A stretch of DNA of 60,218 bases, counting the filler. It is 2 parts of 2 records of this genome, joined end to end, with 100 filler letters (N's around TTAATTAATTAA, not from the genome) between each part and the next. Parts side by side here need not be neighbours in the genome. Positions count along the whole stretch, not along the records: positions 28,605 to 60,218 come from SRR20825006_2678; 1 more part is not named here. One strand, written 5' to 3'. The notes beneath the pieces are model-generated. The model searched no databases, was not told the origin of the DNA, and worked only from the letters and a program-made list of their open reading frames with translations. Below are positions 1 through 60,218 of the stretch, piece by piece. Numbering within the stretch: position 1 is the first letter of the stretch; each line of letters opens with the position of its first letter. The translations under genes and the position numbers were made by a program.

Positions 1-1
1 A

Positions 2-27
2 CCGTAGCCGGATTCGCCAGAATTCGG
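2..27. repeat. Partial REP-like element at window edge
   Basis: GTAG followed by the imperfect palindrome CCGGATTC-GCCA-GAATTCGG just downstream of the gene stop. Confidence 0.4.
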
Positions 28-59
28 ATCGAGTGCTGCTCCATCGCAACGAGCGCCAC

Positions 60-3000
60 CTATTTCCCGTCCGGCAACGCGACTTGGGTTGGACTCTGCA
101 GGTATCCGATCAAGTCAACCACCTGCTGCTCCGTCATCGGTTGCAACAAACCGCTTGGCATCGGTGATTGCTCGGTCACCGACTCCAGTTCGATGTCATC
201 GTTGGGCAGAACCCACGTCTGGTCCGCAGCGACGATCGTGGTCGTTTGACGTGTTCGCTGGGTGACCAGGCCAACCAACAGCCTTCCATCCACAGTGACA
301 ATCTTGGTCGCACGGTAATCTGCCCCGACCACCGAATCGGGGTCGATGATGTTGTGCAACAGATATCCAAGATCGCTCCGCTGAGCCCCGGTCAAATCCG
401 GTCCGACCTTGTTTCCGGTTCCGAACAATTGGTGACAGTTCGCACACGCGGTTTGAAACAAAGCCCTGCCGGCTGGCAAATCTGCCTGACTCAACCGTTC
501 ACGTGTCAAAGATTGCGTCCAACGGTCGATTTCTTTTTTGCGATCGTCAGGCGTGTCCTTGATTCGCCCCCAAACGTTTTCGACTCGCTCGGTCAACGCA
601 TTGTTCTCAAGTGAAAGAATCGTTCGCACATGAGAAGCGGTCAAAATGTCCTTGGGACGCTTCTTTTGCTCAATCGCAGTTAACAACACGTCGGCGAAAA
701 CGTCCCGGGAACAGAGGAGCCCCACCACGCCCGATCGCCGCGGTGCACGAAAGCGATTCAGGTTGTCGAGCAACAAACTTCCCACTTCGGGCAACTCAAT
801 GGTCGACAATGCCGGAGCCAATTTTGCATTGACGCGAGGATCCTTGATTAGTGGCATTGCTAATCGAACGATGTATGAATCGGCGATGGCATCATCTGCC
901 CCTCTGGTTTCGATCAAACCGCGGACCGCAGCCAATCGTTCCAAGACATCTGCGTTCGCATCACCAGCGATCATCGCCATCTCGCCGACACTTTGGCCTT
1001 CGCCGAACAATGTGTTCAATTTGCGAAGCGTCTCGGCGTGCTTGGTTTGCAACTCTCCGTGAGCCGACAACACGGTTTGAAAATCGCTCCAATCCTCCGG
1101 TCGCTCAGCCTTTCGGACTCCCACGATTCCGGCTGACACACCGTCCAGAAACGCTTCCGCGCATGCCACGTTGGGTTTGCCATCCAAGTCGTGATCACCG
1201 CGAAGCCGTCGAGTCACCGACGTCACCAAACGCGAAAATTCCTTCGGATGCTGGTCGACTCTTTCCGCCAAGGCTCGCGAAATGAGTCGTGTGGTCGTTG
1301 GGATTTGGCACTGCTCACCGCCAAAGAGCAACTCGTCGGGATGCTTCTCCGCACTCGACATCAGGCCGTACCAAATCATCAATCCTTGGTTGTGATCATC
1401 AGCGTCCTCGATGCCAGAATCCAATTCCGTCAAGAAGTCCGCTAAGTCACCTCGCGAACCCAAAGGCAAACGCTGCAGAATCGACGCGAGCGTCAATCGC
1501 ACCGAAGCAACATCGGCCTCCGCATGCGACAGGATATCGCTCGAATAAGCACGGTATTCGTCATGCACCTTCTCCTCGGCTGCCACACTCGCCGACGTAG
1601 GTCCAAACACATCGTCAATCGGCCAGTGTTGCGCCATCAATCGAAAGCACCACGCGCGGACGTGCGGCGATGGATCGGCAACACCTTCGAGCAACGTTTT
1701 CCGAGTCAGTCCTTCGGAAACATTGAGCGTCCAGAGCATTCGCAATCGTTGCTGCGGATCGGTCGAATCGTAATCCTGGAACCATTTGACCAACTCAGCG
1801 TTCAGCTCGCTTGCGTCCGCTCCGCTGGCAACAGCCTCAGCGACCTGCAAACGCGACTGGTGTGAGAACCAACGGTCGTCACCGAGCTGGAACGCGATGG
1901 TTTGCTCAACGTTGATTCCAGATTCGTTCAGCTTTGTCAACCGATCGGCCACGTCGTCTGGCGTCCCGGCTTCGTAACGAATTTGAAAGATGCGACCGCT
2001 GGATCGGTGAACTCCCGAGTGTTCATGGCATTCGCCCAAGTCCGCCCAGTCCAAAACAATCACGTTGCCATCCGGCCCTGCAGACATTTCCATCCCGCGG
2101 AACCAAACATCGTCGCTCAGGAACAGGTCTTTCTCGTGCTTGCCAACATACCCCGTTCCTTGAGGTTCCAGGCGTTCGCGATTCACACGACGCCCATGAA
2201 AGTTCAGCGTGTACAAATCGTCTTGGTACTCGGTCGGCCAAGTCGACTCTTGGTAAATCATCATGCCAACGTGAGCGTGTCCGCCGCCGTAATCGTTCGC
2301 CGCTCCATCGCGTGAGTCTTGCCATTTGCCGGACGTGTCAAAGTGGTAATGATCGGCGTGCTGATCGATCAACTCGTAGGCGTTGGGGTTCGGATCCAAA
2401 GTGAATGGTCGGTGGAAGTGGGCGCCGTGGATGCCATGCCACAGATGGCCGTTGACGGTGTTGATGAAGAACAACTCTCCGTTGCGATCAAAGTCATGGC
2501 CCCAAGGGTTGGTGGTGCCATGGCAGAGCACTTCGAAGTGACGCGTGTCCACGTTGTATCGCCAAATGCCACCTTCAAGTGCCGTCCGCTCCGCATCGGG
2601 TGTTCCTGGCAAGCCGATTCGCCCCGGACAAGATCCACCGCATCGTCCGTACAGCCAGCCGTCCGGCCCGAACCTCAAACCGTTGGCCAGATTGTGATAG
2701 TTCTGCTCCGCGATCGTGAACCCATCCAAGATGACTTGCGGAGGACCATCGGGAACCGCGTCCCCGTCAGCATCAGGAACAAACAACAATTGCGGCGGGC
2801 ACATCAACCACACGCCGCCTCGCCCCACTTCGACGCTGGTCAAATGCTGCACGGAATCCAGAAATACAGATCGTGACTCAGCGACTCCGTCAAGATTCTC
2901 GTCCTTGAACACCAGCACGCGATCGCGTTGATCGTCTCGCCAGGACACCCCACGCTGACCGTAGGTGTAATTCTCCGCGACCCACAGTTGGCCCTTCCGG

Positions 3001-3356
3001 TCCCAAGCCAAATCAATTGGGTTTTGCACGTCCGGTTCACTCGCAAATACCGTTGCGGTGAATCCCTCGGGCATCTCCAGCGAATCGGCTGCTTCTCGCG
3101 GAGACAACAGAGGGGGCCCGGCGAGCTTGCCGTCGGCGTTTAATTCTGCGAGAGGTTCCGTGTTGATTGGGGTGGGGAAATCATCCGCCGCCGCGGGCAA
3201 ACCCAGCACAACGAACGTGAACAAACAGCTCACCCATGTCCACTCACGCGTTTGGCGGGATTTCGGCGTTTGCTGAGCCCAGCCGTGCTGTGTCCCCACC
3301 CGTGCAATTTTTGCGTGATCAACGTAGAACATGTATGTCATTTTCGTTTCGAACAA
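60..3356 (-). CDS. PVC-type heme-binding CxxCH protein (membrane-bound dehydrogenase-like beta-propeller + HEAT-like region + C-terminal cytochrome c)
   Basis: N-terminal 'LSPREAADSLEMPEGFTATVFASEPDVQNPIDLAWD', 'NGLRFGPDGWLY', 'GTTNPWG'; C-terminal 'CANCH...VGPDLT...IIDP...SPMPSGL'. Exact start uncertain. Confidence 0.85.
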   Translation of the reverse strand: MFETKMTYMFYVDHAKIARVGTQHGWAQQTPKSRQTREWTWVSCLFTFVVLGLPAAADDFPTPINTEPLAELNADGKLAGPPLLSPREAADSLEMPEGFTATVFASEPDVQNPIDLAWDRKGQLWVAENYTYGQRGVSWRDDQRDRVLVFKDENLDGVAESRSVFLDSVQHLTSVEVGRGGVWLMCPPQLLFVPDADGDAVPDGPPQVILDGFTIAEQNYHNLANGLRFGPDGWLYGRCGGSCPGRIGLPGTPDAERTALEGGIWRYNVDTRHFEVLCHGTTNPWGHDFDRNGELFFINTVNGHLWHGIHGAHFHRPFTLDPNPNAYELIDQHADHYHFDTSGKWQDSRDGAANDYGGGHAHVGMMIYQESTWPTEYQDDLYTLNFHGRRVNRERLEPQGTGYVGKHEKDLFLSDDVWFRGMEMSAGPDGNVIVLDWADLGECHEHSGVHRSSGRIFQIRYEAGTPDDVADRLTKLNESGINVEQTIAFQLGDDRWFSHQSRLQVAEAVASGADASELNAELVKWFQDYDSTDPQQRLRMLWTLNVSEGLTRKTLLEGVADPSPHVRAWCFRLMAQHWPIDDVFGPTSASVAAEEKVHDEYRAYSSDILSHAEADVASVRLTLASILQRLPLGSRGDLADFLTELDSGIEDADDHNQGLMIWYGLMSSAEKHPDELLFGGEQCQIPTTTRLISRALAERVDQHPKEFSRLVTSVTRRLRGDHDLDGKPNVACAEAFLDGVSAGIVGVRKAERPEDWSDFQTVLSAHGELQTKHAETLRKLNTLFGEGQSVGEMAMIAGDANADVLERLAAVRGLIETRGADDAIADSYIVRLAMPLIKDPRVNAKLAPALSTIELPEVGSLLLDNLNRFRAPRRSGVVGLLCSRDVFADVLLTAIEQKKRPKDILTASHVRTILSLENNALTERVENVWGRIKDTPDDRKKEIDRWTQSLTRERLSQADLPAGRALFQTACANCHQLFGTGNKVGPDLTGAQRSDLGYLLHNIIDPDSVVGADYRATKIVTVDGRLLVGLVTQRTRQTTTIVAADQTWVLPNDDIELESVTEQSPMPSGLLQPMTEQQVVDLIGYLQSPTQVALPDGK

Positions 3357-3367
3357 GAAAGATTGAT

Positions 3368-4357
3368 ATGCGGCGAATCGGCAATTTTTCCGATCCCAAA
3401 CTGGCGGACCAATTCAACGACTATCTGCAGACCCTGAAGATCCCTGCGAAAGTCGACCACGACGAAAGCTCCCATGATATCTGGATTCGCGACGAGAAAG
3501 ATGTCGCGACGGCCCGAGAAGCCATGGATGAGTTCAAACAGTCACCCGGTGCGGCAAAGTTTGACGTCACCGCCGAAGCCGCACGCCTGCGAAAGGAAGA
3601 GGAAGCGGAAAAGAAACGCAAACTCGCTTTGCAACAGAAAGCACAGAAGAAACTGCGAGGGACGTCAGGTGCTTTTGGTGGCCGGACTGCAAGAACCGGC
3701 AACATCCCTGTTGTCATCGGCATGATCATTATCTGTGGGATCGCCAGCGTTTCGACGGACTTCAATCCGCAGTTGGATCTGTCAGTGATTCTCGAGCAAA
3801 TCAACTCTCCCCCGGAGGTCCGAGGCGAACAACTCACCGCTCGAGAAAAACTAGTCGTGGCTCTGAATTTTGCGAGCCCAATCGATTATGCGACGACGGG
3901 TGACGCATGGGTCTCGATCAAAAAGGGCGAGATCTGGCGGTTGGTCACACCAGCCTTTCTGCATGGCTCGACGATGCACCTGGTGTTCAACATGATGGCG
4001 TTGTTCACTCTTGGCAGCGTCGTTGAGCGTTTGCATGGCTCGTGGTTTCTTGCATCGTTGCTGCTTGTTTCGCATATCATCGGCATGATTGTCCAAGTCG
4101 TGTTGCCGGACTGGCTCGAAAGCCCCATGGCGGTTGGTGCATCCGGAGCGGTGTTCGGCGTTTTCGGATTCATATGGATTCGACCTCGCTTCCAACCTTC
4201 GTATCCAGTGGGCATCCCGCCGTTCAATGTTTATTTGATGCTCGGGTTTATGTTTGCTTGCATGACACCACTGATACAGGGCATCGCCAACGGCGCCCAC
4301 GTTGGTGGCCTTCTGACCGGGATGGCTGTCGCTGCATTAGCCCCCAAAAGCATCTGA
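3368..4357 (+). CDS. Rhomboid family intramembrane serine protease (GlpG-like, with soluble N-terminal domain)
   Basis: 'WRLVTPAFLH', 'HLVFN', catalytic 'GASG', 'NGAHVGG'. Start placed at ATG 3368 (MRRIGNF) instead of 3236. Confidence 0.9.
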   Translation: MRRIGNFSDPKLADQFNDYLQTLKIPAKVDHDESSHDIWIRDEKDVATAREAMDEFKQSPGAAKFDVTAEAARLRKEEEAEKKRKLALQQKAQKKLRGTSGAFGGRTARTGNIPVVIGMIIICGIASVSTDFNPQLDLSVILEQINSPPEVRGEQLTAREKLVVALNFASPIDYATTGDAWVSIKKGEIWRLVTPAFLHGSTMHLVFNMMALFTLGSVVERLHGSWFLASLLLVSHIIGMIVQVVLPDWLESPMAVGASGAVFGVFGFIWIRPRFQPSYPVGIPPFNVYLMLGFMFACMTPLIQGIANGAHVGGLLTGMAVAALAPKSI

Positions 4358-4506
4358 CGATCCGTCGTCACAACGTCAAAGCATTCAGGCAGGCCGGATC
4401 AAGCCACTTCAGCGCCGCTCCGGCAGCCAACCTCCGACCGTCGAACGGTTCAGCTAAACTCGTGGGCAAACTCCGTAACTCATGTTTGCTCCCCGTTTGA
4501 CGTCAG

Positions 4507-6039
4507 GTGACCAGGTTGTTGTCGTTTTCACCGAAGATCGCTTTCAATCACATCGCGACGACTTGCCGACTGTTCGCTCCGCTCGCCATCGCAGCGCTGT
4601 TCCTCCGACCAGCACTCGGCGATGATCGTCCCAACGTCCTGCTGATCGTCGCCGATGATCTGAATTGTGCGATCGGTCCCTACGGCGACCCCAACGCGAT
4701 CACACCGAACTTGGACGCTCTCGCGAACCGCGGGCTAGTATTCGATCGAGCCTACTGCCAACAAGCCGTCTGCAATCCGTCGCGTTCATCATTCCTGACC
4801 GGACTCCGCCCCACGACGGTGGGTGTCGATGACCTTCGCAAAAGTTTTCGCGAGACCGCTCCGAACGGTGCGTCATTGGTCACGCTGCCTCAACATTTCA
4901 AAAACCATGGTTACTATTGCCAGGACATTGGCAAAATCTTTCACAACATGGGCGACACCCAAGACCGCCAATCTTGGTCCATGGACGAAGTCTTGCACGC
5001 GGGAACGCATGCTGCCGACACGGTGCATTCCAATACGCCCGTCGCTCTCCGTGCTCGCAAGCTAAAAAAGGCTCCCGCGACCGAGGCGCTCAACGTTCCC
5101 GACACAGCCTACCGCGATGGCCAAATCGCTCGTTTGGCAGCCTCCATCATCCGTGACTACCCCGACGACGCGGCACCATTCTTTTTAGGCGTCGGCTTCT
5201 GGCGCCCGCATTTGCCATTCGTTGCACCAAAGAAGTACTGGGACCTCTACGATCCTGATGAGATTTCATCACCCCAGCTCGAAACCAGTCCGGTTGATGT
5301 CCCCGATATCGCGATGCACATTTCGCGTGAGTTGCACGGATACGATGGAATCCCCAAGGAAGCCGAATTGTCACCGGAGTTGAAACGGCAGCTTCGCCAC
5401 GGCTACTACGCCTCGATCAGCTTTCTGGACGCTCAAGTCGGACTGATTCTGAATGCCCTCGAAGCAAGTGGCCACGACAACGACACCATCGTCGCGTTTG
5501 TCTCGGACCACGGATTCCATATTGGTGAGAAGACCTTGTGGGGCAAAACCAGCAACTTCGAACTCGACGCTCGTGTGCCACTCATCATTGCCGATCCACG
5601 AGTCGACCGAACGCAGCCCCGAACCGATTGCTTGACCGAGTTGGTCGACCTTTACCCAACGCTCACTTCGTTCGCCGGTATCGCAAATGATCTGCCCGAA
5701 AATCTCGAAGGTGACGACCTCTCATCGCTGCTGATAAACCCCAATCTAACGCTCAAGACTGCCGCGTTCACTCAGCACCAACATCCGTTCTATGCACCAC
5801 GCGAGAAGTGGATCGCTTGGGGATACTCCGTCCGAACTGCCGACTGGCGATATACCCAGTGGAGATCTATCCAAGACGACCATGTCATCGCCGAAGAACT
5901 CTACGATCATCGGAACGACCCAAACGAGAGCCAAAACGTTGCCGTCCAATTCCCCGACGTTGTCCAACAACACTCACAAAGGCTGATCAAACATTTCAAC
6001 CTTTCGAAAAAGGCACCTTCGGCGAAATCTGACTTTTAG
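4507..6039 (+). CDS. Formylglycine-dependent sulfatase (iduronate-2-sulfatase-like S1)
   Basis: 'RPNVLLIVADDL', signature 'CNPSRSSFLTG', 'GKIFH', 'SDHGFH'; signal peptide-like N-terminus. Confidence 0.92.
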   Translation: MTRLLSFSPKIAFNHIATTCRLFAPLAIAALFLRPALGDDRPNVLLIVADDLNCAIGPYGDPNAITPNLDALANRGLVFDRAYCQQAVCNPSRSSFLTGLRPTTVGVDDLRKSFRETAPNGASLVTLPQHFKNHGYYCQDIGKIFHNMGDTQDRQSWSMDEVLHAGTHAADTVHSNTPVALRARKLKKAPATEALNVPDTAYRDGQIARLAASIIRDYPDDAAPFFLGVGFWRPHLPFVAPKKYWDLYDPDEISSPQLETSPVDVPDIAMHISRELHGYDGIPKEAELSPELKRQLRHGYYASISFLDAQVGLILNALEASGHDNDTIVAFVSDHGFHIGEKTLWGKTSNFELDARVPLIIADPRVDRTQPRTDCLTELVDLYPTLTSFAGIANDLPENLEGDDLSSLLINPNLTLKTAAFTQHQHPFYAPREKWIAWGYSVRTADWRYTQWRSIQDDHVIAEELYDHRNDPNESQNVAVQFPDVVQQHSQRLIKHFNLSKKAPSAKSDF

Positions 6040-6087
6040 TCCAAGCGTCTATCACCGACATGACCTCTTGTTGACGCTCGGCATATC

Positions 6088-6145
6088 AGCCGCATGGCGC
6101 TAGCCACGGTTTCCATGATCAACCGTGGCAAACGTCAAAATCGCT
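6088..6145. repeat. REP-like inverted repeat / possible terminator between convergent genes
   Basis: Perfect arms GCCACGGTT (6103-6111) and AACCGTGGC (6121-6129), with degenerate outer pairing. Confidence 0.6.
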
Positions 6146-6226
6146 CACCAGGCTGTCCGTAATCAAACGACGCGAGTTCCCTGGATCGCTGAAACATAGA
6201 ACGACCTCAGATTAAACAACTCGGTT

Positions 6227-6727
6227 CTATGAATCCAAAGTGGCGGGAATTCGTTTTCCTCTAACACCAACATCGCCGAGGATTAGCGCAACGATTGCCA
6301 TCATGCCGAATGGGACCCCGAAAGCGACAAGCGGGGACAGAATCGGAATGGAGCACAGAATCGCAGCGAGATAGGACAACGCCCTTTTCCTACCCGCGAA
6401 CATGCTGCGTGCACCAAACCACTGAACAAAATGCACCACGATCGCCAAAACGTAAGCGAGATACCCATTCAATCTCAACGGGTAAGACCGCAATAGATTT
6501 GCCGTCGGCGTCCCGGTCAGACTGATGAACAGAGCAACCGTCGACAAGATCAAGAGCGGCACCGCAAAGCTACGCTCCCGCTCAAACATGCTCTGATCGG
6601 GATCGTTTTCAACGATCTCCGTGCACTCAGGCGGGCTTTGATATGGATTTAAAACGCTGTCACCTGCCGAGCGTTCAATCGTTTTCATCCGTTGGGTCGT
6701 CACGCTCGGTGACGCTCTATCATTCAT
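6227..6727 (-). CDS. Hypothetical membrane protein with N-terminal NPYQSP motif
   Basis: 3-4 hydrophobic segments, 'LNPYQSP' motif, overlaps the stop of the upstream ORF. Confidence 0.6.
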   Translation of the reverse strand: MNDRASPSVTTQRMKTIERSAGDSVLNPYQSPPECTEIVENDPDQSMFERERSFAVPLLILSTVALFISLTGTPTANLLRSYPLRLNGYLAYVLAIVVHFVQWFGARSMFAGRKRALSYLAAILCSIPILSPLVAFGVPFGMMAIVALILGDVGVRGKRIPATLDS

Positions 6728-7217
6728 CGCACGTATTCTTCCCGGCGTCGGACTCGGCAGTGTTCAAATTAGCAATCAAATCCTTGAATGCCTTTTGAGC
6801 GGTGTCGATCAATCGCCCCATCTCGAGCTGTGCTGCTTTCATTCGCTTGAGACGTTCCAAGTTTTTCACGTCCCGGCCCGACCGGATGCCTTGCAACAAT
6901 CCGGCCACCGATGATTGCCAGCGACTCGCGATCACGTTGAACTCGTTTCTCAATTGAGTCACCTGGTCCAACGATTTGTGTGTCCGACCCTGCTGATCTT
7001 CTTTTTCGGCCTCAGCGAGCTGACACGCAAACAAATGAAACCCTTTCAATCCGCCGACAACACGTCCGTTGGGCAGACCGCGAATTTCACCGCCGGGCAG
7101 AGATTGCGTCCGCCTCACAGTTGCGAGAACCAGAGCGAACTGTCCGCGTCTCTCATAGTCAAGACTCATCTCAGCTCCCGAATTCACGTTCAACAAGTCA
7201 ATCCAAGTTCGACACAA
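6720..7217 (-). CDS. Hypothetical helical protein
   Basis: 165-aa ORF with a coiled-coil-like C-terminal half, in a same-strand run. Start uncertain. Confidence 0.45.
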   Translation of the reverse strand: MCRTWIDLLNVNSGAEMSLDYERRGQFALVLATVRRTQSLPGGEIRGLPNGRVVGGLKGFHLFACQLAEAEKEDQQGRTHKSLDQVTQLRNEFNVIASRWQSSVAGLLQGIRSGRDVKNLERLKRMKAAQLEMGRLIDTAQKAFKDLIANLNTAESDAGKNTCDE

Positions 7218-7320
7218 ACAGCATACCGTTTTGGCTCAGGTGACCGCATGAAGGGTATTGCGGTTGTCGATGCGGATGGCTTTGGAATGAACCAGGTACC
7301 AAACATCGCCACTGTCGCTA

Positions 7321-7644
7321 TCAAGATGTACCGGAAGCTTTTGCCAGAAGTCGTCGAACTTGCCATCGAAAGGTCAGCCACGAAACCGGCAATCCAGCAA
7401 AAAATCCCGCCAATGCACTCGCGATTCGCATCGCTTGTGTGGGCTGACCCAAACCACCGAGAACACCTCCAATGAAAGCACCTGCGAACGCGCCGGCGAC
7501 GGCCCCGCCGATGGTCGCCACAACGACAAACAGAAACCACGCCAAAGCAATTTGCCCTTCGCCGATCGAATAACCACTATCGGTCAGCAAGACTTCGTTC
7601 TGAGGGGCCATTTCAGACGACTGATACGGACTCGGCTCGTTCAT
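7321..7644 (-). CDS. Small hypothetical membrane protein (Gly-rich TM helices, SPYQSS motif)
   Basis: MNEPSPYQSS... followed by a GxxxG-rich hydrophobic hairpin. Start trimmed to ATG 7644 to avoid overlap with the GH16 gene. Confidence 0.6.
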   Translation of the reverse strand: MNEPSPYQSSEMAPQNEVLLTDSGYSIGEGQIALAWFLFVVVATIGGAVAGAFAGAFIGGVLGGLGQPTQAMRIASALAGFFAGLPVSWLTFRWQVRRLLAKASGTS

Positions 7645-7769
7645 CGGAATCACCTGCGATCGAAAATGGAAGTGACAAAGAATACCAATTGTCTTCCATG
7701 CCCGCATGGTGATCCAAAGAAACCTATCTCGTAGAAGAATTGGTCCATGCGGCCAAGCACACTTCACGG

Positions 7770-8693
7770 TCACTCGTCCAGTTCCCACACCCGGACATAG
7801 TCGATCTGCATGCTGGTCGGGAATTCGGTCGCCGGATGTGACTCGTTGGCACGCAAACGATTGTTGCCGAACACCGCGTATGGCTCGCGCAACCCCAGTG
7901 AGATCGCAACGTTCATCTCGCGGTGCCAATACGTGTTCTTTTGCCGCCCGACCTCGATCCCATCGACGTACCAATTGATTTCATCACGTCCAACGTTGCA
8001 TCCATAGGTGTGAAAGTCCTTCCCAGGATCGAATGGAGCGTGATACTCAATCGCTTGGGTCGCTTTAAATCTCACGTCGTTGGGGCGTTGCCAACTTCTG
8101 CCCGCGATGCCGCCGGTTCCGTTGGACAAGATCGCGTGAAGATTGTGATCCATGATCCGTTCGTTTCCCTCAATACGATTTCCACGCTGAGACATCTCCA
8201 CGACGTCAATCTCACTGTAGCGAACCGCCTCTTTCTCGACGATCGTGTCGTCGATTTTGCTGTACATCCAAAACGAAGGGCACACGCCGGGAAATACAGG
8301 CGAACCCTTGATTCTCGCTTCGTAGTATCCGTACGTCCCTACCGCGTAGGACTTCAGCATCGCGGAAGTGAACGGCGTCGGATTTCCGCTTTGATCCCGC
8401 CGAGATGCCTTGGTGTCGTCCTGCCTCAATCGGCGGACCGTTAGCGTGAGCACGCCGTTTGCGGCGACTGCATTTGTTTCATTGTCCCAAGTCCACGCAC
8501 CAAAGTTTTCGGGATTCTTGTTCCACTTCTTCCAATCAACCGAGTCACGATTGAAATCGTCCGATCGATTCCATTTGATCGCCCACTTTTCTCCCGGCTT
8601 CGCGGTCAAGGGTTTGGAATTTCCGTTGGACTGTGACCATGCAAACGATGGTGCACCGAAGATGACCAAGAGCAGCGTGAGAGTACGAAACAT
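7770..8693 (-). CDS. cgkA: GH16 glycoside hydrolase, kappa-carrageenase-like
   Basis: Signal peptide; 'YGYYEARIKG', 'GVCPSFWMYSKID', catalytic 'YSEIDVVE', 'DFHTYG', 'MQIDYVRVW', matching the kappa-carrageenase pattern as recalled. Confidence 0.8.
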   Translation of the reverse strand: MFRTLTLLLVIFGAPSFAWSQSNGNSKPLTAKPGEKWAIKWNRSDDFNRDSVDWKKWNKNPENFGAWTWDNETNAVAANGVLTLTVRRLRQDDTKASRRDQSGNPTPFTSAMLKSYAVGTYGYYEARIKGSPVFPGVCPSFWMYSKIDDTIVEKEAVRYSEIDVVEMSQRGNRIEGNERIMDHNLHAILSNGTGGIAGRSWQRPNDVRFKATQAIEYHAPFDPGKDFHTYGCNVGRDEINWYVDGIEVGRQKNTYWHREMNVAISLGLREPYAVFGNNRLRANESHPATEFPTSMQIDYVRVWELDE

Positions 8694-8925
8694 TTCAGTC
8701 CAACGGATACATCATGGGTCATCGAAATAGAAAGCGAGCCGACAAGCTCGAACGATCTAGATGATACCAAGGAGCCCGTTGAAACAGGCAGTCGCGAAGT
8801 CACAAAGGTGCGGGCAATCCGAAAACCATACTTCGAGGCGAACGAGAACGATTGACTTGGCAAAACTGCTTCGCCGCTCGAGCGCAACCGTTGACTTGGG
8901 AGGATATGATGTGCCGCTCTATCCT

Positions 8926-10455
8926 ATGACTCACCGACAATGTTTGAATGCTGCTTTGATCATGATGATTGACTCGATTCTCCGACAAGCCATTTCAGTG
9001 GGCTTGCTCGGGTGCGTATGTGTACTGGGCACACTCTCGGCCGGTACGGCTTGGGCCGCGAAACCCAATGTGGTGATGATACTGACCGACGACCAAGCAC
9101 CCTGGGCGTTCGCGGAAGCGGTTCGATCGGGGCAGTTTTCGGACGTGCCAATCCCCTCGACGCCGAACATGGATCGTTTGGCGGCCGAAGGTGCCGTTTT
9201 TCGCAACTTCTTTTGCACCACGCCGGTGTGCAGTCCCGCTCGCGCGACTTTGATGACAGGTCGCTACGCCAGCGAACTGGGGATCAAGGATTTCATCCCG
9301 CAACCCGGACACAAACTCTACGATCCCGACTCTCCAGTTTATTTGGATCCCGACAACACCGTGACTTTCGCGGAAGTGTTGCAGCAGCAGGGATACAAAA
9401 CCGGTCTGGTCGGCAAATGGCACCTCGGTGATTGGACAGCGAACGGCGATTCGGGGAAGCATCCGACGCAACACGGATTTGATTCGTTCATGGGATTGAC
9501 TGGAGGTGGAACGACGCCAGACAACCCCGAATTGGAACTCAACGGAAAGGTCCAACAGTTCCAAGGTTTGACCACTGATATCTTGACCGATCATGCGATT
9601 GATTTCGTGGAACAAAACGCTGACCGGCCCTTCTTCTTGTGCTTGTCCACCCGAGCACCTCACGGTCGGTGGTTGCCTGTCGCACCCGAAGATTGGCAGC
9701 CTTACGAAGAGATGGATCCAACGATCCCTCAATACCCGGACCTTGATACGGACTGGGTTCGCAAGAAGATGAAGGAGTACTTGGCGAGCACGTCAGGGGT
9801 CGATCGCAATCTCGGGCGGTTGCTGAAAACGCTCGATGCACAAGAACTGACGTCCAACACCATTGTGATCTTTACCTCGGATCACGGGTTCAACATGGGC
9901 CATCACGGGATCTATCACAAAGGAAACGGGATCTGGGCGACCAAGCAAAAGCCACCAGGCAAATTTCACCAAGGTACCCGAGTGATCTCGGACAAATACC
10001 GACCAAATCTTTATGACCATTCACTGCGAGTACCGGCAATCGTCCGTTGGCCGGGCGTGGTCAAACCATCCGCTGTGATCGAAGCCACCGCATCGCATTT
10101 GGATTGGTTCCCGACACTGTGTGCGATCGCCGGCGATGGCTCATCAGCCAAAGACTTGCCCGGCCGCGACTTGTCGCCGCTGCTGAAGGGTGAACCTCAG
10201 GACGACTGGGACCAAGCCCAGTACTTCGAGTACGACATGATCAACTACGCCGTCGCATCGCTCCGCGGTTATCGCACGCCGGAATACAAACTGATCCGCG
10301 ATCGGCACAATGAAGGCTGCGACGAGTTCTACGACCTAACGACGGATCCAGATGAAACAGTGAATCTGATCCGCAATCCGGGCTCGCAGGCAGTGATCAA
10401 AAGATTGGACGCGAAACTTCGCGCAATGGAAAAGAAATTGGAAGGGCCTCGGTGA
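8926..10455 (+). CDS. Formylglycine-dependent sulfatase (S1)
   Basis: 'KPNVVMILTDDQ', 'CSPARATLMTG', 'GKWHLG', 'TSDHG'. Start trimmed from 8761 and still uncertain. Confidence 0.92.
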   Translation: MTHRQCLNAALIMMIDSILRQAISVGLLGCVCVLGTLSAGTAWAAKPNVVMILTDDQAPWAFAEAVRSGQFSDVPIPSTPNMDRLAAEGAVFRNFFCTTPVCSPARATLMTGRYASELGIKDFIPQPGHKLYDPDSPVYLDPDNTVTFAEVLQQQGYKTGLVGKWHLGDWTANGDSGKHPTQHGFDSFMGLTGGGTTPDNPELELNGKVQQFQGLTTDILTDHAIDFVEQNADRPFFLCLSTRAPHGRWLPVAPEDWQPYEEMDPTIPQYPDLDTDWVRKKMKEYLASTSGVDRNLGRLLKTLDAQELTSNTIVIFTSDHGFNMGHHGIYHKGNGIWATKQKPPGKFHQGTRVISDKYRPNLYDHSLRVPAIVRWPGVVKPSAVIEATASHLDWFPTLCAIAGDGSSAKDLPGRDLSPLLKGEPQDDWDQAQYFEYDMINYAVASLRGYRTPEYKLIRDRHNEGCDEFYDLTTDPDETVNLIRNPGSQAVIKRLDAKLRAMEKKLEGPR

Positions 10456-10610
10456 GGCATCATCTTGGAACGGGGTGATTCCAAAGTGCCAGTTTTCAAT
10501 TGCAAATCGCAAATCAACGTAGGCCAGGTCTTACGTGGCGATCTCGAATGTCCCGGCAAGCCAATGGCTCGCCAAAGCAGCCATACACCCAATTAACCTG
10601 GCTCACTTCG

Positions 10611-12137
10611 TCATGCGAGAATGCCTTGGACCACTTGGGCTGGTTTGACGCCGGTCAGCTTTTGATCCAGACCTTGGAACGGATAGACGAGACTTTGATG
10701 GTCAAACCCGAGCAAATGCAACAACGTCGCGTGGAAGTCTCGCAGATGAACCGGGTCAACCGCCGCGGTGTAGCCCACTTCGTCTGATTCGCCATACGTC
10801 ACTCCTTTTTTGATACCGCCGCCAGCCATCCACAGCGTGAATGCGGACGGGTTGTGATCCCGACCGACGAAGGTCATCTCGGTCCCGCCACGGTTCTCGC
10901 GCATCGGCGTGCGGCCGAATTCGCCGCTCCAAATCACGAGCGTGTCCTCGAGCATTCCGTTGGCCTTCAAATCGGCAAGCAACGCAGCGGTGGGCTGGTC
11001 GACTTGTTTGCACTTGTCCTTGAAGCCTTCGTTTAGCGCTTCGTCTTTTCCGGCACCGTGCGAGTCCCACCCCCAGTCGTAAAGCTGAATGAACCGAACG
11101 CCTTGCTGAGCCAATCGTCGGGCGAGCAAACAGTTGTTGGCGAATGATTCCTTGCCGGGCTCGGCACCGTAGCTGTCCAGGACGTGTTGTGGTTCCTTGG
11201 AGATATCCATCGCATCGGGCACCGCCGATTGCATCCGAAACGCCATCTCGTACTGGGCAATTCGAGTGATGGTCTCAGGGTCCCCAAACGTTTCGTGAGA
11301 AGTTTGATTGAGCCGATTGAGCGAATCCAACATCGCTCGTCGAGCTTCTCGAGTCGTGCCCTGCGGGTCAGAAATATTCAACACCGGATCGCCTTTGGAT
11401 CGACACTGGACGCCCTGGTAAACCGAAGGCAAGAATCCGGAACTCCACAGGGCTTTGCCAACTCGAGGCAACCGGCCGCCCGACAACAACACCATGTAGC
11501 CGGGAAGATCTTCATTCTCGCTGCCCAAGCCCCACGTGACCCAAGATCCGATCGATGGATTGCCCATCCGAGTTTGTCCGGTGTGGACCATCAGTTGCGC
11601 AGGCCCATGATTGAATTGATCTGTCTGCATCGATTTGATGAAACAGATGTCGTCGACCTGTTTTGCCAAATGTGGCATCCGATCGGAAACCCAAGCTCCC
11701 GACTCACCGTGTTGCTCGAACGGATACTGCGGCCCGAGCATTTTAGGCGTGCCTTGGATGAACGCGAAACGCTTGCCCTCCAAAAAGGATTGCGGGCAAT
11801 CTTTGCCATCGAGTCGTCTCAGTTCCGGTTTGTAGTCGAACAACTCCAGTTGGCTGGGGGCGCCAATCATGTGCAAAAAAATGACACGCTTGACCTTCGC
11901 CGGTAGCGGCGGCTTGATCGGGCTGAGCGGATTCGTTGGTGAATGCTGAGGGACCACGACGTTTCGCGCCGATGCCTGGTTCTGCTGCATCGCCATCCAA
12001 ATCGCCCCTAGACCCAACGTGGAATCACGCAGGAAGTGTCGACGCGTCGAGTGTTGCAACGAGCCAGCGTAGAGCTCCGATGCGAGCGATCTCCGCGAAA
12101 CGCTGTTCATTGAATGCATGGTTTGGAAGTCAATCAT
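10611..12137 (-). CDS. DUF1501 domain protein (Tat-exported, alkaline-phosphatase/sulfatase-like superfamily)
   Basis: Tat 'TRRHFL'; 'KRVIFLHMIGAPSQLELFDYKP', 'WDSH', 'GEFGRTP', 'GRDH'. Confidence 0.88.
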   Translation of the reverse strand: MIDFQTMHSMNSVSRRSLASELYAGSLQHSTRRHFLRDSTLGLGAIWMAMQQNQASARNVVVPQHSPTNPLSPIKPPLPAKVKRVIFLHMIGAPSQLELFDYKPELRRLDGKDCPQSFLEGKRFAFIQGTPKMLGPQYPFEQHGESGAWVSDRMPHLAKQVDDICFIKSMQTDQFNHGPAQLMVHTGQTRMGNPSIGSWVTWGLGSENEDLPGYMVLLSGGRLPRVGKALWSSGFLPSVYQGVQCRSKGDPVLNISDPQGTTREARRAMLDSLNRLNQTSHETFGDPETITRIAQYEMAFRMQSAVPDAMDISKEPQHVLDSYGAEPGKESFANNCLLARRLAQQGVRFIQLYDWGWDSHGAGKDEALNEGFKDKCKQVDQPTAALLADLKANGMLEDTLVIWSGEFGRTPMRENRGGTEMTFVGRDHNPSAFTLWMAGGGIKKGVTYGESDEVGYTAAVDPVHLRDFHATLLHLLGFDHQSLVYPFQGLDQKLTGVKPAQVVQGILA

Positions 12138-15103
12138 TTCATCAAGACCTCATCGAGGTTCAAAAGCACATTGGCAACCATCGCCAGGGGATCGCCGGTA
12201 TTCAATTGGCCAAGTTGCTGATGCAGTCCGACCAATTCTTCAAGTTCGCCACCGGAAGGCTCTCGGCACGTTGCACGAACAAAGCCCAACCGGATTTGTT
12301 CTGAAGGATCGTCGGACAACGTTCTCATGTGAGCGGCGAAGGCATTGGCACACTCCGCGAAAGTTTGATCGTTGAGCGTCATCAGAGCTTGGACCGGAGT
12401 GTTGGACCGTAGCCTGCGAGGCGTGCAAAATTCTCGCGACGGAGCGTCGAAGGCCGCGAACATGGGGAACGGAATGCTGCGTTTGGTGTAGGTGTAGAGC
12501 GAACGTCGATAGCGATTCCCGTCATCAACCTTCGCAGTATTCCATTTGTCCCAGGATGCAAACGGAGTCCAAACACCGTCGGGGATGGGTGGATGAACCG
12601 GCGGCCCGTGCATCTTGTCGCTCAACAATCCAGAGATCGCGAGAGCCTGATCGCGAACGGTCTCGGCATCCAAACGGTGTCGGGGCCCACGTGCCAACAA
12701 ACGATTGGCCGGATCCACGTCCATCAGATCATCTCGAACGACACTGGATTGCCGATAAGTCCGAGACAGCACCAATTCGCGAATAAGCGGTTTGAATTTC
12801 CACTGGTGAGTGTCTTTGAAACGCAACGCCAACTCATCGAGCAATGCCGGATGCGATGGTGTCTCTCCGGAAGATCCAAAGTCTTCCTCTGTCGCCACCA
12901 AGCCAATTCCAAACAGCTGAGCCCAAACTCGGTTCACCGCGACTCGCGCGGTCAGCGGGTTATCATCGCTGACCAACCAACGTGCGAGAGCCAACCGCGG
13001 CGGTTGATCGCCGCCCGACAAAGGCGGGAAGGACTGCGGCGTGTCGGGTTGGACTTGTTTGTCCTTCGTCAAAAATAGACCGCGAATGAACACGTGGCTG
13101 GGTCGAGCCAAGTGCGACTCTCGTTCGGCCAAAATCGGTACCGTCGTGGTTTCAATCTTGTCGCGTCGAGATTTCAATTCGGCAAGTTCTTTTCGTTGAT
13201 CCTGCAGGGACTGATCCGTCAATAACGCTTGGAACTCCGGATCGCTCGATACCGCCAAATGCCCTCGACGAGTGACCAACGAGAAAGCGGACAGCAAGTA
13301 GATCCGGTGCTTGATCGTGAATTCGATTTGCGATCCCTCGCCGACAGCCAAAGGTTCCTTCAGCAAGAACGCCGCGGAGCGGGGGTAATGAATGCGTGTG
13401 TACGCGGCGAATCCGTGATTCGATTTCTCGTTGAGACTGCCGTTGGGATCATGGAACGGATCAGGCTCATCGGAAATCACATCGGCGAATTCGATCGGTG
13501 TCGGTTCGCCGCCATCGGCAGGAATCAACTTGGCTTCGACGTGCGAAAGGACAAATCCCCATTCCGAATCGGCAACCGCCTTTTCGGGGTCCAGCGGCAT
13601 GCCCGTAAAACGGATCGCAGTGAGTGAATCGACGGACTTTGGCAAGGAAGACCGAAGTGTGATGTCCGTGTTTCGAGCTACGGTTCCGACGGTGTGATAT
13701 TCGTCATGATTACCGACCGTTTCCACAGCGACCTGGGTGGCCTTGTTGGTCGAAGCCTCCAGGCCGGTCAGCGGTTCCCAACGAGTCTCATCGGAAAGCA
13801 ATTCGTATTCCTGAGACCAAATGTTCCGTTGCAAAGGGCGGATCTGCGAATCGAGCTTGGCCGCTTGATCGTAGTGAGCCGAATCAACCGGCACCTTCAA
13901 CACCGGCCAATCTTCGTCCAAGTCCGAGTCCGTGGTGTTGTTGAAGAACGCCGCGAATTCGTAGTACTCGTCATGTTCGAACGGGTCATACGGATGGCTG
14001 TGGCATTGCACGCATCCAAATGTGACTCCTTGCCAAACTTGCCAAGTCGTGTTGACGCGATCAAGAATCGCCTCGATTCGAAACTCTTCGTCATCGGTCC
14101 CGCCCTCTTCGTTGGATTGCGTGAGTCGTTGGGCGGCGGTCGCGACGTAATCTTCGATGGTGGGATCAGGCAACAAGTCGCCCGCGATCTGGCGAATCGT
14201 GAATTCGTCATAAGGCATGTCTCGATTGAACGCATCGATTACCCAGTCGCGATACTTCCATGCTTTTCGAGGAGCATCGAGTCCGAGACCTTTCGAATCG
14301 GCGTAGCGAATTTGGTCCAACCAAACGCTGGCCCATCGTTCGCCGAACTCGGGACGATTCAGTAGCCGATTGACAGCGTCTTCGTACGCATGTTCTTGCT
14401 GCGCTTCGATCGCCGCCTCAAAAGCGGTCACTTCGTCGGGCGTGGGTGGCAAACCGATCAAGTCCAATGAAGCTCGTCGCAGCCAACGCGTTGGGACTTC
14501 ATCGGCGGCCGGTGAGATGCCATTTTCTTCCAACTTTGCCAAGATGAATCGGTCCGTCGCTTGTCGACACCAATCGACGTTGGCGACATCGGGCACGACG
14601 GGGCGTGCAGGTTTTTCGTACGCCCAGTGCTCGCCCCATTTCGCACCTTGCTCGATCCATCGCCGAATCAGTTGAACTTCGTACTCTGGAAGTGGCGGTC
14701 CGTGTTCCGCGGGCGGCATGATCACCGATTCATCGTCGGTCGTGATTCGTTCGATCACGATCGACTCATCAGGTTCTCCTGGTTCCACCACCCAACCATC
14801 CGGCGGCAGAACCTTGTCGCGATAGACAAACGACAGATCACCTGCCTGCTTCACTCCACCATGACAGGCGACGCAATGAGAGTTGAAAATCGGACGGATA
14901 TGATCGTTGAAATCGATCGTTTCCGGCAAAGCTTCCGCTTGGATGTGCATTGCATCCTGACCGGAATGTTCGCCCTCGTCACCGTGAGCGACCGCGCCGA
15001 ATCCACTCAGCACGCTGAGCAGGCCAACTGTTTTGATCCAATGAGTCATGAAAGCATCGAAGGAACGGTGAGAGGGAAAGGCGGCCAAACAAAAACCATC
15101 CAA
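12134..15103 (-). CDS. Planctomycete cytochrome c + DUF1549 + DUF1553 (PSD1) protein
   Basis: 'CVACHGG', 'LRRASLDLIGLPP', 'RYADS', 'CVQCHSHPYDP', 'NPLTARVAVNRVW', 'NTPVQAL'. ATGA overlap with the DUF1501 gene. Confidence 0.9.
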   Translation of the reverse strand: MDGFCLAAFPSHRSFDAFMTHWIKTVGLLSVLSGFGAVAHGDEGEHSGQDAMHIQAEALPETIDFNDHIRPIFNSHCVACHGGVKQAGDLSFVYRDKVLPPDGWVVEPGEPDESIVIERITTDDESVIMPPAEHGPPLPEYEVQLIRRWIEQGAKWGEHWAYEKPARPVVPDVANVDWCRQATDRFILAKLEENGISPAADEVPTRWLRRASLDLIGLPPTPDEVTAFEAAIEAQQEHAYEDAVNRLLNRPEFGERWASVWLDQIRYADSKGLGLDAPRKAWKYRDWVIDAFNRDMPYDEFTIRQIAGDLLPDPTIEDYVATAAQRLTQSNEEGGTDDEEFRIEAILDRVNTTWQVWQGVTFGCVQCHSHPYDPFEHDEYYEFAAFFNNTTDSDLDEDWPVLKVPVDSAHYDQAAKLDSQIRPLQRNIWSQEYELLSDETRWEPLTGLEASTNKATQVAVETVGNHDEYHTVGTVARNTDITLRSSLPKSVDSLTAIRFTGMPLDPEKAVADSEWGFVLSHVEAKLIPADGGEPTPIEFADVISDEPDPFHDPNGSLNEKSNHGFAAYTRIHYPRSAAFLLKEPLAVGEGSQIEFTIKHRIYLLSAFSLVTRRGHLAVSSDPEFQALLTDQSLQDQRKELAELKSRRDKIETTTVPILAERESHLARPSHVFIRGLFLTKDKQVQPDTPQSFPPLSGGDQPPRLALARWLVSDDNPLTARVAVNRVWAQLFGIGLVATEEDFGSSGETPSHPALLDELALRFKDTHQWKFKPLIRELVLSRTYRQSSVVRDDLMDVDPANRLLARGPRHRLDAETVRDQALAISGLLSDKMHGPPVHPPIPDGVWTPFASWDKWNTAKVDDGNRYRRSLYTYTKRSIPFPMFAAFDAPSREFCTPRRLRSNTPVQALMTLNDQTFAECANAFAAHMRTLSDDPSEQIRLGFVRATCREPSGGELEELVGLHQQLGQLNTGDPLAMVANVLLNLDEVLMK

Positions 15104-15118
15104 GCGAAGCTGCGAAAG

Positions 15119-16639
15119 TTATGCCAAGATGTCATTAACGACTTTGGATGATTCCACACCGGTCAATTTGAAATCGAGACCTTGATAGCGGTGGGTGAAA
15201 CGCTCGTGGTCGATGCCCAACACGTGAAGTGCTGTGGCGTGTAAGTCACGTACATGAACCGGATTTTCGACGACGTTGTAACTGAAGTCATCCGTCTGCC
15301 CGTATGACGTTCCGGGCTTGATACCAGCCCCGGCCATCCAAATCGTGAAGCAGCGGGGATGGTGGTCGCGACCGGCTTCGGGTGAATCCCATTTGCCTTG
15401 ACCAGCGACTCCGCGTCCGAATTCGCCGCCCCAAATGATCAACGTGTCGTCGAGCAAACCGCGTTGCTTCAAGTCTTTGACCAACGCGGCACTGGGTTGG
15501 TCGGTATCAACGCATCGCGAAACGCACCAGGAACTCAGCCGCGAATGGTGGTCCCAATCGGGATGAAACAATTGAATGAACCGCACGTCACGCTCGGCCA
15601 AACGCCGAGCCAAAATGCAGTTGGCGGCGTAGCTGCCCGGCCGACGCGAATCGGGACCGTACATTTCAAATGTCTCGTCGGACTCATCACTCAAGTCAGT
15701 CAGATCCGGAATGCTGGTTTGCATCCGAAACGCCATCTCATATTGAGCGATACGGGTCTCGATTTCGGGATCCAAAGTTTCAGTGTGGTGCAGGCGGTTC
15801 ATCCCCGCCAATCCGTCCAGCATTTCGCGACGCAATTCCCGTGGAAAGCCATCGGGGTCGTTCAAGTACAGGACCGGATCCTTTGCACTACGCAGCTTGA
15901 CGCCCTGATGTTTGGACGGAAGAAACCCGCTGCCCCAATAATGGTCATAAAGAGGTTGATCACTGGGCCGCTTCATTTTTGAAATCACCACGACGTAATC
16001 GGGCAGATTGCTGTTCATGCTGCCCAAACCATAGCTCGCCCAGGCACCAAAGCTTGGTCGACCGGGGAGCTGGTGACCGGTCAAGAATTTTGTCATCGCC
16101 GGTGCGTGATTGATCTCATCGGTGACCATCGATTTTACAAAGCACAAATCGTCGGAGATTGCACCGATGTGCGGTAGCCATTCGCCAACCAATCGTCCGC
16201 ATTCACCGTGGCGGTGAAACTTTGTGATCGCTGGCAAAATCAATTGCTTTTGGTTCTTGGTCATCCCGGTAAGCCGCTGGCCCTGCCGGACACTGTCGGG
16301 CAGTTCGGTACCGGCCAACTTTGGCAGTTCTGGTTTGTGATCGAACAACTCAATCTGCGAAGGACCGCCGGATTGGGTCAAGAAGATCACGCGTTTGGCT
16401 TTGGGCGAGAAGTGCGGCAGGCTGGACTTCAACTCGCTGGCGGCCAGCTCGTCGCCCAGCATCGCACCCGCGGCGAGGGCACCGAAGTTAAAGCCAGCTT
16501 GCGAAAGGAAGCTACGCCGACCGAGCTGCAGATGGGTTTCTTGGTGATGCATTGGATCTTTGAATGAAAGGCGGCGTCTTATGGGTGTTTGCCGTGACGT
16601 TTGATCTTTGACATGAATGGAGTGGTGCAACTCATTCAC
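15119..16639 (-). CDS. DUF1501 domain protein (second paralog)
   Basis: Tat 'GRRSFL'; 'KAKRVIFLTQSGGPSQIELFD', 'WDHH', 'GEFGR', 'GRDHH'. True start may be the later MHHQE. Confidence 0.88.
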   Translation of the reverse strand: MNELHHSIHVKDQTSRQTPIRRRLSFKDPMHHQETHLQLGRRSFLSQAGFNFGALAAGAMLGDELAASELKSSLPHFSPKAKRVIFLTQSGGPSQIELFDHKPELPKLAGTELPDSVRQGQRLTGMTKNQKQLILPAITKFHRHGECGRLVGEWLPHIGAISDDLCFVKSMVTDEINHAPAMTKFLTGHQLPGRPSFGAWASYGLGSMNSNLPDYVVVISKMKRPSDQPLYDHYWGSGFLPSKHQGVKLRSAKDPVLYLNDPDGFPRELRREMLDGLAGMNRLHHTETLDPEIETRIAQYEMAFRMQTSIPDLTDLSDESDETFEMYGPDSRRPGSYAANCILARRLAERDVRFIQLFHPDWDHHSRLSSWCVSRCVDTDQPSAALVKDLKQRGLLDDTLIIWGGEFGRGVAGQGKWDSPEAGRDHHPRCFTIWMAGAGIKPGTSYGQTDDFSYNVVENPVHVRDLHATALHVLGIDHERFTHRYQGLDFKLTGVESSKVVNDILA

Positions 16640-19600
16640 GCGTCATGGCTTCGTCTAGGTTCAGAATCAAACTGGCGGTCGTCATCCAAGCCGCGGTTTT
16701 GGCGGCTACGCTAGCACCGGGCGACTCCATCTGGCCGACGGTGCAAAACTCAATTGCCTGGTCAACGTGATCGCCGTAGTAGTCATCCGTTCGCGTCCAA
16801 ACCGTTCGCAACGCCTCGCGTTCGTTGTGGCTCAGCGGGCGAGACAATACTTGGGTGGAAAGATAATTTGCTTGATCAGCCCAAGCGGATGCGTCGGATT
16901 GCTTCACGAGTGAATCCGCGAATGCTCGGGACGCTTCCAACATGGTCGCGTCATTCATCAACGTCAGTGCGTGCAGCGGAGTGTTCGTGCGTCGCACGCC
17001 GACTTCGCAAACGCGACGCTGAGCACTATCGAACAGAAACGTCGGTGCACTGCTGCGACGCCAAAATGCGTAGATCGTCCGTCGGTACTGCCTTGAACCG
17101 AGACTGGGTTGATAGTCGAACCGTCCCATAGTGATCTCCGCCCATACGCCCGGCGGTTGATAGGGATACACGGGTGGGCCGCCGACGGTTGGATCGAGCA
17201 ATCCCGAGACTCGCAATGCATTGTCGCGAATCATCCAAGCCGGCAAACGGAACCGGGGTGCTCGTGCAAGCAAACGGTTTTCGGGGTCGAGTTCCAACAA
17301 CTCCGGTGAAATGACGCTGCTTTGTCGATACGTTTTACTGGTCGAGATCAGTCGTAGCAGATGCCGCAGATCCCAATCGCTTTCGATCAGTTCCACCGCC
17401 AACCAATCAAGCAATTTTGGATGTGTTGGCAGTTCGCCTTGCAAACCAAAGTCACCCGGCGTTCGCACCAAACCGGCACCAAACATCAATTGCCACATGT
17501 GATTGGCCATCACACGAGCGGTCAGTGGGTTCGCGGGATCGACGATCCAATTGGCCAAATCCAAACGGGTTCGAGTCTTCTCGGCGGGCCATTCCAGCAC
17601 GCTGGGCAGAACGGCTCGTTCAACGACATCGCCTTTCGCATCCCAAACTCCTCGCAACAGCACGTGAGTTTCGCGAGGTTCCTCCCGTTCGCTCAACACC
17701 ATCACCTTGCGAGGCTTGGCTTGCTTCTTCAAATCGGCGAGTTGCTTTTGAGCTCTATGCAATCGCCCGCTGGCGTCCTGGTATTCCAAATCAGCGATTA
17801 AGAATTGTTCCAGCAAACGTTTGCGAAGTTCGTCGTCAATTGGTTTGGCATCTGACTCATCGACGGTTTCGTCATTTCGGTGCTTGTTCAAGGCTTGAAC
17901 CAACTCTGCCTTAGGGGAGCCACCATCCACGCGGCGAACGGTTTCGCCAAACTCCGAACACAACGAAACTCGGAAGCGTCCGATGTTTGCACGGCCGTGA
18001 GTGGAACGTTGACGCATCAAAACGACGAATCGATCGCCGGATTGGACGTCCCATGGTTCGGCAAGCTCATACACACCGACGTGTGGCTGTATCTCTTCGG
18101 CTCCTTCGGTTGTCCAACCGTCCCGAGCGTCGTCGTTGAGCGTCTTGTTGATTTTCGCGTAACGTTTGTCCCATTCTGTTTTGCGTTCTTCATCTGATTC
18201 AAAGTCCGCCTTGGCACGAACAAACTCCAACTGGCTTTCCGAGGGACTGCCGTCTCGACGGCCCATCGCCAGAACGCTGGTTAGCGTGAACTCGCCATTT
18301 CCGTCACGTGAAAACCGTCCGTCAACATGTGATTCGTGCGGGAAGACTTCGATGCGAACCCCAGTAACACGCGGCATGTCATCAGGTACTTGCATGACCA
18401 CGCGGTAGTCGTCTTGGACCGGCTTCGGCCCTTTCGTTTGAACGATGCGATCGTCCTGGATGTCGAATTCGGTCCCTTCACTGCTATTTAACTTTGGCGA
18501 AGGCGTGTGCCACACCGAGTGTTCCGCTGGTGGGTCGCTTTGGAACTCGGACAGCCAGGTATTGAAGCGTTCAACAGCTCGCTGTTTTTCGGCGACTTCA
18601 GCTTTTACGCACTCCTCAACAAACGTCGCAAACTCTTCGGCTTGAGGATCGACCTTGGGCGACTCGAATTCCAGATATGGTTTGGCTCGCATCCCAGCAT
18701 TGCCATCTTCATCAATGCTGTTGAAGAACGCTGACAATGAGTAGTAATCGTGGTGCGTGATCGGATCGAACTTGTGCGTGTGACATTGCACACAACCAAG
18801 TGTCAGCCCCAACCAAACCGTTCCGGTCGTGTTGACTCGATCGATGACATAGTCGATGCGAGATTCTTCGGGGTCGCGTCCGCCTTCGCCATTGGTCATG
18901 TGATTGCGATGAAAACACGTCGCCAGTTTTTGTTCCGCGGTCGCGTCTGGCAACAAGTCACCGGCGAACTGCTCGATCGTGAATTCGTCGAACGGCCGAT
19001 TGTTGGCGAATTGATCGATTACCCAATCACGCCAAGGCCAGTTTTCGCGAGTGCCGTCTTGTTGGAAACCATCCGAATCGGAATACCGCGCGGCATCGAG
19101 CCACCACATAGCCATGCGTTCGGCATGATGCGGTGATTCGAGACAATCCTTGACGAGGCTCTTCCAGACTTCTTCTTTGGTTTCGTCAGTGGCGTCACTT
19201 AGCCGAGCGATCTGGTCGGGTGTCGGCGACATGCCGGTCAAGTCAAACGAAAGCCGGCGAAGCTGTGTGATTGGATCAGCAGGCTGACTGAGTGACAATT
19301 CGTTGTCGGCAAGTTTGTCCGCAACGAACGCGTCGATGGGATTTGAGTCGGACTCCTCGCCATCGGACTCAGGAACCTCAGGCCGAGTCAACTCTTCAAA
19401 AGACCAATGCTTGCCCCAGGGTGCTCCTTCAGCAATCCATTGTCGAATCGCTTCGCGTTCTTTCTCCGACAACGGTTTGCGATGCGAATCTGGAGGTGGC
19501 ATCAACGTGTCTTCATCTTCAGAAATGATCCGAGACCAGATTTCGCTGTTCTCTAAATCACCAGGCTGAACCGCGGCGTATCCGCCACGATCCTCTTTGG

Positions 19601-19937
19601 CGGCCGACTCGACATCCAACCGCAGATCCGCCTCACGGTTGCCTTCGTCAGGACCGTGGCAATGAAAGCATCGGTCCGACAAGACCGGCAAAACATCGCG
19701 GGAGAAAGAAACGTCATCCGCTTGCAGAGCAGTCACGCCGACGAGCGAGGTGAGCATCCAAATAGGCAACGTGAGAAGGATGACATAGACCGGATTGCCA
19801 AAGAATCGAGAACGCTCCGCGGGTGGATGCGGATGCGCTTCAGACAGCTCGGTTGTTCCAAACGAATCCGCACACTCGATCAAGCCAATCGGTGAGTCGT
19901 TCAAACTTCGAAGATCATGGACGATGAGTTCACTCAT
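16632..19937 (-). CDS. Planctomycete cytochrome c + DUF1549 + DUF1553 (PSD1) protein (second paralog)
   Basis: 'RCFHCHGP', 'LRRLSFDLTG', 'ARYSDSDG', 'CVQCHTHKFDP', 'PTHPKLLDWLA', 'NTPLHAL'. Start uncertain. Confidence 0.9.
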   Translation of the reverse strand: MSELIVHDLRSLNDSPIGLIECADSFGTTELSEAHPHPPAERSRFFGNPVYVILLTLPIWMLTSLVGVTALQADDVSFSRDVLPVLSDRCFHCHGPDEGNREADLRLDVESAAKEDRGGYAAVQPGDLENSEIWSRIISEDEDTLMPPPDSHRKPLSEKEREAIRQWIAEGAPWGKHWSFEELTRPEVPESDGEESDSNPIDAFVADKLADNELSLSQPADPITQLRRLSFDLTGMSPTPDQIARLSDATDETKEEVWKSLVKDCLESPHHAERMAMWWLDAARYSDSDGFQQDGTRENWPWRDWVIDQFANNRPFDEFTIEQFAGDLLPDATAEQKLATCFHRNHMTNGEGGRDPEESRIDYVIDRVNTTGTVWLGLTLGCVQCHTHKFDPITHHDYYSLSAFFNSIDEDGNAGMRAKPYLEFESPKVDPQAEEFATFVEECVKAEVAEKQRAVERFNTWLSEFQSDPPAEHSVWHTPSPKLNSSEGTEFDIQDDRIVQTKGPKPVQDDYRVVMQVPDDMPRVTGVRIEVFPHESHVDGRFSRDGNGEFTLTSVLAMGRRDGSPSESQLEFVRAKADFESDEERKTEWDKRYAKINKTLNDDARDGWTTEGAEEIQPHVGVYELAEPWDVQSGDRFVVLMRQRSTHGRANIGRFRVSLCSEFGETVRRVDGGSPKAELVQALNKHRNDETVDESDAKPIDDELRKRLLEQFLIADLEYQDASGRLHRAQKQLADLKKQAKPRKVMVLSEREEPRETHVLLRGVWDAKGDVVERAVLPSVLEWPAEKTRTRLDLANWIVDPANPLTARVMANHMWQLMFGAGLVRTPGDFGLQGELPTHPKLLDWLAVELIESDWDLRHLLRLISTSKTYRQSSVISPELLELDPENRLLARAPRFRLPAWMIRDNALRVSGLLDPTVGGPPVYPYQPPGVWAEITMGRFDYQPSLGSRQYRRTIYAFWRRSSAPTFLFDSAQRRVCEVGVRRTNTPLHALTLMNDATMLEASRAFADSLVKQSDASAWADQANYLSTQVLSRPLSHNEREALRTVWTRTDDYYGDHVDQAIEFCTVGQMESPGASVAAKTAAWMTTASLILNLDEAMTRE

Positions 19938-20131
19938 TCAATCTGCGTGACCGGATAGGAGACAAATCAGCGACGGAAGGGAGGTCGCTTTGCGAGTTCG
20001 CTCGCATGATGGCGAGCACTCGTCGAAAGGCGGGGTAGCGACGGCAAGGTCGGAACGAATGATCTCGAAGCCGCTGATCTCGAGGCCGCCGCCACCAGTC
20101 ATTCATTATTGTCAACCGATTCGTCCGTGTC

Positions 20132-20168
20132 TTGCCGATTCGTTGCATTGATTTGTAAAATCCTCGCA
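20132..20168 (-). promoter_or_regulatory. Putative AraC/XylS-type tandem binding site (21-bp period)
   Basis: Minus strand TGCGAGGATTTTACAA (20153-20168) and TGCAACGAATCGGCAA (20132-20147): TGC-N10-CAA repeated 21 bp apart, followed by an AT-rich -10-like CAATAAT. Confidence 0.5.
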
Positions 20169-20932
20169 TGACAAAAGCACTATCTGACATCAACCACTGG
20201 CGAACCGATCTCTTTGACAGCATTGCCAACCCGATGGCCTGTTTGGAGCTGTTCGATTATTTGCCGCAAGTCTATATGTACGTCAAAGCGGCTGACGGAC
20301 GCTATCTACGGGCCAATCGCGTGGTGTGCCGCGTTGTTGGCGTCGAGGATGAATCGTCGATCATTGGCAAAACCGACCTCGATTTCTTTCCACCGGCAAC
20401 GGCAACTCAGTACATCGAGGAGGATCGACGTGTGGTCGCTTCGGGCGAGACTTTGACGGATCAAATTTGGCTGGTTCCCGACAGCCGCGGTGTCCCTCAG
20501 ATCTATTCCTGCAATAAGATTCCGTTGCTCAATCAAGCCGGCGACGTGGTTGCTTTGGCGGGAGTCAAGCGGCCCTACCATGATTCGGATGCCCCCGAGA
20601 GCGGTCATTTGCGGTTGCTCAAGGTGGTTCAGTTCGTGACACAAAACTATGGCGAACAAATCGCGGTCGCGGACTTGGCACGGGAAGCCAACTTGTCACC
20701 CAGCCAGCTGCACCGCGAATTCATTCGGCTGTTTGGAATCACGCCGAACCACTACATCCGCGAAGTCCGAGTTGGTGTCGCCAGACATTTGCTCGAGTCG
20801 ACACAGGAAGCGATCGGCAGCATTGCCGCCTCCACCGGGTTTTACGACCAAAGCCATCTGACACGGCAATTCAAATCGTCGACGGGCATCACTCCGACCG
20901 AATACCGACGAACCTACAGCCCTCTTGGCTGA
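20168..20932 (+). CDS. AraC family transcriptional regulator with N-terminal PAS domain
   Basis: PAS 'YVKAADGRYLRAN...IIGKTDLDFFP'; HTH 'LSPSQLHREF', 'GFYDQSHLTRQFK..TGITPTEYR'. Confidence 0.92.
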   Translation: MTKALSDINHWRTDLFDSIANPMACLELFDYLPQVYMYVKAADGRYLRANRVVCRVVGVEDESSIIGKTDLDFFPPATATQYIEEDRRVVASGETLTDQIWLVPDSRGVPQIYSCNKIPLLNQAGDVVALAGVKRPYHDSDAPESGHLRLLKVVQFVTQNYGEQIAVADLAREANLSPSQLHREFIRLFGITPNHYIREVRVGVARHLLESTQEAIGSIAASTGFYDQSHLTRQFKSSTGITPTEYRRTYSPLG

Positions 20933-21180
20933 AGTCTGACGATCTCGCCCAGCTCGCCGCCCCTTCCCAAATTGAGACGGTCACAACAGAAAATGCGACA
21001 CTTTTGACGACAAGCGTTTCAGGTGAATTCTACCGGGCCTAAGACGAACGCCTCTCGGACATCTGCGGATGGTTCATTTGCTTTCAAATTGGTCGTTCAA
21101 TGGTCGCACCGACGCTCGTGAGCACTGCAATCCGTGCAATTGCCGGGATTTGCTGGATTTTGAATGGCGGCGTATCGCAT

Positions 21181-21196
21181 TGGCACACAACCTGCA
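21181..21196 (+). promoter_or_regulatory. Sigma-54 (-24/-12) promoter upstream of the VKOR-DsbA gene
   Basis: TGGCAC-ACAAC-CTGCA, GG-N10-GC spacing, about 56 bp before ATG 21252. Confidence 0.6.
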
Positions 21197-21251
21197 ATTC
21201 CGATGATCCACCGCAACAAGATTTCCCACCAGACTTTTCTTTGGATCCATC

Positions 21252-22718
21252 ATGGCCACTGTCGATCTGCACTCCTCGGTCAACCGCCACCCTCAATCGC
21301 CCCTCAATTGGAGGATGCCGACGAGCGGTGCGGTGCCTCGTATCCGAGTGACTGCATGGTGGACAATGTTGGCGTGCAGCGTCATCGCTTTGGGTACGAG
21401 CAGTTACCTGGCGTACACCTCATTCACCTCGTCACCGGTCGCAGGCTGTTCCGGCGGAAGTGTCTTTGATTGCGGGCATGTGCTGCACAGTCGTTGGTCG
21501 AAAGTTGCCACTGTGCCGGTCAGCGTCCCAGCGATTCTGACTCACCTGTCCGTCATCTCGTTGCTTTTGTTCCGTCCGATCAGCCTGTTCTGGAAACGAG
21601 TTCGCTCGGGTGCTCTGGGCGTTGCGGCTCTGACGGCTGGTGGTGCGGCGTTGTGGTTCCTGGGTCTTCAAATCTTCGCACTTGGTCACCTGTGCCCATA
21701 TTGCTTGGTCGCTCATATCGCCGGATTGGTGTTAGCCGGCACGTATCTGTTCAGCCGTCCGACTCATGCTCCATCGCTTCGATACATCGCTCCCGCCGCA
21801 GCGGCAGGCTTGGCTGTGTTGATCACGCTGCAAGTCGCCACGGAACCACCACCGACATTTGAAGTGATCGAACACACTGCTCAACCGGCGACCTTCAGTG
21901 CTCCTGGAGCAAGTGATGGTTCTGAAACATTCGCCGCACCTGGCGTATTCGAAGCACCGGCCGGCGATGCATCAGCGAAAGGTGAAGTCATCGATGGATT
22001 GTTCGCTCCACCCGAATCGGTCAGCAACATCAATGAAGCAAACCGTTTGCTCAGCCTAATCGCTGAATTCGATGCGGCTCGTTTCGCAATGGCAATGGTG
22101 AACCCAGCGTCGTTGCTTTCGGCGGAAGTGGACTCCGCATCGGACACTCCAAAGACCGCGGAAATCTTGGGTGGTGTTCGATTGACAACCAAAGATTGGC
22201 CGCTAGTTGGAAAGCCGGACGCGGAAATGGTTTTCGTCGAAATGTTCGACTATACATGCCCGCATTGCCAACGGACTCACGAGTCACTCAAGGCCGCCGA
22301 ACAACACTTTGGTGACCGATTGGCCATCATCATGTTGCCGGTTCCACTCGATGGCCAATGCAATCCTGAGATCAAGAGCACGCACGCGTCGCATCGCGAA
22401 GCTTGTGATCTGGCAAAGCTAGCCGTAGCGGTTTGGTTGGTCGACCGAGAAAAGTTTGCCGATTTCCATTCGTTCCTGTTCGAGTCCAAGTCGAACTATT
22501 CGCAAGCGTTGTCGCATGCATCAAAAATGGTTGACGAAGCCAAGCTGAAATCGATCGTCAGCGGTCCGACTCCTACCGAGTACATCCAAAAACACGTGCA
22601 GCTTTACCAGCGTGCGGGCGCCGGAACGATTCCTAAGTTGTTGTTTCCAAAGACAACCACCGTCGGAGCGGTTGAATCGTCTCAATCAATGATCCGGTTG
22701 ATCGAACAACACCTGTAA
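21252..22718 (+). CDS. Vitamin K epoxide reductase (VKOR) fused to a DsbA/thioredoxin domain
   Basis: VKOR loop 'CSGGSVFDCGHVLHSRWS', active site 'CPYC'; C-terminal 'FDYTCPHC' and cis-Pro 'GTIPKL'. Confidence 0.88.
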   Translation: MATVDLHSSVNRHPQSPLNWRMPTSGAVPRIRVTAWWTMLACSVIALGTSSYLAYTSFTSSPVAGCSGGSVFDCGHVLHSRWSKVATVPVSVPAILTHLSVISLLLFRPISLFWKRVRSGALGVAALTAGGAALWFLGLQIFALGHLCPYCLVAHIAGLVLAGTYLFSRPTHAPSLRYIAPAAAAGLAVLITLQVATEPPPTFEVIEHTAQPATFSAPGASDGSETFAAPGVFEAPAGDASAKGEVIDGLFAPPESVSNINEANRLLSLIAEFDAARFAMAMVNPASLLSAEVDSASDTPKTAEILGGVRLTTKDWPLVGKPDAEMVFVEMFDYTCPHCQRTHESLKAAEQHFGDRLAIIMLPVPLDGQCNPEIKSTHASHREACDLAKLAVAVWLVDREKFADFHSFLFESKSNYSQALSHASKMVDEAKLKSIVSGPTPTEYIQKHVQLYQRAGAGTIPKLLFPKTTTVGAVESSQSMIRLIEQHL

Positions 22719-22721
22719 AAA

Positions 22722-22741
22722 CGTGGGATAGGTTTCCATCC
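22722..22741 (+). repeat. REP-like arm (same family as 28631-28650)
   Basis: CGTGGGATAGGTTTCCATCC is 17/20 identical to the reverse complement of 28631-28650; both sit immediately after a stop codon. Confidence 0.6.
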
Positions 22742-22800
22742 GGTGGAGCAACCTAAGGCTATCCAGTGCGAGCAAATACTGGGAATGTAAGCCACTCTCG

Positions 22801-23262
22801 TCATACCGCTGCGTCGATTCGCAGGGCGACTTCCGAGACGCAACGCGGCGGACTCGATGCCTCGTCGGATAGCAACTCGATCTCGATTTGATTCTGCCCC
22901 AACAACGGCTTCGAAAGTGGCAGTCGGATTGCTTCGCGGGCGGTCTCTACCGTCAGCCCCACAAGGTCGTTTCCGCCGATCTCCTGATCGTTCAGTCGAA
23001 CCACAAAACGCTGGTTCGGTGCTGGGTCAATTTCGATTGACACCTTATCACCGTCTTCCAATCCAGTGGGGCAATTGAAATGCCGTCGATAGATGGCATG
23101 ATACTCCGACCGGGTTACCTGCCCGGGCACATCATTGCCCGTCGGAACCTCCGATGCACCCGACGTGTCCGGAACGTCCATGCGTTCCGCTCGATGCACC
23201 GACTGGCCATCGCAGAAAATTTCGCGGGTCCAGGGGCGTCGCAATCGAATGCGGTGAGTCAT
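22801..23262 (-). CDS. Hypothetical protein, possibly a galactose-binding-like beta-sandwich
   Basis: MTHRIRLRRPW...'YRRHFNCPTGLEDGDKVSI'...'VRLNDQEIG'...'NQIEIEL' resembles GH2 N-terminal sugar-binding folds. Start trimmed to 23262. Confidence 0.55.
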   Translation of the reverse strand: MTHRIRLRRPWTREIFCDGQSVHRAERMDVPDTSGASEVPTGNDVPGQVTRSEYHAIYRRHFNCPTGLEDGDKVSIEIDPAPNQRFVVRLNDQEIGGNDLVGLTVETAREAIRLPLSKPLLGQNQIEIELLSDEASSPPRCVSEVALRIDAAV

Positions 23263-23289
23263 TGAGAACCGGTTCCAAAGAGAAATGAA

Positions 23290-24120
23290 TTGCAAGCCAA
23301 CGATCGCCCTCGCACGTTTCATCTGACGGTCGCTTACGACGGTACCGAATATTGTGGCTGGCAAGTCCAGCCTGAACAGCGGTCGATCCAATCTGAACTG
23401 GAACGCGTCATCCGACCGTTGGCTGGTCGTCCGGTGCGAGTCTTGGGCAGTGGCCGAACCGACGCGGGAGTTCATGCGATCGGGCAGGTAGCTCGATGTG
23501 TATTACCGGTTTGGAAAGCCAACACGGTTGCCCTGCAGCGCGCGATCAACAGCAAACTGCCAAACGACATTCGCGTCAAAGCGGTCCGTGAGACTCGCGA
23601 ACGATTTCATCCCATCGCCGATGCGACGGGAAAGCAGTATCAGTATCTCGTTCAAGTTGGTGGCAGTCGCGATCCATTCGCGAATCGTTTTGTCAATCGC
23701 GTTGGTGGTCCGATTAATCATACGGCAATGCAATCGGCCGCGGCAAAGTTCGTCGGGCGTCACGATTTCAAAGCGTTTCAGGGAACCGGCGCTGAACGAC
23801 CGTCGACCGTTCGTACAATCCATTCAGCTCGTTGGATTCCTCGCGTTGCCACCGGACCAACCGGAGCGGAACTGGAGGGCGAGCACTGGTGTTTCGAAAT
23901 CGATGGAGAAGGTTTCCTCTACAACATGGTTCGCAACCTGATGGGCACGATGCTGGAGGTTGGACGAGGAAAGAAACCGCTTGACTGGATCGATGAGGTT
24001 CTGGCCAGTCGCGACCGCAAAATGGCAGGCCCGACCGCGCCGCCTCAAGGGTTGTTCCTTTGCCGAGTCGACTACCCCGACGAAGTGTTTCAGGTGGAAG
24101 AACCCGACGTGATCGAATGA
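23290..24120 (+). CDS. truA: tRNA pseudouridine(38-40) synthase
   Basis: '[13 protein letters not shown]', '[14 protein letters not shown]', 'GRHDF', 'FLYNMVR', 'TAPPQGLFL'. Confidence 0.96.
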
Positions 24121-24278
24121 GCGGACCCATTCGAAACAATGTTCATCAAAACTTCATCGTCATCGACGATAAACCGCGGGTTTTACGGTCGAAACGAGAG
24201 AGTGTGTTCCTTCGCAAAACCGGGTGTTGATTGGTAAACTGACACGACCGGTTCACCTCTCATTGATGCGATGTCTTT

Positions 24279-25793
24279 ATGTCTGCCGAGAGCCCTCCCG
24301 CCTCTGCGCCCATCCTAGATGAAGAGTCCCGTGCACTCGTGCGGCGATCCATCGCTGCCGGTGTGGTGACACTGGACGAGATCAAAACAGTCGTTGCTTC
24401 TCTGATGACTGACGACACTCGGTTCACTCCGCAGCGTCTCGCCGATGGCATGCAGAACGCAGGTTTGCTGACGCGATGGCAATCCAGCAAGTTGCTTGCC
24501 GGCAAGAGCAAAGGCTTCTTTCTAGGTGCCTACAAACTGCTTCGCCCGCTCGGCAAAGGCGGCATGGGGATGGTTTATCTGGGTGAACACAGTGTCATGA
24601 AGCGTCAGATGGCGCTGAAGATCTTGAACTCAGACTCCAGCCGTGACGAACGCCGAATTCAACGCTTTCAAGAAGAGGCTCGTGCATCGGCCCAACTTGA
24701 TCATCCAAACATTGTTCGCGCGTACGACTTCAATCAGTCCAACGGCAAACTCTACATCGTGATGGAATACATCGACGGGATTGATTTGCATCAAGTCGTC
24801 GCTCGCGATGGCGTGATGTCGATCGCCGCCGCGGTCGATGCGATGTATCAAGCCACCGGCGGATTGGCTCACGCTCACGAGCGAGGAATCATTCACCGCG
24901 ACATCAAACCGTCCAACTTGATGCTGCGATCCGATGGCGTGGTGAAGGTCAGCGACATGGGTCTGGCTCGCATCGGATGGTCGGAAGGTTCGGGCGATAC
25001 CAGCAAACGTCGGCTGACCGGAACAGCCGACTTTGTCGCACCAGAACAGGCTCTCAACAGCCACAGCGTCGATGCCAGAGCGGACATCTATTCGCTCGGA
25101 TGCACGTTGTTCTTTCTGCTGACCGGTCGTCCACCGTACAAAGGTGACACCGTGGCACAACGACTGGCTAAACATCAGACCGCCCCCGTTCCCGACGTTC
25201 GCAAGCTGCGTCCGGATTGCCCCGCACCACTGGCAAGTTTGCTGACTCGGATGATGGCCAAGAAACCCGCCGATCGTCCGCCATCGGCAGTGGATTTGAT
25301 CGGCCAATTCGATCGCATCCGCCGCTCGGCCGGACTGAAACAAAAGAACCATCAACCGCTCGCCGCAATCGCGTCGACATCGGACACGACCGACGAAGGT
25401 CAACTTTATCAAGCGACGATGGATGACCAGTCGGTTTTCAATGGTTCAGATGCCGACGAAACGTGGCAGGATTCGAGCGAGTTTGATTTCAGCACGCTGC
25501 CCGATATCGGTGTCGCGACCACACCAAGTGCATTCCCCAGATCAACGTCTGGATTGTCTAGCCCACCGCCGCCGCGTGCTGGCCTGGCATCAAACAATCA
25601 ATCATCCACCGGATCCAGTTCCAATCAAAATCAGACGTTGATGCTGGGGATGGGGTTGGCGATCGCTGTTATCGCCCTGATGACAGTGCTGGGGATGGCC
25701 GTTTACACGATCGCGAAACCGGATGCGCCGGCGGCACCGAAAATCAAAGCCACCGAGAGTGGCAAAGAGATCGTCATCATCAACGGCGGTTGA
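24279..25793 (+). CDS. Hanks-type Ser/Thr protein kinase with C-terminal TM anchor
   Basis: 'LGKGGMGMVY', 'ALK', 'HRDIKPSN', 'DMG', 'GTADFVAPE'; one hydrophobic helix near the C-terminus. Confidence 0.93.
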   Translation: MSAESPPASAPILDEESRALVRRSIAAGVVTLDEIKTVVASLMTDDTRFTPQRLADGMQNAGLLTRWQSSKLLAGKSKGFFLGAYKLLRPLGKGGMGMVYLGEHSVMKRQMALKILNSDSSRDERRIQRFQEEARASAQLDHPNIVRAYDFNQSNGKLYIVMEYIDGIDLHQVVARDGVMSIAAAVDAMYQATGGLAHAHERGIIHRDIKPSNLMLRSDGVVKVSDMGLARIGWSEGSGDTSKRRLTGTADFVAPEQALNSHSVDARADIYSLGCTLFFLLTGRPPYKGDTVAQRLAKHQTAPVPDVRKLRPDCPAPLASLLTRMMAKKPADRPPSAVDLIGQFDRIRRSAGLKQKNHQPLAAIASTSDTTDEGQLYQATMDDQSVFNGSDADETWQDSSEFDFSTLPDIGVATTPSAFPRSTSGLSSPPPPRAGLASNNQSSTGSSSNQNQTLMLGMGLAIAVIALMTVLGMAVYTIAKPDAPAAPKIKATESGKEIVIINGG

Positions 25794-25822
25794 AACCCCG
25801 GCAATATTGACTTGTTTTTGTT

Positions 25823-26836
25823 ATGATCAAAACCGCAGTAGCGGGGCGGCCCATGGGTGGTCGGACCGGATCCTTCCCTCCGATGCACAACCGACAGAAT
25901 CTGGTGACCGATAGCTCCGCACAATTGATTTTGGCTACCGGAAGCCGGGCCGGTATGGTCGCGGAGATTCGGTCGGGGTACTACATGATCGGTCGCGATC
26001 GCGTTTGCCAAATCCGGCCGAAGAGCCGCTCGGTGAGTCGAAAACACTGCTTGCTGCATTGGGAAACGCCGGCCGATTCCGAGCCACGGTTCCGAATCTT
26101 CGATCTCGACAGTTCCGCGGGAACGCGAGTCAACGGAACCCGCATTCCGAGTCGGACCTGGATCGAACTCGTCGACGGCGCTGAATTGAGATGCGGCAAA
26201 ATCGCATTTGGATTGGTGATCGAGTCGCGAGAGCAAGCGGCACGCAAACACGTCGCCGTTATCGACCCAAGAGAAGACACGGTGGTGAACTATCGCGGAT
26301 TTGACACCGCATCCGGCTTCGAAGACGAAGATGACGCGAAGCGGGCAAGCCGAGACCATTCGGCGAGACAAGACGATTCAACTCGGGCGGTCTCCGAGTC
26401 GCCCACCGTTTCGTTGCTGCAAGGAGAAGCGTGGCAGGAAGTCGACATCGCATCGTTTTTGGAAGCCGAAGACACCGTCGCTCGCGAAGCACGCTACGAC
26501 GATATTCGCGCCAAAACCTCCAATCCTGAATCCTCACGTCCTGATTCAGAATTCTTCGACCACGACGAAGAATTTATCGACGACGATGCGGCGGAACCGC
26601 CCGATCAAACGCCATCAGGTAGAGGCGCCGCCACAAACAAACGCGGCTCGGGATCGCCCCCCTCTGCAAAAGTAAAAGGTGCAGCCACAACGAGCATTCT
26701 GAACCGAGTCGACTGGGACAAGGTGAAGATATACGCCGCCTTTGCGATGACGATCGCCGTCTTCGTCTTCGGCGGGTATCAAGCGATGCAGTTTTGGCAG
26801 GGTCCGGAAGTTCGAATCGTGGACGGAATCGACTGA
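25823..26836 (+). CDS. FHA domain protein with acidic linker and C-terminal TM helix
   Basis: 'IGRDRVCQIR..SRSVSRKHC...DLDSSAGTRVNG...LVDGAELRCG'. Start uncertain. Confidence 0.88.
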   Translation: MIKTAVAGRPMGGRTGSFPPMHNRQNLVTDSSAQLILATGSRAGMVAEIRSGYYMIGRDRVCQIRPKSRSVSRKHCLLHWETPADSEPRFRIFDLDSSAGTRVNGTRIPSRTWIELVDGAELRCGKIAFGLVIESREQAARKHVAVIDPREDTVVNYRGFDTASGFEDEDDAKRASRDHSARQDDSTRAVSESPTVSLLQGEAWQEVDIASFLEAEDTVAREARYDDIRAKTSNPESSRPDSEFFDHDEEFIDDDAAEPPDQTPSGRGAATNKRGSGSPPSAKVKGAATTSILNRVDWDKVKIYAAFAMTIAVFVFGGYQAMQFWQGPEVRIVDGID

Positions 26837-26883
26837 CCAGGCCTCAAGCGGATGCACTGATCGCAACTATACTGCTCCGCAAC

Positions 26884-28392
26884 ATGCCATCCGATCGAAC
26901 CTCTAACGACTCATCTTCCACAGGTGACTCCAGCATTCTGAGCGATCGGTCTGGGGCGTCAGACGACCGCGTGGCAACAGTTGGCACTGCCGAGACCATC
27001 GCCAGTCAGTCCAATTGTGGCGAGCCAGTGGTTGGCGATTGCTCCGCATCTTCGGCAAACGCGGACGCTGGATTGACCAGCTCCGGCGAGGCTGTCCCCG
27101 GTCCGGCAATCGCCTATCAGGCTCCTTCGGACATTGAAGCCGGTAACTCTGCTCCCCCGAGCAAGTTCGCCAAAGCGTTTTCGTTTGCCCAGACAGTCGG
27201 CTTTGCCTTTGGAATCGTGGCGTTGCAGATGGGCCAAGGCATTTTGTTGGCCCGACTACTCGGACCGGTCGGCCGAGGCGAATACGCGACGACCGTTCTG
27301 TATGTGCAGATGCTGCTCTACATCGGTTTGTTCGGCGGCGTGGAAGTCATCTGCCGTTACGCCGCCGATCGAACGGTTGAGACGATCAAGCTTCGACGGG
27401 CGGCGATGTGGTTGGGCTTGACCACCGGAGTCGTGACGACTGGATTGGTTGTGCTCTGCAACGTAATCGCGTTGCCCAACGAGAAAGCCTATCTGATGTC
27501 GCTGGGTTGCTTGTGCGCGTTCAGCGTTATCGGCCAACACGTGATGCTGATTATGACCGCGGTCGATCGCGGGGCAGGCGACTTCTCGAAGTACAACGTG
27601 CGTCGATTCGTTTCCGCCGCCGCGTTTCCCGCATTGCTGCTGGTTGCAGCCTTCGTGACCGACGTGACGCTGAATTTGGCTTGCGTGTTGTTCGTCATCG
27701 CATCGGCAATCTCAATGGGCGCCTGTGTGTTCGGACTCCCCAAACTAGCCACGGGTAAAAGCGAACCGCCCGTCAAACAACTTTTGAAAGAAAGCCGCCC
27801 TTACGGCGTTTCCATGTTGGCGACGGACCTTTTCGAACGATTGGATTTGTTGCTCGTGATGTGGTTGGTTCCGCTTCTAACGCAAGGCTTTTACGCAGCG
27901 ATGGTTCCTGTCGTCTATCCGTTGACGGTGATTCCTAACACGCTGGGCATTTACTTGTTCAATACCGCGGCGGATCGCAGCAAACGACTGCGAACATCGG
28001 ACGTGCACCGAATTCTTGGTGGCTCCATCGCGATCCAAACCGTTTCCACCATCGTCTTCATCATCTTGATCGGACCGTTGGTGAAGCTCGTTTATGGCGA
28101 GGAATTTGCCCCCGCGATTGTGTTCGCTTGGTGGCTCGCCCCGGTGTCCGCGATCAAAGGCATCCTGCAAGGGTTGGACAGCTACGTCAAAGGCCGAGGC
28201 AAACCACTCGCACCCATCCGATGCCGCATCGTTGCTTCCCTCGTCATGCTGGGATTGACCGCCGCGTTCGTCGGATCCTATGGCGCGATCGCGATCGCGG
28301 TGGCTGCTTTGGTCGGACAAGTCATCTGTTTGGTATGGCTGTCCGCAATCGTCTACGCCGACGTTCGCGAACAAAACGCGGTGATCGAATAG
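26884..28392 (+). CDS. MOP-superfamily oligosaccharide flippase (Wzx/polysaccharide biosynthesis)
   Basis: 'ILLARLLGPVGRGEY', many TM segments, 'LFERLDLLLV..LV....GFYA', 'LVYGEEF'. Start placed at MPSDR. Confidence 0.8.
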   Translation: MPSDRTSNDSSSTGDSSILSDRSGASDDRVATVGTAETIASQSNCGEPVVGDCSASSANADAGLTSSGEAVPGPAIAYQAPSDIEAGNSAPPSKFAKAFSFAQTVGFAFGIVALQMGQGILLARLLGPVGRGEYATTVLYVQMLLYIGLFGGVEVICRYAADRTVETIKLRRAAMWLGLTTGVVTTGLVVLCNVIALPNEKAYLMSLGCLCAFSVIGQHVMLIMTAVDRGAGDFSKYNVRRFVSAAAFPALLLVAAFVTDVTLNLACVLFVIASAISMGACVFGLPKLATGKSEPPVKQLLKESRPYGVSMLATDLFERLDLLLVMWLVPLLTQGFYAAMVPVVYPLTVIPNTLGIYLFNTAADRSKRLRTSDVHRILGGSIAIQTVSTIVFIILIGPLVKLVYGEEFAPAIVFAWWLAPVSAIKGILQGLDSYVKGRGKPLAPIRCRIVASLVMLGLTAAFVGSYGAIAIAVAALVGQVICLVWLSAIVYADVREQNAVIE

Positions 28393-28475
28393 TTCACCTT
28401 ACCGAACGCGGATCGAGTTCCGTCTCGATTGAATGCTTCCTTGCTTAGGAAGGCGTGAACACTAAAAGACGATCT

Positions 28476-28504
28476 TAGCGGTGCGGCGCAAGCCGCCCGG
28501 TGAG
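28476..28504. repeat. REP-like hairpin truncated by the assembly gap
   Basis: GCGGC-GCAA-GCCGC hairpin (28483-28496) next to the gap. Confidence 0.45.
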
Positions 28505-28604
28505 NNNNNNNNNNNNNNNNNNNNNNNNNNNNNNNNNNNNNNNNNNNNTTAATTAATTAANNNNNNNNNNNNNNNNNNNNNNNNNNNNNNNNNNNNNNNN
28601 NNNN
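28505..28604. other. Artificial scaffold linker / assembly gap
   Basis: 44 N + TTAATTAATTAA (stops in all six frames) + 44 N = 100 bp. Confidence 0.97.
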
Positions 28605-28630
28605 CTCCCAAAAGATGTGGGGTACAAAAA

Positions 28631-28650
28631 GGCTGGAAGTCTATCCCACG
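28631..28650 (-). repeat. REP-like arm downstream of rtcR
   Basis: GGCTGGAAGTCTATCCCACG; its reverse complement matches 22722-22741. Confidence 0.6.
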
Positions 28651-28651
28651 T

Positions 28652-30268
28652 TCAGAGCAGCTCATCCCAGCTCAAGCCGAAGCGTTGCAGGTACTTTCGC
28701 AATCGGTCGGCGTCGTTGGGTTTTGCCTTGGCTTTTCGTGAGACCGCGAACAAGGTTCGGCCGGCTTGTGATAGCGATCGGCTTTGGCGGCAAACTCGGA
28801 TGACTTCGGCGAGCTGCACGCGGTCGAAATGATCGAGCTGTGCGATTTGCGAATCGTCCAAGCAACTGGTCAAGACGTCGTCGTCACCGCGAGCGTCCGT
28901 TGTTTGCCAGCTCGATCGCAGTCGGACAATTTCTTCGGTTACCAAGTCGATCGTGATGCGTCCGCCTTCGGCCAGCGTTCCCATTCGGGTCACAGCCGCA
29001 TTGAGATCACGAAAATTCGCATTCCAGGGAGTCGCTGGATCCATGGCAAAATCAAGGAACGCTTTGCGAGCTTCTTTGCTGATCGTGATTTTCTGGCCAT
29101 TGTTCCGGGTGAACTGTTGCAGTTCGTAGTCCAGGTTGGGATCGATGTCAGCTCTTCGTTCGCTCAGTCCGGGAAGTCGAAAGGACCAAAGGTTGATCCT
29201 TGCCAACAAGTCTTCACGGAATTTTCCTGCACTGACTTCGGCCATCAAATCGCGATTCGTTCCCGCGATCAATTGGAAGTCGCTGTGGGTGCTTTGGTCG
29301 GAACCAACCGGCGTGAACTCCTTCTCTTCGATCGCACGCAACAACATGGCTTGTTCATCGAGTCCGAGTTCGCCGATTTCGTCGAGGAAAAGCATGCCTT
29401 CATCCGCGGATTTGAGCAGTCCCGCACGCGCGGAGTTCGCCCCGGTGAAAGCTCCTTTGGTGTGACCGAACAAGGCGGACATGGCCTGTTCGCCTCGGAT
29501 CGTTGCGCAGTTGACTTCGACGAATGGGCCGCTGACTTGTCGTCGGCTGTGCTTGAGTTCGTAGATCAGTTTGGCGAGTTGCGTTTTGCCTGCACCAGTT
29601 GGTCCCGACATCAGGATGGGAGCTTTGGTCGCCAACGTGACTTTCTCGATTCGATCGATCAAGGCATTGAAGGATTCGTCTTTCGTTTCGATACCACGTT
29701 TCAGGATCGAGCGTGCTTCATCGTGTTCCTGCCGAAAACGCTTGGCCAGTTCGTCGTAGCGGGACAGATCCAAGTCGATGATTTGGAACGTCCCCTGAAC
29801 CGAGGCGGCTTCGGCTTGTTTTGACCGGCCTCGTCCCGGTGGCGGCGACGTTTGAATCAGTCGTCCCGGCAAGTGCCGGGACTCTGTTAGCAGGAACAGG
29901 CAGATCTGTGCGACGTGCGTCCCCGTGGTGATATGAATCAGATAGTCTTCGGCGTCGGTATCAAACGTGTACTCGCGAGAGAACTGATGCAGTCCCGCGT
30001 AAACCTCCTCCAAATCCCAAGGGTCTTTGAGAGTGATCGGATGGGCTCGCACGGATGTTTCCGGTGAGACCGTTTCGATGTCCTGAATCACCTGATTGGC
30101 AAGCTTGGAATAGCGGCGTTCGACGATCAGCTCGAATCGATCGACGATCAAGTCTTCTTGCTGGCAGATCGCAACGGTCGGACGCCACGTGGCCCATCGA
30201 TCACGCGATTTCCGAGGTTGATCCAAATGGACTCCGAGTAAACCGATCACGACGCATTTCTTGTTCAT
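28652..30268 (-). CDS. rtcR: RNA repair transcriptional activator RtcR (sigma-54 enhancer-binding protein)
   Basis: 'RWATWRPTVAICQQEDL', 'DPWDLEEVY', 'HITTGTHVAQIC'; Walker A 'GPTGAGKT', 'GAFTGA', 'LFLDEIGE'; C-terminal 'NDADRLRKYL'. Divergent from rtcB. Confidence 0.95.
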   Translation of the reverse strand: MNKKCVVIGLLGVHLDQPRKSRDRWATWRPTVAICQQEDLIVDRFELIVERRYSKLANQVIQDIETVSPETSVRAHPITLKDPWDLEEVYAGLHQFSREYTFDTDAEDYLIHITTGTHVAQICLFLLTESRHLPGRLIQTSPPPGRGRSKQAEAASVQGTFQIIDLDLSRYDELAKRFRQEHDEARSILKRGIETKDESFNALIDRIEKVTLATKAPILMSGPTGAGKTQLAKLIYELKHSRRQVSGPFVEVNCATIRGEQAMSALFGHTKGAFTGANSARAGLLKSADEGMLFLDEIGELGLDEQAMLLRAIEEKEFTPVGSDQSTHSDFQLIAGTNRDLMAEVSAGKFREDLLARINLWSFRLPGLSERRADIDPNLDYELQQFTRNNGQKITISKEARKAFLDFAMDPATPWNANFRDLNAAVTRMGTLAEGGRITIDLVTEEIVRLRSSWQTTDARGDDDVLTSCLDDSQIAQLDHFDRVQLAEVIRVCRQSRSLSQAGRTLFAVSRKAKAKPNDADRLRKYLQRFGLSWDELL

Positions 30269-30390
30269 AGACAACAGTATAAGCAGTGATCTGTCAGGAT
30301 AGGATTTCTTTGAGTCAGGTTGCTGGGTTGGAAAGCTCTGTTGTTCGTAAGTGCTTAATGAGTAGTTGCTTAGGGGAAATATCGTTGGTT

Positions 30391-30406
30391 TGGCACGGGC
30401 GATGCG
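30391..30406 (+). promoter_or_regulatory. Sigma-54 (-24/-12) promoter of rtcBA
   Basis: TGGCAC-GGGCG-ATGCG, GG-N10-GC spacing, about 47 bp before the rtcB ATG, beside a divergent sigma-54 activator. Confidence 0.85.
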
Positions 30407-30452
30407 TTAGCTGTGTGCAACAACAAGCATCTTTCTTTGATTCGAGATTCAC

Positions 30453-31985
30453 ATGACGACTTCGACCAAAACCCGTCCGAACACGGACTCGCGGAACCTG
30501 TACTCCGGTCCTGGAATGGTTGCGACCGGCGAAGCGACCGCGTTGCTTCGGACGGAAACGACTCCACCCATTCGCGTCTTCGGAACCGAGTCGATTCGCG
30601 AAACCTTTGACGACTTGTGTTTGCAGCAAGCGGTCAACTCACGGTTGGCTCCCGGTGTGACTGATTTGGTTTTGAATCCAGACGCGCACTGTGGTTATGG
30701 AGCACCGGTCGGTTGCGTGATGGTTTCGCCCACACACATCTATCCCGGTCCGGTTGGTGTCGACATCAAGTGTTCGATGAGTTTGCTGCAATTGGATCTT
30801 CCCGCCGAAGCGATCGAGGACCGCAAGGTTCGTCGAGCGTTGATCTCGGCGATCTGCCAACGCACACCGACGGGTGCCGGCAAGGGACAACGCAGCGTGA
30901 CCAAAGCACGGCACGTCAACCGAACACTCGGAAAGCAATTGGTGACCGAAGGTGCGAGTGACGATGTGTGTCGCGCTCTTGGGATTCCGACCAGTTGGTC
31001 ACACCGATGTGAAGACTCGTACCATGTTGGACATGATGACACGCAGTTGGCACTCGAGAATCGCCTCGACACGATCCTAAGCCATCGTCACATGAGTAAC
31101 TTCAGTGACAAGATGCAGCAATTGGGGTCGTATGGAGGCGGGAACCACTTCGGGGAATGTGAAGTGGTGGAAGTTGGCGACAACGACCGTGCTCGCGAAG
31201 TGGCTCAAACGTTTGGGTTGCTTGATGGCAACGTCGCGTTCTTGTCGCATTGTGGATCGCGAGGGTTCGGGCACAACTTGGCGTCGGGGCAATTCCGTAC
31301 CTTGCAAGACAAGTTTGACCGGTGGGGGATTCCGCTTCCTGCGGGCGATCGCCAATTGGTCTACGCTCCTTTGGGATCAGATGAAGCGAATGACTATCTC
31401 GATGACATGGCACTGGGAGCGAACTTCGCGACCGTGAACCATTTGCTGATCAATGCCCTCGTATTGGAAGCGTTCCAGGAAGTGATTCCGGGAACACGTG
31501 GGAACCTGGTTTACTTCATCAGTCACAACATTGCTCGAAAGGAAATCGTGGACAACCAACCGGCATGGGTGCATCGAAAGGGAGCCACGCGAGCGATGCC
31601 AGGTGGGCATCACTCGCTTGCCAACACTCCGTTTGCAAAATCCGGACACCCGATTTTGTTGCCGGGAAATCCACGGGATGGGTCAGCGGTGATGGTGGCC
31701 GATGAAGGTGCGTCGGCGTCTTGTTACAGCGTCAACCATGGTGCGGGACGGACGCTCGGACGTCGTCACGCCAAACGTGTGTTGGATCAAGCGACGGTGG
31801 ATTCGGAATTCGATTCCAACGATATCTTGAGCAATTGTCGCAAGTACCCGATCGACGAAGCCCCCGCAGCATACAAAGACTTCAATGAAGTTCTGCGGTC
31901 GGTGAAGTCGGCTGGATTGGCAAGCGAGGTGGCTCGCTTGAAAGCACGGTTCGTGATCAAGGATGCGAGCAAAGCGGATGATTGA
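30453..31985 (+). CDS. rtcB: RNA-splicing/repair ligase RtcB
   Basis: 'PDAHCGYGAPVG', 'VGVDIKC', 'GGGNHF', 'HCGSRG', 'HN', 'VHRKGAT', 'HGAGR', 'DEAPAAYK'. Confidence 0.93.
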   Translation: MTTSTKTRPNTDSRNLYSGPGMVATGEATALLRTETTPPIRVFGTESIRETFDDLCLQQAVNSRLAPGVTDLVLNPDAHCGYGAPVGCVMVSPTHIYPGPVGVDIKCSMSLLQLDLPAEAIEDRKVRRALISAICQRTPTGAGKGQRSVTKARHVNRTLGKQLVTEGASDDVCRALGIPTSWSHRCEDSYHVGHDDTQLALENRLDTILSHRHMSNFSDKMQQLGSYGGGNHFGECEVVEVGDNDRAREVAQTFGLLDGNVAFLSHCGSRGFGHNLASGQFRTLQDKFDRWGIPLPAGDRQLVYAPLGSDEANDYLDDMALGANFATVNHLLINALVLEAFQEVIPGTRGNLVYFISHNIARKEIVDNQPAWVHRKGATRAMPGGHHSLANTPFAKSGHPILLPGNPRDGSAVMVADEGASASCYSVNHGAGRTLGRRHAKRVLDQATVDSEFDSNDILSNCRKYPIDEAPAAYKDFNEVLRSVKSAGLASEVARLKARFVIKDASKADD

Positions 31986-33018
31986 AATCAATGGAAGCGA
32001 GGGCGAGGGAGGCGGGCAGATTGTTCGCTCCTCGCTCGCCCTCGCGGCAGTGACGGGGCAACCCATCCGACTCACCGACATTCGCGGCGGTCGCAAGAAA
32101 CCAGGGTTGCTTCGTCAACATCTGGCAGGTGTTCGCGCGATCCAACAGGTTTGTTCTGGCGAAGTCAGCGGAGACCAGCTTGGTTCGGGCGAATTGACTT
32201 TGGTGCCCGGTCAATTGTCCGGCGGTGACCATTGCTTTGAGGTGGGATCGGCGGGCAGCGCTGTCTTGGTGGCTCAAACCATCTTGCCGGTTCTTCTGCA
32301 CGCCGATGCTCCTTCCACGATCACGATCGGTGGTGGGACTCACGCCTCTTGGGCACCACCATTTGATTTCTTCTTGCGTTGCTACTTGCCATTGCTGGCT
32401 CGGATGAACGCGAAAGTCGAGGCTGAGATTGAATCTCATGGGTTCTATCCAGCCGGCGGCGGTAGAATCGTGATGAAGGTTGAGCCCTCCACAGGGATCA
32501 TGGGACTGACACTGACGGACCGAGCCGGCAGCGTGCAACCGAAAGTCACTGCATTGGTTTCCAGGATTCCAGAAACGGTTGGCCAGCGGGAGTGTGATGT
32601 GATCGCGAGGAAAACCGGATGGGGACAGAAGGCATTCCAGGTGGTCGATGTTCAGCAGTCCGGCGGTCCCGGCAACGTCGTGATGATCGAGTTGGGGTTT
32701 GACAATGTCAGCGAACTGATCATTGGATTTGGCAAGGTCGGAGTCAAAGCGGAGCAGGTCGCTCGTGCGGCACTTCGCGAAGCCCGTGCGTACTTGGCCA
32801 GCGATGTACCGGTTGGCGTCTACCTTGCCGATCAATTGTTGTTGCCAATGGGCTTGGCAGCACGCAATGGACACCGCAGTGAATTTCGCACCGGACCGTT
32901 GTCGCTGCACAGCCAAACCCACATCGACGTGCTTCAACGTTTTCTAGACATCAACATCAGGTGCGTCTCCAACGAAAACGGTACCGTCCACGTCAGTGTC
33001 GAAGGATGCAACGGGTAG
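31978..33018 (+). CDS. rtcA: RNA 3'-terminal phosphate cyclase
   Basis: 'GSEGEGGGQIVRSSLAL', 'RKKPGLLRQHL', 'GFYPAGGG', 'YLADQLLLP', 'SLH'. Start overlaps the rtcB stop. Confidence 0.95.
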   Translation: MIEINGSEGEGGGQIVRSSLALAAVTGQPIRLTDIRGGRKKPGLLRQHLAGVRAIQQVCSGEVSGDQLGSGELTLVPGQLSGGDHCFEVGSAGSAVLVAQTILPVLLHADAPSTITIGGGTHASWAPPFDFFLRCYLPLLARMNAKVEAEIESHGFYPAGGGRIVMKVEPSTGIMGLTLTDRAGSVQPKVTALVSRIPETVGQRECDVIARKTGWGQKAFQVVDVQQSGGPGNVVMIELGFDNVSELIIGFGKVGVKAEQVARAALREARAYLASDVPVGVYLADQLLLPMGLAARNGHRSEFRTGPLSLHSQTHIDVLQRFLDINIRCVSNENGTVHVSVEGCNG

Positions 33019-33250
33019 ATAGAAGGGATCAGGTACTGATCAGGTCATCCGTTTCTGAAACTGGATATTGCCGTGGTTCCAGGTCAGCGTGGCGCGTTCC
33101 GGCTGGCGAGGTCAACGGGCCGATGGAGGCTGAACACCGCTTTCGTGAAACACTTGCGTGAAACGTTTCGGGGGTGAATTGGGGTTTTTCTCATCCGCTT
33201 GGTTTTGTTACGTCGAAGGTTGAAATGTTCAATGAATCTTCCCGTCTCGG

Positions 33251-33967
33251 ATGAACCGCATGGCGAGTCGCCTTTTCCAGTCGATCGTTCCGTTGATGCC
33301 TGTCGTCGTGTTAGCACCCGTTTTGGTGCTGTCCGGGGGCTGTCACGATGGTCCCATGTACGCACTCAAGCACGCCAATCCGTACTTCACAATGCGGCAG
33401 TGGAAGGCGGACGAAGCGATCGGTGTGACGGATCACAAACGTCGCGAAGAATTGCAGACGCTGGCGAATTCGATGTACGGCATGCCCGCCGAGCGTCAAC
33501 AAACCTGGACGCCGCACCTGGAACAGATCTACGAAAACGATCCCAGCGCTGAGATGCGTCGATTGGCAATCTTGGCCGCGGGGCGTTCCAAAGACGCAAC
33601 GACAATCGATTTGGTCGCGAAAGGTTTGAAAGACGACAACCTGAAGGTTCGCATGGAAGCGTGTCGTGCTTTGGGTGAGCGTTCCGAAGATCGAGCGGCT
33701 CAGTTGCTGGCTTCGGTCGCCGGTGAATCGCAAGACCAAGACGTCCGGCATGCCGCGATTGCGGCTTTGGGAAAACATCCCGGTGAGATCTCAACCAATT
33801 CACTTAGACTCGCTCTTCAAGATCGAGATCCTGCGACGCAGGACTTGGTGATTGAAACGCTTCGCGAGAGCACCGGAAAAGATTTGGGCAACGATCCTGC
33901 TGAATGGATCGCCGCCCTAGACGGTCAGTCGAGTGAAGAACCAGCCAGCGGATCGTTGTTCCGCTAA
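33251..33967 (+). CDS. HEAT-repeat lipoprotein
   Basis: Hydrophobic signal ending 'LSGGC'; repeats 'VRMEACRALG', 'VRHAAIAALG'. Confidence 0.75.
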   Translation: MNRMASRLFQSIVPLMPVVVLAPVLVLSGGCHDGPMYALKHANPYFTMRQWKADEAIGVTDHKRREELQTLANSMYGMPAERQQTWTPHLEQIYENDPSAEMRRLAILAAGRSKDATTIDLVAKGLKDDNLKVRMEACRALGERSEDRAAQLLASVAGESQDQDVRHAAIAALGKHPGEISTNSLRLALQDRDPATQDLVIETLRESTGKDLGNDPAEWIAALDGQSSEEPASGSLFR

Positions 33968-34041
33968 CGGCCGGACGAGAGTTGGAACTCTCGAGGGGCT
34001 TCGAACGGGCGGAGCCGATCGGCGAGAAATGCACGGACGAA

Positions 34042-34590
34042 TCAAATTTTGCCGTCGAGACCCATCTGGTAATACTTGTGGGTGATCTTGTCTTGGTTCT
34101 CGAGCAACCAATCGATCGATGGCTCGTTGTTCATGGCTTTGTGAATCGCCTGCGTCATCGCTTTGCGATGGATGTCGAACAACGCCTTGTGGTCCAAGTT
34201 GTCGTCATCGATGACACCAGGGTTCAACCACACACTGCAGATGATGCCGAGGTCGTTGGCTTTTTCCTTGGGGATGTCGCCGGCGCGAACGGCATCCAAT
34301 ACGCCGTTGGCGATCGCGGCTTGAACGGTGCCCATCAGGATATTGGTGTAGCGACTGTTTTTGACCGTCACCTTGCTGACGCACAGAGTCACCGGCCGGA
34401 CTTGGATGTCCGTGTTCAGAATCGCGAAGACTTTTGAGTGACCCATCGATTGGTCACCGGTCAACGTGGCCAGGGCGGTGCCAACGGGTCCATCGAGTTC
34501 GCCGATAACGACTTCGGGTTCCGCGGCGGTGAAGGGTGGGCCACCGGCGACGAGAGATTCACCAGTGCGAAGGATGATGCGATCCGACAT
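34042..34590 (-). CDS. fae: Formaldehyde-activating enzyme family protein (divergent Fae homolog)
   Basis: 'GESLV', 'KVT', 'G.VQAAIANGVLDAVRAGDIP', 'AMNNEP' align with Fae as recalled. Confidence 0.8.
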   Translation of the reverse strand: MSDRIILRTGESLVAGGPPFTAAEPEVVIGELDGPVGTALATLTGDQSMGHSKVFAILNTDIQVRPVTLCVSKVTVKNSRYTNILMGTVQAAIANGVLDAVRAGDIPKEKANDLGIICSVWLNPGVIDDDNLDHKALFDIHRKAMTQAIHKAMNNEPSIDWLLENQDKITHKYYQMGLDGKI

Positions 34591-34737
34591 TCAATCAGCT
34601 CAATCATTGAGGAGGAGTGAGGCTTCTTTCGAAGTCTCGTTCAAACGGACAGCAGGGTAAGCGAATCCGTGCTCCTGTTCCAGGCAATGAAGACGGCGAT
34701 TGATGCGAACATCAAACGCCCATTTGTGTGAGTGAAT

Positions 34738-34801
34738 GTAGGATGGACTTCCAAGTCCGTCCAAAGCAGCCGCCACCGAAGGACTTGGGAGTCCATCGTA
34801 C
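34738..34801. repeat. REP doublet (REPIN-like inverted pair)
   Basis: GTAGGATGGACTTCCAAGTCCGTC (34738-34761) and an inverted arm (34778-34801), 21/24 complementary, each with an internal GGACT..AGTCC palindrome. Confidence 0.75.
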
Positions 34802-34823
34802 GGTTGGCTGACTGCTTTCGAGA

Positions 34824-37800
34824 TCAGCCGGCGTTGGTGTAGTAGCCAGGGTCGTCCTTGTTGTCGCCGTCGAAGTCTCCGACGATCGGTTGCGAATCAG
34901 CGGACTCTCGCATCACGACGATGCGTTTGTCATTGGCTGTCAGCTTGCGGTCGCCATCGCTGTCGATGATCCACACATCACCTCGAACCACACCGATTTC
35001 GTCGATTCCATCGCCATCGAAGTCACCCATGATGGGTTCGTCACCAGGGCGACCAAAGTTGTGAGGTTTGGTTTTGCCCGTCCAACGGCCATCGGCATCA
35101 TCATCCAGCAACCATTGGCCGCCGCGGAAAACACCGATTTGGTCGATGCCATCGCCGTTCCAGTCTCCCGCGATGGGTGTGTCGACTTGTTCGCCGTACT
35201 GGAAGACGTGGTCCACCGCATCCGCTAGTAGTCCGCCGTCTTCGCCACGCATCAACATGCGTTGTTGGTCTTCGTTTGCGGTCGTTTCGCGTGGTACCAA
35301 TTCTTCGCGAGTCAGGCCACGTCGGCGGATGTTGGCAGGGTCGGGCAAACCGGGGTCACGTCGGATGCGAGCCCAGTCGTTTTCCCAACGGCGTCCGAAA
35401 ATCCCGATGTCGTCTTTGCCGTCTCCGTCCCAGTCACCCACCACGGGACGATCGAGTTCGGTTCCCAGGCGGACCCACATGTCGCCAGCGTCCCACTGTC
35501 CATTGCCGTTGAGATCAACGAACCATTGACCACCGATGTAAAGGACGGCTTCGTCAACGCCGTCACCATTGAAGTCACCGGTGAGCGCCGTGGCGTCGGG
35601 GTGTCCCATTTGGATGTGGGAACCCGTTTCAGGTTGCGATGCCAGCGTTCGAATCGTGGGAGTTTGGATGTGCCAAAGCCCCGCCATCAAATCATTTCGC
35701 AACAAAGAACTGGGCAGCTTGCCTTTTCGATCGCCATCTTCTTCGGCATCGCCGTCGATCCCCAATCGATAATTGGCAGGTCGAATCAGATCACCGTCGT
35801 CCGAAAACTCATCCGCTTGGACGATTGCCGAATCGGCACCATCGCCTCGAGGGAATCCACCGTTGATCACGCTGAGGTGCCAACTGACCTGCCATTCATC
35901 GGCGAAGAAAAATTGCTGATTGGGATCCAAGTGGATTCCAAATGCCATCGGTCGGATTGGAGTCTCGAACGTCTCGATGGGTGCCAAGGGGCGGGTGACT
36001 GGATCCGGTGTTGGGTATTCTGGCGGTGGGAAGACTGGCGGATCTTCGATTGCAATTTCGCTGAAGTTGTTGTTGGCGCTGGTTTGCCCCGCACCCACAA
36101 ACAGTTGCAAAATCGCGTCGAACTTTGGATCGGTTGATGCATCAGCCATCAAGTTCTGAACGGATGTTGGGAACGTCAGCGTTCCTTCACCACCGTTGGA
36201 CACAAAGTCAGCAACATTGATCGCCAAACCACCGAGTGTTCCCGGGGTATCGAGCGAATCGATGAAGCCCGCTGGTTGGACTTGATAGACCGAGTAAACC
36301 GTTTCAGGACGCAAGCCGCTGAAGATGTAATAACCATTTTCGTCGGTGGTGACGCGAATGGTTTCGGTTCCATACGTTCCCGCCAAGGCTCCGGTCGAGC
36401 TATCAACGGGCCGACCCAACACGTTTCGCAGTTCGAGCGTGACGCCGGACAAACGGGTGTCGTCGTCAGTCAGTTCACCGTCGCGGTACTTTCGCAAATC
36501 TTCCGGGCTGGGGGCCTCAACGAGCACCAAGTTTTCGCCGTCTTGGAAGACGTAACCTGAAATCGTTGCCGGCGGCAGTTCCGGGAAGTCATAACCAACC
36601 GCGTTGATTCCACCGGGAATGGTGATCTCGCCGATCACGTCATTGCGAAGGATGCGACCACCGAAGTCGCCGACAACCTGGCCGCCTTGGAAATACCCAT
36701 CGGGTTGTGATTCATGCACCGAGTAGGTTCCCGGTGGCAAGGAATCAAACGTGTAGCGACCTTCGTTGTCGGTTTGCGTCGTCGCGATGACCTGATCGGT
36801 CTCGTCACGCAATTCAATGATCACGTTGGCCAGCGGAGTCTCACCATCGTCGAAGACGCTGTTGCGAACGGTGTCCGCCCAAACCATCCCGGAGATTGTG
36901 CTGGGCAGGACTTCGCAGAAGTCGTAGTCGGTCAGCGTCTGGCCCCAACCAATCGGGATCGTTGAGATCACATCGTCAATGCTGTCGTCGCCGCCTGCAC
37001 TGCCGGCCATTTGGCTGCCTTGGTAGTAGCCTTCGGGCTGCGTTTCGCGAACGGTGTAAGAACCGGCTTGCAGGTTTCCAAAGTGATAGGAGCCGTCTGC
37101 GCTGGTCGTGGTCGTTGCAACCAATTCATCGGCCGAGTTGAACAGCTCGATCAAGACGCCGCCCAGACCGGGTTCGTCGTGGTCTTGGAAGCAGTCGGCA
37201 TCTTTGTCGACATAGACAACACCAGACAGCTCCGATGGCAAACGCTCGCAGAAGTCGTAGTCGGTGAGCGTTACACCCCAGCCGATATCGATCGTTGAGA
37301 TCACGTCGGCGACGCTGTCATCACCGCCGCCCGATCCCGCCATCTGGCCACCGTGGAAGTAGCCTTCGGGTTGCGTTTCGCGAACGGTGTAGACGCCCGA
37401 TTTCAAGTTGCCAAAGTGATAGGCACCGTTGGCGTCGGTGGTCGTACTGCCGACCAAGGCACCGTTTTCATCGAACAGTTCGACGATCACGCCGGCCAGA
37501 CCGATTTCATCCGCGTCGCGGAAGCAATCCGCATCTTTGTCGACATACACGATGCCGGATAATTCGGATGGCAACAGTTCGCAGAAGTTGTACTGGGTCA
37601 GGGTTTCTCCCCAGCCCATGTCGATGGTCGAAATCACATCGGCTTGCGAGTCGTTGCCACCGTGGCTGCCTGCTTTCTGGCCGCCGTGGAAATAGCCGCT
37701 CGGCTGGATTTCACGAACGGTGTAGAAGCCCGCTGGCAAGAAAGTGAATTTGTAGGATCCCGAGGCATCGGTCAGGGTGGTGGCAATGACGTCGCCAGCT

Positions 37801-40070
37801 TCGTTGACCAATTCGATGCGAACGCCCGACAGACCTTCTTCGCCGGGATCGCGGAAACAGTCGGCGTCACGATCGACATACACGATCCCGGAGATTTCCG
37901 ATGGTGGTCGTTCGCAGAAGTCATAGTCCACCGCGACTTCGCCCGACGTCAACGTGATCGAACCAATGCGGCTGCCGTTTTCGCTGACGCCGCCAGCCGA
38001 TCCGGGTTTGGCTCCACCTTCGAAGTAGCCTTCCGGTTGCGTTTCGATGACGGTGTAGTTGCCGGGAATCAGATCGGTGAAGTAGTAGCGACCGTCGGCG
38101 TCCGTTGTCGTTTGCGCGACTTGATTGCCGCTATCGTCGACCAACGTGATGGTCACGCCTTCTAGGACTGGTTCGTCATCGTCCTTGAAGCAGTCTTCGT
38201 CGAAGTCAACGTGCACGCGTCCACTCAGTGAAGCGAGTTGGCGCTCACCGAAATCATAGTTGACGCCGTGCAGCCCCTGACGCAGCGTGATGCTGACGAA
38301 GCTGTCTGAATCTGACCCCAAACCACCAACGGTGGTTCCGTTGATTTGACCGACCGAGTCAATGCCGTCGATGTAGCCGAGTGGCTGTGTTTCGATGATG
38401 CGGTAGGTGTCCGCCGCCAAACCGCTGAACTTGTACGAGCCATCGGGACCAGTGACGGTGGTGGCGACAACGTTTCCGTCTGAACCCACCAGCACCAATT
38501 GGGTGCCGGCGATGGCTTCTTCACCGGCGTCTCGAGTTCCATCGTTGTCGCGGTCATGATAGACCTCACCGGACAGCGATCCTGGTGCGGCTTCGCAGAA
38601 GTTGTACTCGTGACCTTCGCCGCCGGGTGGCAACGCGACGTTGGTGATTCGGCCGCCGTCGACGGATCCACCGACGGGAACGAAGATGTTCGAAGCGATC
38701 GTGCGGATTTCTCCAGGATGTGACCCGCCGTCCAGCAAGCCATCGGGAGTGATTTCGACGATCTCGTAAACACCTGTGCGAAGATCATCGAAGAGGTAAC
38801 TACCGTCCGCACCGGTTCGCGTCGTCGCGACCAATTTGCCTTGTTCGTTGATCAAACGAACTTCGACATTTTGCAAAGGCGTGCTGTCGCCTTCGTCATG
38901 ATCGCCATCGCAGTCGGCACCCGGAGCGGCCAAGTACACAAAGCCGCCAATCGAACCCAGCGGGACTTCGCCAAAGTTGTACTCCACCCCGACATCACCG
39001 CCACCGAGAACGATGTCGCGAATTTCGTCGCCGGGGTTACTCGCCGAACCAACGACTTGGCCATCGATGGTACCGGCGGCGTCTTTGCCGTCTTCTAAAT
39101 CGGCGGGTTGGTCGACTTCGACGATGCGATAGCGACCCGGCATCAAGTTCGTGAATTGGTACGAACCGTCCGCGTTGGTTTTGGTCTCGAGCTGGTTCTG
39201 TGGCGCGATCGTGTCGACGGGGATCAATCGAACGGTGACGCCCCCGAGGCCCACTTCGCCGGCGTCTTTGGTTCCGGAGTCGTTGTCATCTCGGTAGACA
39301 AAACCACCGATCGAGGCGGGGATTGGAGTCTGCGTCGCCGTTCCGACCGCGGCGGCGGATCGGTTGGGCCGACTGTCAATGTCGGTGCCTTCGTCTGGTG
39401 GCAAATCCAAACCGTAGTCTTGGGCTGGATCCCCGAAGTCGTTCAAGAAGATCGCATCGGCTTCGGCAGCGTAGTAGTCCGGAGCTTCGAAGAGGGCTTC
39501 CAAAATTGAATCTTGAAACTCTTGCCCCGACGTGATCACGTCGAGTCGTTGGTTGAACTCTTCCAGGTCGGGAAGGTTGCGCAGCACTTCGTCCACGTCG
39601 ATCGTGAACTCCAAGCGATCGCCAGCGCTGAAGCCACGAAAGTTCAGCTTCAAAACTTGTCCACCATCGTCCACCGTTGCGGTCACATCGGCGGGAGTCC
39701 CATCAAGGGTCTCAATTTTTTGCACCGTGAATGGGTGCGCACCGTTTTTACCGCGGCCGCCCACTTCGGTATCAAAGATCGGGTCACCAACCGAAATTCC
39801 GTCGCCGTCTTTGTCCGTGCGGATGATCAATTCCGTCAGCTCGGTGCCGGGTGCTCCGCCGGTGAACGAAAGCAGAAACCGGTCACCCTTGGAGTCGCTG
39901 CCGACGTCTTGGTCGGATTCCAAATAGTCCGTTTCTAGATAGACCAATCCCACATGGATCGGATCCGCCACCATCAAACGACGATTCTCCAGCGACTCGA
40001 TGCGCATCTTCCGCCCTGTCGAAGCAGAAGTGTTGGGTGTTAGCAATCGTTCGAGACGTTTCCAGATCAC
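34824..40070 (-). CDS. Large surface/secreted protein: planctomycete extracellular leader, nine SdrD-B/Cna-B-like repeats, C-terminal FG-GAP/VCBS-like repeats
   Basis: 'ESLENRRLM' leader; repeats 'SG.VY.D.D.D...D..E..L.GV.I.L...TT...G.Y.F..L..G.Y.V.E.QP.GY'; 'GDFNGDG/GDWDGDG'. AAGGAGG RBS before GTG 40070. Confidence 0.88.
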   Translation of the reverse strand: MIWKRLERLLTPNTSASTGRKMRIESLENRRLMVADPIHVGLVYLETDYLESDQDVGSDSKGDRFLLSFTGGAPGTELTELIIRTDKDGDGISVGDPIFDTEVGGRGKNGAHPFTVQKIETLDGTPADVTATVDDGGQVLKLNFRGFSAGDRLEFTIDVDEVLRNLPDLEEFNQRLDVITSGQEFQDSILEALFEAPDYYAAEADAIFLNDFGDPAQDYGLDLPPDEGTDIDSRPNRSAAAVGTATQTPIPASIGGFVYRDDNDSGTKDAGEVGLGGVTVRLIPVDTIAPQNQLETKTNADGSYQFTNLMPGRYRIVEVDQPADLEDGKDAAGTIDGQVVGSASNPGDEIRDIVLGGGDVGVEYNFGEVPLGSIGGFVYLAAPGADCDGDHDEGDSTPLQNVEVRLINEQGKLVATTRTGADGSYLFDDLRTGVYEIVEITPDGLLDGGSHPGEIRTIASNIFVPVGGSVDGGRITNVALPPGGEGHEYNFCEAAPGSLSGEVYHDRDNDGTRDAGEEAIAGTQLVLVGSDGNVVATTVTGPDGSYKFSGLAADTYRIIETQPLGYIDGIDSVGQINGTTVGGLGSDSDSFVSITLRQGLHGVNYDFGERQLASLSGRVHVDFDEDCFKDDDEPVLEGVTITLVDDSGNQVAQTTTDADGRYYFTDLIPGNYTVIETQPEGYFEGGAKPGSAGGVSENGSRIGSITLTSGEVAVDYDFCERPPSEISGIVYVDRDADCFRDPGEEGLSGVRIELVNEAGDVIATTLTDASGSYKFTFLPAGFYTVREIQPSGYFHGGQKAGSHGGNDSQADVISTIDMGWGETLTQYNFCELLPSELSGIVYVDKDADCFRDADEIGLAGVIVELFDENGALVGSTTTDANGAYHFGNLKSGVYTVRETQPEGYFHGGQMAGSGGGDDSVADVISTIDIGWGVTLTDYDFCERLPSELSGVVYVDKDADCFQDHDEPGLGGVLIELFNSADELVATTTTSADGSYHFGNLQAGSYTVRETQPEGYYQGSQMAGSAGGDDSIDDVISTIPIGWGQTLTDYDFCEVLPSTISGMVWADTVRNSVFDDGETPLANVIIELRDETDQVIATTQTDNEGRYTFDSLPPGTYSVHESQPDGYFQGGQVVGDFGGRILRNDVIGEITIPGGINAVGYDFPELPPATISGYVFQDGENLVLVEAPSPEDLRKYRDGELTDDDTRLSGVTLELRNVLGRPVDSSTGALAGTYGTETIRVTTDENGYYIFSGLRPETVYSVYQVQPAGFIDSLDTPGTLGGLAINVADFVSNGGEGTLTFPTSVQNLMADASTDPKFDAILQLFVGAGQTSANNNFSEIAIEDPPVFPPPEYPTPDPVTRPLAPIETFETPIRPMAFGIHLDPNQQFFFADEWQVSWHLSVINGGFPRGDGADSAIVQADEFSDDGDLIRPANYRLGIDGDAEEDGDRKGKLPSSLLRNDLMAGLWHIQTPTIRTLASQPETGSHIQMGHPDATALTGDFNGDGVDEAVLYIGGQWFVDLNGNGQWDAGDMWVRLGTELDRPVVGDWDGDGKDDIGIFGRRWENDWARIRRDPGLPDPANIRRRGLTREELVPRETTANEDQQRMLMRGEDGGLLADAVDHVFQYGEQVDTPIAGDWNGDGIDQIGVFRGGQWLLDDDADGRWTGKTKPHNFGRPGDEPIMGDFDGDGIDEIGVVRGDVWIIDSDGDRKLTANDKRIVVMRESADSQPIVGDFDGDNKDDPGYYTNAG
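36913..38245 (-). repeat. Intragenic tandem repeat with 333-bp period (111-aa SdrD-B units)
   Basis: TCGCAGAAG anchor recurs at 36913, 37246, 37579 and 37912. Confidence 0.85.
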
Positions 40071-40165
40071 GTTTGGTACCTCCTTGTACCGCACATTGAT
40101 TTCAGTTGGACGCGAGGGAGTTCAGGTCAGCTGAAGGAATGGAAGGATGAGATGTGGTCGATGGG

Positions 40166-41326
40166 TCAGCGAGGTGTCGGTTCGCTGGCCGGGGTCGACC
40201 CGTCGTTGCCGAGTGCAATCTTGCTGTCCGCCATTGCGTTTCGATTCAAATCCCAACGCCGCAAAGTCGCGTCAAATCCGCCGGAGAACACCATGCCATC
40301 GACTGCGGCAAGCGTTGCCACTGATCCGACATGGCCTCTGAGTTGCCCGGACACATAAAGCGATCGACCGTCGTCGGCCAAGTCGACCAGGTGAATCACA
40401 TCGTCGCTGCCAGCCGCCGCAATGCGATGACTGTCGACGATCGCCAACGAGAACAAGCGTCCCGAGGTGATCTTTTGTCGCGAAAGCACTTCGTTGGTCA
40501 GCGTGTCCCAGCGTAAGATCACCCCATCTTCGTCGACACTGACCAAAACGTCCGAGTTTGGCATGAACGCCAAGTCGCGAACACGTCGTTCGTGTACGTG
40601 TTGGTCCGCGATCAGTTTGCCCGTCTTGGGATTGAACAGGTGCAGGTGCCCGTCGCGACCAGCGATCGCAAGTGCTTCGCCATCGTGGCGGTAAACACAG
40701 CAACGCAGATCGTTGCAGTCGCACAACAGTCGATCGTTTTGGCTTGGTTCGTTTGAAATCAAGAAGACTTCTTTATCGAATCCAACCGCAACCATTTGGT
40801 GGCCGGTCGGTGAGAAATTGACACACGCCAACGCGGGCGCGGATCCGATTTCTTGCAACACGGTGAATTGTTCGTTCCGGTCCCAGATCACCAAGCGACC
40901 ATCGTTTCCAGCGGATGCTAATCTGCTTCCCGTCGCATCAAAGGCCAACGTGCGAATCATGTCGCTGTGGCCGATCGGTGATTCTCCAGAACGCTGTCCG
41001 TCGCCCAAAGTGCGAACGACTTGCAACGTTTCCTGACGAAGCAAACGAATCACATGGTCGTCGCCCGCGACAGCCAACCATTCGCCACGAGGGTCAATCG
41101 CCAGTGCGGTCACAACCACCTGTTTCACGCGGTCATCGACCGGTGGAAGACGAACCACACGCGCCGTGGGCAGGTCGTTGGCGGTGATCAATTGAGTGGG
41201 CTCGCCCACCAACTGAACGCCATTGACGCCCAAAGGCGGTTCCGCCAACGCATTCCAAGCCGGTGAGGCCATGGATGCGGTTGCCAGTGCGACCAAGAGT
41301 TGACGTCGATTGATTGTGTTTCTCAT
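40166..41326 (-). CDS. WD40-repeat protein with twin-arginine signal
   Basis: 'INRRQLLVALATASMAS'; WD repeats 'GHSDMIRTLAFD...LVIWD', 'GHVGSVATLA...LRRWD'. Confidence 0.85.
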   Translation of the reverse strand: MRNTINRRQLLVALATASMASPAWNALAEPPLGVNGVQLVGEPTQLITANDLPTARVVRLPPVDDRVKQVVVTALAIDPRGEWLAVAGDDHVIRLLRQETLQVVRTLGDGQRSGESPIGHSDMIRTLAFDATGSRLASAGNDGRLVIWDRNEQFTVLQEIGSAPALACVNFSPTGHQMVAVGFDKEVFLISNEPSQNDRLLCDCNDLRCCVYRHDGEALAIAGRDGHLHLFNPKTGKLIADQHVHERRVRDLAFMPNSDVLVSVDEDGVILRWDTLTNEVLSRQKITSGRLFSLAIVDSHRIAAAGSDDVIHLVDLADDGRSLYVSGQLRGHVGSVATLAAVDGMVFSGGFDATLRRWDLNRNAMADSKIALGNDGSTPASEPTPR

Positions 41327-41488
41327 TTCGTATGCCCCCGCATGACGAACCAGGGTGAGGCGACGCGTTCCTTGCGTACGCACTCCAATCGGAAGGATCG
41401 GCATGATCCGTCCAGGTCGTGAACCGAAATCTGCGCGCAGCGTGTTTCGAGATCGGAATCGAGTGGGGGGAAGGGATCGAGTTCGTAT

Positions 41489-42520
41489 TCACTCGGTCGG
41501 GTCAAGAGCCGTTTGGCCACCTGTCATCCGGAGATACGCCACCGCTAACGGCAGACTCGCGATCGGAGTGGTGATCGCTTGGCCGATGTAGAGCAACAAA
41601 GCACCAACCGTGGACAGCAAAAAGTAGAACGTGACGACTTTCAGGCTCACCCGCCGATGCACCCACGACAATGCAAAACTCTGCTGCAGACTTTGCCCGA
41701 AAGAGGATCGGCCGTCGGCGATCAAGCAAACGCATGGCCAAAGTAGCCACTGCAACGCGAAGATCAGAACGAAATAAACGCAGCCGACGGAGAACGTACC
41801 AACCAGCGTCGCAGTTTCACGAGGAAAGGGAAGGACCAACATGAATGCGATCATGACGCCCACTCCCACCACCAGCAGCATTCCCATCATCACGGCGACG
41901 AACAACATGAACAAAGTCATGTGAAACAGCACACGCGGGGGAACGGACAGACTTCCACGAGACGGCATCGCGTCCGATCCGGGAGCGAATCGAACGGGGG
42001 TCTGGTTTCGGCCACGGCCATAGCGAGCCACGGCCAACGTCATCCTAGCCATCACGGACGTTGTGTAGGCGGTGGTCAAAATACCGACACAGACCACCAT
42101 TAACGTCGCGAGAACAAAGGTCGGTATTTGACTCGCGTCTTGTTGTGCCACGGTCCAGAGATCGCTCAGTTTGCTGCAGGGCCAAGCAACCAAAACAAAC
42201 CAGATCAACGTTGTCAGGCAAGACACGCTCAAAAGGACTTTCCAATTGCAGCGAAACAACTGAAGGGCGTCAAACAAAACACTCTCAACCGAGGATTCGT
42301 TGGGCTTCAACAATGAGACGGCTCGTTGCCGGTTGGCAAACGAATGCGGGTCGGCGGGGACCTGGTTGCCGGCAACCTGCAAGTCGATCAAATGCGAGCA
42401 AGCAGCGCATGAGCCGCTGTGAAGCGTTTGGTTGTTCGATTCGTTGTTGCGTGAAACAATGGGGAATTCGATCAATGCCACACAGTTGGGGCAGGTCACT
42501 CGCAGTGCTTGGTCGCTCAT
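41489..42520 (-). CDS. Membrane protein with N-terminal Zn-ribbon
   Basis: 'TCPNC...CAACSH' followed by about 6 TM helices. Start trimmed to MSDQAL. Confidence 0.7.
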   Translation of the reverse strand: MSDQALRVTCPNCVALIEFPIVSRNNESNNQTLHSGSCAACSHLIDLQVAGNQVPADPHSFANRQRAVSLLKPNESSVESVLFDALQLFRCNWKVLLSVSCLTTLIWFVLVAWPCSKLSDLWTVAQQDASQIPTFVLATLMVVCVGILTTAYTTSVMARMTLAVARYGRGRNQTPVRFAPGSDAMPSRGSLSVPPRVLFHMTLFMLFVAVMMGMLLVVGVGVMIAFMLVLPFPRETATLVGTFSVGCVYFVLIFALQWLLWPCVCLIADGRSSFGQSLQQSFALSWVHRRVSLKVVTFYFLLSTVGALLLYIGQAITTPIASLPLAVAYLRMTGGQTALDPTE

Positions 42521-42536
42521 CAGGAATTCCCAGCAT

Positions 42537-43469
42537 TCATGCTTTGGATTCGTCCGAATCGGCCGTTTCGCGATCGCCGTCCGATGATGTTTTGCTTTTC
42601 GAACCTTTGTCCGCGGAGGCATCTTTGCTTTCAGTTTCTTCGGCGTCGACTTCTTCCGATTCGGCTAACCAAGGATTGTCCCAATCGCCAATTTGCGTCA
42701 TGTAATCGGCGCAGGCCTGGCACGTTTCGCTTTCCTTTTCGATCCAATCACGTGTCTGCTGGACCAGTTCGATCTCTCGTTCCAATTCCAGTTTGCCCGT
42801 CAGAACCATGCACCGCAGGAACACGAAGTACGTGTCCAACACATCGCAGCGACAGTAGTCGCTGATCTCCTTCTGATTGCCGGCATCGTAAGACGCTTGG
42901 ACCTGATCGCCACTGAGTCCCATTTTGCCGGGTTTGTTCAACGTTTGGGCGGCTAAGTTGAGTCCTCCGTTGAATCGCGCGGCACCGAAGTTGGTCAGCA
43001 GTTCCTGCAAATCCAAGTGGGCATGCGTGCTGAACCGGTTGCGACGCGATTTGTAGCCGCTGTCGTCAAACCATTTGGGAATCGAAATTCCATACCGGAA
43101 CGCTGACAGTTCCATGATTGGGATGTCAAACGATCGGCCGTTGAATGTCACCCACTGTGGCATGTTGTACATCTCCCAGCCTTGCCAGAAGTACTTGGTG
43201 ATGACATGTGGGCGAAACTCGGGTTCGTCCAGCGATTTGATGTCCACCAAACGAAAGTCGGATGTGACTTTGGCGACCACAACCGCGATGGGAACCTGAA
43301 AAGTGTGGGGGATAAACGTCGATCCGGTTTGTTCCAATCGTTCGGCTTGATACTTCGCAATGGCCTCGTCCGGGGACAAGTCTTCACCCGAGTAGCGGAC
43401 GCGCGAGATGAGATCGCCATCGGCGATGCTTTCGACGTCAAAGATCAGGTGTGAGACTGAGTCACTCAT
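42537..43469 (-). CDS. Stand-alone PolB-like 3'-5' exonuclease (DEDDy)
   Basis: ExoI 'FDVES', ExoII 'TFNGRSFDIP', ExoIII 'YCRCDV'; acidic tail. Confidence 0.88.
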   Translation of the reverse strand: MSDSVSHLIFDVESIADGDLISRVRYSGEDLSPDEAIAKYQAERLEQTGSTFIPHTFQVPIAVVVAKVTSDFRLVDIKSLDEPEFRPHVITKYFWQGWEMYNMPQWVTFNGRSFDIPIMELSAFRYGISIPKWFDDSGYKSRRNRFSTHAHLDLQELLTNFGAARFNGGLNLAAQTLNKPGKMGLSGDQVQASYDAGNQKEISDYCRCDVLDTYFVFLRCMVLTGKLELEREIELVQQTRDWIEKESETCQACADYMTQIGDWDNPWLAESEEVDAEETESKDASADKGSKSKTSSDGDRETADSDESKA

Positions 43470-43617
43470 GGTGCTTCCTTTTCAACGATTGCCCGTGACC
43501 GGATGGGCCGAGATTGCCTTCGTCGCGGGACATTTTGATCGGTGCAAACAAACTACCACAGACTCACCGAGATTGGGTGTTTCCAGCTGTGGATGAATCG
43601 CATCGATCGAGGCGAAT

Positions 43618-44421
43618 TCAGAGCACTAAAAAGGTGAAACCGGCGATCACGGCGGCTTCGGCCAGCACACCTTTCGCGAATTCATGCCGGGTGCCATCGG
43701 TATGCAATGGTTCGATCGGGCATGCGTAACGTTGGCAAGTCTTGCAGTCGCCTGCTGAGTTGACGCACTGACAATGCGGTTCGCTACCCATTCGATACGG
43801 CCAAACGGCGGTGTTGGTGAGGAACCAGAACGTGGAGACCGCGTTGGTCAAACAGCCGTGTCCATTTCCGCAGCGTTCCAAATTTCGTTCTTCAAAGTGC
43901 AATGGTTGATGGAAGAAACAAACCGGGTAACGATCGTAAGTTGGGATTTCATACCAATCGCTTTCGATCACGTGCGATGCCATTGGTGTGAGCAATTCCG
44001 CTGCGTGGTTTTCCGGAAACGCCCCCGCGACATCCGCCTGAACCACGCGAATTTCGCGAATGGGTTTTTCGAGTGCCGCAAATCGCGACTGCAGCCTTTT
44101 CGCGGCGCGTTGCTGCGGGTCCGTTTGGGTGGCGTCTGATGAGGATGCTCGGTCGGTCAATTGGTGCGAGACCGTTTGGGCGGCTTGCGTGTGGCTTGAA
44201 TCGCCCTGCAGCATGGTTCGAAACGTGGCGGACTGTGTTGCGGGTGCCAATGACACCGAGTGCGATTGTTGGGCGTTCGCTGTCGCTGAGACGAAAGCAG
44301 AACAACCGAGCACCAGCAGCGCGATTCGCCAGGCACGACCGATCCAGAGTGGTCGAGAAACATCGGCGAAGATGATTGCGGTCGATCGCGATTGAGCCAT
44401 CATTGCTTGGGTGAAGTTCAT
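43618..44421 (-). CDS. Hypothetical exported protein with Cys-rich C-terminal domain
   Basis: Signal peptide; 'HQPLHFEERNLERCG', several Cys, hydrophobic C-terminus. Confidence 0.65.
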   Translation of the reverse strand: MNFTQAMMAQSRSTAIIFADVSRPLWIGRAWRIALLVLGCSAFVSATANAQQSHSVSLAPATQSATFRTMLQGDSSHTQAAQTVSHQLTDRASSSDATQTDPQQRAAKRLQSRFAALEKPIREIRVVQADVAGAFPENHAAELLTPMASHVIESDWYEIPTYDRYPVCFFHQPLHFEERNLERCGNGHGCLTNAVSTFWFLTNTAVWPYRMGSEPHCQCVNSAGDCKTCQRYACPIEPLHTDGTRHEFAKGVLAEAAVIAGFTFLVL

Positions 44422-44716
44422 AGCTTCGCTTCAATTTGCGTCCAGTTCCGGAGGGAACTCACGCAGGTCCCTCATGGTCTGAATCGGCGGAACCCGTTCC
44501 TTTCCCCATTTTGATCGCAACAACCGCTAAACCGGGGAGAATCGTTGCAATCGGAACACCTTAACGTTGCAATTTGGGCGGTTTCTTCCACCAGAACCAG
44601 TTCTTCGGTGGGGACGAGGCTTTTGAATGTTCCTGAAGCAAGTGCGGATTAGAATATTTCTTCGCGAAATCGTCTCGATACACGTTCGTCACTCGGTCAC
44701 CAAAGCCTCCTGAATC

Positions 44717-47326
44717 ATGCGATTTCTCCAGTCCAAATTGGCTCGCGATTGGAGGCCGAAGGCGTCGCGAATTTGGTCGCGTTCGTGGGCAAAATGGACT
44801 CGAGCCGATGCCGCCGAAGTCAGGCCGCCGGCCCGGTTTGTTCCGAGCATTCGTCCGCTCGAGAGACGGTTGGTTCTCAATGCGACTGCCGAGCTGACCG
44901 CGTTGGGTGAATTGTTGGTTCAAGGGGACGCGGGGTTTGACACCATCGAATCATCGCTCACTCCGGGCGGCGAACTTCAGTTCACAGATTCGGTAACCGG
45001 CATCATCCCCATCACGATTGGCCAAGACGTGATTGGCAATCCGATTCAGGTCGATTCGATCGGCGTCGACGCTATCACCGGTGGCCGCGTTCGAGTGAAC
45101 TTGGGGGCTGGCAACGATTCGTTGCTCTTGCGATTGCCTGATGGTTTGGATGCCACCGTTCGCGGCGGGCTCGGAAACGACAGCGTGGATGTCGAAGTGC
45201 TTTCGCCATCAACCATAGGAAACAATGTCGACGTATCGGCGGAGATGATCTCGGTCCGCGGGAACGCAACGACATCATTCGCGTTGTTGCCTGAGTTGGG
45301 AATGTCGGTCGTCAACATCAACGAACTGACCACCGAGGATGTCGGACGCGTCGACTTGGGAGAAGCAACCACCACGGTTCAAGACCGAGTGCAATTGATC
45401 GGGCTGCAAGACGATCTGGTTTTGGAATCGCATTTGACCACGCCGGTGTTGGAAGTCACCGGCCAAGGTGCGGTCCGTCAGTTGGCGACCAGTACTTTGG
45501 TGGTCGACGACTTAGATGTAACCGCGGATGCGGAAGTGACGTTGAATCAATCCGGCAACCAAATTTCCAACGTCCGAATACTCACGACCAATGCAGATGT
45601 GCAATTGGTCAGCCAGTCTGATTTGATTGTGGAGCAGATCGATGCCGGCAACGCGCGAGTCGAGGTGTTTGCGAATTCAATCAACGATTCCGCCGTGGAC
45701 AATTTGGCTGATTTTATTGCAGACGATCTTCTTCTTGAAGCAAACGACGGCATCGGCAACATACGAGAGTTGGAGTTGCAATCGGTGACTCAATTGGACG
45801 TTGATGCCGGTGATGGAAACGTGGACTTGGTTTGGTTGGCGGTGGACGAACCGGTGGTTGCGCGCGTCGAGTTTGGCGCGGGCGACTTTCGTTTGGAACA
45901 ATTCGGTGGACTTGATCTGACTCTCGAAAAAGTACTCGTTCACCAAGGTTCCATCTGGGTTCGCAACGATGGTGATGTGATCATCAAAGACGTGATGGCC
46001 GGCGATGGGTTCGTTGACGTGCACGCTGAGGGCGATTTGATTTTGATGGATGATGAATCCGTCGAGGATGGATCCGATCGCAAGTTGGATCCCGAAGTCG
46101 TGGCACTTGGGACCGACGGCCGAGTGCGGTTGTCATCCTCACAACGGATTGTGGCGTTGGATGATGTGCAGATCCAAGCGGCTTCCATTGATGCCGGCGC
46201 GGTGACACTTTCTGCACCCGCGATCGAACTCGGTCGGCAATTCGAAATCAATACCGGGGATGGCGTCGGAATCGCGAGACAATTCACACCGCGACCGGTG
46301 CTCGACCCCGAAGACCTTGTTCCACCCAATCCCGATTTGCCGCCCCGTCCGGCTGCTCCTCCGGTTGCGCCGGAACCTGGTGAATTGACCGAAGCGTTCT
46401 ATCAGCATGACTCCATTCGCACGAACATCCTGTCACAGTTTGATGTCAATGACGCCGAGGGAATCTTGTCGGTCAATCTCGGAACCGAAGGTGAAAACGG
46501 TCTGACATTGATTGTTGACTGGGGAGCCGAAACGGAACGGTTCCAACGTGTCGAAAATCTTCCTGGATCGTTTCAAACGACCAGTGTCAGCCATGTGTAT
46601 TTAGAAAACGACATTCTCGAATCGACATTGAATGGACGCGGAAGTGCCACCGACCCGTTGAACGTTTTGTTTGCGGTGGAGCATCATGAATCGATCCAGT
46701 TGATCGGCGAATCCATCACGCAACCCAACACGGACGGGCTTCTCGTTTCGTTGGATGTTCCCGGAAGCGTGATTTCATCAACGGACAATCCTTTGACACA
46801 AACCTCAGCTGGTCCGATTCTGGAATCAGGGGCAGCGTTCTTTGTCATTCCACGTGTGAATGTCCCGCTTGCTTTTTTACCTGTCCGAGATGTCATTCCC
46901 GAGCCGGTTGATCCGGTGACCCCCGTTGTGATAACGACCACCACAACGCTCACGAGCGTGACGTTTGAAACGTCCGAAGCTTCGTCCAGTCCAACAGCGA
47001 TTCGAGAAGAGTTCTTTCAACTCCGTGCTCTTTCGCCCGATCCCGACGCGGCGGATTTGATCGAACCGGTGCGTTTGCCGGACCGATCCTTGGAAAGTGA
47101 TTCCTTGAACCGACTCTTTTCGAAACTTCCCGATGGCGAGTACGAAATTCAATATGTGATTGGCGAGTCGGATGAACGCACGATTCTGCAGGTTGAACTG
47201 AGAGATGGACGTCCGATTCAAACCGGTGATGACTTGGAAGCGGGAACGCTGCGTTTGATTCCGCTCGACTTAGAAGAGTTGGATTCGGATCAACTCCCAA
47301 AAGAGGAGCGTGATCGTGACGAATGA
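44717..47326 (+). CDS. Large acidic beta-rich protein with planctomycete extracellular (LExRxxL) leader
   Basis: 'IRPLERRLVLNA'; 'VNLGAGNDS', 'GGLGNDSV' RTX-like turns; Pro/Thr linkers. Confidence 0.75.
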   Translation: MRFLQSKLARDWRPKASRIWSRSWAKWTRADAAEVRPPARFVPSIRPLERRLVLNATAELTALGELLVQGDAGFDTIESSLTPGGELQFTDSVTGIIPITIGQDVIGNPIQVDSIGVDAITGGRVRVNLGAGNDSLLLRLPDGLDATVRGGLGNDSVDVEVLSPSTIGNNVDVSAEMISVRGNATTSFALLPELGMSVVNINELTTEDVGRVDLGEATTTVQDRVQLIGLQDDLVLESHLTTPVLEVTGQGAVRQLATSTLVVDDLDVTADAEVTLNQSGNQISNVRILTTNADVQLVSQSDLIVEQIDAGNARVEVFANSINDSAVDNLADFIADDLLLEANDGIGNIRELELQSVTQLDVDAGDGNVDLVWLAVDEPVVARVEFGAGDFRLEQFGGLDLTLEKVLVHQGSIWVRNDGDVIIKDVMAGDGFVDVHAEGDLILMDDESVEDGSDRKLDPEVVALGTDGRVRLSSSQRIVALDDVQIQAASIDAGAVTLSAPAIELGRQFEINTGDGVGIARQFTPRPVLDPEDLVPPNPDLPPRPAAPPVAPEPGELTEAFYQHDSIRTNILSQFDVNDAEGILSVNLGTEGENGLTLIVDWGAETERFQRVENLPGSFQTTSVSHVYLENDILESTLNGRGSATDPLNVLFAVEHHESIQLIGESITQPNTDGLLVSLDVPGSVISSTDNPLTQTSAGPILESGAAFFVIPRVNVPLAFLPVRDVIPEPVDPVTPVVITTTTTLTSVTFETSEASSSPTAIREEFFQLRALSPDPDAADLIEPVRLPDRSLESDSLNRLFSKLPDGEYEIQYVIGESDERTILQVELRDGRPIQTGDDLEAGTLRLIPLDLEELDSDQLPKEERDRDE

Positions 47327-50300
47327 TAAAGATCGACAAGGCGAACCAGATCACGGTTTACCGGAGGATGAGAATGCGACCGAAAATCATTTCAGTTTGG
47401 ATGAGACGGTTGAGGAAACCGATTCGATTGAACGAAACGATCATCGCGGGCTGAGCGAAACGGTCGATCATGTCGACTTGGATGCAACCTTGGACGAAGG
47501 CAATATCATTCCGGTCGCTCCTTCAAACGATCCGGATGCGACGGTCGCTGATTTGGACAAAACCGTCGAGGAAACCGACCAGACGGTGCAAGATACCGAT
47601 CAAACCATCATTGAAAATGAGCTGACCGTAACGAACGCCGATGCAACGATTGCGGATGCGTCTTCGACGGTTTCAGATGTGAATGAAACGATCGCGGAAG
47701 ACGCTGACTTTGACCCAGATGAGACGCTGCTTGAGGCGGACCAAACGGTATCGGACTCCAATGTCACGGTTGTCGACGAAACGTTGAACGACGTGGACGC
47801 AACCGTTCAAGAGTCGGACCTGACCGTGGTGGAAACAGAGGCCACCGTTGATCTCAATGCGACGTTGGATAAAACGGCGGAAAAAACGATCCCCACCATC
47901 CACGCCAATTCCAAGACTCGAGAGGATGCGAACGAGGCGACCGAGGGAACCATCCTGACCGACGAAGACATTGGTCAAACCATCAACCCTCGCGAATTGA
48001 CATCCGAGGACGTGAGTTATTGGTCCAAACTGTCGCAGGAATTTCACACCGGTGCGGCGACGGTTGCGTCGTTTAGTGAGTTTGGATCGGCGGTTGCCGG
48101 TTCGTCGTTACCTCTGCGTGGGCGGCAAGTCACGACTCCGCAGGAAAGCGAAACCGAAGCGTCGGACTACCGATTGGTTCGGTTGCTTGGCAAAGGTGGG
48201 ATGGGCAATGTTTTCGTTGCTCGGCAAGGATCTTTGGATCGATTGATCGCGGTCAAGATCATCAAGCCGTTGGAAGAAGACAAACGCGACGCACTTCGGA
48301 AACAGGGGCGATTGGAGTCCACTGAGAACAGCCGGCGTCAGCAGTTCTTGACCGAAGCGGTGATCACCGGCGACTTGGATCACCCCAACATCGTTCCAAT
48401 TCATGATGTGGCGGTGACTGGTGAGAACACTTTGTTCTACGCCATGAAGCGAGTCGTCGGCACGCCTTGGAACAAAGTCATCGGTGAGAAGTCGCGGGAT
48501 GAGAATCTCGAGATTCTCATCAAAGTGGCCGACGCAATCGCGTTCGCTCACACGCGAGGGATCATTCACCGAGACATCAAACCTGAAAACGTGATGCTGG
48601 GGGATTTCGGTGTCGTGATGGTGATGGATTGGGGGATTGCGTTGGCGATGCCTCAGTTTGAAAAACTCAATTCAATCACACCCGCGAAAGGATTGGGTGG
48701 CACACCATCGTTCATGGCGCCTGAGATGGCGACGGGACCGTTAGAGGCGATCGGTCCAGCGGCGGATATCTATTTGCTCGGTGCAACGCTGTTCATGATC
48801 GTCACCGGCAAGGCACCGCACCACGCAAAGAATGTTCGAGAGTGTTTGCGAGCGGTCGCGACCAACGAAATTCGCGAAGTGGACCCACGGCACGAAGGCG
48901 AACTGCTTAACATTGCTCGCAAAGCGATGGCGACTCGCATCGAAGACCGCTATTCGAGCGTGATCGAGTTCCAAGAAGCCATTCGCGAATACCGATCGCA
49001 CTCCGAAAGCATCTCGTTGGCGGCCAGGGCGACAGATGATCTGAACAAGGCCGAGCAGACGCTTTCGTACACGTTGTTCTCACGAGCGACGTTTGGGTTT
49101 GAGGAAGCACTTCATCTGTGGGATGGAAACCAAACAGCGCGAGAGGGCATCGCTCGGGCGCGGTTGGCTCACGCTTCCGCAGCTCATGACAACAAAGACT
49201 TTGATCTTGGTTTGTCGTTGCTGAAACCGGATGGCTTGTTGCTGCATGATTCGCCCGAGCACGAAGCCCTGGCGACGAAGCTGGAACAAGCCATTCAAGA
49301 CCGCAAGGCTCGTGAGTCGCGGTTCAAGTTCTTGAAGCGTGCCGTCGCTGCGATGTTGTTGTTCATCTTTGTCGGCGGTGCGTTCGCATTGGTGACGATC
49401 AACGCGAAAGAACAAGAGGCACGGCAATTTGCAGAGAATGCGGAGCTGAGACGCAAGGAAGCTGAGGAGCAAAGGAAAATCGCAGAAGGTGCGACCAAAC
49501 AAGCGAGAAACAATTTGCAATTGGCCGAGGATAACTTGGATCGCGCTTTGGCTGGGGAAGAGTTAGCGAAAAAAAACGCGGAGAAGGCGGACGCGAATGC
49601 AAAGGAAGCCGTCGAAAACGCGAAGCTCGCTGTTAAGAATGCGAAGGAAGCGGAACGCAACGAAAAACGCGCCGAGTTAAATGCAGAGGAGGCTCGCATC
49701 AGTGCAAACGCCGCCCTGGTTGCTCAGGAGAAGGCCGAGATCGCTCGAGCCGAGGCGGAATATGAGTCGTATGTTTCGCAGATCGGGCTGGCCAAAGCGC
49801 GTGTGGATCGGAACGAGTTCTCCGACGCTCGACGTATCCTTTCGGAATTGACCGAAGACTATCGAGAGCGGTTTCCCAACGATCCATTGCCGTGGGAACT
49901 GCGCTGGTTGTCAGCGACCGTTCATCAATCCAAAACAGTCGCTTCGCTACCCGTGATCGCGGATCAATTGTTGTTGGCTCAGGCTCCAACGAGTGAGTCT
50001 CGGCGTGGTTTGATTGTTCAAGATAATGGAAAGATTGCGACGTTTTCTCTTGCCAATACTGATCGATTGGCGATGGCGGAAGCATGGAGCGATCCCGATG
50101 GTGGATTCGTCACGGCTGCGGCGATGAATGAATCAGGTGAACAAGTTGCACTCGGAATGCTCGACGGAAAAATCGAAATTTGGAACGAGGATTTGTCCGT
50201 TCGCGTTTCACGATTGCCGGCGCACGACGGACCGGTTAGCGATCTTGGTTTTGCCGACTCGAATACTTTGGTTTCGTCATCCACAGATCGCACCATTCGG

Positions 50301-53084
50301 CTTTGGAACTTGAATTCGAGAAATGAAAGCGACATTCCTGCTTACAGCGAACACTGGCACGTCGGTCCGGTCACGCAGGTCGCTGCTGTTCGCGATGGTG
50401 AAACGGTTTGGGTTTCTGCGGCGGTAAACGATTCGGCACGTGGCCGTGTGGCGGTTTGGAACATCGGTGTCAATCGAGACGGAGCGGGGACGCGGGTTGG
50501 CCGTTTCATGCAGCATGATTCGGAGGTCTCTGCGTTGTCGGCTTGGATGGAGGATGACTCTCCCGTGTTCGCAAGCGGTGACACCGATGGAAATGTTTTC
50601 GTTTGGGGGCAAGGCGATTTGGTTGATGCGGATCCGAAAAAAAGCATTGAAAGTGCGGTTCAGGATTTGGCTTCGGTTGATGCATCTAATACCCGCATTG
50701 ATGAACCCAAAGCGTCAGCCGAACCCGCACCAATTCATCGTGGCGGGGTGCAGGCCATTCGTTATGACAAAACGATCGATCGCCTGATCACCGCTGGCAA
50801 GGATTACGTGGTGCGAACTTGGAAGCGCGCAGACATTCCGCACGAGGCTGAACTCGGGCCATGGGCTCGCGAACGATCTTTGCGAGGTCACGGCGGTGCG
50901 GTGAAGGCAGCTGTGTTTGTTCCTGCATCAGGTGGGGACGTGCTGTCTTTGGGCGACGATCAAACGCTTCGATATTGGGAATCGGAAACGGGTCGGTTGG
51001 ACAGCAGATTGGAAGAGGATCTCACTTCCGCTCGGGCATCGAGCAATCAAGATTTAGCGGCGGATGGTTTGGACGCCTTCGAAACGGCCGCTCATGATGA
51101 TGAAATCTGGTCGGCTCGATTCAGCCCCGATGGAACGAAGGTCGTGACATCCAGTCGCGATCACACGGCGCGAGTGTTGTCGATAGATCCCGGCACCTCC
51201 CGCTTCGACACGCGACTGACGATCTCATCGGATCAGTCGTCGTCGGAGGAAGATGGTGGAACACTGGAAGAAGGCAGCGCGTTCGGTGCGATGTCCATGC
51301 GAATGGACCCTGTGCATCGCCGGTTGTTCCTCGGCAATGCCGACGCGACGGTCCGCATTTGGGACATCGATCGTGGGACAGAACTCGGCAGCGTTCGTGG
51401 CACGGGGCTGAACGATGTGTTGGCGGTTTCGAAAGATGGAAGTCTTCTTGCTACCGGTTCCAGTTCCGCCGAATCGGATGTTTTGGTCTGGAAGTTGGAC
51501 CCGTCCAAGCAAGTCTCGCCTCGGTTACTGCATCGTTTGAATGGGCATGAAGAATCCGTCGCCGCATTGGCGATTTCTCCTGATAGCCAGTGGTTGTTCA
51601 GCGGTGATCGAGCGGGCCGAGGCCGTGTATGGGATTTGCAAACAGGTGAGCCGGTTGGCGAACCAATCGACGATCTTCTTGGCTTTCGCATCAACACGGC
51701 TTCGTTCGCCGGTGATTCAAAAAGTGTTTGGGTTGGATCAGACAATCAGTCGTTGATGCGTTGGCGTTGGTCTGACAGGACTTGGGTGGACCGCCATGAC
51801 ACCAATGGTTTCGTGATGAATCTTGTCGTCTCACCCGATGGGCGGCAGGCGATCACAATCGATCAATCGAAGCGAACCGACCGAACGATTTCCAATGTGA
51901 CCTGGTGGGATCTTTCCAATGGCAAACAACAGCGGTTGCTTTCGGAAACATTCTCGAATGATCAGACCAGTGCCTTTGGTGGTCGTCCCAACTTTGGCGG
52001 AGCGGCTTTCTCCACTGATGGTCGATTAGCTCGTTTGGTCGTGACTCCGGCTGGCGGACGATCCAGTCGCGTTGAGACTTGGGATCTGTCCGGTAACGTT
52101 GGGACGGCGAAGCGAGTCGCGGCAGTTGAGTTGCCAGAACGCATTGGGGAGTGCACGGCGGTGGCGTCGCTGCAAGGTGCCCGTTTTGTGACCATGCATG
52201 GCAATGCGGCGTTTCGATGGGACGGGGACTCCAACACCCATTTAATGAGCTATCGAGCTCACGGTGCGGTCACGCGAGCCACATTTGCCGGGGGTGATCG
52301 CCGGGTAATCACAGCCAGTCGCAGTGTCAAAGTTTGGGACGCGGAGTCGGGAAAGACAGTCGGCAAATTGGAGTCGCCTCATGAGGGCACCGTTCGTGCG
52401 ATTGCAATTTCACCGAAGGAAACGTTTCGCTTGGTGACCGGCGGCGACGATTCGCGAGTTCGTGTTTGGGACTTCGATGAAGAAACCGGATCATTCCAGT
52501 CCGTTCGTCAGTGGAACGATCCGATCTTGCAAGGTGGGATCGCTTCGTTGGATTTCAGCCCGGATGGTTCGTGCTTGCTGGCGACGACCAATCAAGGTGC
52601 GGCAACGTTGATGCGGATGGACGGGAAGGCGACGCTCAATCTGGTGGCGGATCCGTCGCTGGGTAAACTGAACGTCGGTCGCTTTTCCAATGATTCAAGA
52701 TGGGTCGCGGTCGGTGGATCCGACAACGTCGCGAGGATGTGGGATGTGTCGAAGTGGTTCAAAAACCCGAGGCTGGGAGGGGCTGATATGAAGGCGCCGA
52801 TCCAGCTAATTGGGCATGCGGAACCGATTGCCGATTTAGCCGTGCTGTCCAATCCGCTTCGGTTGTTTACAGCTAGCGAAGATCGATCGGTGAGAGTTTG
52901 GGATCCGATTGCTCAAGGAGCGAATCATGACGAGCAAGCGAGATTCGGACGAGAGCTGCTAGAGCTGCGTGTTCACAAAAATGCATTGTCCGCGTTGGAT
53001 TTGACCGACAAGGGTGATCTGATGATGACGGCATCCGAAGACGGCACCGTGCGGTTGTGGCCGGCGATGGTGGATCCTGACTGA
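47316..53084 (+). CDS. Giant membrane Ser/Thr kinase with Thr-repeat N-terminus, coiled-coil stalk and WD40 propellers
   Basis: 'LGKGGMGNV', 'AVK', 'HRDIKPEN', 'DWG', 'GTPSFMAPE'; TM 'AVAAMLLFIFVGGAFALVTI'; many GH...WD repeats. GAGGAG RBS before GTG 47316. Confidence 0.92.
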   Translation: MTNDKDRQGEPDHGLPEDENATENHFSLDETVEETDSIERNDHRGLSETVDHVDLDATLDEGNIIPVAPSNDPDATVADLDKTVEETDQTVQDTDQTIIENELTVTNADATIADASSTVSDVNETIAEDADFDPDETLLEADQTVSDSNVTVVDETLNDVDATVQESDLTVVETEATVDLNATLDKTAEKTIPTIHANSKTREDANEATEGTILTDEDIGQTINPRELTSEDVSYWSKLSQEFHTGAATVASFSEFGSAVAGSSLPLRGRQVTTPQESETEASDYRLVRLLGKGGMGNVFVARQGSLDRLIAVKIIKPLEEDKRDALRKQGRLESTENSRRQQFLTEAVITGDLDHPNIVPIHDVAVTGENTLFYAMKRVVGTPWNKVIGEKSRDENLEILIKVADAIAFAHTRGIIHRDIKPENVMLGDFGVVMVMDWGIALAMPQFEKLNSITPAKGLGGTPSFMAPEMATGPLEAIGPAADIYLLGATLFMIVTGKAPHHAKNVRECLRAVATNEIREVDPRHEGELLNIARKAMATRIEDRYSSVIEFQEAIREYRSHSESISLAARATDDLNKAEQTLSYTLFSRATFGFEEALHLWDGNQTAREGIARARLAHASAAHDNKDFDLGLSLLKPDGLLLHDSPEHEALATKLEQAIQDRKARESRFKFLKRAVAAMLLFIFVGGAFALVTINAKEQEARQFAENAELRRKEAEEQRKIAEGATKQARNNLQLAEDNLDRALAGEELAKKNAEKADANAKEAVENAKLAVKNAKEAERNEKRAELNAEEARISANAALVAQEKAEIARAEAEYESYVSQIGLAKARVDRNEFSDARRILSELTEDYRERFPNDPLPWELRWLSATVHQSKTVASLPVIADQLLLAQAPTSESRRGLIVQDNGKIATFSLANTDRLAMAEAWSDPDGGFVTAAAMNESGEQVALGMLDGKIEIWNEDLSVRVSRLPAHDGPVSDLGFADSNTLVSSSTDRTIRLWNLNSRNESDIPAYSEHWHVGPVTQVAAVRDGETVWVSAAVNDSARGRVAVWNIGVNRDGAGTRVGRFMQHDSEVSALSAWMEDDSPVFASGDTDGNVFVWGQGDLVDADPKKSIESAVQDLASVDASNTRIDEPKASAEPAPIHRGGVQAIRYDKTIDRLITAGKDYVVRTWKRADIPHEAELGPWARERSLRGHGGAVKAAVFVPASGGDVLSLGDDQTLRYWESETGRLDSRLEEDLTSARASSNQDLAADGLDAFETAAHDDEIWSARFSPDGTKVVTSSRDHTARVLSIDPGTSRFDTRLTISSDQSSSEEDGGTLEEGSAFGAMSMRMDPVHRRLFLGNADATVRIWDIDRGTELGSVRGTGLNDVLAVSKDGSLLATGSSSAESDVLVWKLDPSKQVSPRLLHRLNGHEESVAALAISPDSQWLFSGDRAGRGRVWDLQTGEPVGEPIDDLLGFRINTASFAGDSKSVWVGSDNQSLMRWRWSDRTWVDRHDTNGFVMNLVVSPDGRQAITIDQSKRTDRTISNVTWWDLSNGKQQRLLSETFSNDQTSAFGGRPNFGGAAFSTDGRLARLVVTPAGGRSSRVETWDLSGNVGTAKRVAAVELPERIGECTAVASLQGARFVTMHGNAAFRWDGDSNTHLMSYRAHGAVTRATFAGGDRRVITASRSVKVWDAESGKTVGKLESPHEGTVRAIAISPKETFRLVTGGDDSRVRVWDFDEETGSFQSVRQWNDPILQGGIASLDFSPDGSCLLATTNQGAATLMRMDGKATLNLVADPSLGKLNVGRFSNDSRWVAVGGSDNVARMWDVSKWFKNPRLGGADMKAPIQLIGHAEPIADLAVLSNPLRLFTASEDRSVRVWDPIAQGANHDEQARFGRELLELRVHKNALSALDLTDKGDLMMTASEDGTVRLWPAMVDPD

Positions 53085-53101
53085 TGACCAAGTTGGTGTT
53101 G

Positions 53102-55312
53102 TCAGCTATCCGCACGGAAGTGGGTGGCCAGCCAGTGCTTGGTTCGTTTCCACAGCGAAGAAGGCTCAACGTGCACGCTCACGCTGGTTGTCCAATTGGA
53201 TGGTGGAGCAAAATTAAACGGTCGCTTGTCTGAATCCAGTGCAACAGTGACTTTGTAAGTCCCATCATTCTCGGACGGACGCGTGCCCACTTCTGTGACA
53301 TTTCCCGTCCATGTGGTGCCTGAAGGGAACGACGTGACGGCTGATTGGCCCTCTCGTATCCATCCGATCTGCGATGCGTCAACGGACACAGAAACCTTGT
53401 GTTGATCGTTTGATACGACGTTGCAAATGGGAGTTCCGCTGCTGATCCAAGCTCCTCGGTTGATCGCTTCAGTTGGCTGGCCACTCCATCCGATTTGGGA
53501 TCTTGATCGCTGCCAGGGTGTGATGGGATTGGCCGAAACCGCAACGATCTGACCCGCGTGAGGTGAACGAATCTCAAGGTGCTCCGATTCCTTTTGGATC
53601 GTCAGCAGTTCTTCGCGTTTGGCTTGCAAAGCGAATTCAATGGTCGGGATATTGGCCAAGGTGGTAGTTCCGGCGTCCGATTGGATGCGGCTCATGCGAG
53701 TGCCCTTCAGGCGAGCTTCCAACTCAGCAATCTCGCCCTCAAGGCGTTCGATTTGGAGGGTGGTTTTCCAGTCTGACAGCCTGACGAGTGGTTCGTTGAC
53801 CCGCACCAACTGTCCCGTTGAGGCAATTGATTCCAGGCGACCCGTGGTCAATGCAAAGATCTTTGATTGCTGGATCGGTTGAACCTTCGCCGTTGCCTTC
53901 ACGCGGTGAGGAAGCGGTGTGAAGAGAATTGCTAGCAACAAGACGGCAACCATGCCAATCATCAACCGAGAACGGCGGCGAGCTTTCCCAGGAGCGAGAT
54001 CGGATGGAGTTCGCACGATGGGAGCGGTCCAAGCTCGCATCACGCGATAAAGGAGAATCACGATTGCGACGATGCCAATGGCGGTCGCACCGATCGACGC
54101 GAGATGGTTGAGTAGAAGCCAGCCGATGGCTCCGAAGATCACCAAGCGATAAGCAGTGCTAGCAAGTGCGTAGGCGAGCAATCCGATAGAGTCGCGATCG
54201 TCTTGCACCGTGGTGGGTTGGGACTGTGATTCCGTTTGAACCGAAGATGGACCCCAAAACCAAGACCGCAAACGCATTTGTAAAACGCTGCGCGAACGTG
54301 TTGCTAGATTGGGAACGGAGGCCGCGTCGGACAACAGATAGTAGCCGTCGTAACGCATCAATGGATTGCCGTTGAGGATCAACGTGTTGACCGATGTGAC
54401 CATCAATACGAACAGCAATATGTTTTGCGGAAGTCCTGGCATCGAATGAGTCCAGGCGACCAGTGCGAGTGATCCAATTACGCATTCAGCCAGGATTCCT
54501 GCGGCGGAGACGAGCATTCGTTTCCATGGTTGCGGTATCAACCAAGCGTCGCTGACATCGCAATACAAACAAGGGATGCCGAATAACAGCATGACGCCCA
54601 TTTCGTGACAGCTTCCTCCGAACCATTTGCAGGCGATTGCGTGGGCGAGTTCATGGATCAGCTTGACTCCCGAAATCACAATCGCCAAAACGATCCAAGT
54701 GGATGGGGATTGCAACGCCTCGGTGCTCTGACCGATCGCCGGAATCAATTGTTCCCAGTGCGTGAGAAGAATGGCTCCTGCGAACAACGCCCACGCCGAA
54801 CCAAAGATCACGAAGGCATGTCGATTCCTTGCAACAAAGTTTCGAACGAATTGCACCGGTCGATCAAGCCATCGATCGGGATCCACCAACGGGATTCGAA
54901 TTGCCAACGGATTTTTAACCGCACGTTGCCAAAAAGACTTTTTCAATTCGCATTGCTGGGTTCTCGCTTCACTTTGCGAGATGGCTTGAGTTCCGACAGC
55001 TGACGCGGTGGTGAGCCAAGTGTTTTGATTGGCTTGGTTGATGAATGCCGCAAAGTCTTCTCGCGAAAGTTTGATTGGTGCGAGCAGACGTTGGCAATGA
55101 AGGTGAGCTTGCTCGAACGTTCTTCGTCCATCCAGGCTTTGCAGAACCGCAAATTCTTGCTCATTGACCATCCACTGCGCTGAGGAGCGATCGTGGGAGC
55201 CTCGCGTGGATACCACGGGATCTCGGATGACCCACTGAAAGGTTTTCCCAACGCGGATGATCCGGCAGATCAAATCCGGACGCAATCGAGGTTGGATGGC
55301 CACGGAATTCAT
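53102..55312 (-). CDS. M50 (site-2) metalloprotease fused to a HlyD-like adaptor, with PqqD/RRE-like N-terminus
   Basis: 'HELAH', 'CHEMGVM', 'NGNPLMRYDGYY'; N-terminal 'PRLRPDL..IRDP...LQSLDGRRT'; C-terminal lipoyl/coiled-coil 'IRSPHAGQI'. Confidence 0.82.
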   Translation of the reverse strand: MNSVAIQPRLRPDLICRIIRVGKTFQWVIRDPVVSTRGSHDRSSAQWMVNEQEFAVLQSLDGRRTFEQAHLHCQRLLAPIKLSREDFAAFINQANQNTWLTTASAVGTQAISQSEARTQQCELKKSFWQRAVKNPLAIRIPLVDPDRWLDRPVQFVRNFVARNRHAFVIFGSAWALFAGAILLTHWEQLIPAIGQSTEALQSPSTWIVLAIVISGVKLIHELAHAIACKWFGGSCHEMGVMLLFGIPCLYCDVSDAWLIPQPWKRMLVSAAGILAECVIGSLALVAWTHSMPGLPQNILLFVLMVTSVNTLILNGNPLMRYDGYYLLSDAASVPNLATRSRSVLQMRLRSWFWGPSSVQTESQSQPTTVQDDRDSIGLLAYALASTAYRLVIFGAIGWLLLNHLASIGATAIGIVAIVILLYRVMRAWTAPIVRTPSDLAPGKARRRSRLMIGMVAVLLLAILFTPLPHRVKATAKVQPIQQSKIFALTTGRLESIASTGQLVRVNEPLVRLSDWKTTLQIERLEGEIAELEARLKGTRMSRIQSDAGTTTLANIPTIEFALQAKREELLTIQKESEHLEIRSPHAGQIVAVSANPITPWQRSRSQIGWSGQPTEAINRGAWISSGTPICNVVSNDQHKVSVSVDASQIGWIREGQSAVTSFPSGTTWTGNVTEVGTRPSENDGTYKVTVALDSDKRPFNFAPPSNWTTSVSVHVEPSSLWKRTKHWLATHFRADS

Positions 55313-56433
55313 CGTGTTGTTCCGTGATCAATATTGGGAAGCAACAGTCGAGCCGGTGACCCGGGGAGCAATTTTCCGTCGGCGTTGTCAACTTCAATCC
55401 AGAAGCGAGTTTCTCGGGTCAGTGGATCGACTTCGGGGCTGATGAATTTTGCTTCGCCGGTTCGTTCGGTTGTCTCACCTGTCGCAAGCTCGACGATCAG
55501 CTTGGGTTCGGATTCGTCACGAAGCCAATGGATCCATTTGGCGGGCAGGTAGCCTTCCACTCGCAGGCGATCCAGTCGCACCACACGTGCGATCGATTCT
55601 CCGGGTTGGACCCAGTCACCCACTCGGTGCGAAACCTCAACCACGATTCCATCGATCGGCGACTTCAATGAGTGTTGTTCGACGTTTACCCGTGCCAGTT
55701 CGAGTTGTTGCTCCTTGAGCTTTTTCTTAAGCTGGACTACGTTCGCCGCTGCCTTAGCTTGTCGAACTGCGACGTCGGCCGATCGGATTTTGGTTTGCAG
55801 AGATGCCGCGGTGGCCTGGTCGACCGATTGTTCCAAGCGAGCGTTCTCTTGTTCAAAGATGGCTTGCTGGGTTTCCAGACTTCGTTGTTCATAAGCAAGG
55901 CGGAATTGATCGATCTCGGATTGCGAAACCGCGTCGTCGAAATCTTTCTTCGCGTTGACCGCACGCGTCCATTCGCTCTTGGCAACCGCTTCGGCTTTTT
56001 GGGCAGCCTGCACCCGGATGTCGTTTTCGGCGAGACGTTTTTGAATCGCTGCGCCGGCATCGTGTTCCTTCGCCGCACTCCTTTGTTCTTCAAGGAATGC
56101 GAGAGCGGCGTCCAGATCTAAGGTTTGGTCACTTTGAAATTGGATGATCGCGAGATCTTGTTCAGCGGACTGTTGTTGTAGGCTGGCTACCACATCATCG
56201 AGGCTGGCCAGCAATTCACCGCGATCAACAGCGTCACCTTCGGTTACATGAATTTTGACCAACCGTCCGGGATGCACGGCGACGGCCGATCCTGACTGCG
56301 CAGCCGTGACAATCAGATTGCCGATCCAGGTTGTTGGTTGCGAGTCGTTCGAAACTGTCCGTCGCGAGTCTTGGGCGAATATGGGGAAGGTGACGACAAG
56401 CGAAAGTCCCGCTGCGATCATTGCTCGGTGCAT
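55309..56433 (-). CDS. HlyD/RND periplasmic adaptor (membrane fusion protein)
   Basis: Signal peptide; 'GRLVKIHVTEGDAVDRGELLASLD', coiled coil, 'SPIDGIV', 'FISPEVDP', 'LLPG'. TAATG overlap with the upstream gene. Confidence 0.88.
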   Translation of the reverse strand: MHRAMIAAGLSLVVTFPIFAQDSRRTVSNDSQPTTWIGNLIVTAAQSGSAVAVHPGRLVKIHVTEGDAVDRGELLASLDDVVASLQQQSAEQDLAIIQFQSDQTLDLDAALAFLEEQRSAAKEHDAGAAIQKRLAENDIRVQAAQKAEAVAKSEWTRAVNAKKDFDDAVSQSEIDQFRLAYEQRSLETQQAIFEQENARLEQSVDQATAASLQTKIRSADVAVRQAKAAANVVQLKKKLKEQQLELARVNVEQHSLKSPIDGIVVEVSHRVGDWVQPGESIARVVRLDRLRVEGYLPAKWIHWLRDESEPKLIVELATGETTERTGEAKFISPEVDPLTRETRFWIEVDNADGKLLPGSPARLLLPNIDHGTTR

Positions 56434-57818
56434 TACCAAATCTTCCGAAGGGAATCGAAGAAGGGACGAAAGAGGACGAATGCGAGACTGCGTCGTCCTG
56501 CTGCTACATCGCCAACGACCGTCGAGCCCATCGGCTGGTCGGTGACACCTTTTAGAGTCGACGGAACGGTGGCGCCGAGTCGGATGACAGGTTGTTGTTC
56601 GGCATTGGGATGCACCGCAGATGCGATATCTTGAACTTCACCGGTCCAGCTGACATCAGGCTGAGCCCGCAGCCGCAAGCGGCAGATCAAAGGCTGGCTT
56701 TCTGATTGGGCCTGCAGGACATGTCCAATGTGTTGCTCGGCCAGTTCCAGGTCGGCGATCATTCCGGCGGATGAATCCACCACGTCAAAAAGCCATTGAC
56801 CTTGGAAGACGTCACGTCCCACCAAGGTTTCTTTTTCATCCCAGCGTCGGATTTGGCCTCGGACTGTCGAGCGAATCGACATCGATTCTTGCACGGCCTG
56901 CAGTAGCTCAAGTTGTTTCTCATACGATCGAATACGTTCTCGAAGAACCAATTCGTTCGTCGAAGATTGCAGCCCGCTCGACTCGGTTGATGTGTCGGAC
57001 GAACTCGATTGGTTCGATCGGCCGGATCGAATCGTGCGACGCCCGGCCAGTTCTGCTTTCGCTGTCGCCAAGTTTCCCGCGACCATTTGGGTTTGCAGGT
57101 CGAGTTCGTCGCTTCGCAGTTCGAGAAGGAGTGTGCCCGGTTCGACTTGTTGTCCATCTTCGACGTGTACCGTGACCACTCGGGCCGCAGTCGGTGCAAA
57201 GAGACGTTGTTGGTGGATCGGTTCCAGGCTGCCTGCCACGGGGAGTCGCAAGGGAACCTGGACAAAAGCCAGGACCAACGTGACGGCGGCGAGGACGGTC
57301 GCCCAAATTGCTCTCGAGAATCGACGTTTGGGGCGTGGCGGCGATGTTTGAAATTGGTCGACTGCACGCTGGAGCGCGGGGGCAAGTGTGCTGCTGATCG
57401 ATTCCCAGTCCGCTCTTAGATCTGCCGAGTCGACTTGTTGTGCTGACGAGTCGAACGTTTCAAGAATTAAGAACGACGTCGCTTCGGTTGCCTCTTTCGC
57501 ACGAAGCGGCAGAATCAATATCGTTTGCGCACCGGAGTTCTCGCGATAACGATCCAGCTGGTTTTGAAAGAACGTGTCAGTTCGGGGCTCGGTCGATTCC
57601 TGAATATGCGAAAGGATCGAGGACCAATCGCGAGCGACGGGCGAATCCACCGCGGTCTCGGATTGCACGGAGGAACCCATCGGAACCCATTGGTTCTCTC
57701 GCCGCGCGAACCACAACGCTCGGTCAGCGCGAGTGCGAGCGACGATGTCGTGACACAGTTGATACGGTGTCAGTTCATCGGTCGGCGCGGCGGATTGAGA
57801 TGGAATGGTGGCTGTCAT
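56433..57818 (-). CDS. HlyD-like adaptor with N-terminal degenerate GAF-like domain and TM anchor
   Basis: 'ILILPL....FLILETFD', TM 'AIWATVLAAVTLVLAFVQVP', 'VHVEDGQQVEPGTLLLEL', C-terminal 'GRRSLAFVLFR'. Confidence 0.78.
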   Translation of the reverse strand: MTATIPSQSAAPTDELTPYQLCHDIVARTRADRALWFARRENQWVPMGSSVQSETAVDSPVARDWSSILSHIQESTEPRTDTFFQNQLDRYRENSGAQTILILPLRAKEATEATSFLILETFDSSAQQVDSADLRADWESISSTLAPALQRAVDQFQTSPPRPKRRFSRAIWATVLAAVTLVLAFVQVPLRLPVAGSLEPIHQQRLFAPTAARVVTVHVEDGQQVEPGTLLLELRSDELDLQTQMVAGNLATAKAELAGRRTIRSGRSNQSSSSDTSTESSGLQSSTNELVLRERIRSYEKQLELLQAVQESMSIRSTVRGQIRRWDEKETLVGRDVFQGQWLFDVVDSSAGMIADLELAEQHIGHVLQAQSESQPLICRLRLRAQPDVSWTGEVQDIASAVHPNAEQQPVIRLGATVPSTLKGVTDQPMGSTVVGDVAAGRRSLAFVLFRPFFDSLRKIW

Positions 57819-57991
57819 GGTTGCGATTGGGAGCCGGTTTCACGGTTGAAACCAGTTGCCTAGTTTAACCAGCCGTCGCAAAGTCTCTGCGTCGTTGTTT
57901 GGGTGTACTTGGAAACCCTCGCTGCTCCATTTGATTGAGATTCGCTCAATCTCGATGCATCGATCAGTCGAAGAATCCGGATAGTGCGGGT

Positions 57992-58007
57992 TGCATCAGT
58001 TGTGCCT
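57992..58007 (-). promoter_or_regulatory. Possible sigma-54 promoter for the HlyD-HlyD-M50 operon
   Basis: Minus strand AGGCAC-AACTG-ATGCA, GG-N10-GC spacing, pointing toward start 57818. Confidence 0.42.
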
Positions 58008-58045
58008 CCTGCGCCCTCATTTAGCGGATTCATCGAGGGGAAAGT

Positions 58046-59935
58046 GTGACCAAAGGTCGACCCAGTGCAGGTCGTTCGATGGTTCGATGGGCATTGGGTC
58101 ATCGAGCTCGGCGGATTTTGTGCGCCGGCGGAATGGTTCTGACGATGGCACCGGCCATCAGTTCGTTGGGTTGCCGTGCGTCAAGGGCATTGCCTGAAAC
58201 GATTGGCAATTGCACGGCTCATGTCGATCAGATCATGTCTCGCGTTGACGCCGGGGCACCGCCGGAAACGCTCACGACACCGGTGATTGCACCGCTGACA
58301 TTACGAGATCCCGAGGCATTGGCCAAAGCGGATTACCGAGACCTGACGCTGCAGCAAGCTCTCAATCAAGCGATGAGCAACAGTGAGGTCTTGCGGGATC
58401 TCAATGCAACCGTGCTGCGGGCACCTGAGACGGTGACGACCGATGAGAGCCCCGGATTGGTCCAAACGGATCCACAACTTGGAATGGAAGCCGCACTCTC
58501 GGCGTTTGATGCGCAGCTCACTGCGGTCGGCACTTGGCAAAACAACGACCGTCGGTTCAACAACCGATTCTTTGGCGGTGGTGCTAACGCGTTCAAGCAA
58601 GATGTGCATGACTACGTATTGCAGTTGTCCAAGCGAACGGCAACGGGTGCGGAGATCAGTCTGCGAAGCATCACGGATTACGACGCGAACAATGCGACGG
58701 GCAACCTGACGCCTAGTGCCTGGCAAACGCAATTGCACGCTGAATTGCGACAACCATTGCTGCAGGGCGGCGGGTTGGCATTCAACCGGATCGCCGGGCC
58801 AGCGGCTTTGCCGGGTGTGTACAACGGTGTCTTGATTGCGAAGACGAATAGCGACATCTCCAACGCTCAGTTTCGCGAAGACGCCCGCAACTATCTCAGC
58901 AACGTGATCAATGCGTACTGGGATTTGTACTTTGCTTATCGCGATGTCGACGCCAAGCAAGAAGCAGTCGCTCGCAGCTTAGAAACATGGCGAAGCTATG
59001 ACGCACAGAAGTCGTCCAACCGACGCGGCGGATCGGCGGAAGCTTTGGCAAGAGAGCAGTACTACCGATTTGTGTCAGAGCTGCAAGACGCGATCGCGGG
59101 CAAACTGATTCAGCGAACCCAAACCAACAACTCCACCTCTGGCGGCACCTTCGCGGGCGTCACGGGAGTTCAAGCGGCGGAGCGTCGTTTGCGTTTGTTG
59201 ATTGGTTTGCCGATCGCCGATGGGCAACTGCTGCGTCCTGTCGACGAACCCTTGTCGGCTCCGTTGATCTTTGACTCTCAATCGTTGGCGGTTGACGCGT
59301 TGCGAATGCGGAGCGAATTGCAGCAACAGCGGTTGCTGGTCAAACGTCGCGAGTTAGAAGTCATCGCGGCGAAGAACTTTCAACTGCCAACTTTGGACCT
59401 TGTCACCACGTATCGACTGCGCGGTCTCGGCAAGGATTTGGCGGGCAGCGATTCCGCGTTCAACGAACTTGGGACCGGCGACTACCAAGAGTATGAAGCC
59501 GGAGTTGAATTCCGTATGCCGGTTGGTTTTCGCCAAGCACACGCGGCGGTGCAGCATGCCAAGATTCAGGTGGCGCGTGAACGGGCGGTGTTGCGAGAGC
59601 AAGAGCGACAGATCACCCATGACTTGCTAGCGGTGGTCGCGGAGACGGATCGAGCATACGCCCAGATGGAAACCAACTTGAATCGCTACCTGGCCTCGAA
59701 GGATGCACTGGATGCTCTTGAGGCCAACCGCAAGGCGGGTTTGCCGATCAGTTTGGAGCAATTGCTTGACGCCCAGCGAAGGCTCAACGAGTCACAGACT
59801 CGTTATCACTTGGCGATGACCGAGTACATGATCGCGGCCAAGAACGTGTACTTCGAATCCGGGACGCTGCTCGAAAACTGCCACGTCGGAATCATCGGCG
59901 ACACGGTCAAAGCAATGCCGGTTGCTTCTGAGTAG
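58046..59935 (+). CDS. TolC family outer membrane channel (probable lipoprotein)
   Basis: 'LTLQQALNQAMSNS', 'ELRQPLLQG', 'NVINAYWDLYFA', 'LPTLDL', 'LLDAQRRL'; lipobox-like 'SSLGC'. Start uncertain. Confidence 0.88.
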   Translation: MTKGRPSAGRSMVRWALGHRARRILCAGGMVLTMAPAISSLGCRASRALPETIGNCTAHVDQIMSRVDAGAPPETLTTPVIAPLTLRDPEALAKADYRDLTLQQALNQAMSNSEVLRDLNATVLRAPETVTTDESPGLVQTDPQLGMEAALSAFDAQLTAVGTWQNNDRRFNNRFFGGGANAFKQDVHDYVLQLSKRTATGAEISLRSITDYDANNATGNLTPSAWQTQLHAELRQPLLQGGGLAFNRIAGPAALPGVYNGVLIAKTNSDISNAQFREDARNYLSNVINAYWDLYFAYRDVDAKQEAVARSLETWRSYDAQKSSNRRGGSAEALAREQYYRFVSELQDAIAGKLIQRTQTNNSTSGGTFAGVTGVQAAERRLRLLIGLPIADGQLLRPVDEPLSAPLIFDSQSLAVDALRMRSELQQQRLLVKRRELEVIAAKNFQLPTLDLVTTYRLRGLGKDLAGSDSAFNELGTGDYQEYEAGVEFRMPVGFRQAHAAVQHAKIQVARERAVLREQERQITHDLLAVVAETDRAYAQMETNLNRYLASKDALDALEANRKAGLPISLEQLLDAQRRLNESQTRYHLAMTEYMIAAKNVYFESGTLLENCHVGIIGDTVKAMPVASE

Positions 59936-59951
59936 CCGGTTCGATGATGCG

Positions 59952-60050
59952 ATCTTCGACCCCTCCGGGGTCGCGATTAATTTGGGGGCACGCCATCCGT
60001 GGGTGCGCTGCGCGACCCACGGCTACCATCTTCGACCCCGTTCAGGGTCG
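59952..60050. repeat. Composite REP-like element (three hairpins)
   Basis: CGACCCC-TCC-GGGGTCG (59957-59973); CCGTGGGT...ACCCACGG+CTAC (59997-60026); ATCTTCGACCCC repeated at 59952 and 60028. Confidence 0.72.
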
Positions 60051-60190
60051 GCGCCACGGAATCACCGCGGAGCGGTGACAGAGGGTAGCCATAAGGTGTC
60101 AGCCAACTTCTCATCATTCGTGGCCAGCGCCTTTGCAACACTTGTAACCGACAGAAGGCCTCTGTCGGGTACACGATTGCCGTACTGTCT

Positions 60191-60216
60191 GTAGCCGACG
60201 GAGGCTCTCCGTCGGC
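60191..60216 (+). repeat. GTAG-type REP hairpin
   Basis: GTAG leading into the 10-bp stem GCCGACGGAG-GCT-CTCCGTCGGC. Confidence 0.6.
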
Positions 60217-60218
60217 AT

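Follow-up and report, generated by a model that had tools for sequence, protein, structure and literature searches.

Two genes with a planctomycete leader motif

The window (the whole stretch of DNA analysed, 60,218 nucleotides) derives from a Rhodopirellula-like bacterium. A scan of the first 130 residues of its 35 long ORFs (stop-to-stop, at least 250 aa) for the leader pattern returned two of them, P0001 and P0002. These genes and two neighbours of P0002 are arranged as follows:

34824..40094, minus strand: P0001, a 1756-aa surface-type protein
39960..40019, minus strand: P0001 leader motif (residues 26-45), matching PF07595
43618..44421, minus strand: 267-aa protein of no known family, divergent from P0002
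44717..47326, plus strand: P0002, 869 aa, of no Pfam or NCBIfam family
44849..44884, plus strand: P0002 leader motif IRPLERRLVLNA (residues 45-56), with a LEPR-xLL-type core
47310..53084, plus strand: P0003, a 1924-aa Ser/Thr kinase with WD40 propellers

The original prediction had placed the motifs at 39966-40001 on the minus strand and 44849-44884 on the plus strand, where both were found, the former being IESLENRRLMVA (residues 32-43 of P0001, 40001..39966). Shuffled N-termini gave a mean of 0.016 matches, and two matches were reached in 0 of 2000 shuffles. As had been proposed, a hydrophobic h-region is missing from both N-termini by a crude measure of hydropathy: the maximal 10-residue Kyte-Doolittle mean (KD10) was 1.40 for P0001 and 1.31 for P0002, compared with 1.78-2.82 for eight neighbours with evident signal peptides. 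The longest run free of D, E, K, R, N, Q, H and P within the first 90 residues was 5 aa in P0002, and that of P0001 (9 aa, residues 73-81) falls within the mature domain. A Sec or Tat signal peptide, the latter defined by an h-region preceded by S/T-R-R-x-F-L-K, was rejected for both proteins on the same crude measure, as an h-region of about 7-15 uncharged residues behind a basic n-region is absent. In the nearest genome, G001, 18 leaders have a maximal KD10 of at most 1.91, and conservation of the leaders stops after LLA[AG]. As for the basic, Trp-containing stretch noted ahead of both motifs, Trp is no general leader feature, occurring within 40 residues upstream in only 6 of 19 leaders of G001.

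In P0001 the N-terminal leader is followed by a conserved N-domain and nine SdrD_B repeats (Pfam, 447 bits, 9 stretches); after a Pro-rich linker comes a C-terminal FG-GAP-like domain, for which FG-GAP_3 scored 29.2 bits on the last 418 aa. Residues 26-45 of P0001 match PF07595 (Planc_extracel) at 28.0 bits for the whole protein and 33.7 bits when the first 80 aa are scored alone, both above the gathering threshold of 25.5 bits. Single-copy orthologues of the first 270 aa occur in 36 of 41 Pirellulaceae genomes; 20 orthologue N-termini were retrieved, and in all 17 that were readable the [LM]ExRxx[LMF] core immediately precedes a conserved DPIxVGxVY domain. Among these orthologues and the G001 leaders the motif is always N-terminal and directly ahead of a conserved domain. 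The orthologue in G004 matches NF012209, so that P0001 orthologues alternate between PF07595 and NF012209, and that in G032 bears a leader variant missed by PF07595. P0001 carries the Pirellulaceae form of the leader, PF07595.

P0002 begins with a disordered leader, after which comes an all-beta, solenoid-like body (residues ~65-515); a Pro-rich linker (516-575) joins this body to a conserved C-terminal domain. The linker ahead of a separate C-terminal domain, which had been predicted for both proteins, is visible in both sequences and was modelled as disordered in P0002. The AlphaFold2 model of P0002 (mean pLDDT 65.9, body 75-96) found no significant fold match in the PDB. The motif IRPLERRLVLNA is without the upstream RRRLxxE half, and the first 100 aa of P0002 gave no match to PF07595 or NF012209 even at E<=10. 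Since the PF07595 threshold is reached by P0001 and not by P0002, membership of that family is limited to P0001. All 8 database homologues and all 5 genomic homologues from other genera retain the P0002 motif, L48, E49, R51, V53, L54, N55 and A56 being invariant in alignment A2 (8 sequences), and several distant homologues carry the canonical LEPRLVL, with LEPRLVLNA also seen. Judged from its sequence, P0002 has a divergent LEPR-xLL-type leader of the form LE[KRP]RLVLNATAEL.

The leader motif is not new: its identification with the known planctomycete extracellular/LEPR-xLL leader is borne out by the PF07595 match of P0001 and the LEPRLVL of P0002 homologues. The passages of PMC8567305 that deal with this leader describe its route only as a presumed novel export signal, and report that 20 of 52 motif proteins of Tuwongella were detected by proteomics, 8 of the 20 solely in the SDS (envelope) fraction. 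The relevant part of PMC3343278 names cadherin, Calx-beta and thrombospondin domains on motif proteins elsewhere.

P0003, whose start overlaps the end of P0002, contains a Pkinase domain (residues 287-519) and WD40 propellers (~900-1924). In all 6 genomes compared, the gene directly 3' of that for P0002 or its homologue encodes P0003 or a homologue of it, and P0002 is functionally tied to this giant kinase in a conserved two-gene operon. The 267-aa protein gave no match in a Pfam search; counting the window's own genome, its gene adjoins that of P0002 or its homologue in 3 of the 6 genomes (the others being G022 and G014).

An M50-HlyD/TolC cassette with a putative RRE domain beside P0003

The RRE-M50 protein that had been proposed nearby was recovered as an M50-HlyD fusion with an RRE-like N-domain (RRE-M50-HlyD), accompanied by two further HlyD adaptors and a TolC:

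53102..55312, minus strand: RRE-M50-HlyD fusion, 736 aa
54998-55312, minus strand: RRE-like domain of the fusion (residues ~1-105)
54641-54655, minus strand: HExxH of the fusion (residues 220-224)
55309..56439, minus strand: HlyD-type periplasmic adaptor, 376 aa; TIGR01730 RND_mfp 103.6 bits (cut-off 94.9), HlyD_3, HlyD_D23
56433..57818, minus strand: HlyD-type adaptor, 461 aa; Biotin_lipoyl_2, HlyD_3, HlyD_D23
58046..59935, plus strand: TolC-type outer-membrane factor, 629 aa; Pfam OEP 70.1 bits in 2 stretches

The HlyD part of the fusion begins at about residue 450, resembles MacA, MexA and EmrA sequences and accounts for a match to HlyD_3 at 48.4 bits. The fusion scored 26.9 bits against Peptidase_M50, just under the cut-off of 27.2, and 154.5 bits against NF041824 (daptide_HExxH), below the cut-off of 300. 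HExxH and a downstream NxxPxxxxDG-type motif of Peptidase M50 are both present, and H220, E221, H224, N314, N316, P317 and D322 are invariant in 91 sequences. Its M50 part is nearest to the RiPP leader peptidases NF041824 (sub-threshold) and NF058609. As a peptidase the fusion is an M50 relative passing no curated model. The N-domain was modelled at pLDDT 84.1 (strands 8-30 and 46-50, helices 51-96), and its top Foldseek matches were RRE proteins at E 6e-3 to 0.1, none at E<=1e-3. Among them are 6jx3_B (E 6.3e-3, TM 0.68 on the target), 5v1v_A, LynD/TruD and PqqD 5sxy, RRE proteins whose structures were solved with leader peptides. An RRE of the PqqD type is a leader-binding winged helix with three beta strands and three helices. 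Profile matches were weak as well, with E 0.032 for the N-domain against the PqqD NCBIfam model, and E 0.11 (TfuB1) and E 0.64 (PqqD) for the fusion. For the RRE part as for the M50 part, the nearest curated relatives have small peptides as substrates.

Modelling the leader with the M50 N-domain had been put forward as a check. The predicted complex of M50-HlyD residues 1-440 with P0002 residues 20-80 reached an ipSAE of 0.57 in three runs, which share at least 63% of contacts (partner pLDDT 48-50), compared with 0.10 for the best of 3 controls. In the calibration 51 of 78 solved complexes attained the mark, as did 2 of 108 mismatched pairs, but at <=0.60 just 5 of the 78 solved complexes did so, along with all 4 mismatches that passed. 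A pass of this kind belongs to a weak class, wrong oftener than right without a good prior, and the predicted complex of RRE-M50 and P0002 leader lends weak support to leader recognition.

Neither a SecA-like ORF nor an ABC transporter was found among the ORFs of the window that were scanned, and the cassette includes no ATPase and no evident inner-membrane channel for cargo of 869 and 1756 aa; a GAF domain was not detected in it, and profile searches found no family for the first 190 aa of the 461-aa adaptor. With gaps of just 18 and 228 bases, the cassette is too compact to hold a small precursor gene. The TolC-type gene is divergent from the adaptor operon, and its product is 74% identical to the TolC of a block in G022, another genus, where the arrangement TolC / HlyD-HlyD-M50HlyD / P0003-P0002 / 267-aa gene is syntenic. 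Within the 40 kb examined, a cassette adjoins the P0002 homologue in 2 of 6 genomes. The P0002 homologues of G015, G026 and G010 have no cassette in their surroundings, and in G014 a SecA-like gene alone is present, immediately beside the P0002-P0003 pair. G001 holds six paralogous M50 cassettes, and its short SecA-like genes are located at 69 kb and 1.06 Mb.

Nearness and co-occurrence of leaders and cassettes

Encoding of leaders and RRE-M50 protein within about 15 kb had been part of the proposal that P0001 and P0002 are cargo of the cassette. A rotation test was run on eight single-contig complete Pirellulaceae genomes containing 115 HMM-detected leader genes, 44 M50-HlyD loci and 18 short SecA-like loci. 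Leader genes were observed within 20 kb of 2 M50-HlyD loci versus 3.24 expected under random rotation (P 0.85), and of 1 short SecA-like locus versus 1.23 expected. The P0001 orthologue is at most 20 kb from a cassette in 1 of 8 complete genomes and 70 kb to 2.3 Mb away in the other 7; in G001, with 31 leader genes and six cassettes, about one pair within 20 kb is expected by chance. A SecA-like neighbour is absent at 35 of the 44 M50-HlyD loci, and M50-HlyD was found in 41 of 41 Pirellulaceae genomes, including G021 and G032, which have no PF07595 match. The 15-kb nearness in the window is no better than chance and proves nothing, and that of P0001 to the cassette is most likely a coincidence.

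Co-occurrence was examined in 151 planctomycete genomes, scored as leader-positive at NF012209 E<=0.01 or PF07595 E<=1e-4 (at most 54 candidates scored per genome in the PF07595 search). The M50-HlyD N-half is present in 24 of 25 leader-positive versus 20 of 126 leader-negative genomes (Fisher p 8e-15, a value that ignores kinship and stands without a control gene family), and counting by taxonomic family gave 17 of 18 versus 8 of 51 (p 3e-9). Families f5 and f20 have one positive genome each, identical for leader and M50-HlyD. In several families, leader genes adjoin such cassettes or share an operon with them. M50-HlyD, SecA-like and LEPR giant genes are all on one strand in G144; the LEPR protein is divergent from the cassette in G146 and G027, two LEPR proteins lie beside the cassette in G101, and LEDRVLLS and LEPMVLFSA giants are divergent from two cassettes in G001. 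In G144 a leader-cassette pair within 10 kb would arise by chance with a probability of 0.015, in G162 with one of 0.003. The co-occurrence anticipated by the original prediction was thus found, and together with the adjacency it supports the leader-cassette link at the level of the system family, whereas nearness within 15 kb does not carry the cargo-exporter claim.

A model for leader-directed export

We propose that P0001 and P0002 would be exported cell-surface proteins with the planctomycete N-terminal leader, an Arg-rich stretch followed by LExLExRxLLA or LEPRxLL without a hydrophobic core. The leader would serve as an address tag for a family of envelope-spanning machines, each combining an RRE-M50-HlyD fusion with additional HlyD adaptors, a TolC channel and, in most cases, a truncated SecA-like ATPase. 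The cytoplasmic RRE domain would dock the leader, the fused intramembrane M50 metalloprotease would cut it off near the LLA[AG] boundary, and the adaptors with TolC would take the protein across the periplasm and outer membrane. We regard the model as a whole, in which the leader is read, cut and exported by this family, as about equally likely to hold or to fail. The window's SecA-less cassette may serve the sub-class of P0002. More tentatively, and with the balance somewhat against it, we suggest a two-membrane pathway in which RRE docks the LExR/LEPR leader, M50 cuts, HlyD/TolC form the conduit and truncated SecA energises transport, while SecA-less paralogous cassettes would each serve one leader sub-class, that of the window being the LE[KRP]RLVLNATAEL class, so coupling export of a beta-solenoid to a giant Ser/Thr kinase with a WD40 sensor.

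The absence of local enrichment in the Pirellulaceae rotation test would also fit a leader that is an export or sorting tag for another route, or for Sec with an adaptor, with cassettes that have another task, for instance in signalling or with small leader-bearing peptides, and share only its phyletic range. So would the 35 of 44 Pirellulaceae M50-HlyD loci without a SecA-like neighbour, the cassette protein in 20 of 126 leader-negative genomes, and the small RiPP peptides processed by the curated families nearest to the RRE and M50 parts. M50 proteases are not known to act as protein channels. Kamneva et al., in the sections covered, only speculate on this point (PMC4452313). Set against this reading are the co-occurrence (24/25 versus 20/126; by family 17/18 versus 8/51), the single genomes of f5 and f20 positive for both features, the one-strand or divergent adjacency in G144, G146, G101, G027 and G001, the low chance of the close pairs in G144 and G162, and a cassette in the window too tight for a small precursor gene; we consider it rather unlikely.

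The literal reading, which assigns to the cassette at 53102-59935 the role of dedicated exporter and leader peptidase for P0001 as well as P0002, draws on both leader genes lying within 15 kb of it, on the syntenic P0002 block in G022 and, weakly, on the predicted complex with the P0002 leader. It appears improbable, given the distant P0001 orthologue in 7 of 8 genomes, the chance expectation of about one pair within 20 kb in G001, the P0002 homologues of G015, G026 and G010 without a cassette and of G014 with a SecA-like gene only, and the missing ATPase. That the motif is no export signal at all strikes us as very improbable; on that view it might, for instance, be a pro-region at the N-terminus, a tag for regulation or degradation, or an anchor that holds cytoplasmic or periplasmic proteins close to the membrane. 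Neither N-terminus has a recognisable Sec/Tat feature, and export via the leader motif is a prediction; but the motif sits on proteins with extracellular-type domains (SdrD_B and FG-GAP here, cadherin, Calx-beta and thrombospondin in the part of PMC3343278 concerned), 8 of the 20 detected Tuwongella motif proteins are confined to the SDS (envelope) fraction in the account given in PMC8567305, and its position is always N-terminal, directly ahead of a conserved domain.

We therefore return to export by the RRE-M50-HlyD machine family. Planctomycetes have dozens of very large surface proteins per genome without a normal signal peptide, and by what route these exit is a question twenty years old. 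The LExR/LEPR leader has been an orphan 'signal peptide' since 2004, and a secretion pathway of the kind proposed is undescribed. If true, the model would be a new way of moving giant proteins over two membranes, with a RiPP-style leader-recognition module and a SecA-derived motor replacing the ABC transporter, and the leader peptide, the RRE domain and the HExxH site would be its experimental handles. Taken alone, the window offers a motif already known and a cassette whose nearness has no evidential weight; it is the co-occurrence across the phylum, the shared operons and the assigned fold that make the leader-exporter question directly testable.

Comparison with known systems

The family PF07595, 'Planctomycete extracellular', is attributed to Studholme, Fuerst and Bateman (2004, FEMS Microbiol Lett 236:333) and is treated in PMC8567305 and PMC3343278. 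Its consensus is RRLxxExLExRxLLA, at the N-terminus of large proteins of extracellular type that lack a normal signal peptide. P0001 and P0002 both have the motif near the N-terminus and no hydrophobic core; P0001 scores above the gathering threshold, whereas P0002 has the second motif half only and is undetected by the model. PF07595 is nearly family-specific (3 of 151 phylum genomes at E<=1e-4 versus 39 of 41 Pirellulaceae at E<=1e-3), with 27 matches above threshold in G001. The window leaders share the position and the LE-P/x-R-x-L-L core of NF012209 (LEPR-8K, LEPR-XLL domain), the LE-x-R-x-L/V-L core being recognisable by eye, but the N-termini of P0001 and P0002 are below its 17-bit cut-off and unmatched at E<=10; P0008-P0011 gave no NF012209 match at E<=1. 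In the two giants of G001 the leader is followed by a region that is presumably DUF4347-like, which is absent in P0001 and P0002.

The cassette resembles the 'secondary SecA_DEAD' locus, in which a Peptidase_M50-like/HlyD protein is accompanied by additional HlyD proteins, at times also by an OEP (TolC), and an ABC transporter is absent (PMC4452313); the sections covered of that paper (Kamneva, Poudel & Ward 2015) name no cargo. Its counterparts in the window are the 736-aa M50-HlyD, the 376- and 461-aa HlyD proteins and the 629-aa OEP, but a SecA_DEAD gene and a detectable GAF domain are lacking there. A full secondary SecA_DEAD locus is present in G001 at 65-72 kb.

Type I secretion uses an ABC transporter to energise transport at the inner membrane and a C-terminal or GG-leader signal on the cargo; in its PCAT-HlyD-TolC form, recognition of an N-terminal leader takes place in the cytoplasm, and the leader is cut as the cargo leaves by way of MFP and TolC. 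The same leader-and-conduit logic is proposed for the window's cassette, which has the MFP and OMF, but in place of the ABC transporter and C39 peptidase it has an RRE and an M50 intramembrane protease. The candidate cargo also differs, reaching thousands of residues, and neither an RTX nor a C-terminal signal family was detected on P0001 or P0002 with Pfam and NCBIfam. From RiPP systems come the closest likenesses of the individual domains, namely PqqD-like and lasso B1 (TfuB1, TbiB1) RREs for the N-domain fold, and the leader peptidases NF041824 (daptide) and NF058609 (YydH/LiaK) for the M50 sequence, all these matches being below curated or significance thresholds. In the window these domains are fused to an HlyD adaptor, and the candidate substrates are large proteins rather than short precursor peptides.

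Two neighbouring genes encode a planctomycete leader

The original prediction held that two large neighbouring proteins share an N-terminal motif, and that this motif is an export signal recognised, and perhaps cleaved, by an RRE-M50 protein encoded within about 15 kb. Translation confirmed both motifs at their predicted positions:

40094..34824, minus strand: P0001, SdrD-repeat surface-type protein, 1756 aa; motif IESLENRRLMVA at residues 32-43
44717..47326, plus strand: P0002, 869 aa; motif IRPLERRLVLNA at residues 45-56

Of the 35 window ORFs (stop-to-stop, ≥250 aa), only these two show the motif pattern within residues 1-130. After shuffling, the N-termini gave a mean of 0.016 matches, and two or more matches came up in 0 of 2000 shuffles, so the motif common to P0001 and P0002 is not due to chance. 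Its noted resemblance to the known planctomycete extracellular leader was borne out by P0001, which scores above the PF07595 ("Planctomycete extracellular") cut-off of 25.5 bits, with 28.0 bits for the whole protein and 33.7 bits for the first 80 residues. At a threshold as loose as E ≤ 10, P0002 still matched neither PF07595 nor NF012209 (the LEPR-8K model of NCBIfam), and NF012209 did not match P0001 either. The PF07595 HMM misses P0002 because this protein lacks the upstream RRRLxxE half of the leader. Within the P0002 family, the motif is nevertheless invariant: [x]LE[KRP]R[LI]VL[ND]A is present in all eight database homologues and in 5/5 homologues of other genera, and several of these sequences read LEPRLVL.

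The first 270 residues of P0001 define a single-copy orthologue in 36 of 41 sampled Pirellulaceae genomes. Twenty orthologue N-termini were taken, and all 17 that were readable carry [LM]ExRxx[LMF] directly before a conserved DPIxVGxVY domain. Two of these come from G032 and G027 (stretches L031 and L030), genomes with no or one weak PF07595 match, yet with a P0001 orthologue that has the leader (e.g. FEKMEPRRMLDA); curated HMMs therefore undercount leader proteins.

Genome-wide analyses relied on the nearest genome, G001, to which the region is 99% identical. Twenty of its best PF07595 matches were collected, of which 18 were parsed, one had no pattern match and one was in the wrong frame; the latter was included in the 19 rows used for column counts. 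The consensus is RRR-L-x-x-E-x-L-E-x-R-x-L-L-A-[AG]-D, with R at -8 to -6 in 12-14 of the 19 rows, L at -5 in 15, E at -2 in 16, L at +6 in 16 and A at +7 in 17, and with no conservation beyond LLA[AG]. The 40 residues upstream of the motif contain 20% Arg and 6% Lys. A Trp-containing basic stretch, originally noted before both motifs, did not generalise, Trp being found in these 40 residues in only 6/19 leaders. The absence of a hydrophobic h-region did hold on a crude hydropathy measure: the maximum 10-residue hydropathy is 1.40 for P0001 and 1.31 for P0002, versus 1.78-2.82 across eight neighbouring proteins whose signal peptides are evident, and the G001 leaders also lack a hydrophobic core (≤1.91). 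The leaders of P0001 and P0002 are real, conserved, of a known kind and devoid of a hydrophobic core.

Content of the leader proteins and their surroundings

P0001 contains nine SdrD_B repeats (447 bits), and its final 418 residues contain an FG-GAP-like repeat. Its matches to TIGR04183 (T9SS tail) and MSCRAMM models were rejected as sorting signals, since they fall within the SdrD_B repeats (e.g. residues 871-905) and not at the C-terminus; we read them as repeat cross-matches. P0002 belongs to no Pfam or NCBIfam family. An AlphaFold2 model built from 8 sequences (mean pLDDT 65.9) predicts disorder in the leader (1-63), then, with confidence, an all-beta solenoid-like body spanning about 65-515 (pLDDT 75-96), followed by a disordered linker rich in Pro (516-575) and a C-terminal domain that is poorly modelled. 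Searched against the PDB, the model returned no fold at E ≤ 1e-3, the top matches being autotransporter beta-helices (E 0.037). The end of P0002 overlaps the start of the next gene, whose product P0003 (1924 aa) combines a Ser/Thr kinase domain (287-519) with WD40 propellers. Among homologues that carry a name, the closest come from Rhodopirellula.

Relative to G001, the window shows a rearrangement: the first 20 kb match 1.39-1.41 Mb (97% identity) and the right part (39500-45500) matches 4.98-5.00 Mb (99%), positions 3.6 Mb apart in G001, which places a breakpoint somewhere within 20000-39500. Genes for PSCyt1/PSCyt2/PSD1 (989 and 1101 aa) and for DUF1501 (508 and 506 aa) proteins form two tandem pairs at 10611-19937 and have many G001 paralogues at 65-73% DNA identity. 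A divergent pair of RtcR (sigma-54 activator) and RtcB RNA ligase genes at 28652-31985 is an RNA repair module unrelated to the leader.

The neighbouring cassette encodes an RRE-like M50-HlyD protein

The cassette (53102-59935) comprises four genes:

53102-55312, minus strand: M50-HlyD fusion, 736 aa, in three parts (N-terminal domain, M50-type core, HlyD C-terminal half)
55309-56439, minus strand: HlyD-376
56433-57818, minus strand: HlyD-461
58046-59935, divergent from the three minus-strand genes: TolC-type OEP

In the fusion protein, the HlyD half matches MacA and MexA sequences, and H220, E221 and H224 of the M50-type core are invariant in 91 homologues. Among curated models, this core best matches RiPP leader peptidases, in both cases below cut-off (NF041824, 154.5 bits vs 300; NF058609). 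A model of residues 1-200 (22 sequences, pLDDT 84.1) gave as best fold matches the RRE domains of TruD, LynD, lasso B1 (6jx3_B and 5v1v_A, from structures solved with leader peptides), PqqD, PbtF and MccB, with E-values of only 6e-3 to 0.1 and TM-scores of 0.60-0.68 on small targets. Since these best matches are RRE domains, "RRE-M50" is a fair label at the fold level, as originally described. A word-index search with the RRE region found 6 close relatives only, and the whole M50-HlyD family comprises 3127 clusters at E ≤ 1e-30. The window protein has a 9-residue insertion, STRGSHDRS, in its RRE-like domain (residues 37-45, approx. 55177-55203), which is absent from all 21 aligned homologues and is modelled with lower confidence. 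Among the window ORFs scanned, none encodes an ABC transporter or a SecA-like ATPase; in G001 there are six M50 cassettes, along with two short SecA-like genes.

Docking of the leader was modelled with residues 1-440 of M50-HlyD and residues 20-80 of P0002, in three runs and three controls without family alignments as input. The ipSAE was 0.57 in three runs, against 0.10 for the best control; partner pLDDT was 48-50 and the runs shared at least 63% of contacts. In calibration, 51 of the 78 solved complexes passed, against 2 of 108 mismatched pairs, and passes at ≤0.60 comprised only 5 of the 78 solved complexes and all 4 passing mismatches; among blind neighbour pairs, 7 of 44 passed. The proposed folding of leader with M50 N-terminal domain came out above its controls, but was graded as weak support, in a score band where mismatches pass as well, and gives the predicted P0002-M50-HlyD contact a small push.

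Nearness within Pirellulaceae is uninformative

Nearness was assessed in eight single-contig Pirellulaceae genomes with 115 leader matches (PF07595 at E ≤ 1e-3 plus NF012209 at E ≤ 0.01), 44 M50-HlyD loci and 18 short SecA-like loci. A leader gene lay within 20 kb of 2 M50 loci versus 3.24 expected under random rotation (P 0.85), and of 1 SecA-like locus versus 1.23 expected; only 9/44 M50 loci had a SecA-like gene within 10 kb. Nearness of leader to cassette is not informative in this family. Of eight complete genomes, one has the P0001 orthologue and an M50-HlyD locus within 20 kb of each other; in the other seven the distance is 70 kb to 2.3 Mb. That the 15-kb distance in the window, taken originally as evidence, has any bearing on P0001 is not supported.

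P0002 has a more stable neighbourhood. In 6/6 genomes the gene directly after the P0002 homologue encodes a P0003 homologue (38-41% identity), making P0002-P0003 (44717-53084) a conserved two-gene operon in all six Pirellulaceae genomes with a P0002 homologue (pair read on L007+L008, L009+L010, L011+L012, L013+L014 and L015+L016). This suggests that P0002, a predicted beta-solenoid and putatively exported, is a partner or ligand of the WD40 sensor part of P0003. The cassette adjoins the P0002 homologue in two of the six genomes, G001 and G022, as a syntenic block of TolC, HlyD-HlyD-M50HlyD, P0003-P0002 and a 267-aa gene, and was not found in the 40 kb examined in each of G015, G026 and G010. 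The synteny is suggestive of a link for P0002, and the two blocks may represent a single ancestral arrangement. That the window cassette serves both its neighbours, P0001 and P0002, draws on this block on the P0002 side and has the scattered P0001 orthologues against it; we consider it improbable.

Compared with the window, the G022 block (L007, 6810-13524) encodes a TolC 74% identical and an M50-HlyD 28% identical; identity is 28-34% for the three inner-membrane/periplasmic cassette proteins and 40-53% for P0002 and P0003. This implies either very fast evolution of the cassette or its exchange around a retained TolC. In G014 (C60, L011+L012, joined-stretch positions 12943-16009), a short SecA-like gene of 650 aa (37% identity to that of a G001 cassette) and a homologue of the 267-aa protein are located directly upstream of the P0002-P0003 pair, and no M50-HlyD gene was found in the 40 kb examined there.

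Leader and M50-HlyD co-occur across the phylum

M50-HlyD is present in 41/41 Pirellulaceae genomes, and presence or absence therefore cannot discriminate inside the family. Leader and M50-HlyD gene counts in these genomes correlate weakly (rho 0.32, p 0.04), but both track genome size (rho 0.47 and 0.49), and no conclusion is drawn from the correlation.

A single phylum-wide sample covered 151 genomes belonging to 69 taxonomic families; NF012209 was found in at least 23 genomes, PF07595 in at least 3 and the N-terminal 440 residues of M50-HlyD (E ≤ 1e-15) in at least 44. PF07595 is of no use as a phylum-wide co-occurrence marker, with matches in only 3/151 genomes among the matches listed. M50-HlyD was present in 24 of 25 genomes positive for either leader model versus 20 of 126 others, among the matches listed (odds ratio 127, Fisher p 8e-15, counting relatives as independent and with no control gene family). 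The lone exception, G189, has a weak leader match (E 0.004). By taxonomic family the figures are 17/18 versus 8/51 (p 3e-9, ignoring kinship between families), and in f5 (1/4 genomes) and f20 (1/2) leader and M50-HlyD are found in one and the same genome. The co-occurrence proposed originally is thus seen in this phylum-wide sample. Four loci were read in sequence:

G144: TolC, 603-aa gene, M50-HlyD, SecA-like gene and LEPR giant, on one strand
G146: TolC, SecA-like gene, HlyD, 648-aa gene and M50-HlyD, with a divergent LEDRVLLS protein
G101: M50-HlyD and SecA-like genes adjoining two LEPRLLL proteins
G027: LEPR protein divergent from TolC, SecA-like gene and HlyD

Two further G001 cassettes face giants starting LEDRVLLS and LEPMVLFSA. 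By chance, one leader-cassette pair within 10 kb would arise with a probability of 0.015 in G144 and of 0.003 in G162. For SecA-like genes only frame lengths and neighbours were taken, as E-values do not separate the query from canonical SecA in genomes outside the family. Phylum-wide, the leader and the M50-HlyD family go together, often as neighbours.

Proposed route and comparison with known systems

We propose that the RRE domain would dock the leader, the M50 part might cut near LLA[AG], and the HlyD adaptors and TolC would export the leader protein; a SecA-like ATPase encoded elsewhere could power SecA-less cassettes such as that of the window. We rate the chances of such a leader-cassette link at the family level as even.

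A literature search for a published link, run on article texts, returned only Kamneva et al. 2015 (PMC4452313), whose available text names no cargo. Both components are already known, the motif from 2004 onwards and the cassette type from 2015, and none of the papers in the library searched connects the two. The available text of PMC8567305 attributes the leader consensus RRLxxExLExRxLLA to Studholme et al. 2004, presumes it to be a new N-terminal signal for export and counts 52 motif genes in Tuwongella, 20 of them detected by proteomics, 8 of these in the SDS fraction alone. The G001 cassette at 65-72 kb, with one SecA-like gene, is a locus of the type described in the available text of Kamneva et al. 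2015 (PMC4452313).

Follow-up and report, generated by a model that had tools for sequence, protein, structure and literature searches.

Gene content of the locus

The window, the whole 60,218-nucleotide stretch of DNA analysed here, derives from a planctomycete with a Rhodopirellula-type genome. It encodes three minus-strand proteins with membrane-fusion protein (MFP) domains and, on the opposite strand, a TolC-family outer-membrane factor (Table 1). Inspection of the ORFs and their junctions bore out an earlier note on this DNA, which had described three minus-strand MFP genes coupled by overlaps and divergent from a TolC gene. The stop codon of the adaptor 1 gene and the adaptor 2 ATG at 56433 share a TAATG junction, and the adaptor 2 stop and the fusion gene start at 55312 share an ATGA junction. 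The listed ORF of adaptor 2 begins at a TTG at 56439 (55309-56439).

Table 1. Features of the export locus and of candidate cargo genes in the window
Feature	Position	Strand	Description
TolC-family outer-membrane factor	58046..59935	+	629-aa ORF from GTG; Pfam OEP 2.8e-19
Divergent intergenic region	57819..58045	.	227 bp; presumed promoter region of both transcription units
Adaptor 1	56433..57818	-	461 aa; Biotin_lipoyl_2 34.6 bits, HlyD_3 34.1 bits
Adaptor 2	55309..56433	-	374 aa from ATG at 56433; HlyD_3 70.8 bits, HlyD_D23 57.5 bits
RRE-M50-HlyD fusion	53102..55312	-	736 aa; NF041824, HlyD_3 and M50 matches
RRE (predicted)	55013-55300	-	fusion residues ~5-100
Site-2-protease core (predicted)	53993-54907	-	fusion residues 136-440
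HELAH	54641-54655	-	zinc motif, fusion residues 220-224
NPLMRYDG	54344-54367	-	second motif, fusion residues 316-323
Last membrane segment		-	fusion residues 450-468
Periplasmic MFP	53105-53905	-	fusion residue 470 to end
Ser/Thr kinase with WD40 propellers	47310..53084	+	1924 aa; Pkinase 7.4e-31, WD40 1.1e-63
Candidate cargo 1	44717..47326	+	869 aa; basic N-terminus, PLERRLVLN at residues 47-55 (~44855-44881)
Candidate cargo 2	34824..40094	-	1756 aa, adhesin-like; PF07595 motif at residues 26-45 (39960-40019)

All three minus-strand proteins match HlyD_3 above the Pfam cut-off of 22.2 bits (48.4 bits in the fusion), and adaptors 1 and 2 each have one hydrophobic segment. In adaptor 1, a cytoplasmic N-terminal domain of ~165 aa (57324-57818) is joined through a membrane segment (residues 170-188) to a HlyD/MFP domain in the periplasm. 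Its N-terminal domain matches no recognised family, and a Pfam search for GAF found none. Adaptor 1 is the positional counterpart of the GAF-HlyD gene in paralogous loci; alignments with its paralogues at loci L010, L011 and L012 span the MFP part, and GAF domains occur in L010. Adaptor 2 has an N-terminal signal-anchor followed by an MFP with a long coiled-coil hairpin, and matches TIGR01730 (RND_mfp) at 103.6 bits (cut-off 94.9). The TolC-type ORF matches OEP in two stretches (70.1 bits, Pfam cut-off 22) and TIGR01844 at 43.9 bits, under that model's cut-off, and its product is 99% identical to its counterpart in the nearest genome, G001. An internal methionine may be the true start of this ORF instead of the GTG.

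We read the four window genes as one of six paralogous, envelope-spanning machines in this Rhodopirellula-type genome. M50 fusions are present in 42 of 151 genomes of the phylum. Among 86 planctomycete loci surveyed, the M50 fusion was found at 82, a short HlyD protein at 51 and a long HlyD protein at 49.

The fusion protein combines a predicted RRE, a site-2 protease and an adaptor

Of the eight hydrophobic windows in the fusion protein, three overlap, and we read the set as about seven membrane segments. An inside N-terminus and an odd number of segments would place the RRE in the cytoplasm. For M50, the Pfam score of 26.9 bits falls 0.3 short of the cut-off (27.2). Both motifs that the earlier note had called intact, HELAH and NPLMRYDG, are conserved: H220, E221, H224, N316, D322 and G323 are invariant among 15 relatives. 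Pfam reported no PDZ or CBS domains in the fusion, and neither Pfam nor NCBIfam reported the C39 family.

AF2 models for the fusion reached pLDDT values of 80.8 and 89.7. The modelled membrane core belongs to the site-2 proteases: it matches seven chains of that family (RseP, mjS2P and SpoIVFB) at Z 8.0-9.9, with the next chain at 4.6. The core shares with these proteases its fold, the HExxH motif and an Asp-bearing second motif; what sets the fusion apart is the RRE at its N-terminus and the periplasmic adaptor at its C-terminus.

An RRE-like N-terminus had been proposed from the letters of the sequence, and structural comparison agrees, with VIA Z scores of 7.5-10.2 to TigE, TbiB1, TfuB1, MccB, NisB, PbtF and PqqD. 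Foldseek with the RRE model placed TfuB1 and TbiB1 (leader-peptide-bound) on top, followed by LynD/TruD, MccB and PqqD. PF05402 (PqqD) was matched in 28 of 46 family members, and a family profile searched against PDB sequences returned TfuB1 first and PqqD second (E 0.078 and 0.12). The window's own N-terminus alone has no Pfam match, the PqqD model included. Fold comparison and the sequence evidence from the family as a whole support assigning the modelled N-terminus to the RRE fold.

Among characterised proteins, sequence homology puts the fusion nearest to the RRE-dependent intramembrane leader peptidase that serves daptide biosynthesis. NF041824 (daptide_HExxH) matches fusion residues 43-428 over 348 of 379 model positions (E 4.1e-45) at 154.5 bits, below the model cut-off of 300 bits, and NF058609 (YydH/LiaK) also matches (1.4e-8). 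The daptide MpaP/DapP and epipeptide YydH/LiaK proteins share the N-terminal RRE and site-2-protease core, whereas the window protein adds a membrane segment and a fused HlyD domain. The daptide leader motif ELExMEAP loosely resembles the LExRxLL motif discussed below.

These relatives are RiPP leader peptidases and RRE domains are a RiPP hallmark, which favours a RiPP- or bacteriocin-type system in which the RRE-protease trims a small unannotated precursor peptide that leaves through the adaptors and TolC. We regard this as quite improbable. Neighbour clustering of the 86 loci showed neither a modification enzyme nor a conserved small ORF, apart from a DUF3467-like gene (13 loci, 110-192 aa, conserved folded-looking domain), the sole recurrent small gene, and the recurrent neighbours are instead giant tagged proteins. 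The scanned neighbours in the window include no daptide tailoring genes, and the genes beside the fusion are adaptors and TolC rather than the ABC exporters of daptide loci.

The kinase gene lies between candidate cargo 1 and the fusion gene, with which it is convergent. It is co-inherited with the block (spacing is kept in four genomes) and is at most a putative member of the system. A kinase also abuts the M50 gene at the paralogous locus L013. This proximity, the GAF domains in paralogues of adaptor 1 and the signalling roles of characterised M50 proteases, including the structural matches RseP and SpoIVFB, could indicate an outer-membrane-tethered signalling device, in which adaptor 1, through its cytoplasmic domain, and perhaps the kinase would control regulated intramembrane proteolysis. 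Such a device would not account for the RRE, the three adaptors, TolC or the way giant tagged surface proteins are linked to the operon, and no anti-sigma or sigma gene was recurrent in neighbour clustering of the 86 loci; we give it very little credence.

Pump genes and SecA-like genes near the loci

A phmmer search of the window's 343 ORFs (60 aa or longer) with two ABC ATPase probes and two SecA-like probes returned no match, in line with the earlier reading that the window has no SecA gene. G001 contains 58 PF00005 (ABC) matches, none within ~49 kb of any of its six paralogous loci. An ABC gene lies near 4 of the 86 planctomycete loci and near 1 of the 10 from Proteobacteria, in no case inside the operon. 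Polytopic neighbours other than the fusion occur at 20 of 82 loci and belong to no recurrent family. The absence of an ABC gene beside these genes, first noticed in the window, is consistent across all of these sets.

Alternatively, the module might be a conventional type I or tripartite efflux system, with its ABC, RND or MFS pump encoded elsewhere and the M50 protein as an accessory. All known MFP-TolC systems have an energised transporter, according to established knowledge and the accessible text of the review PMC8277102, the many ABC matches in G001 offer candidates, and RefSeq calls relatives efflux adaptor subunits. Against this, the six G001 paralogues and 96 loci from two phyla keep three adaptor genes together in a pump-free operon, and an adaptor fused to a seven-segment protease occupies the position of the inner-membrane partner. 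We find a distant pump of this kind decidedly improbable.

A SecA-like gene belongs to the cassette at 7 of the 86 planctomycete loci and at 4 of the 10 from Proteobacteria, and a SecA_DEAD gene lies in one of the six G001 loci (L013). The neighbourhood survey thus detects this linkage in a minority of loci, and the ATPase question is therefore not answered by the M50 protein. To our knowledge, no site-2 protease has a protein-conducting function. The proposal that the M50 fusion replaces the ABC transporter as cargo receptor, leader peptidase and possibly channel stands in part: the RRE fold, the protease core, the absence of ABC genes and the linkage to LExRxLL proteins favour it. The channel role, and the hetero-oligomer of three adaptors that the earlier note envisaged, are speculative. 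An ABC or Sec component may act in trans for the window system.

The paper on SecA_DEAD and type I-like clusters that the earlier note mentioned exists and, in its accessible text, describes the same module, noted computationally beside secondary SecA_DEAD genes (Kamneva, Poudel and Ward, 2015; PLoS One, PMC4452313). The locus shown there shares Peptidase_M50 + HlyD, GAF-HlyD, HlyD/biotin-lipoyl and sometimes OEP genes, with no ABC; the window differs in having no SecA_DEAD gene and no detectable GAF in its long adaptor. The accessible text calls the biological role completely unknown and does not mention an RRE or LExRxLL/LEPR-XLL cargo.

Tagged proteins linked to the module

The tag family comprises a basic stretch followed by an LExRxLL-type motif (Pfam 'Planctomycete extracellular', PF07595; NCBIfam 'LEPR-XLL'). 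Two tagged proteins are encoded in the window, 5.8 kb (869 aa) and 13 kb (1756 aa) from the operon, and roughly 30 elsewhere in the genome. The 869-aa protein matched no Pfam or NCBIfam family, and the end of its gene overlaps the kinase gene start by 17 nt. Its full-length orthologues occur only in four same-genus genomes with a P0001 orthologue, each 5.8 kb from that orthologue; more distant homologues lie away from M50 genes. The 1756-aa protein matches PF07595 at 28 bits (cut-off 25.5) and SdrD_B at 2e-136, and contains SdrD_B, SpaA and CarboxypepD_reg repeats. Both proteins, and some of those encoded elsewhere, are likely cargo.

Linkage of LExRxLL-type proteins to the module, which the earlier note had suggested surveying, extends across two phyla. 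At 7 of the 10 proteobacterial loci, which all lie on plasmids or chromids, the gene directly upstream on the same strand encodes a giant protein (3302 to 16239 aa). The five giants whose N-termini were read begin with an LE(P/A)Rxxx motif (TLEPRVLL, ALEPRFMF, ALEPRVVY, IEPRILL and ALEARYMF), a sixth is annotated LEPR-XLL, and RefSeq names two giants 'LEPR-XLL domain-containing protein'. At one of the seven loci, in Azospirillum, two abutting genes for a 798-aa DUF4347 protein and a 3383-aa Ig-like protein take the giant's position. At an eighth locus, in Magnetospirillum, this position holds a 492-aa repeat protein whose annotated start is without the motif.

Among planctomycetes, a giant LExRRVL(N/Q/S) protein lies downstream in 6 of 10 clade B loci (flank of at least 5 kb), and clade C has LExRxLL(A/D) neighbours at four loci. 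Giants beside L013 and L014 in G001 also start with leader-like motifs. Leader-like ORFs were found at 16 of 53 M50 loci (at least 15 kb) and in 4 of the 60 regions used as controls (odds ratio 6.05, p 0.0012), a comparison in which the regex was written after the motif was seen in the same loci, the loci are mutually related and the controls come from three genomes. Clade A, that of the window, has no recurrent tagged neighbour beyond four closely related genomes. Most tagged proteins are distant from any M50 locus, and a leader-profile match lay within 20 kb of 3 of 30 M50 genes in five genomes, about the chance expectation. The leader profile shows no phyletic association with the M50 fusion (13 of 151 genomes, only four with the fusion; PF07595 itself matches in two of 151), which is weak evidence because short profiles are lineage-specific.

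A possible route of export

The operon probably exports and trims large LExRxLL-tagged surface proteins by a route without prior characterisation. We propose, with a probability of roughly 60%, that it is one of a widespread family of leader-dependent export and processing systems dedicated to such proteins, linked to TolC and, in this case, lacking SecA. The receptor and peptidase roles of the fusion are suggested by homology. The cytoplasmic RRE would bind the N-terminal tag of the cargo, as its fold and its homology to RRE-dependent leader peptidases suggest, and the site-2-protease core, with its zinc site intact, would cut the leader at the inner membrane in the manner of the daptide peptidase MpaP. 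In the periplasm, the two adaptors may then join the fusion's HlyD domain in an assembly that docks to the TolC-type channel, through which the processed protein would leave the cell. No ABC, RND or MFS pump would take part, consistent with the absence of pump genes from the loci. Related cassettes carry a shortened SecA-like ATPase, and the window cassette has none.

Export could instead proceed in two steps, with SecA (housekeeping here, a SecA-like paralogue elsewhere) driving the cargo across SecYEG, the M50 protein serving as leader peptidase only, and the adaptors and TolC exporting a periplasmic intermediate. The SecA-like genes in some cassettes fit this order of events, the accessible text of the 2015 paper (PMC4452313) proposes the SecA_DEAD protein as the ATPase, and the basic stretch before the tag resembles a signal-peptide n-region. 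Hydropathy, however, revealed no hydrophobic N-terminal signal in the 869-aa or 1756-aa protein; in the tagged proteins that were read, no hydrophobic core follows the basic stretch, and therefore ordinary Sec targeting is not evident. A cytoplasmic RRE, as predicted, fits pre-translocation recognition under either model, and most cassettes, the window's included, are missing a SecA-like gene. We consider the two-step order unlikely.

The leader-dependent system proposed here resembles the type I secretion systems (T1SS) of giant adhesins and RTX proteins, in that a TolC-family channel and HlyD-family adaptors are encoded together and, in related loci, giant repeat-rich surface proteins without Sec signals belong to the same operon. 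Unlike a T1SS, the module has no ABC transporter, has three different adaptors rather than one, and has a protease as its inner-membrane component. The T1SS signal is C-terminal and uncleaved, whereas that of the module would be N-terminal and probably cleaved. PCAT systems (C39 peptidase-ABC, HlyD and TolC, with double-glycine leaders) follow a logic like the one proposed here, in which a protease of the export apparatus recognises and cuts an N-terminal leader. The PCAT protease is a cytoplasmic C39 cysteine protease joined to ABC domains and its cargo a small peptide, whereas the module has a zinc site-2 protease with an RRE, no ABC domains and presumed cargo of huge size.

The operon and its host genome

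The operon encodes three minus-strand proteins and lies divergent from a gene for a TolC-family outer-membrane factor. A membrane-fusion domain (HlyD_3) in each of the three and an OEP domain in the TolC-family protein exceed their Pfam cut-offs. Both junctions, read in the sequence, have the TAATG and ATGA overlaps described in an earlier note. Adaptor 2 also exceeds the cut-off of the NCBIfam model RND_mfp, and the type I model type_I_hlyD (TIGR01843) reaches 28–37 bits on the operon's adaptor proteins against a cut-off of 208.65. Adaptors 1 and 2 have one membrane segment each in a hydropathy scan. The 165-residue N-terminal domain of adaptor 1 matches no Pfam family, GAF included; Pfam detects GAF_3 and GAF in the corresponding adaptor of L010, a paralogous locus in the nearest genome.

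The window encodes PF07595, PSCyt and DUF1501 families and is thus planctomycete. Rhodopirellula proteins are the best database relatives. The nearest genome (G001; 7.1 Mb, one contig) contains the same locus at 98–99% protein identity, with the fusion gene at 98%, and was used for genome-wide comparisons. This genome has six full-length fusion-gene paralogues, including the counterpart of the window's locus. Each adjoins a long and/or a short HlyD gene, and a TolC gene is adjacent at three of the six.

Coordinates of operon components, candidate cargo proteins and related genes
Feature	Location	Strand	Basis or remark
Adaptor 1, 461 aa	56433-57818	-	Long ORF; HlyD_3 above cut-off (Pfam)
Adaptor 2, 376 aa as listed (374 aa from ATG at 56433)	55309-56439	-	HlyD_3 above cut-off
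Fusion protein, 736 aa	53102-55312	-	HlyD_3 above cut-off (Pfam); M50 motifs
TolC-family outer-membrane factor, 629 aa	58046-59935	+	PF02321 OEP, 70.1 bits (cut-off 22)
Candidate cargo 1, 869 aa	44717-47326		Tag motif at residues 47-55; regular expression only
Candidate cargo 2, 1756 aa, adhesin-like	34824-40094		PF07595, 28 bits (cut-off 25.5)
DUF3467-like protein	L010 11363-11839; L162 6384-6704; L168 12594-12890; L171 11463-11768		RefSeq name DUF3467 in proteobacterial loci
DUF3467-like protein	L033, L039, L052, L062, L070, L082, L085, L087, L089		Just 3' of fusion gene
Possibly misnamed SecA-like cassette genes	L162 10781-12778; L170 17957-19981; L171 16730-18817		
TAG-interrupted fusion-gene paralogues	G156:C2:217805-219985; G162:C30:95514-97292; G167:C24:7473-9233		
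TGA-interrupted fusion-gene paralogue, Novipirellula	G003:C1:2658034-2660238		

The fusion protein joins an RRE, a site-2 protease and an adaptor

The fusion protein contains HELAH at residues 220–224 and NPLMRYDG at residues 316–323. H220, E221, H224, N316, D322 and G323 are invariant in an alignment of 15 sequences and again in one of 41, confirming the intact M50 motifs proposed earlier and an intact zinc site. The protein falls just under the gathering score of the M50 family (Pfam accession PF02163, 26.9 bits against 27.2), which four of the five G001 paralogues scanned pass with 27.9–33.9 bits. An AF2 model of residues 136–440 (pLDDT 89.7) has a site-2 protease fold. Its matches include RseP (9j82_A, Z 9.9, rmsd 4.3, 165 aligned), 7w6x (Z 9.4), mjS2P (3b4r_A, Z 8.6) and SpoIVFB (8vjl_A, Z 8.0), and the first chain after this family scores Z 4.6. 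Eight hydropathy windows, three of them overlapping, are what we read as about seven membrane segments. The number is odd, and the N-terminal domain is therefore predicted to be cytoplasmic and the HlyD domain periplasmic.

The N-terminus had been called PqqD/RRE-like in the earlier note, and an AF2 model of residues 5–140, built with 46 aligned relatives (pLDDT 80.8), agrees. The model consists of strands followed by three helices, with an additional inter-strand loop particular to the window's clade. Its top Foldseek matches are RRE domains (leader-bound TfuB1 and TbiB1, LynD/TruD, MccB and PqqD). VIA-align places it in the winged-helix RRE fold, with Z scores to known RREs of 10.2 for TigE (rmsd 2.0, 83 aligned), 9.4 for TbiB1, 9.3 for TfuB1, 8.4 for MccB, 8.1 for the PbtF RRE and 7.5 for PqqD. 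Sequence models point the same way. The PqqD-like family PF05402 matches 28 of the 46 aligned relatives at E up to 0.1 (best 1.2e-7), the window's own N-terminus not being among them, and is carried by one database relative of the fusion protein. A Methylosinus homologue is annotated 'PqqD family protein'. A family profile searched against PDB sequences ranks TfuB1 first and PqqD second, with weak E-values of 0.078 and 0.12. A complex prediction for an RRE and leader from a clade B pair (locus L060), run without alignments, scored 0.26 and 0.24, the mark being 0.34, and speaks neither for nor against binding.

The daptide intramembrane metalloprotease model (NF041824) aligns to residues 43–428 (E 4e-45, 348 of 379 model positions) at 154.5 bits, below its cut-off of 300. 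From these domain matches, the fusion protein thus comprises an RRE, a site-2 protease, one extra membrane segment and an HlyD adaptor. Some fusion-gene paralogues have one in-frame stop, a TAG within a 788-aa frame for three genomes of the same genus and a TGA for a Novipirellula genome; these stops could mark pseudogenes, sequencing errors or recoding.

No dedicated pump is linked to the fusion gene

The absence of an ABC pump, noted from the window alone, extends to related loci. None of the 343 ORFs in the window is an ABC ATPase by phmmer with two ABC ATPase probes from G001, and none of the 58 PF00005 matches in G001 falls within about 49 kb of any of its six fusion loci (manual comparison). 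Scanning a single genome from each species confirmed 597 relatives among 600 matched stretches; the best 80, all from Planctomycetota, were kept and combined with the six G001 loci. ABC ATPase genes occur near 4 of these 86 loci, every one several kilobases off the operon, and at one of 10 proteobacterial loci (described below), again outside the operon. Pfam and NCBIfam searches at E up to 0.1 detected no C39 peptidase or ABC family on the four operon proteins. Other polytopic ORFs occur within 6 kb at 20 of 82 loci and are spread over many unrelated clusters.

Neighbour clustering of the 86 loci (the best 80 of 597 plus six) placed the fusion gene at 82, short and long HlyD genes at 51 and 49 respectively, a DUF3467-like gene at 13 and TolC at 10 (13 by phmmer); no other gene family was clustered in more than six loci. 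Seven small convergent ORFs 3' of the fusion gene, which may be spurious, were searched against Pfam: six had no match, and the one in L020 is FxsA.

Several accessory genes accompany subsets of these cassettes. The DUF3467 protein is small (110–192 aa) with a very conserved core and occurs with one cassette type in both phyla; in Proteobacteria its gene separates the giant gene from the long adaptor gene, and in Planctomycetes it follows the fusion gene. The window's locus has no such gene. At four loci (L025, L050, L068 and L079), the fusion gene is followed by a gene for a 1171–1365-aa protein with weak similarity to AsmA (E 1e-8) and GspN (4e-6), and a conserved family-less gene of 503–628 aa lies upstream. 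In Variovorax (L167), type II secretion genes (gspG, K, M, D, E, F; 17204–25834) come immediately after the cassette and share its strand.

Some cassettes adjoin genes for tagged giant proteins in two phyla

Tags in which an LExRxLL-type motif comes after a basic N-terminus have been considered export signals since 2004 (Studholme et al., cited in PMC8567305). The survey of neighbourhoods for tagged proteins that the earlier note suggested found them beside cassettes of both phyla, and the strongest evidence for the link comes from loci outside Planctomycetota. A tblastn search of plasmids with the fusion protein returned 77 records, largely proteobacterial among those listed, and we examined 10 from the top 25. 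Seven of the 10 have a giant gene directly upstream on the same strand (Azospirillum, Methylosinus, Burkholderia anthina, Variovorax, Thalassospira, Pseudosulfitobacter and Mesorhizobium). The tag motif lies 30–50 residues from the start in all five giant N-termini read (the Mesorhizobium N-terminus not among them), and RefSeq names two of the seven giants 'LEPR-XLL domain-containing protein'. Proteins adjoining the cassettes reach 16,239 residues. At the three other loci, Magnetospirillum encodes a 492-aa repeat protein whose annotated start lacks the motif, Phyllobacterium encodes a 1412-aa protein without it, and a Rhodobacteraceae plasmid with an incomplete gene table has nothing annotated upstream of the cassette. 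A distinct, canonical ABC-HlyD pair is also present 3.3 kb away in Phyllobacterium, on the opposite strand.

Planctomycete clades are separated in a tree of the fusion protein. In clade B, a giant LExRRVL(N/Q/S) protein is encoded downstream at 6 of the 10 loci with enough flank, and in clade C, which has DUF3467 and sometimes SecA-like genes, LExRxLL(A/D) proteins are neighbours at four loci. The form of the motif thus follows the clade. By regular expression, 16 of the 53 M50 loci that span 15 kb or more contain leader-like ORFs, compared with 4 of 60 control regions (20 kb each, drawn from three genomes). The odds ratio is 6.05 and the p value 0.0012, which overstates the case because the expression was written after the motif had been seen there and the loci are interrelated.

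Most tagged proteins are scattered across the genome. Of the 30 fusion genes of five genomes, only three have a leader-profile match within 20 kb, which is about chance (read by hand). Of 151 Planctomycetota genomes sampled, 42 contain the fusion; a 27-column leader profile matches 13 of the 151, only four of which have the fusion, and PF07595 matches just two. This phyletic test is weak, because such short models are lineage-specific, and it gives no support.

The window itself encodes two candidate cargo proteins. Both start with a basic stretch that leads into an LExRxLL-type motif, with no hydrophobic signal segment, and neither matches the NCBIfam LEPR-type model; the 869-aa protein matched no Pfam or NCBIfam model. 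In G001, the model NF012209 matches three ORFs, one of which is the giant beside paralogous locus L014, and the giants adjoining L013 and L014 begin with leader-like motifs. Close fusion orthologues (E < 1e-120) are present in 4 of 16 same-genus genomes, and the same four contain a full-length orthologue of the 869-aa protein 5.8 kb away. This co-presence could be plain synteny among near kin. Clade A, to which the window belongs, has no recurrent tagged neighbour beyond four closely related genomes, and in five other same-genus genomes no distant homologue of the 869-aa protein is near an M50 gene.

The gene between candidate cargo 1 and the fusion gene (47310–53084, plus strand) encodes a 1924-aa Ser/Thr kinase with WD40 propellers; it converges on the fusion gene, and its start overlaps the end of the 869-aa gene. 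At L013, a gene for a large Ser/Thr kinase (5579–8542, plus strand) is likewise convergent with the paralogous M50 fusion gene.

SecA-like genes accompany some cassettes

T1SS-like clusters beside SecA_DEAD genes, mentioned in the earlier note, are indeed in print. Kamneva, Poudel and Ward (2015; PMC4452313) reported Peptidase_M50, GAF-HlyD, HlyD/biotin-lipoyl and sometimes OEP proteins encoded beside secondary SecA_DEAD genes, and found no ABC transporter at these loci. In their proposal, the SecA_DEAD protein serves as ATPase and the M50 protein possibly as a pore, and they called the role completely unknown; their description of these loci makes no mention of an RRE or of tagged cargo. The window likewise brings M50, HlyD proteins and OEP together without an ABC gene. 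In contrast to the 2015 module, its locus has no SecA_DEAD gene. The GAF domain that one adaptor of that module carries has no Pfam match in the N-terminal domain of adaptor 1. The gene module was already in print in 2015; the window contributes a TolC-divergent clade that lacks SecA, together with a genome that has six paralogues. Our literature search beyond that paper found no further publication on the module; supplementary trees S8–S13 of the 2015 paper may include copies without SecA_DEAD.

As the earlier note stated, the window has no SecA gene (phmmer, none among 343 ORFs). SecA-like genes occur at 7 of the 86 planctomycete loci and one of the six G001 loci. In the main variant of the proposed mechanism, cargo would take a route of two steps that leads through Sec, and the M50 fusion would serve as a special leader peptidase. 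This route is attractive because some cassettes carry SecA-like genes, but the window's locus has none and the tags have no hydrophobic core.

A second SecA-like gene of G001 (741-aa frame; G001:C1:1061671-1062894, locus L018) is an orphan at 1.06 Mb, far from the six M50 loci. The SecA-like genes inside other planctomycetes' cassettes are nonetheless closest to this orphan, which may serve a cassette in trans. In-cassette genes named 'prepilin peptidase' (Methylosinus, Pseudosulfitobacter) or 'DEAD/DEAH box helicase' (Mesorhizobium) have E-values of 1e-92 to 1e-134 against the SecA-like paralogues of G001; by similarity, they look like misnamed genes for shortened SecA proteins.

Relation to characterised systems and a proposed pathway

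To our knowledge, every characterised TolC-linked system uses an energised inner-membrane transporter. The locus shares a TolC-family factor and HlyD-family adaptors with type I secretion systems but is missing their linked, dedicated ABC transporter. PCATs fuse a C39 peptidase to an ABC transporter, whereas the operon proteins contain neither family. The daptide peptidase has the same RRE and site-2 protease, but the window's protein falls below the equivalog cut-off and lacks a daptide gene cluster: no aminotransferase, decarboxylase or methyltransferase is present among the window neighbours scanned. A defining feature of each of these systems and of the 2015 module is missing, and we regard the locus as far removed from every characterised kind of system.

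A daptide preprint describes the same RRE–site-2-protease fusion and attributes leader removal to the 'RRE-dependent intramembrane peptidase' MpaP. By homology to RRE-dependent leader peptidases, the RRE would bind the tag and the protease would remove it. The three adaptors would bridge to TolC, through which cargo would leave, as suggested by the HlyD and TolC families elsewhere. The earlier note had the M50 fusion replacing the ABC transporter as receptor, leader peptidase and possibly channel. Homology favours the first two roles and synteny the cargo class; the channel role found no support.

We tentatively propose, with a probability of roughly 0.3, that these cassettes form a diderm secretion pathway of their own, independent of ABC transporters, that exports some of the largest proteins known. 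In this reading, the RRE-protease-adaptor fusion would oligomerise and act as receptor, leader peptidase and inner-membrane gate. SecA-less versions would run on an energy source other than a dedicated ATPase, such as the proton-motive force, housekeeping SecA, or folding and binding outside the cell. Within a single genome, six such machines and some 30 tagged proteins would make up a many-to-many sorting system with clade-specific tags.

In these cassettes a putatively leader-binding intramembrane protease stands in for a defining part, yet they are widespread, being represented by more than 1000 database proteins. If true, this pathway would assign a role to the 'Planctomycete extracellular / LEPR-XLL' tag, so far unexplained, account for the exit route of giant surface proteins without Sec signals and carry RRE-guided proteolysis beyond small RiPPs into protein secretion.

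Other features of the window

Several further features were observed in the window. A complete RNA repair operon occupies 28652–33018, with the gene for RtcR (a sigma-54 activator) divergent from rtcB and rtcA. Two tandem PSCyt1/PSCyt2/PSD1 and DUF1501 pairs, the usual planctomycete pairing, lie at 10611–19937 on the minus strand. Plus-strand genes encode a VKOR-thioredoxin fusion protein (21252–22718) and a rhomboid protease with a cytoplasmic Rhomboid_N domain (3236–4357).
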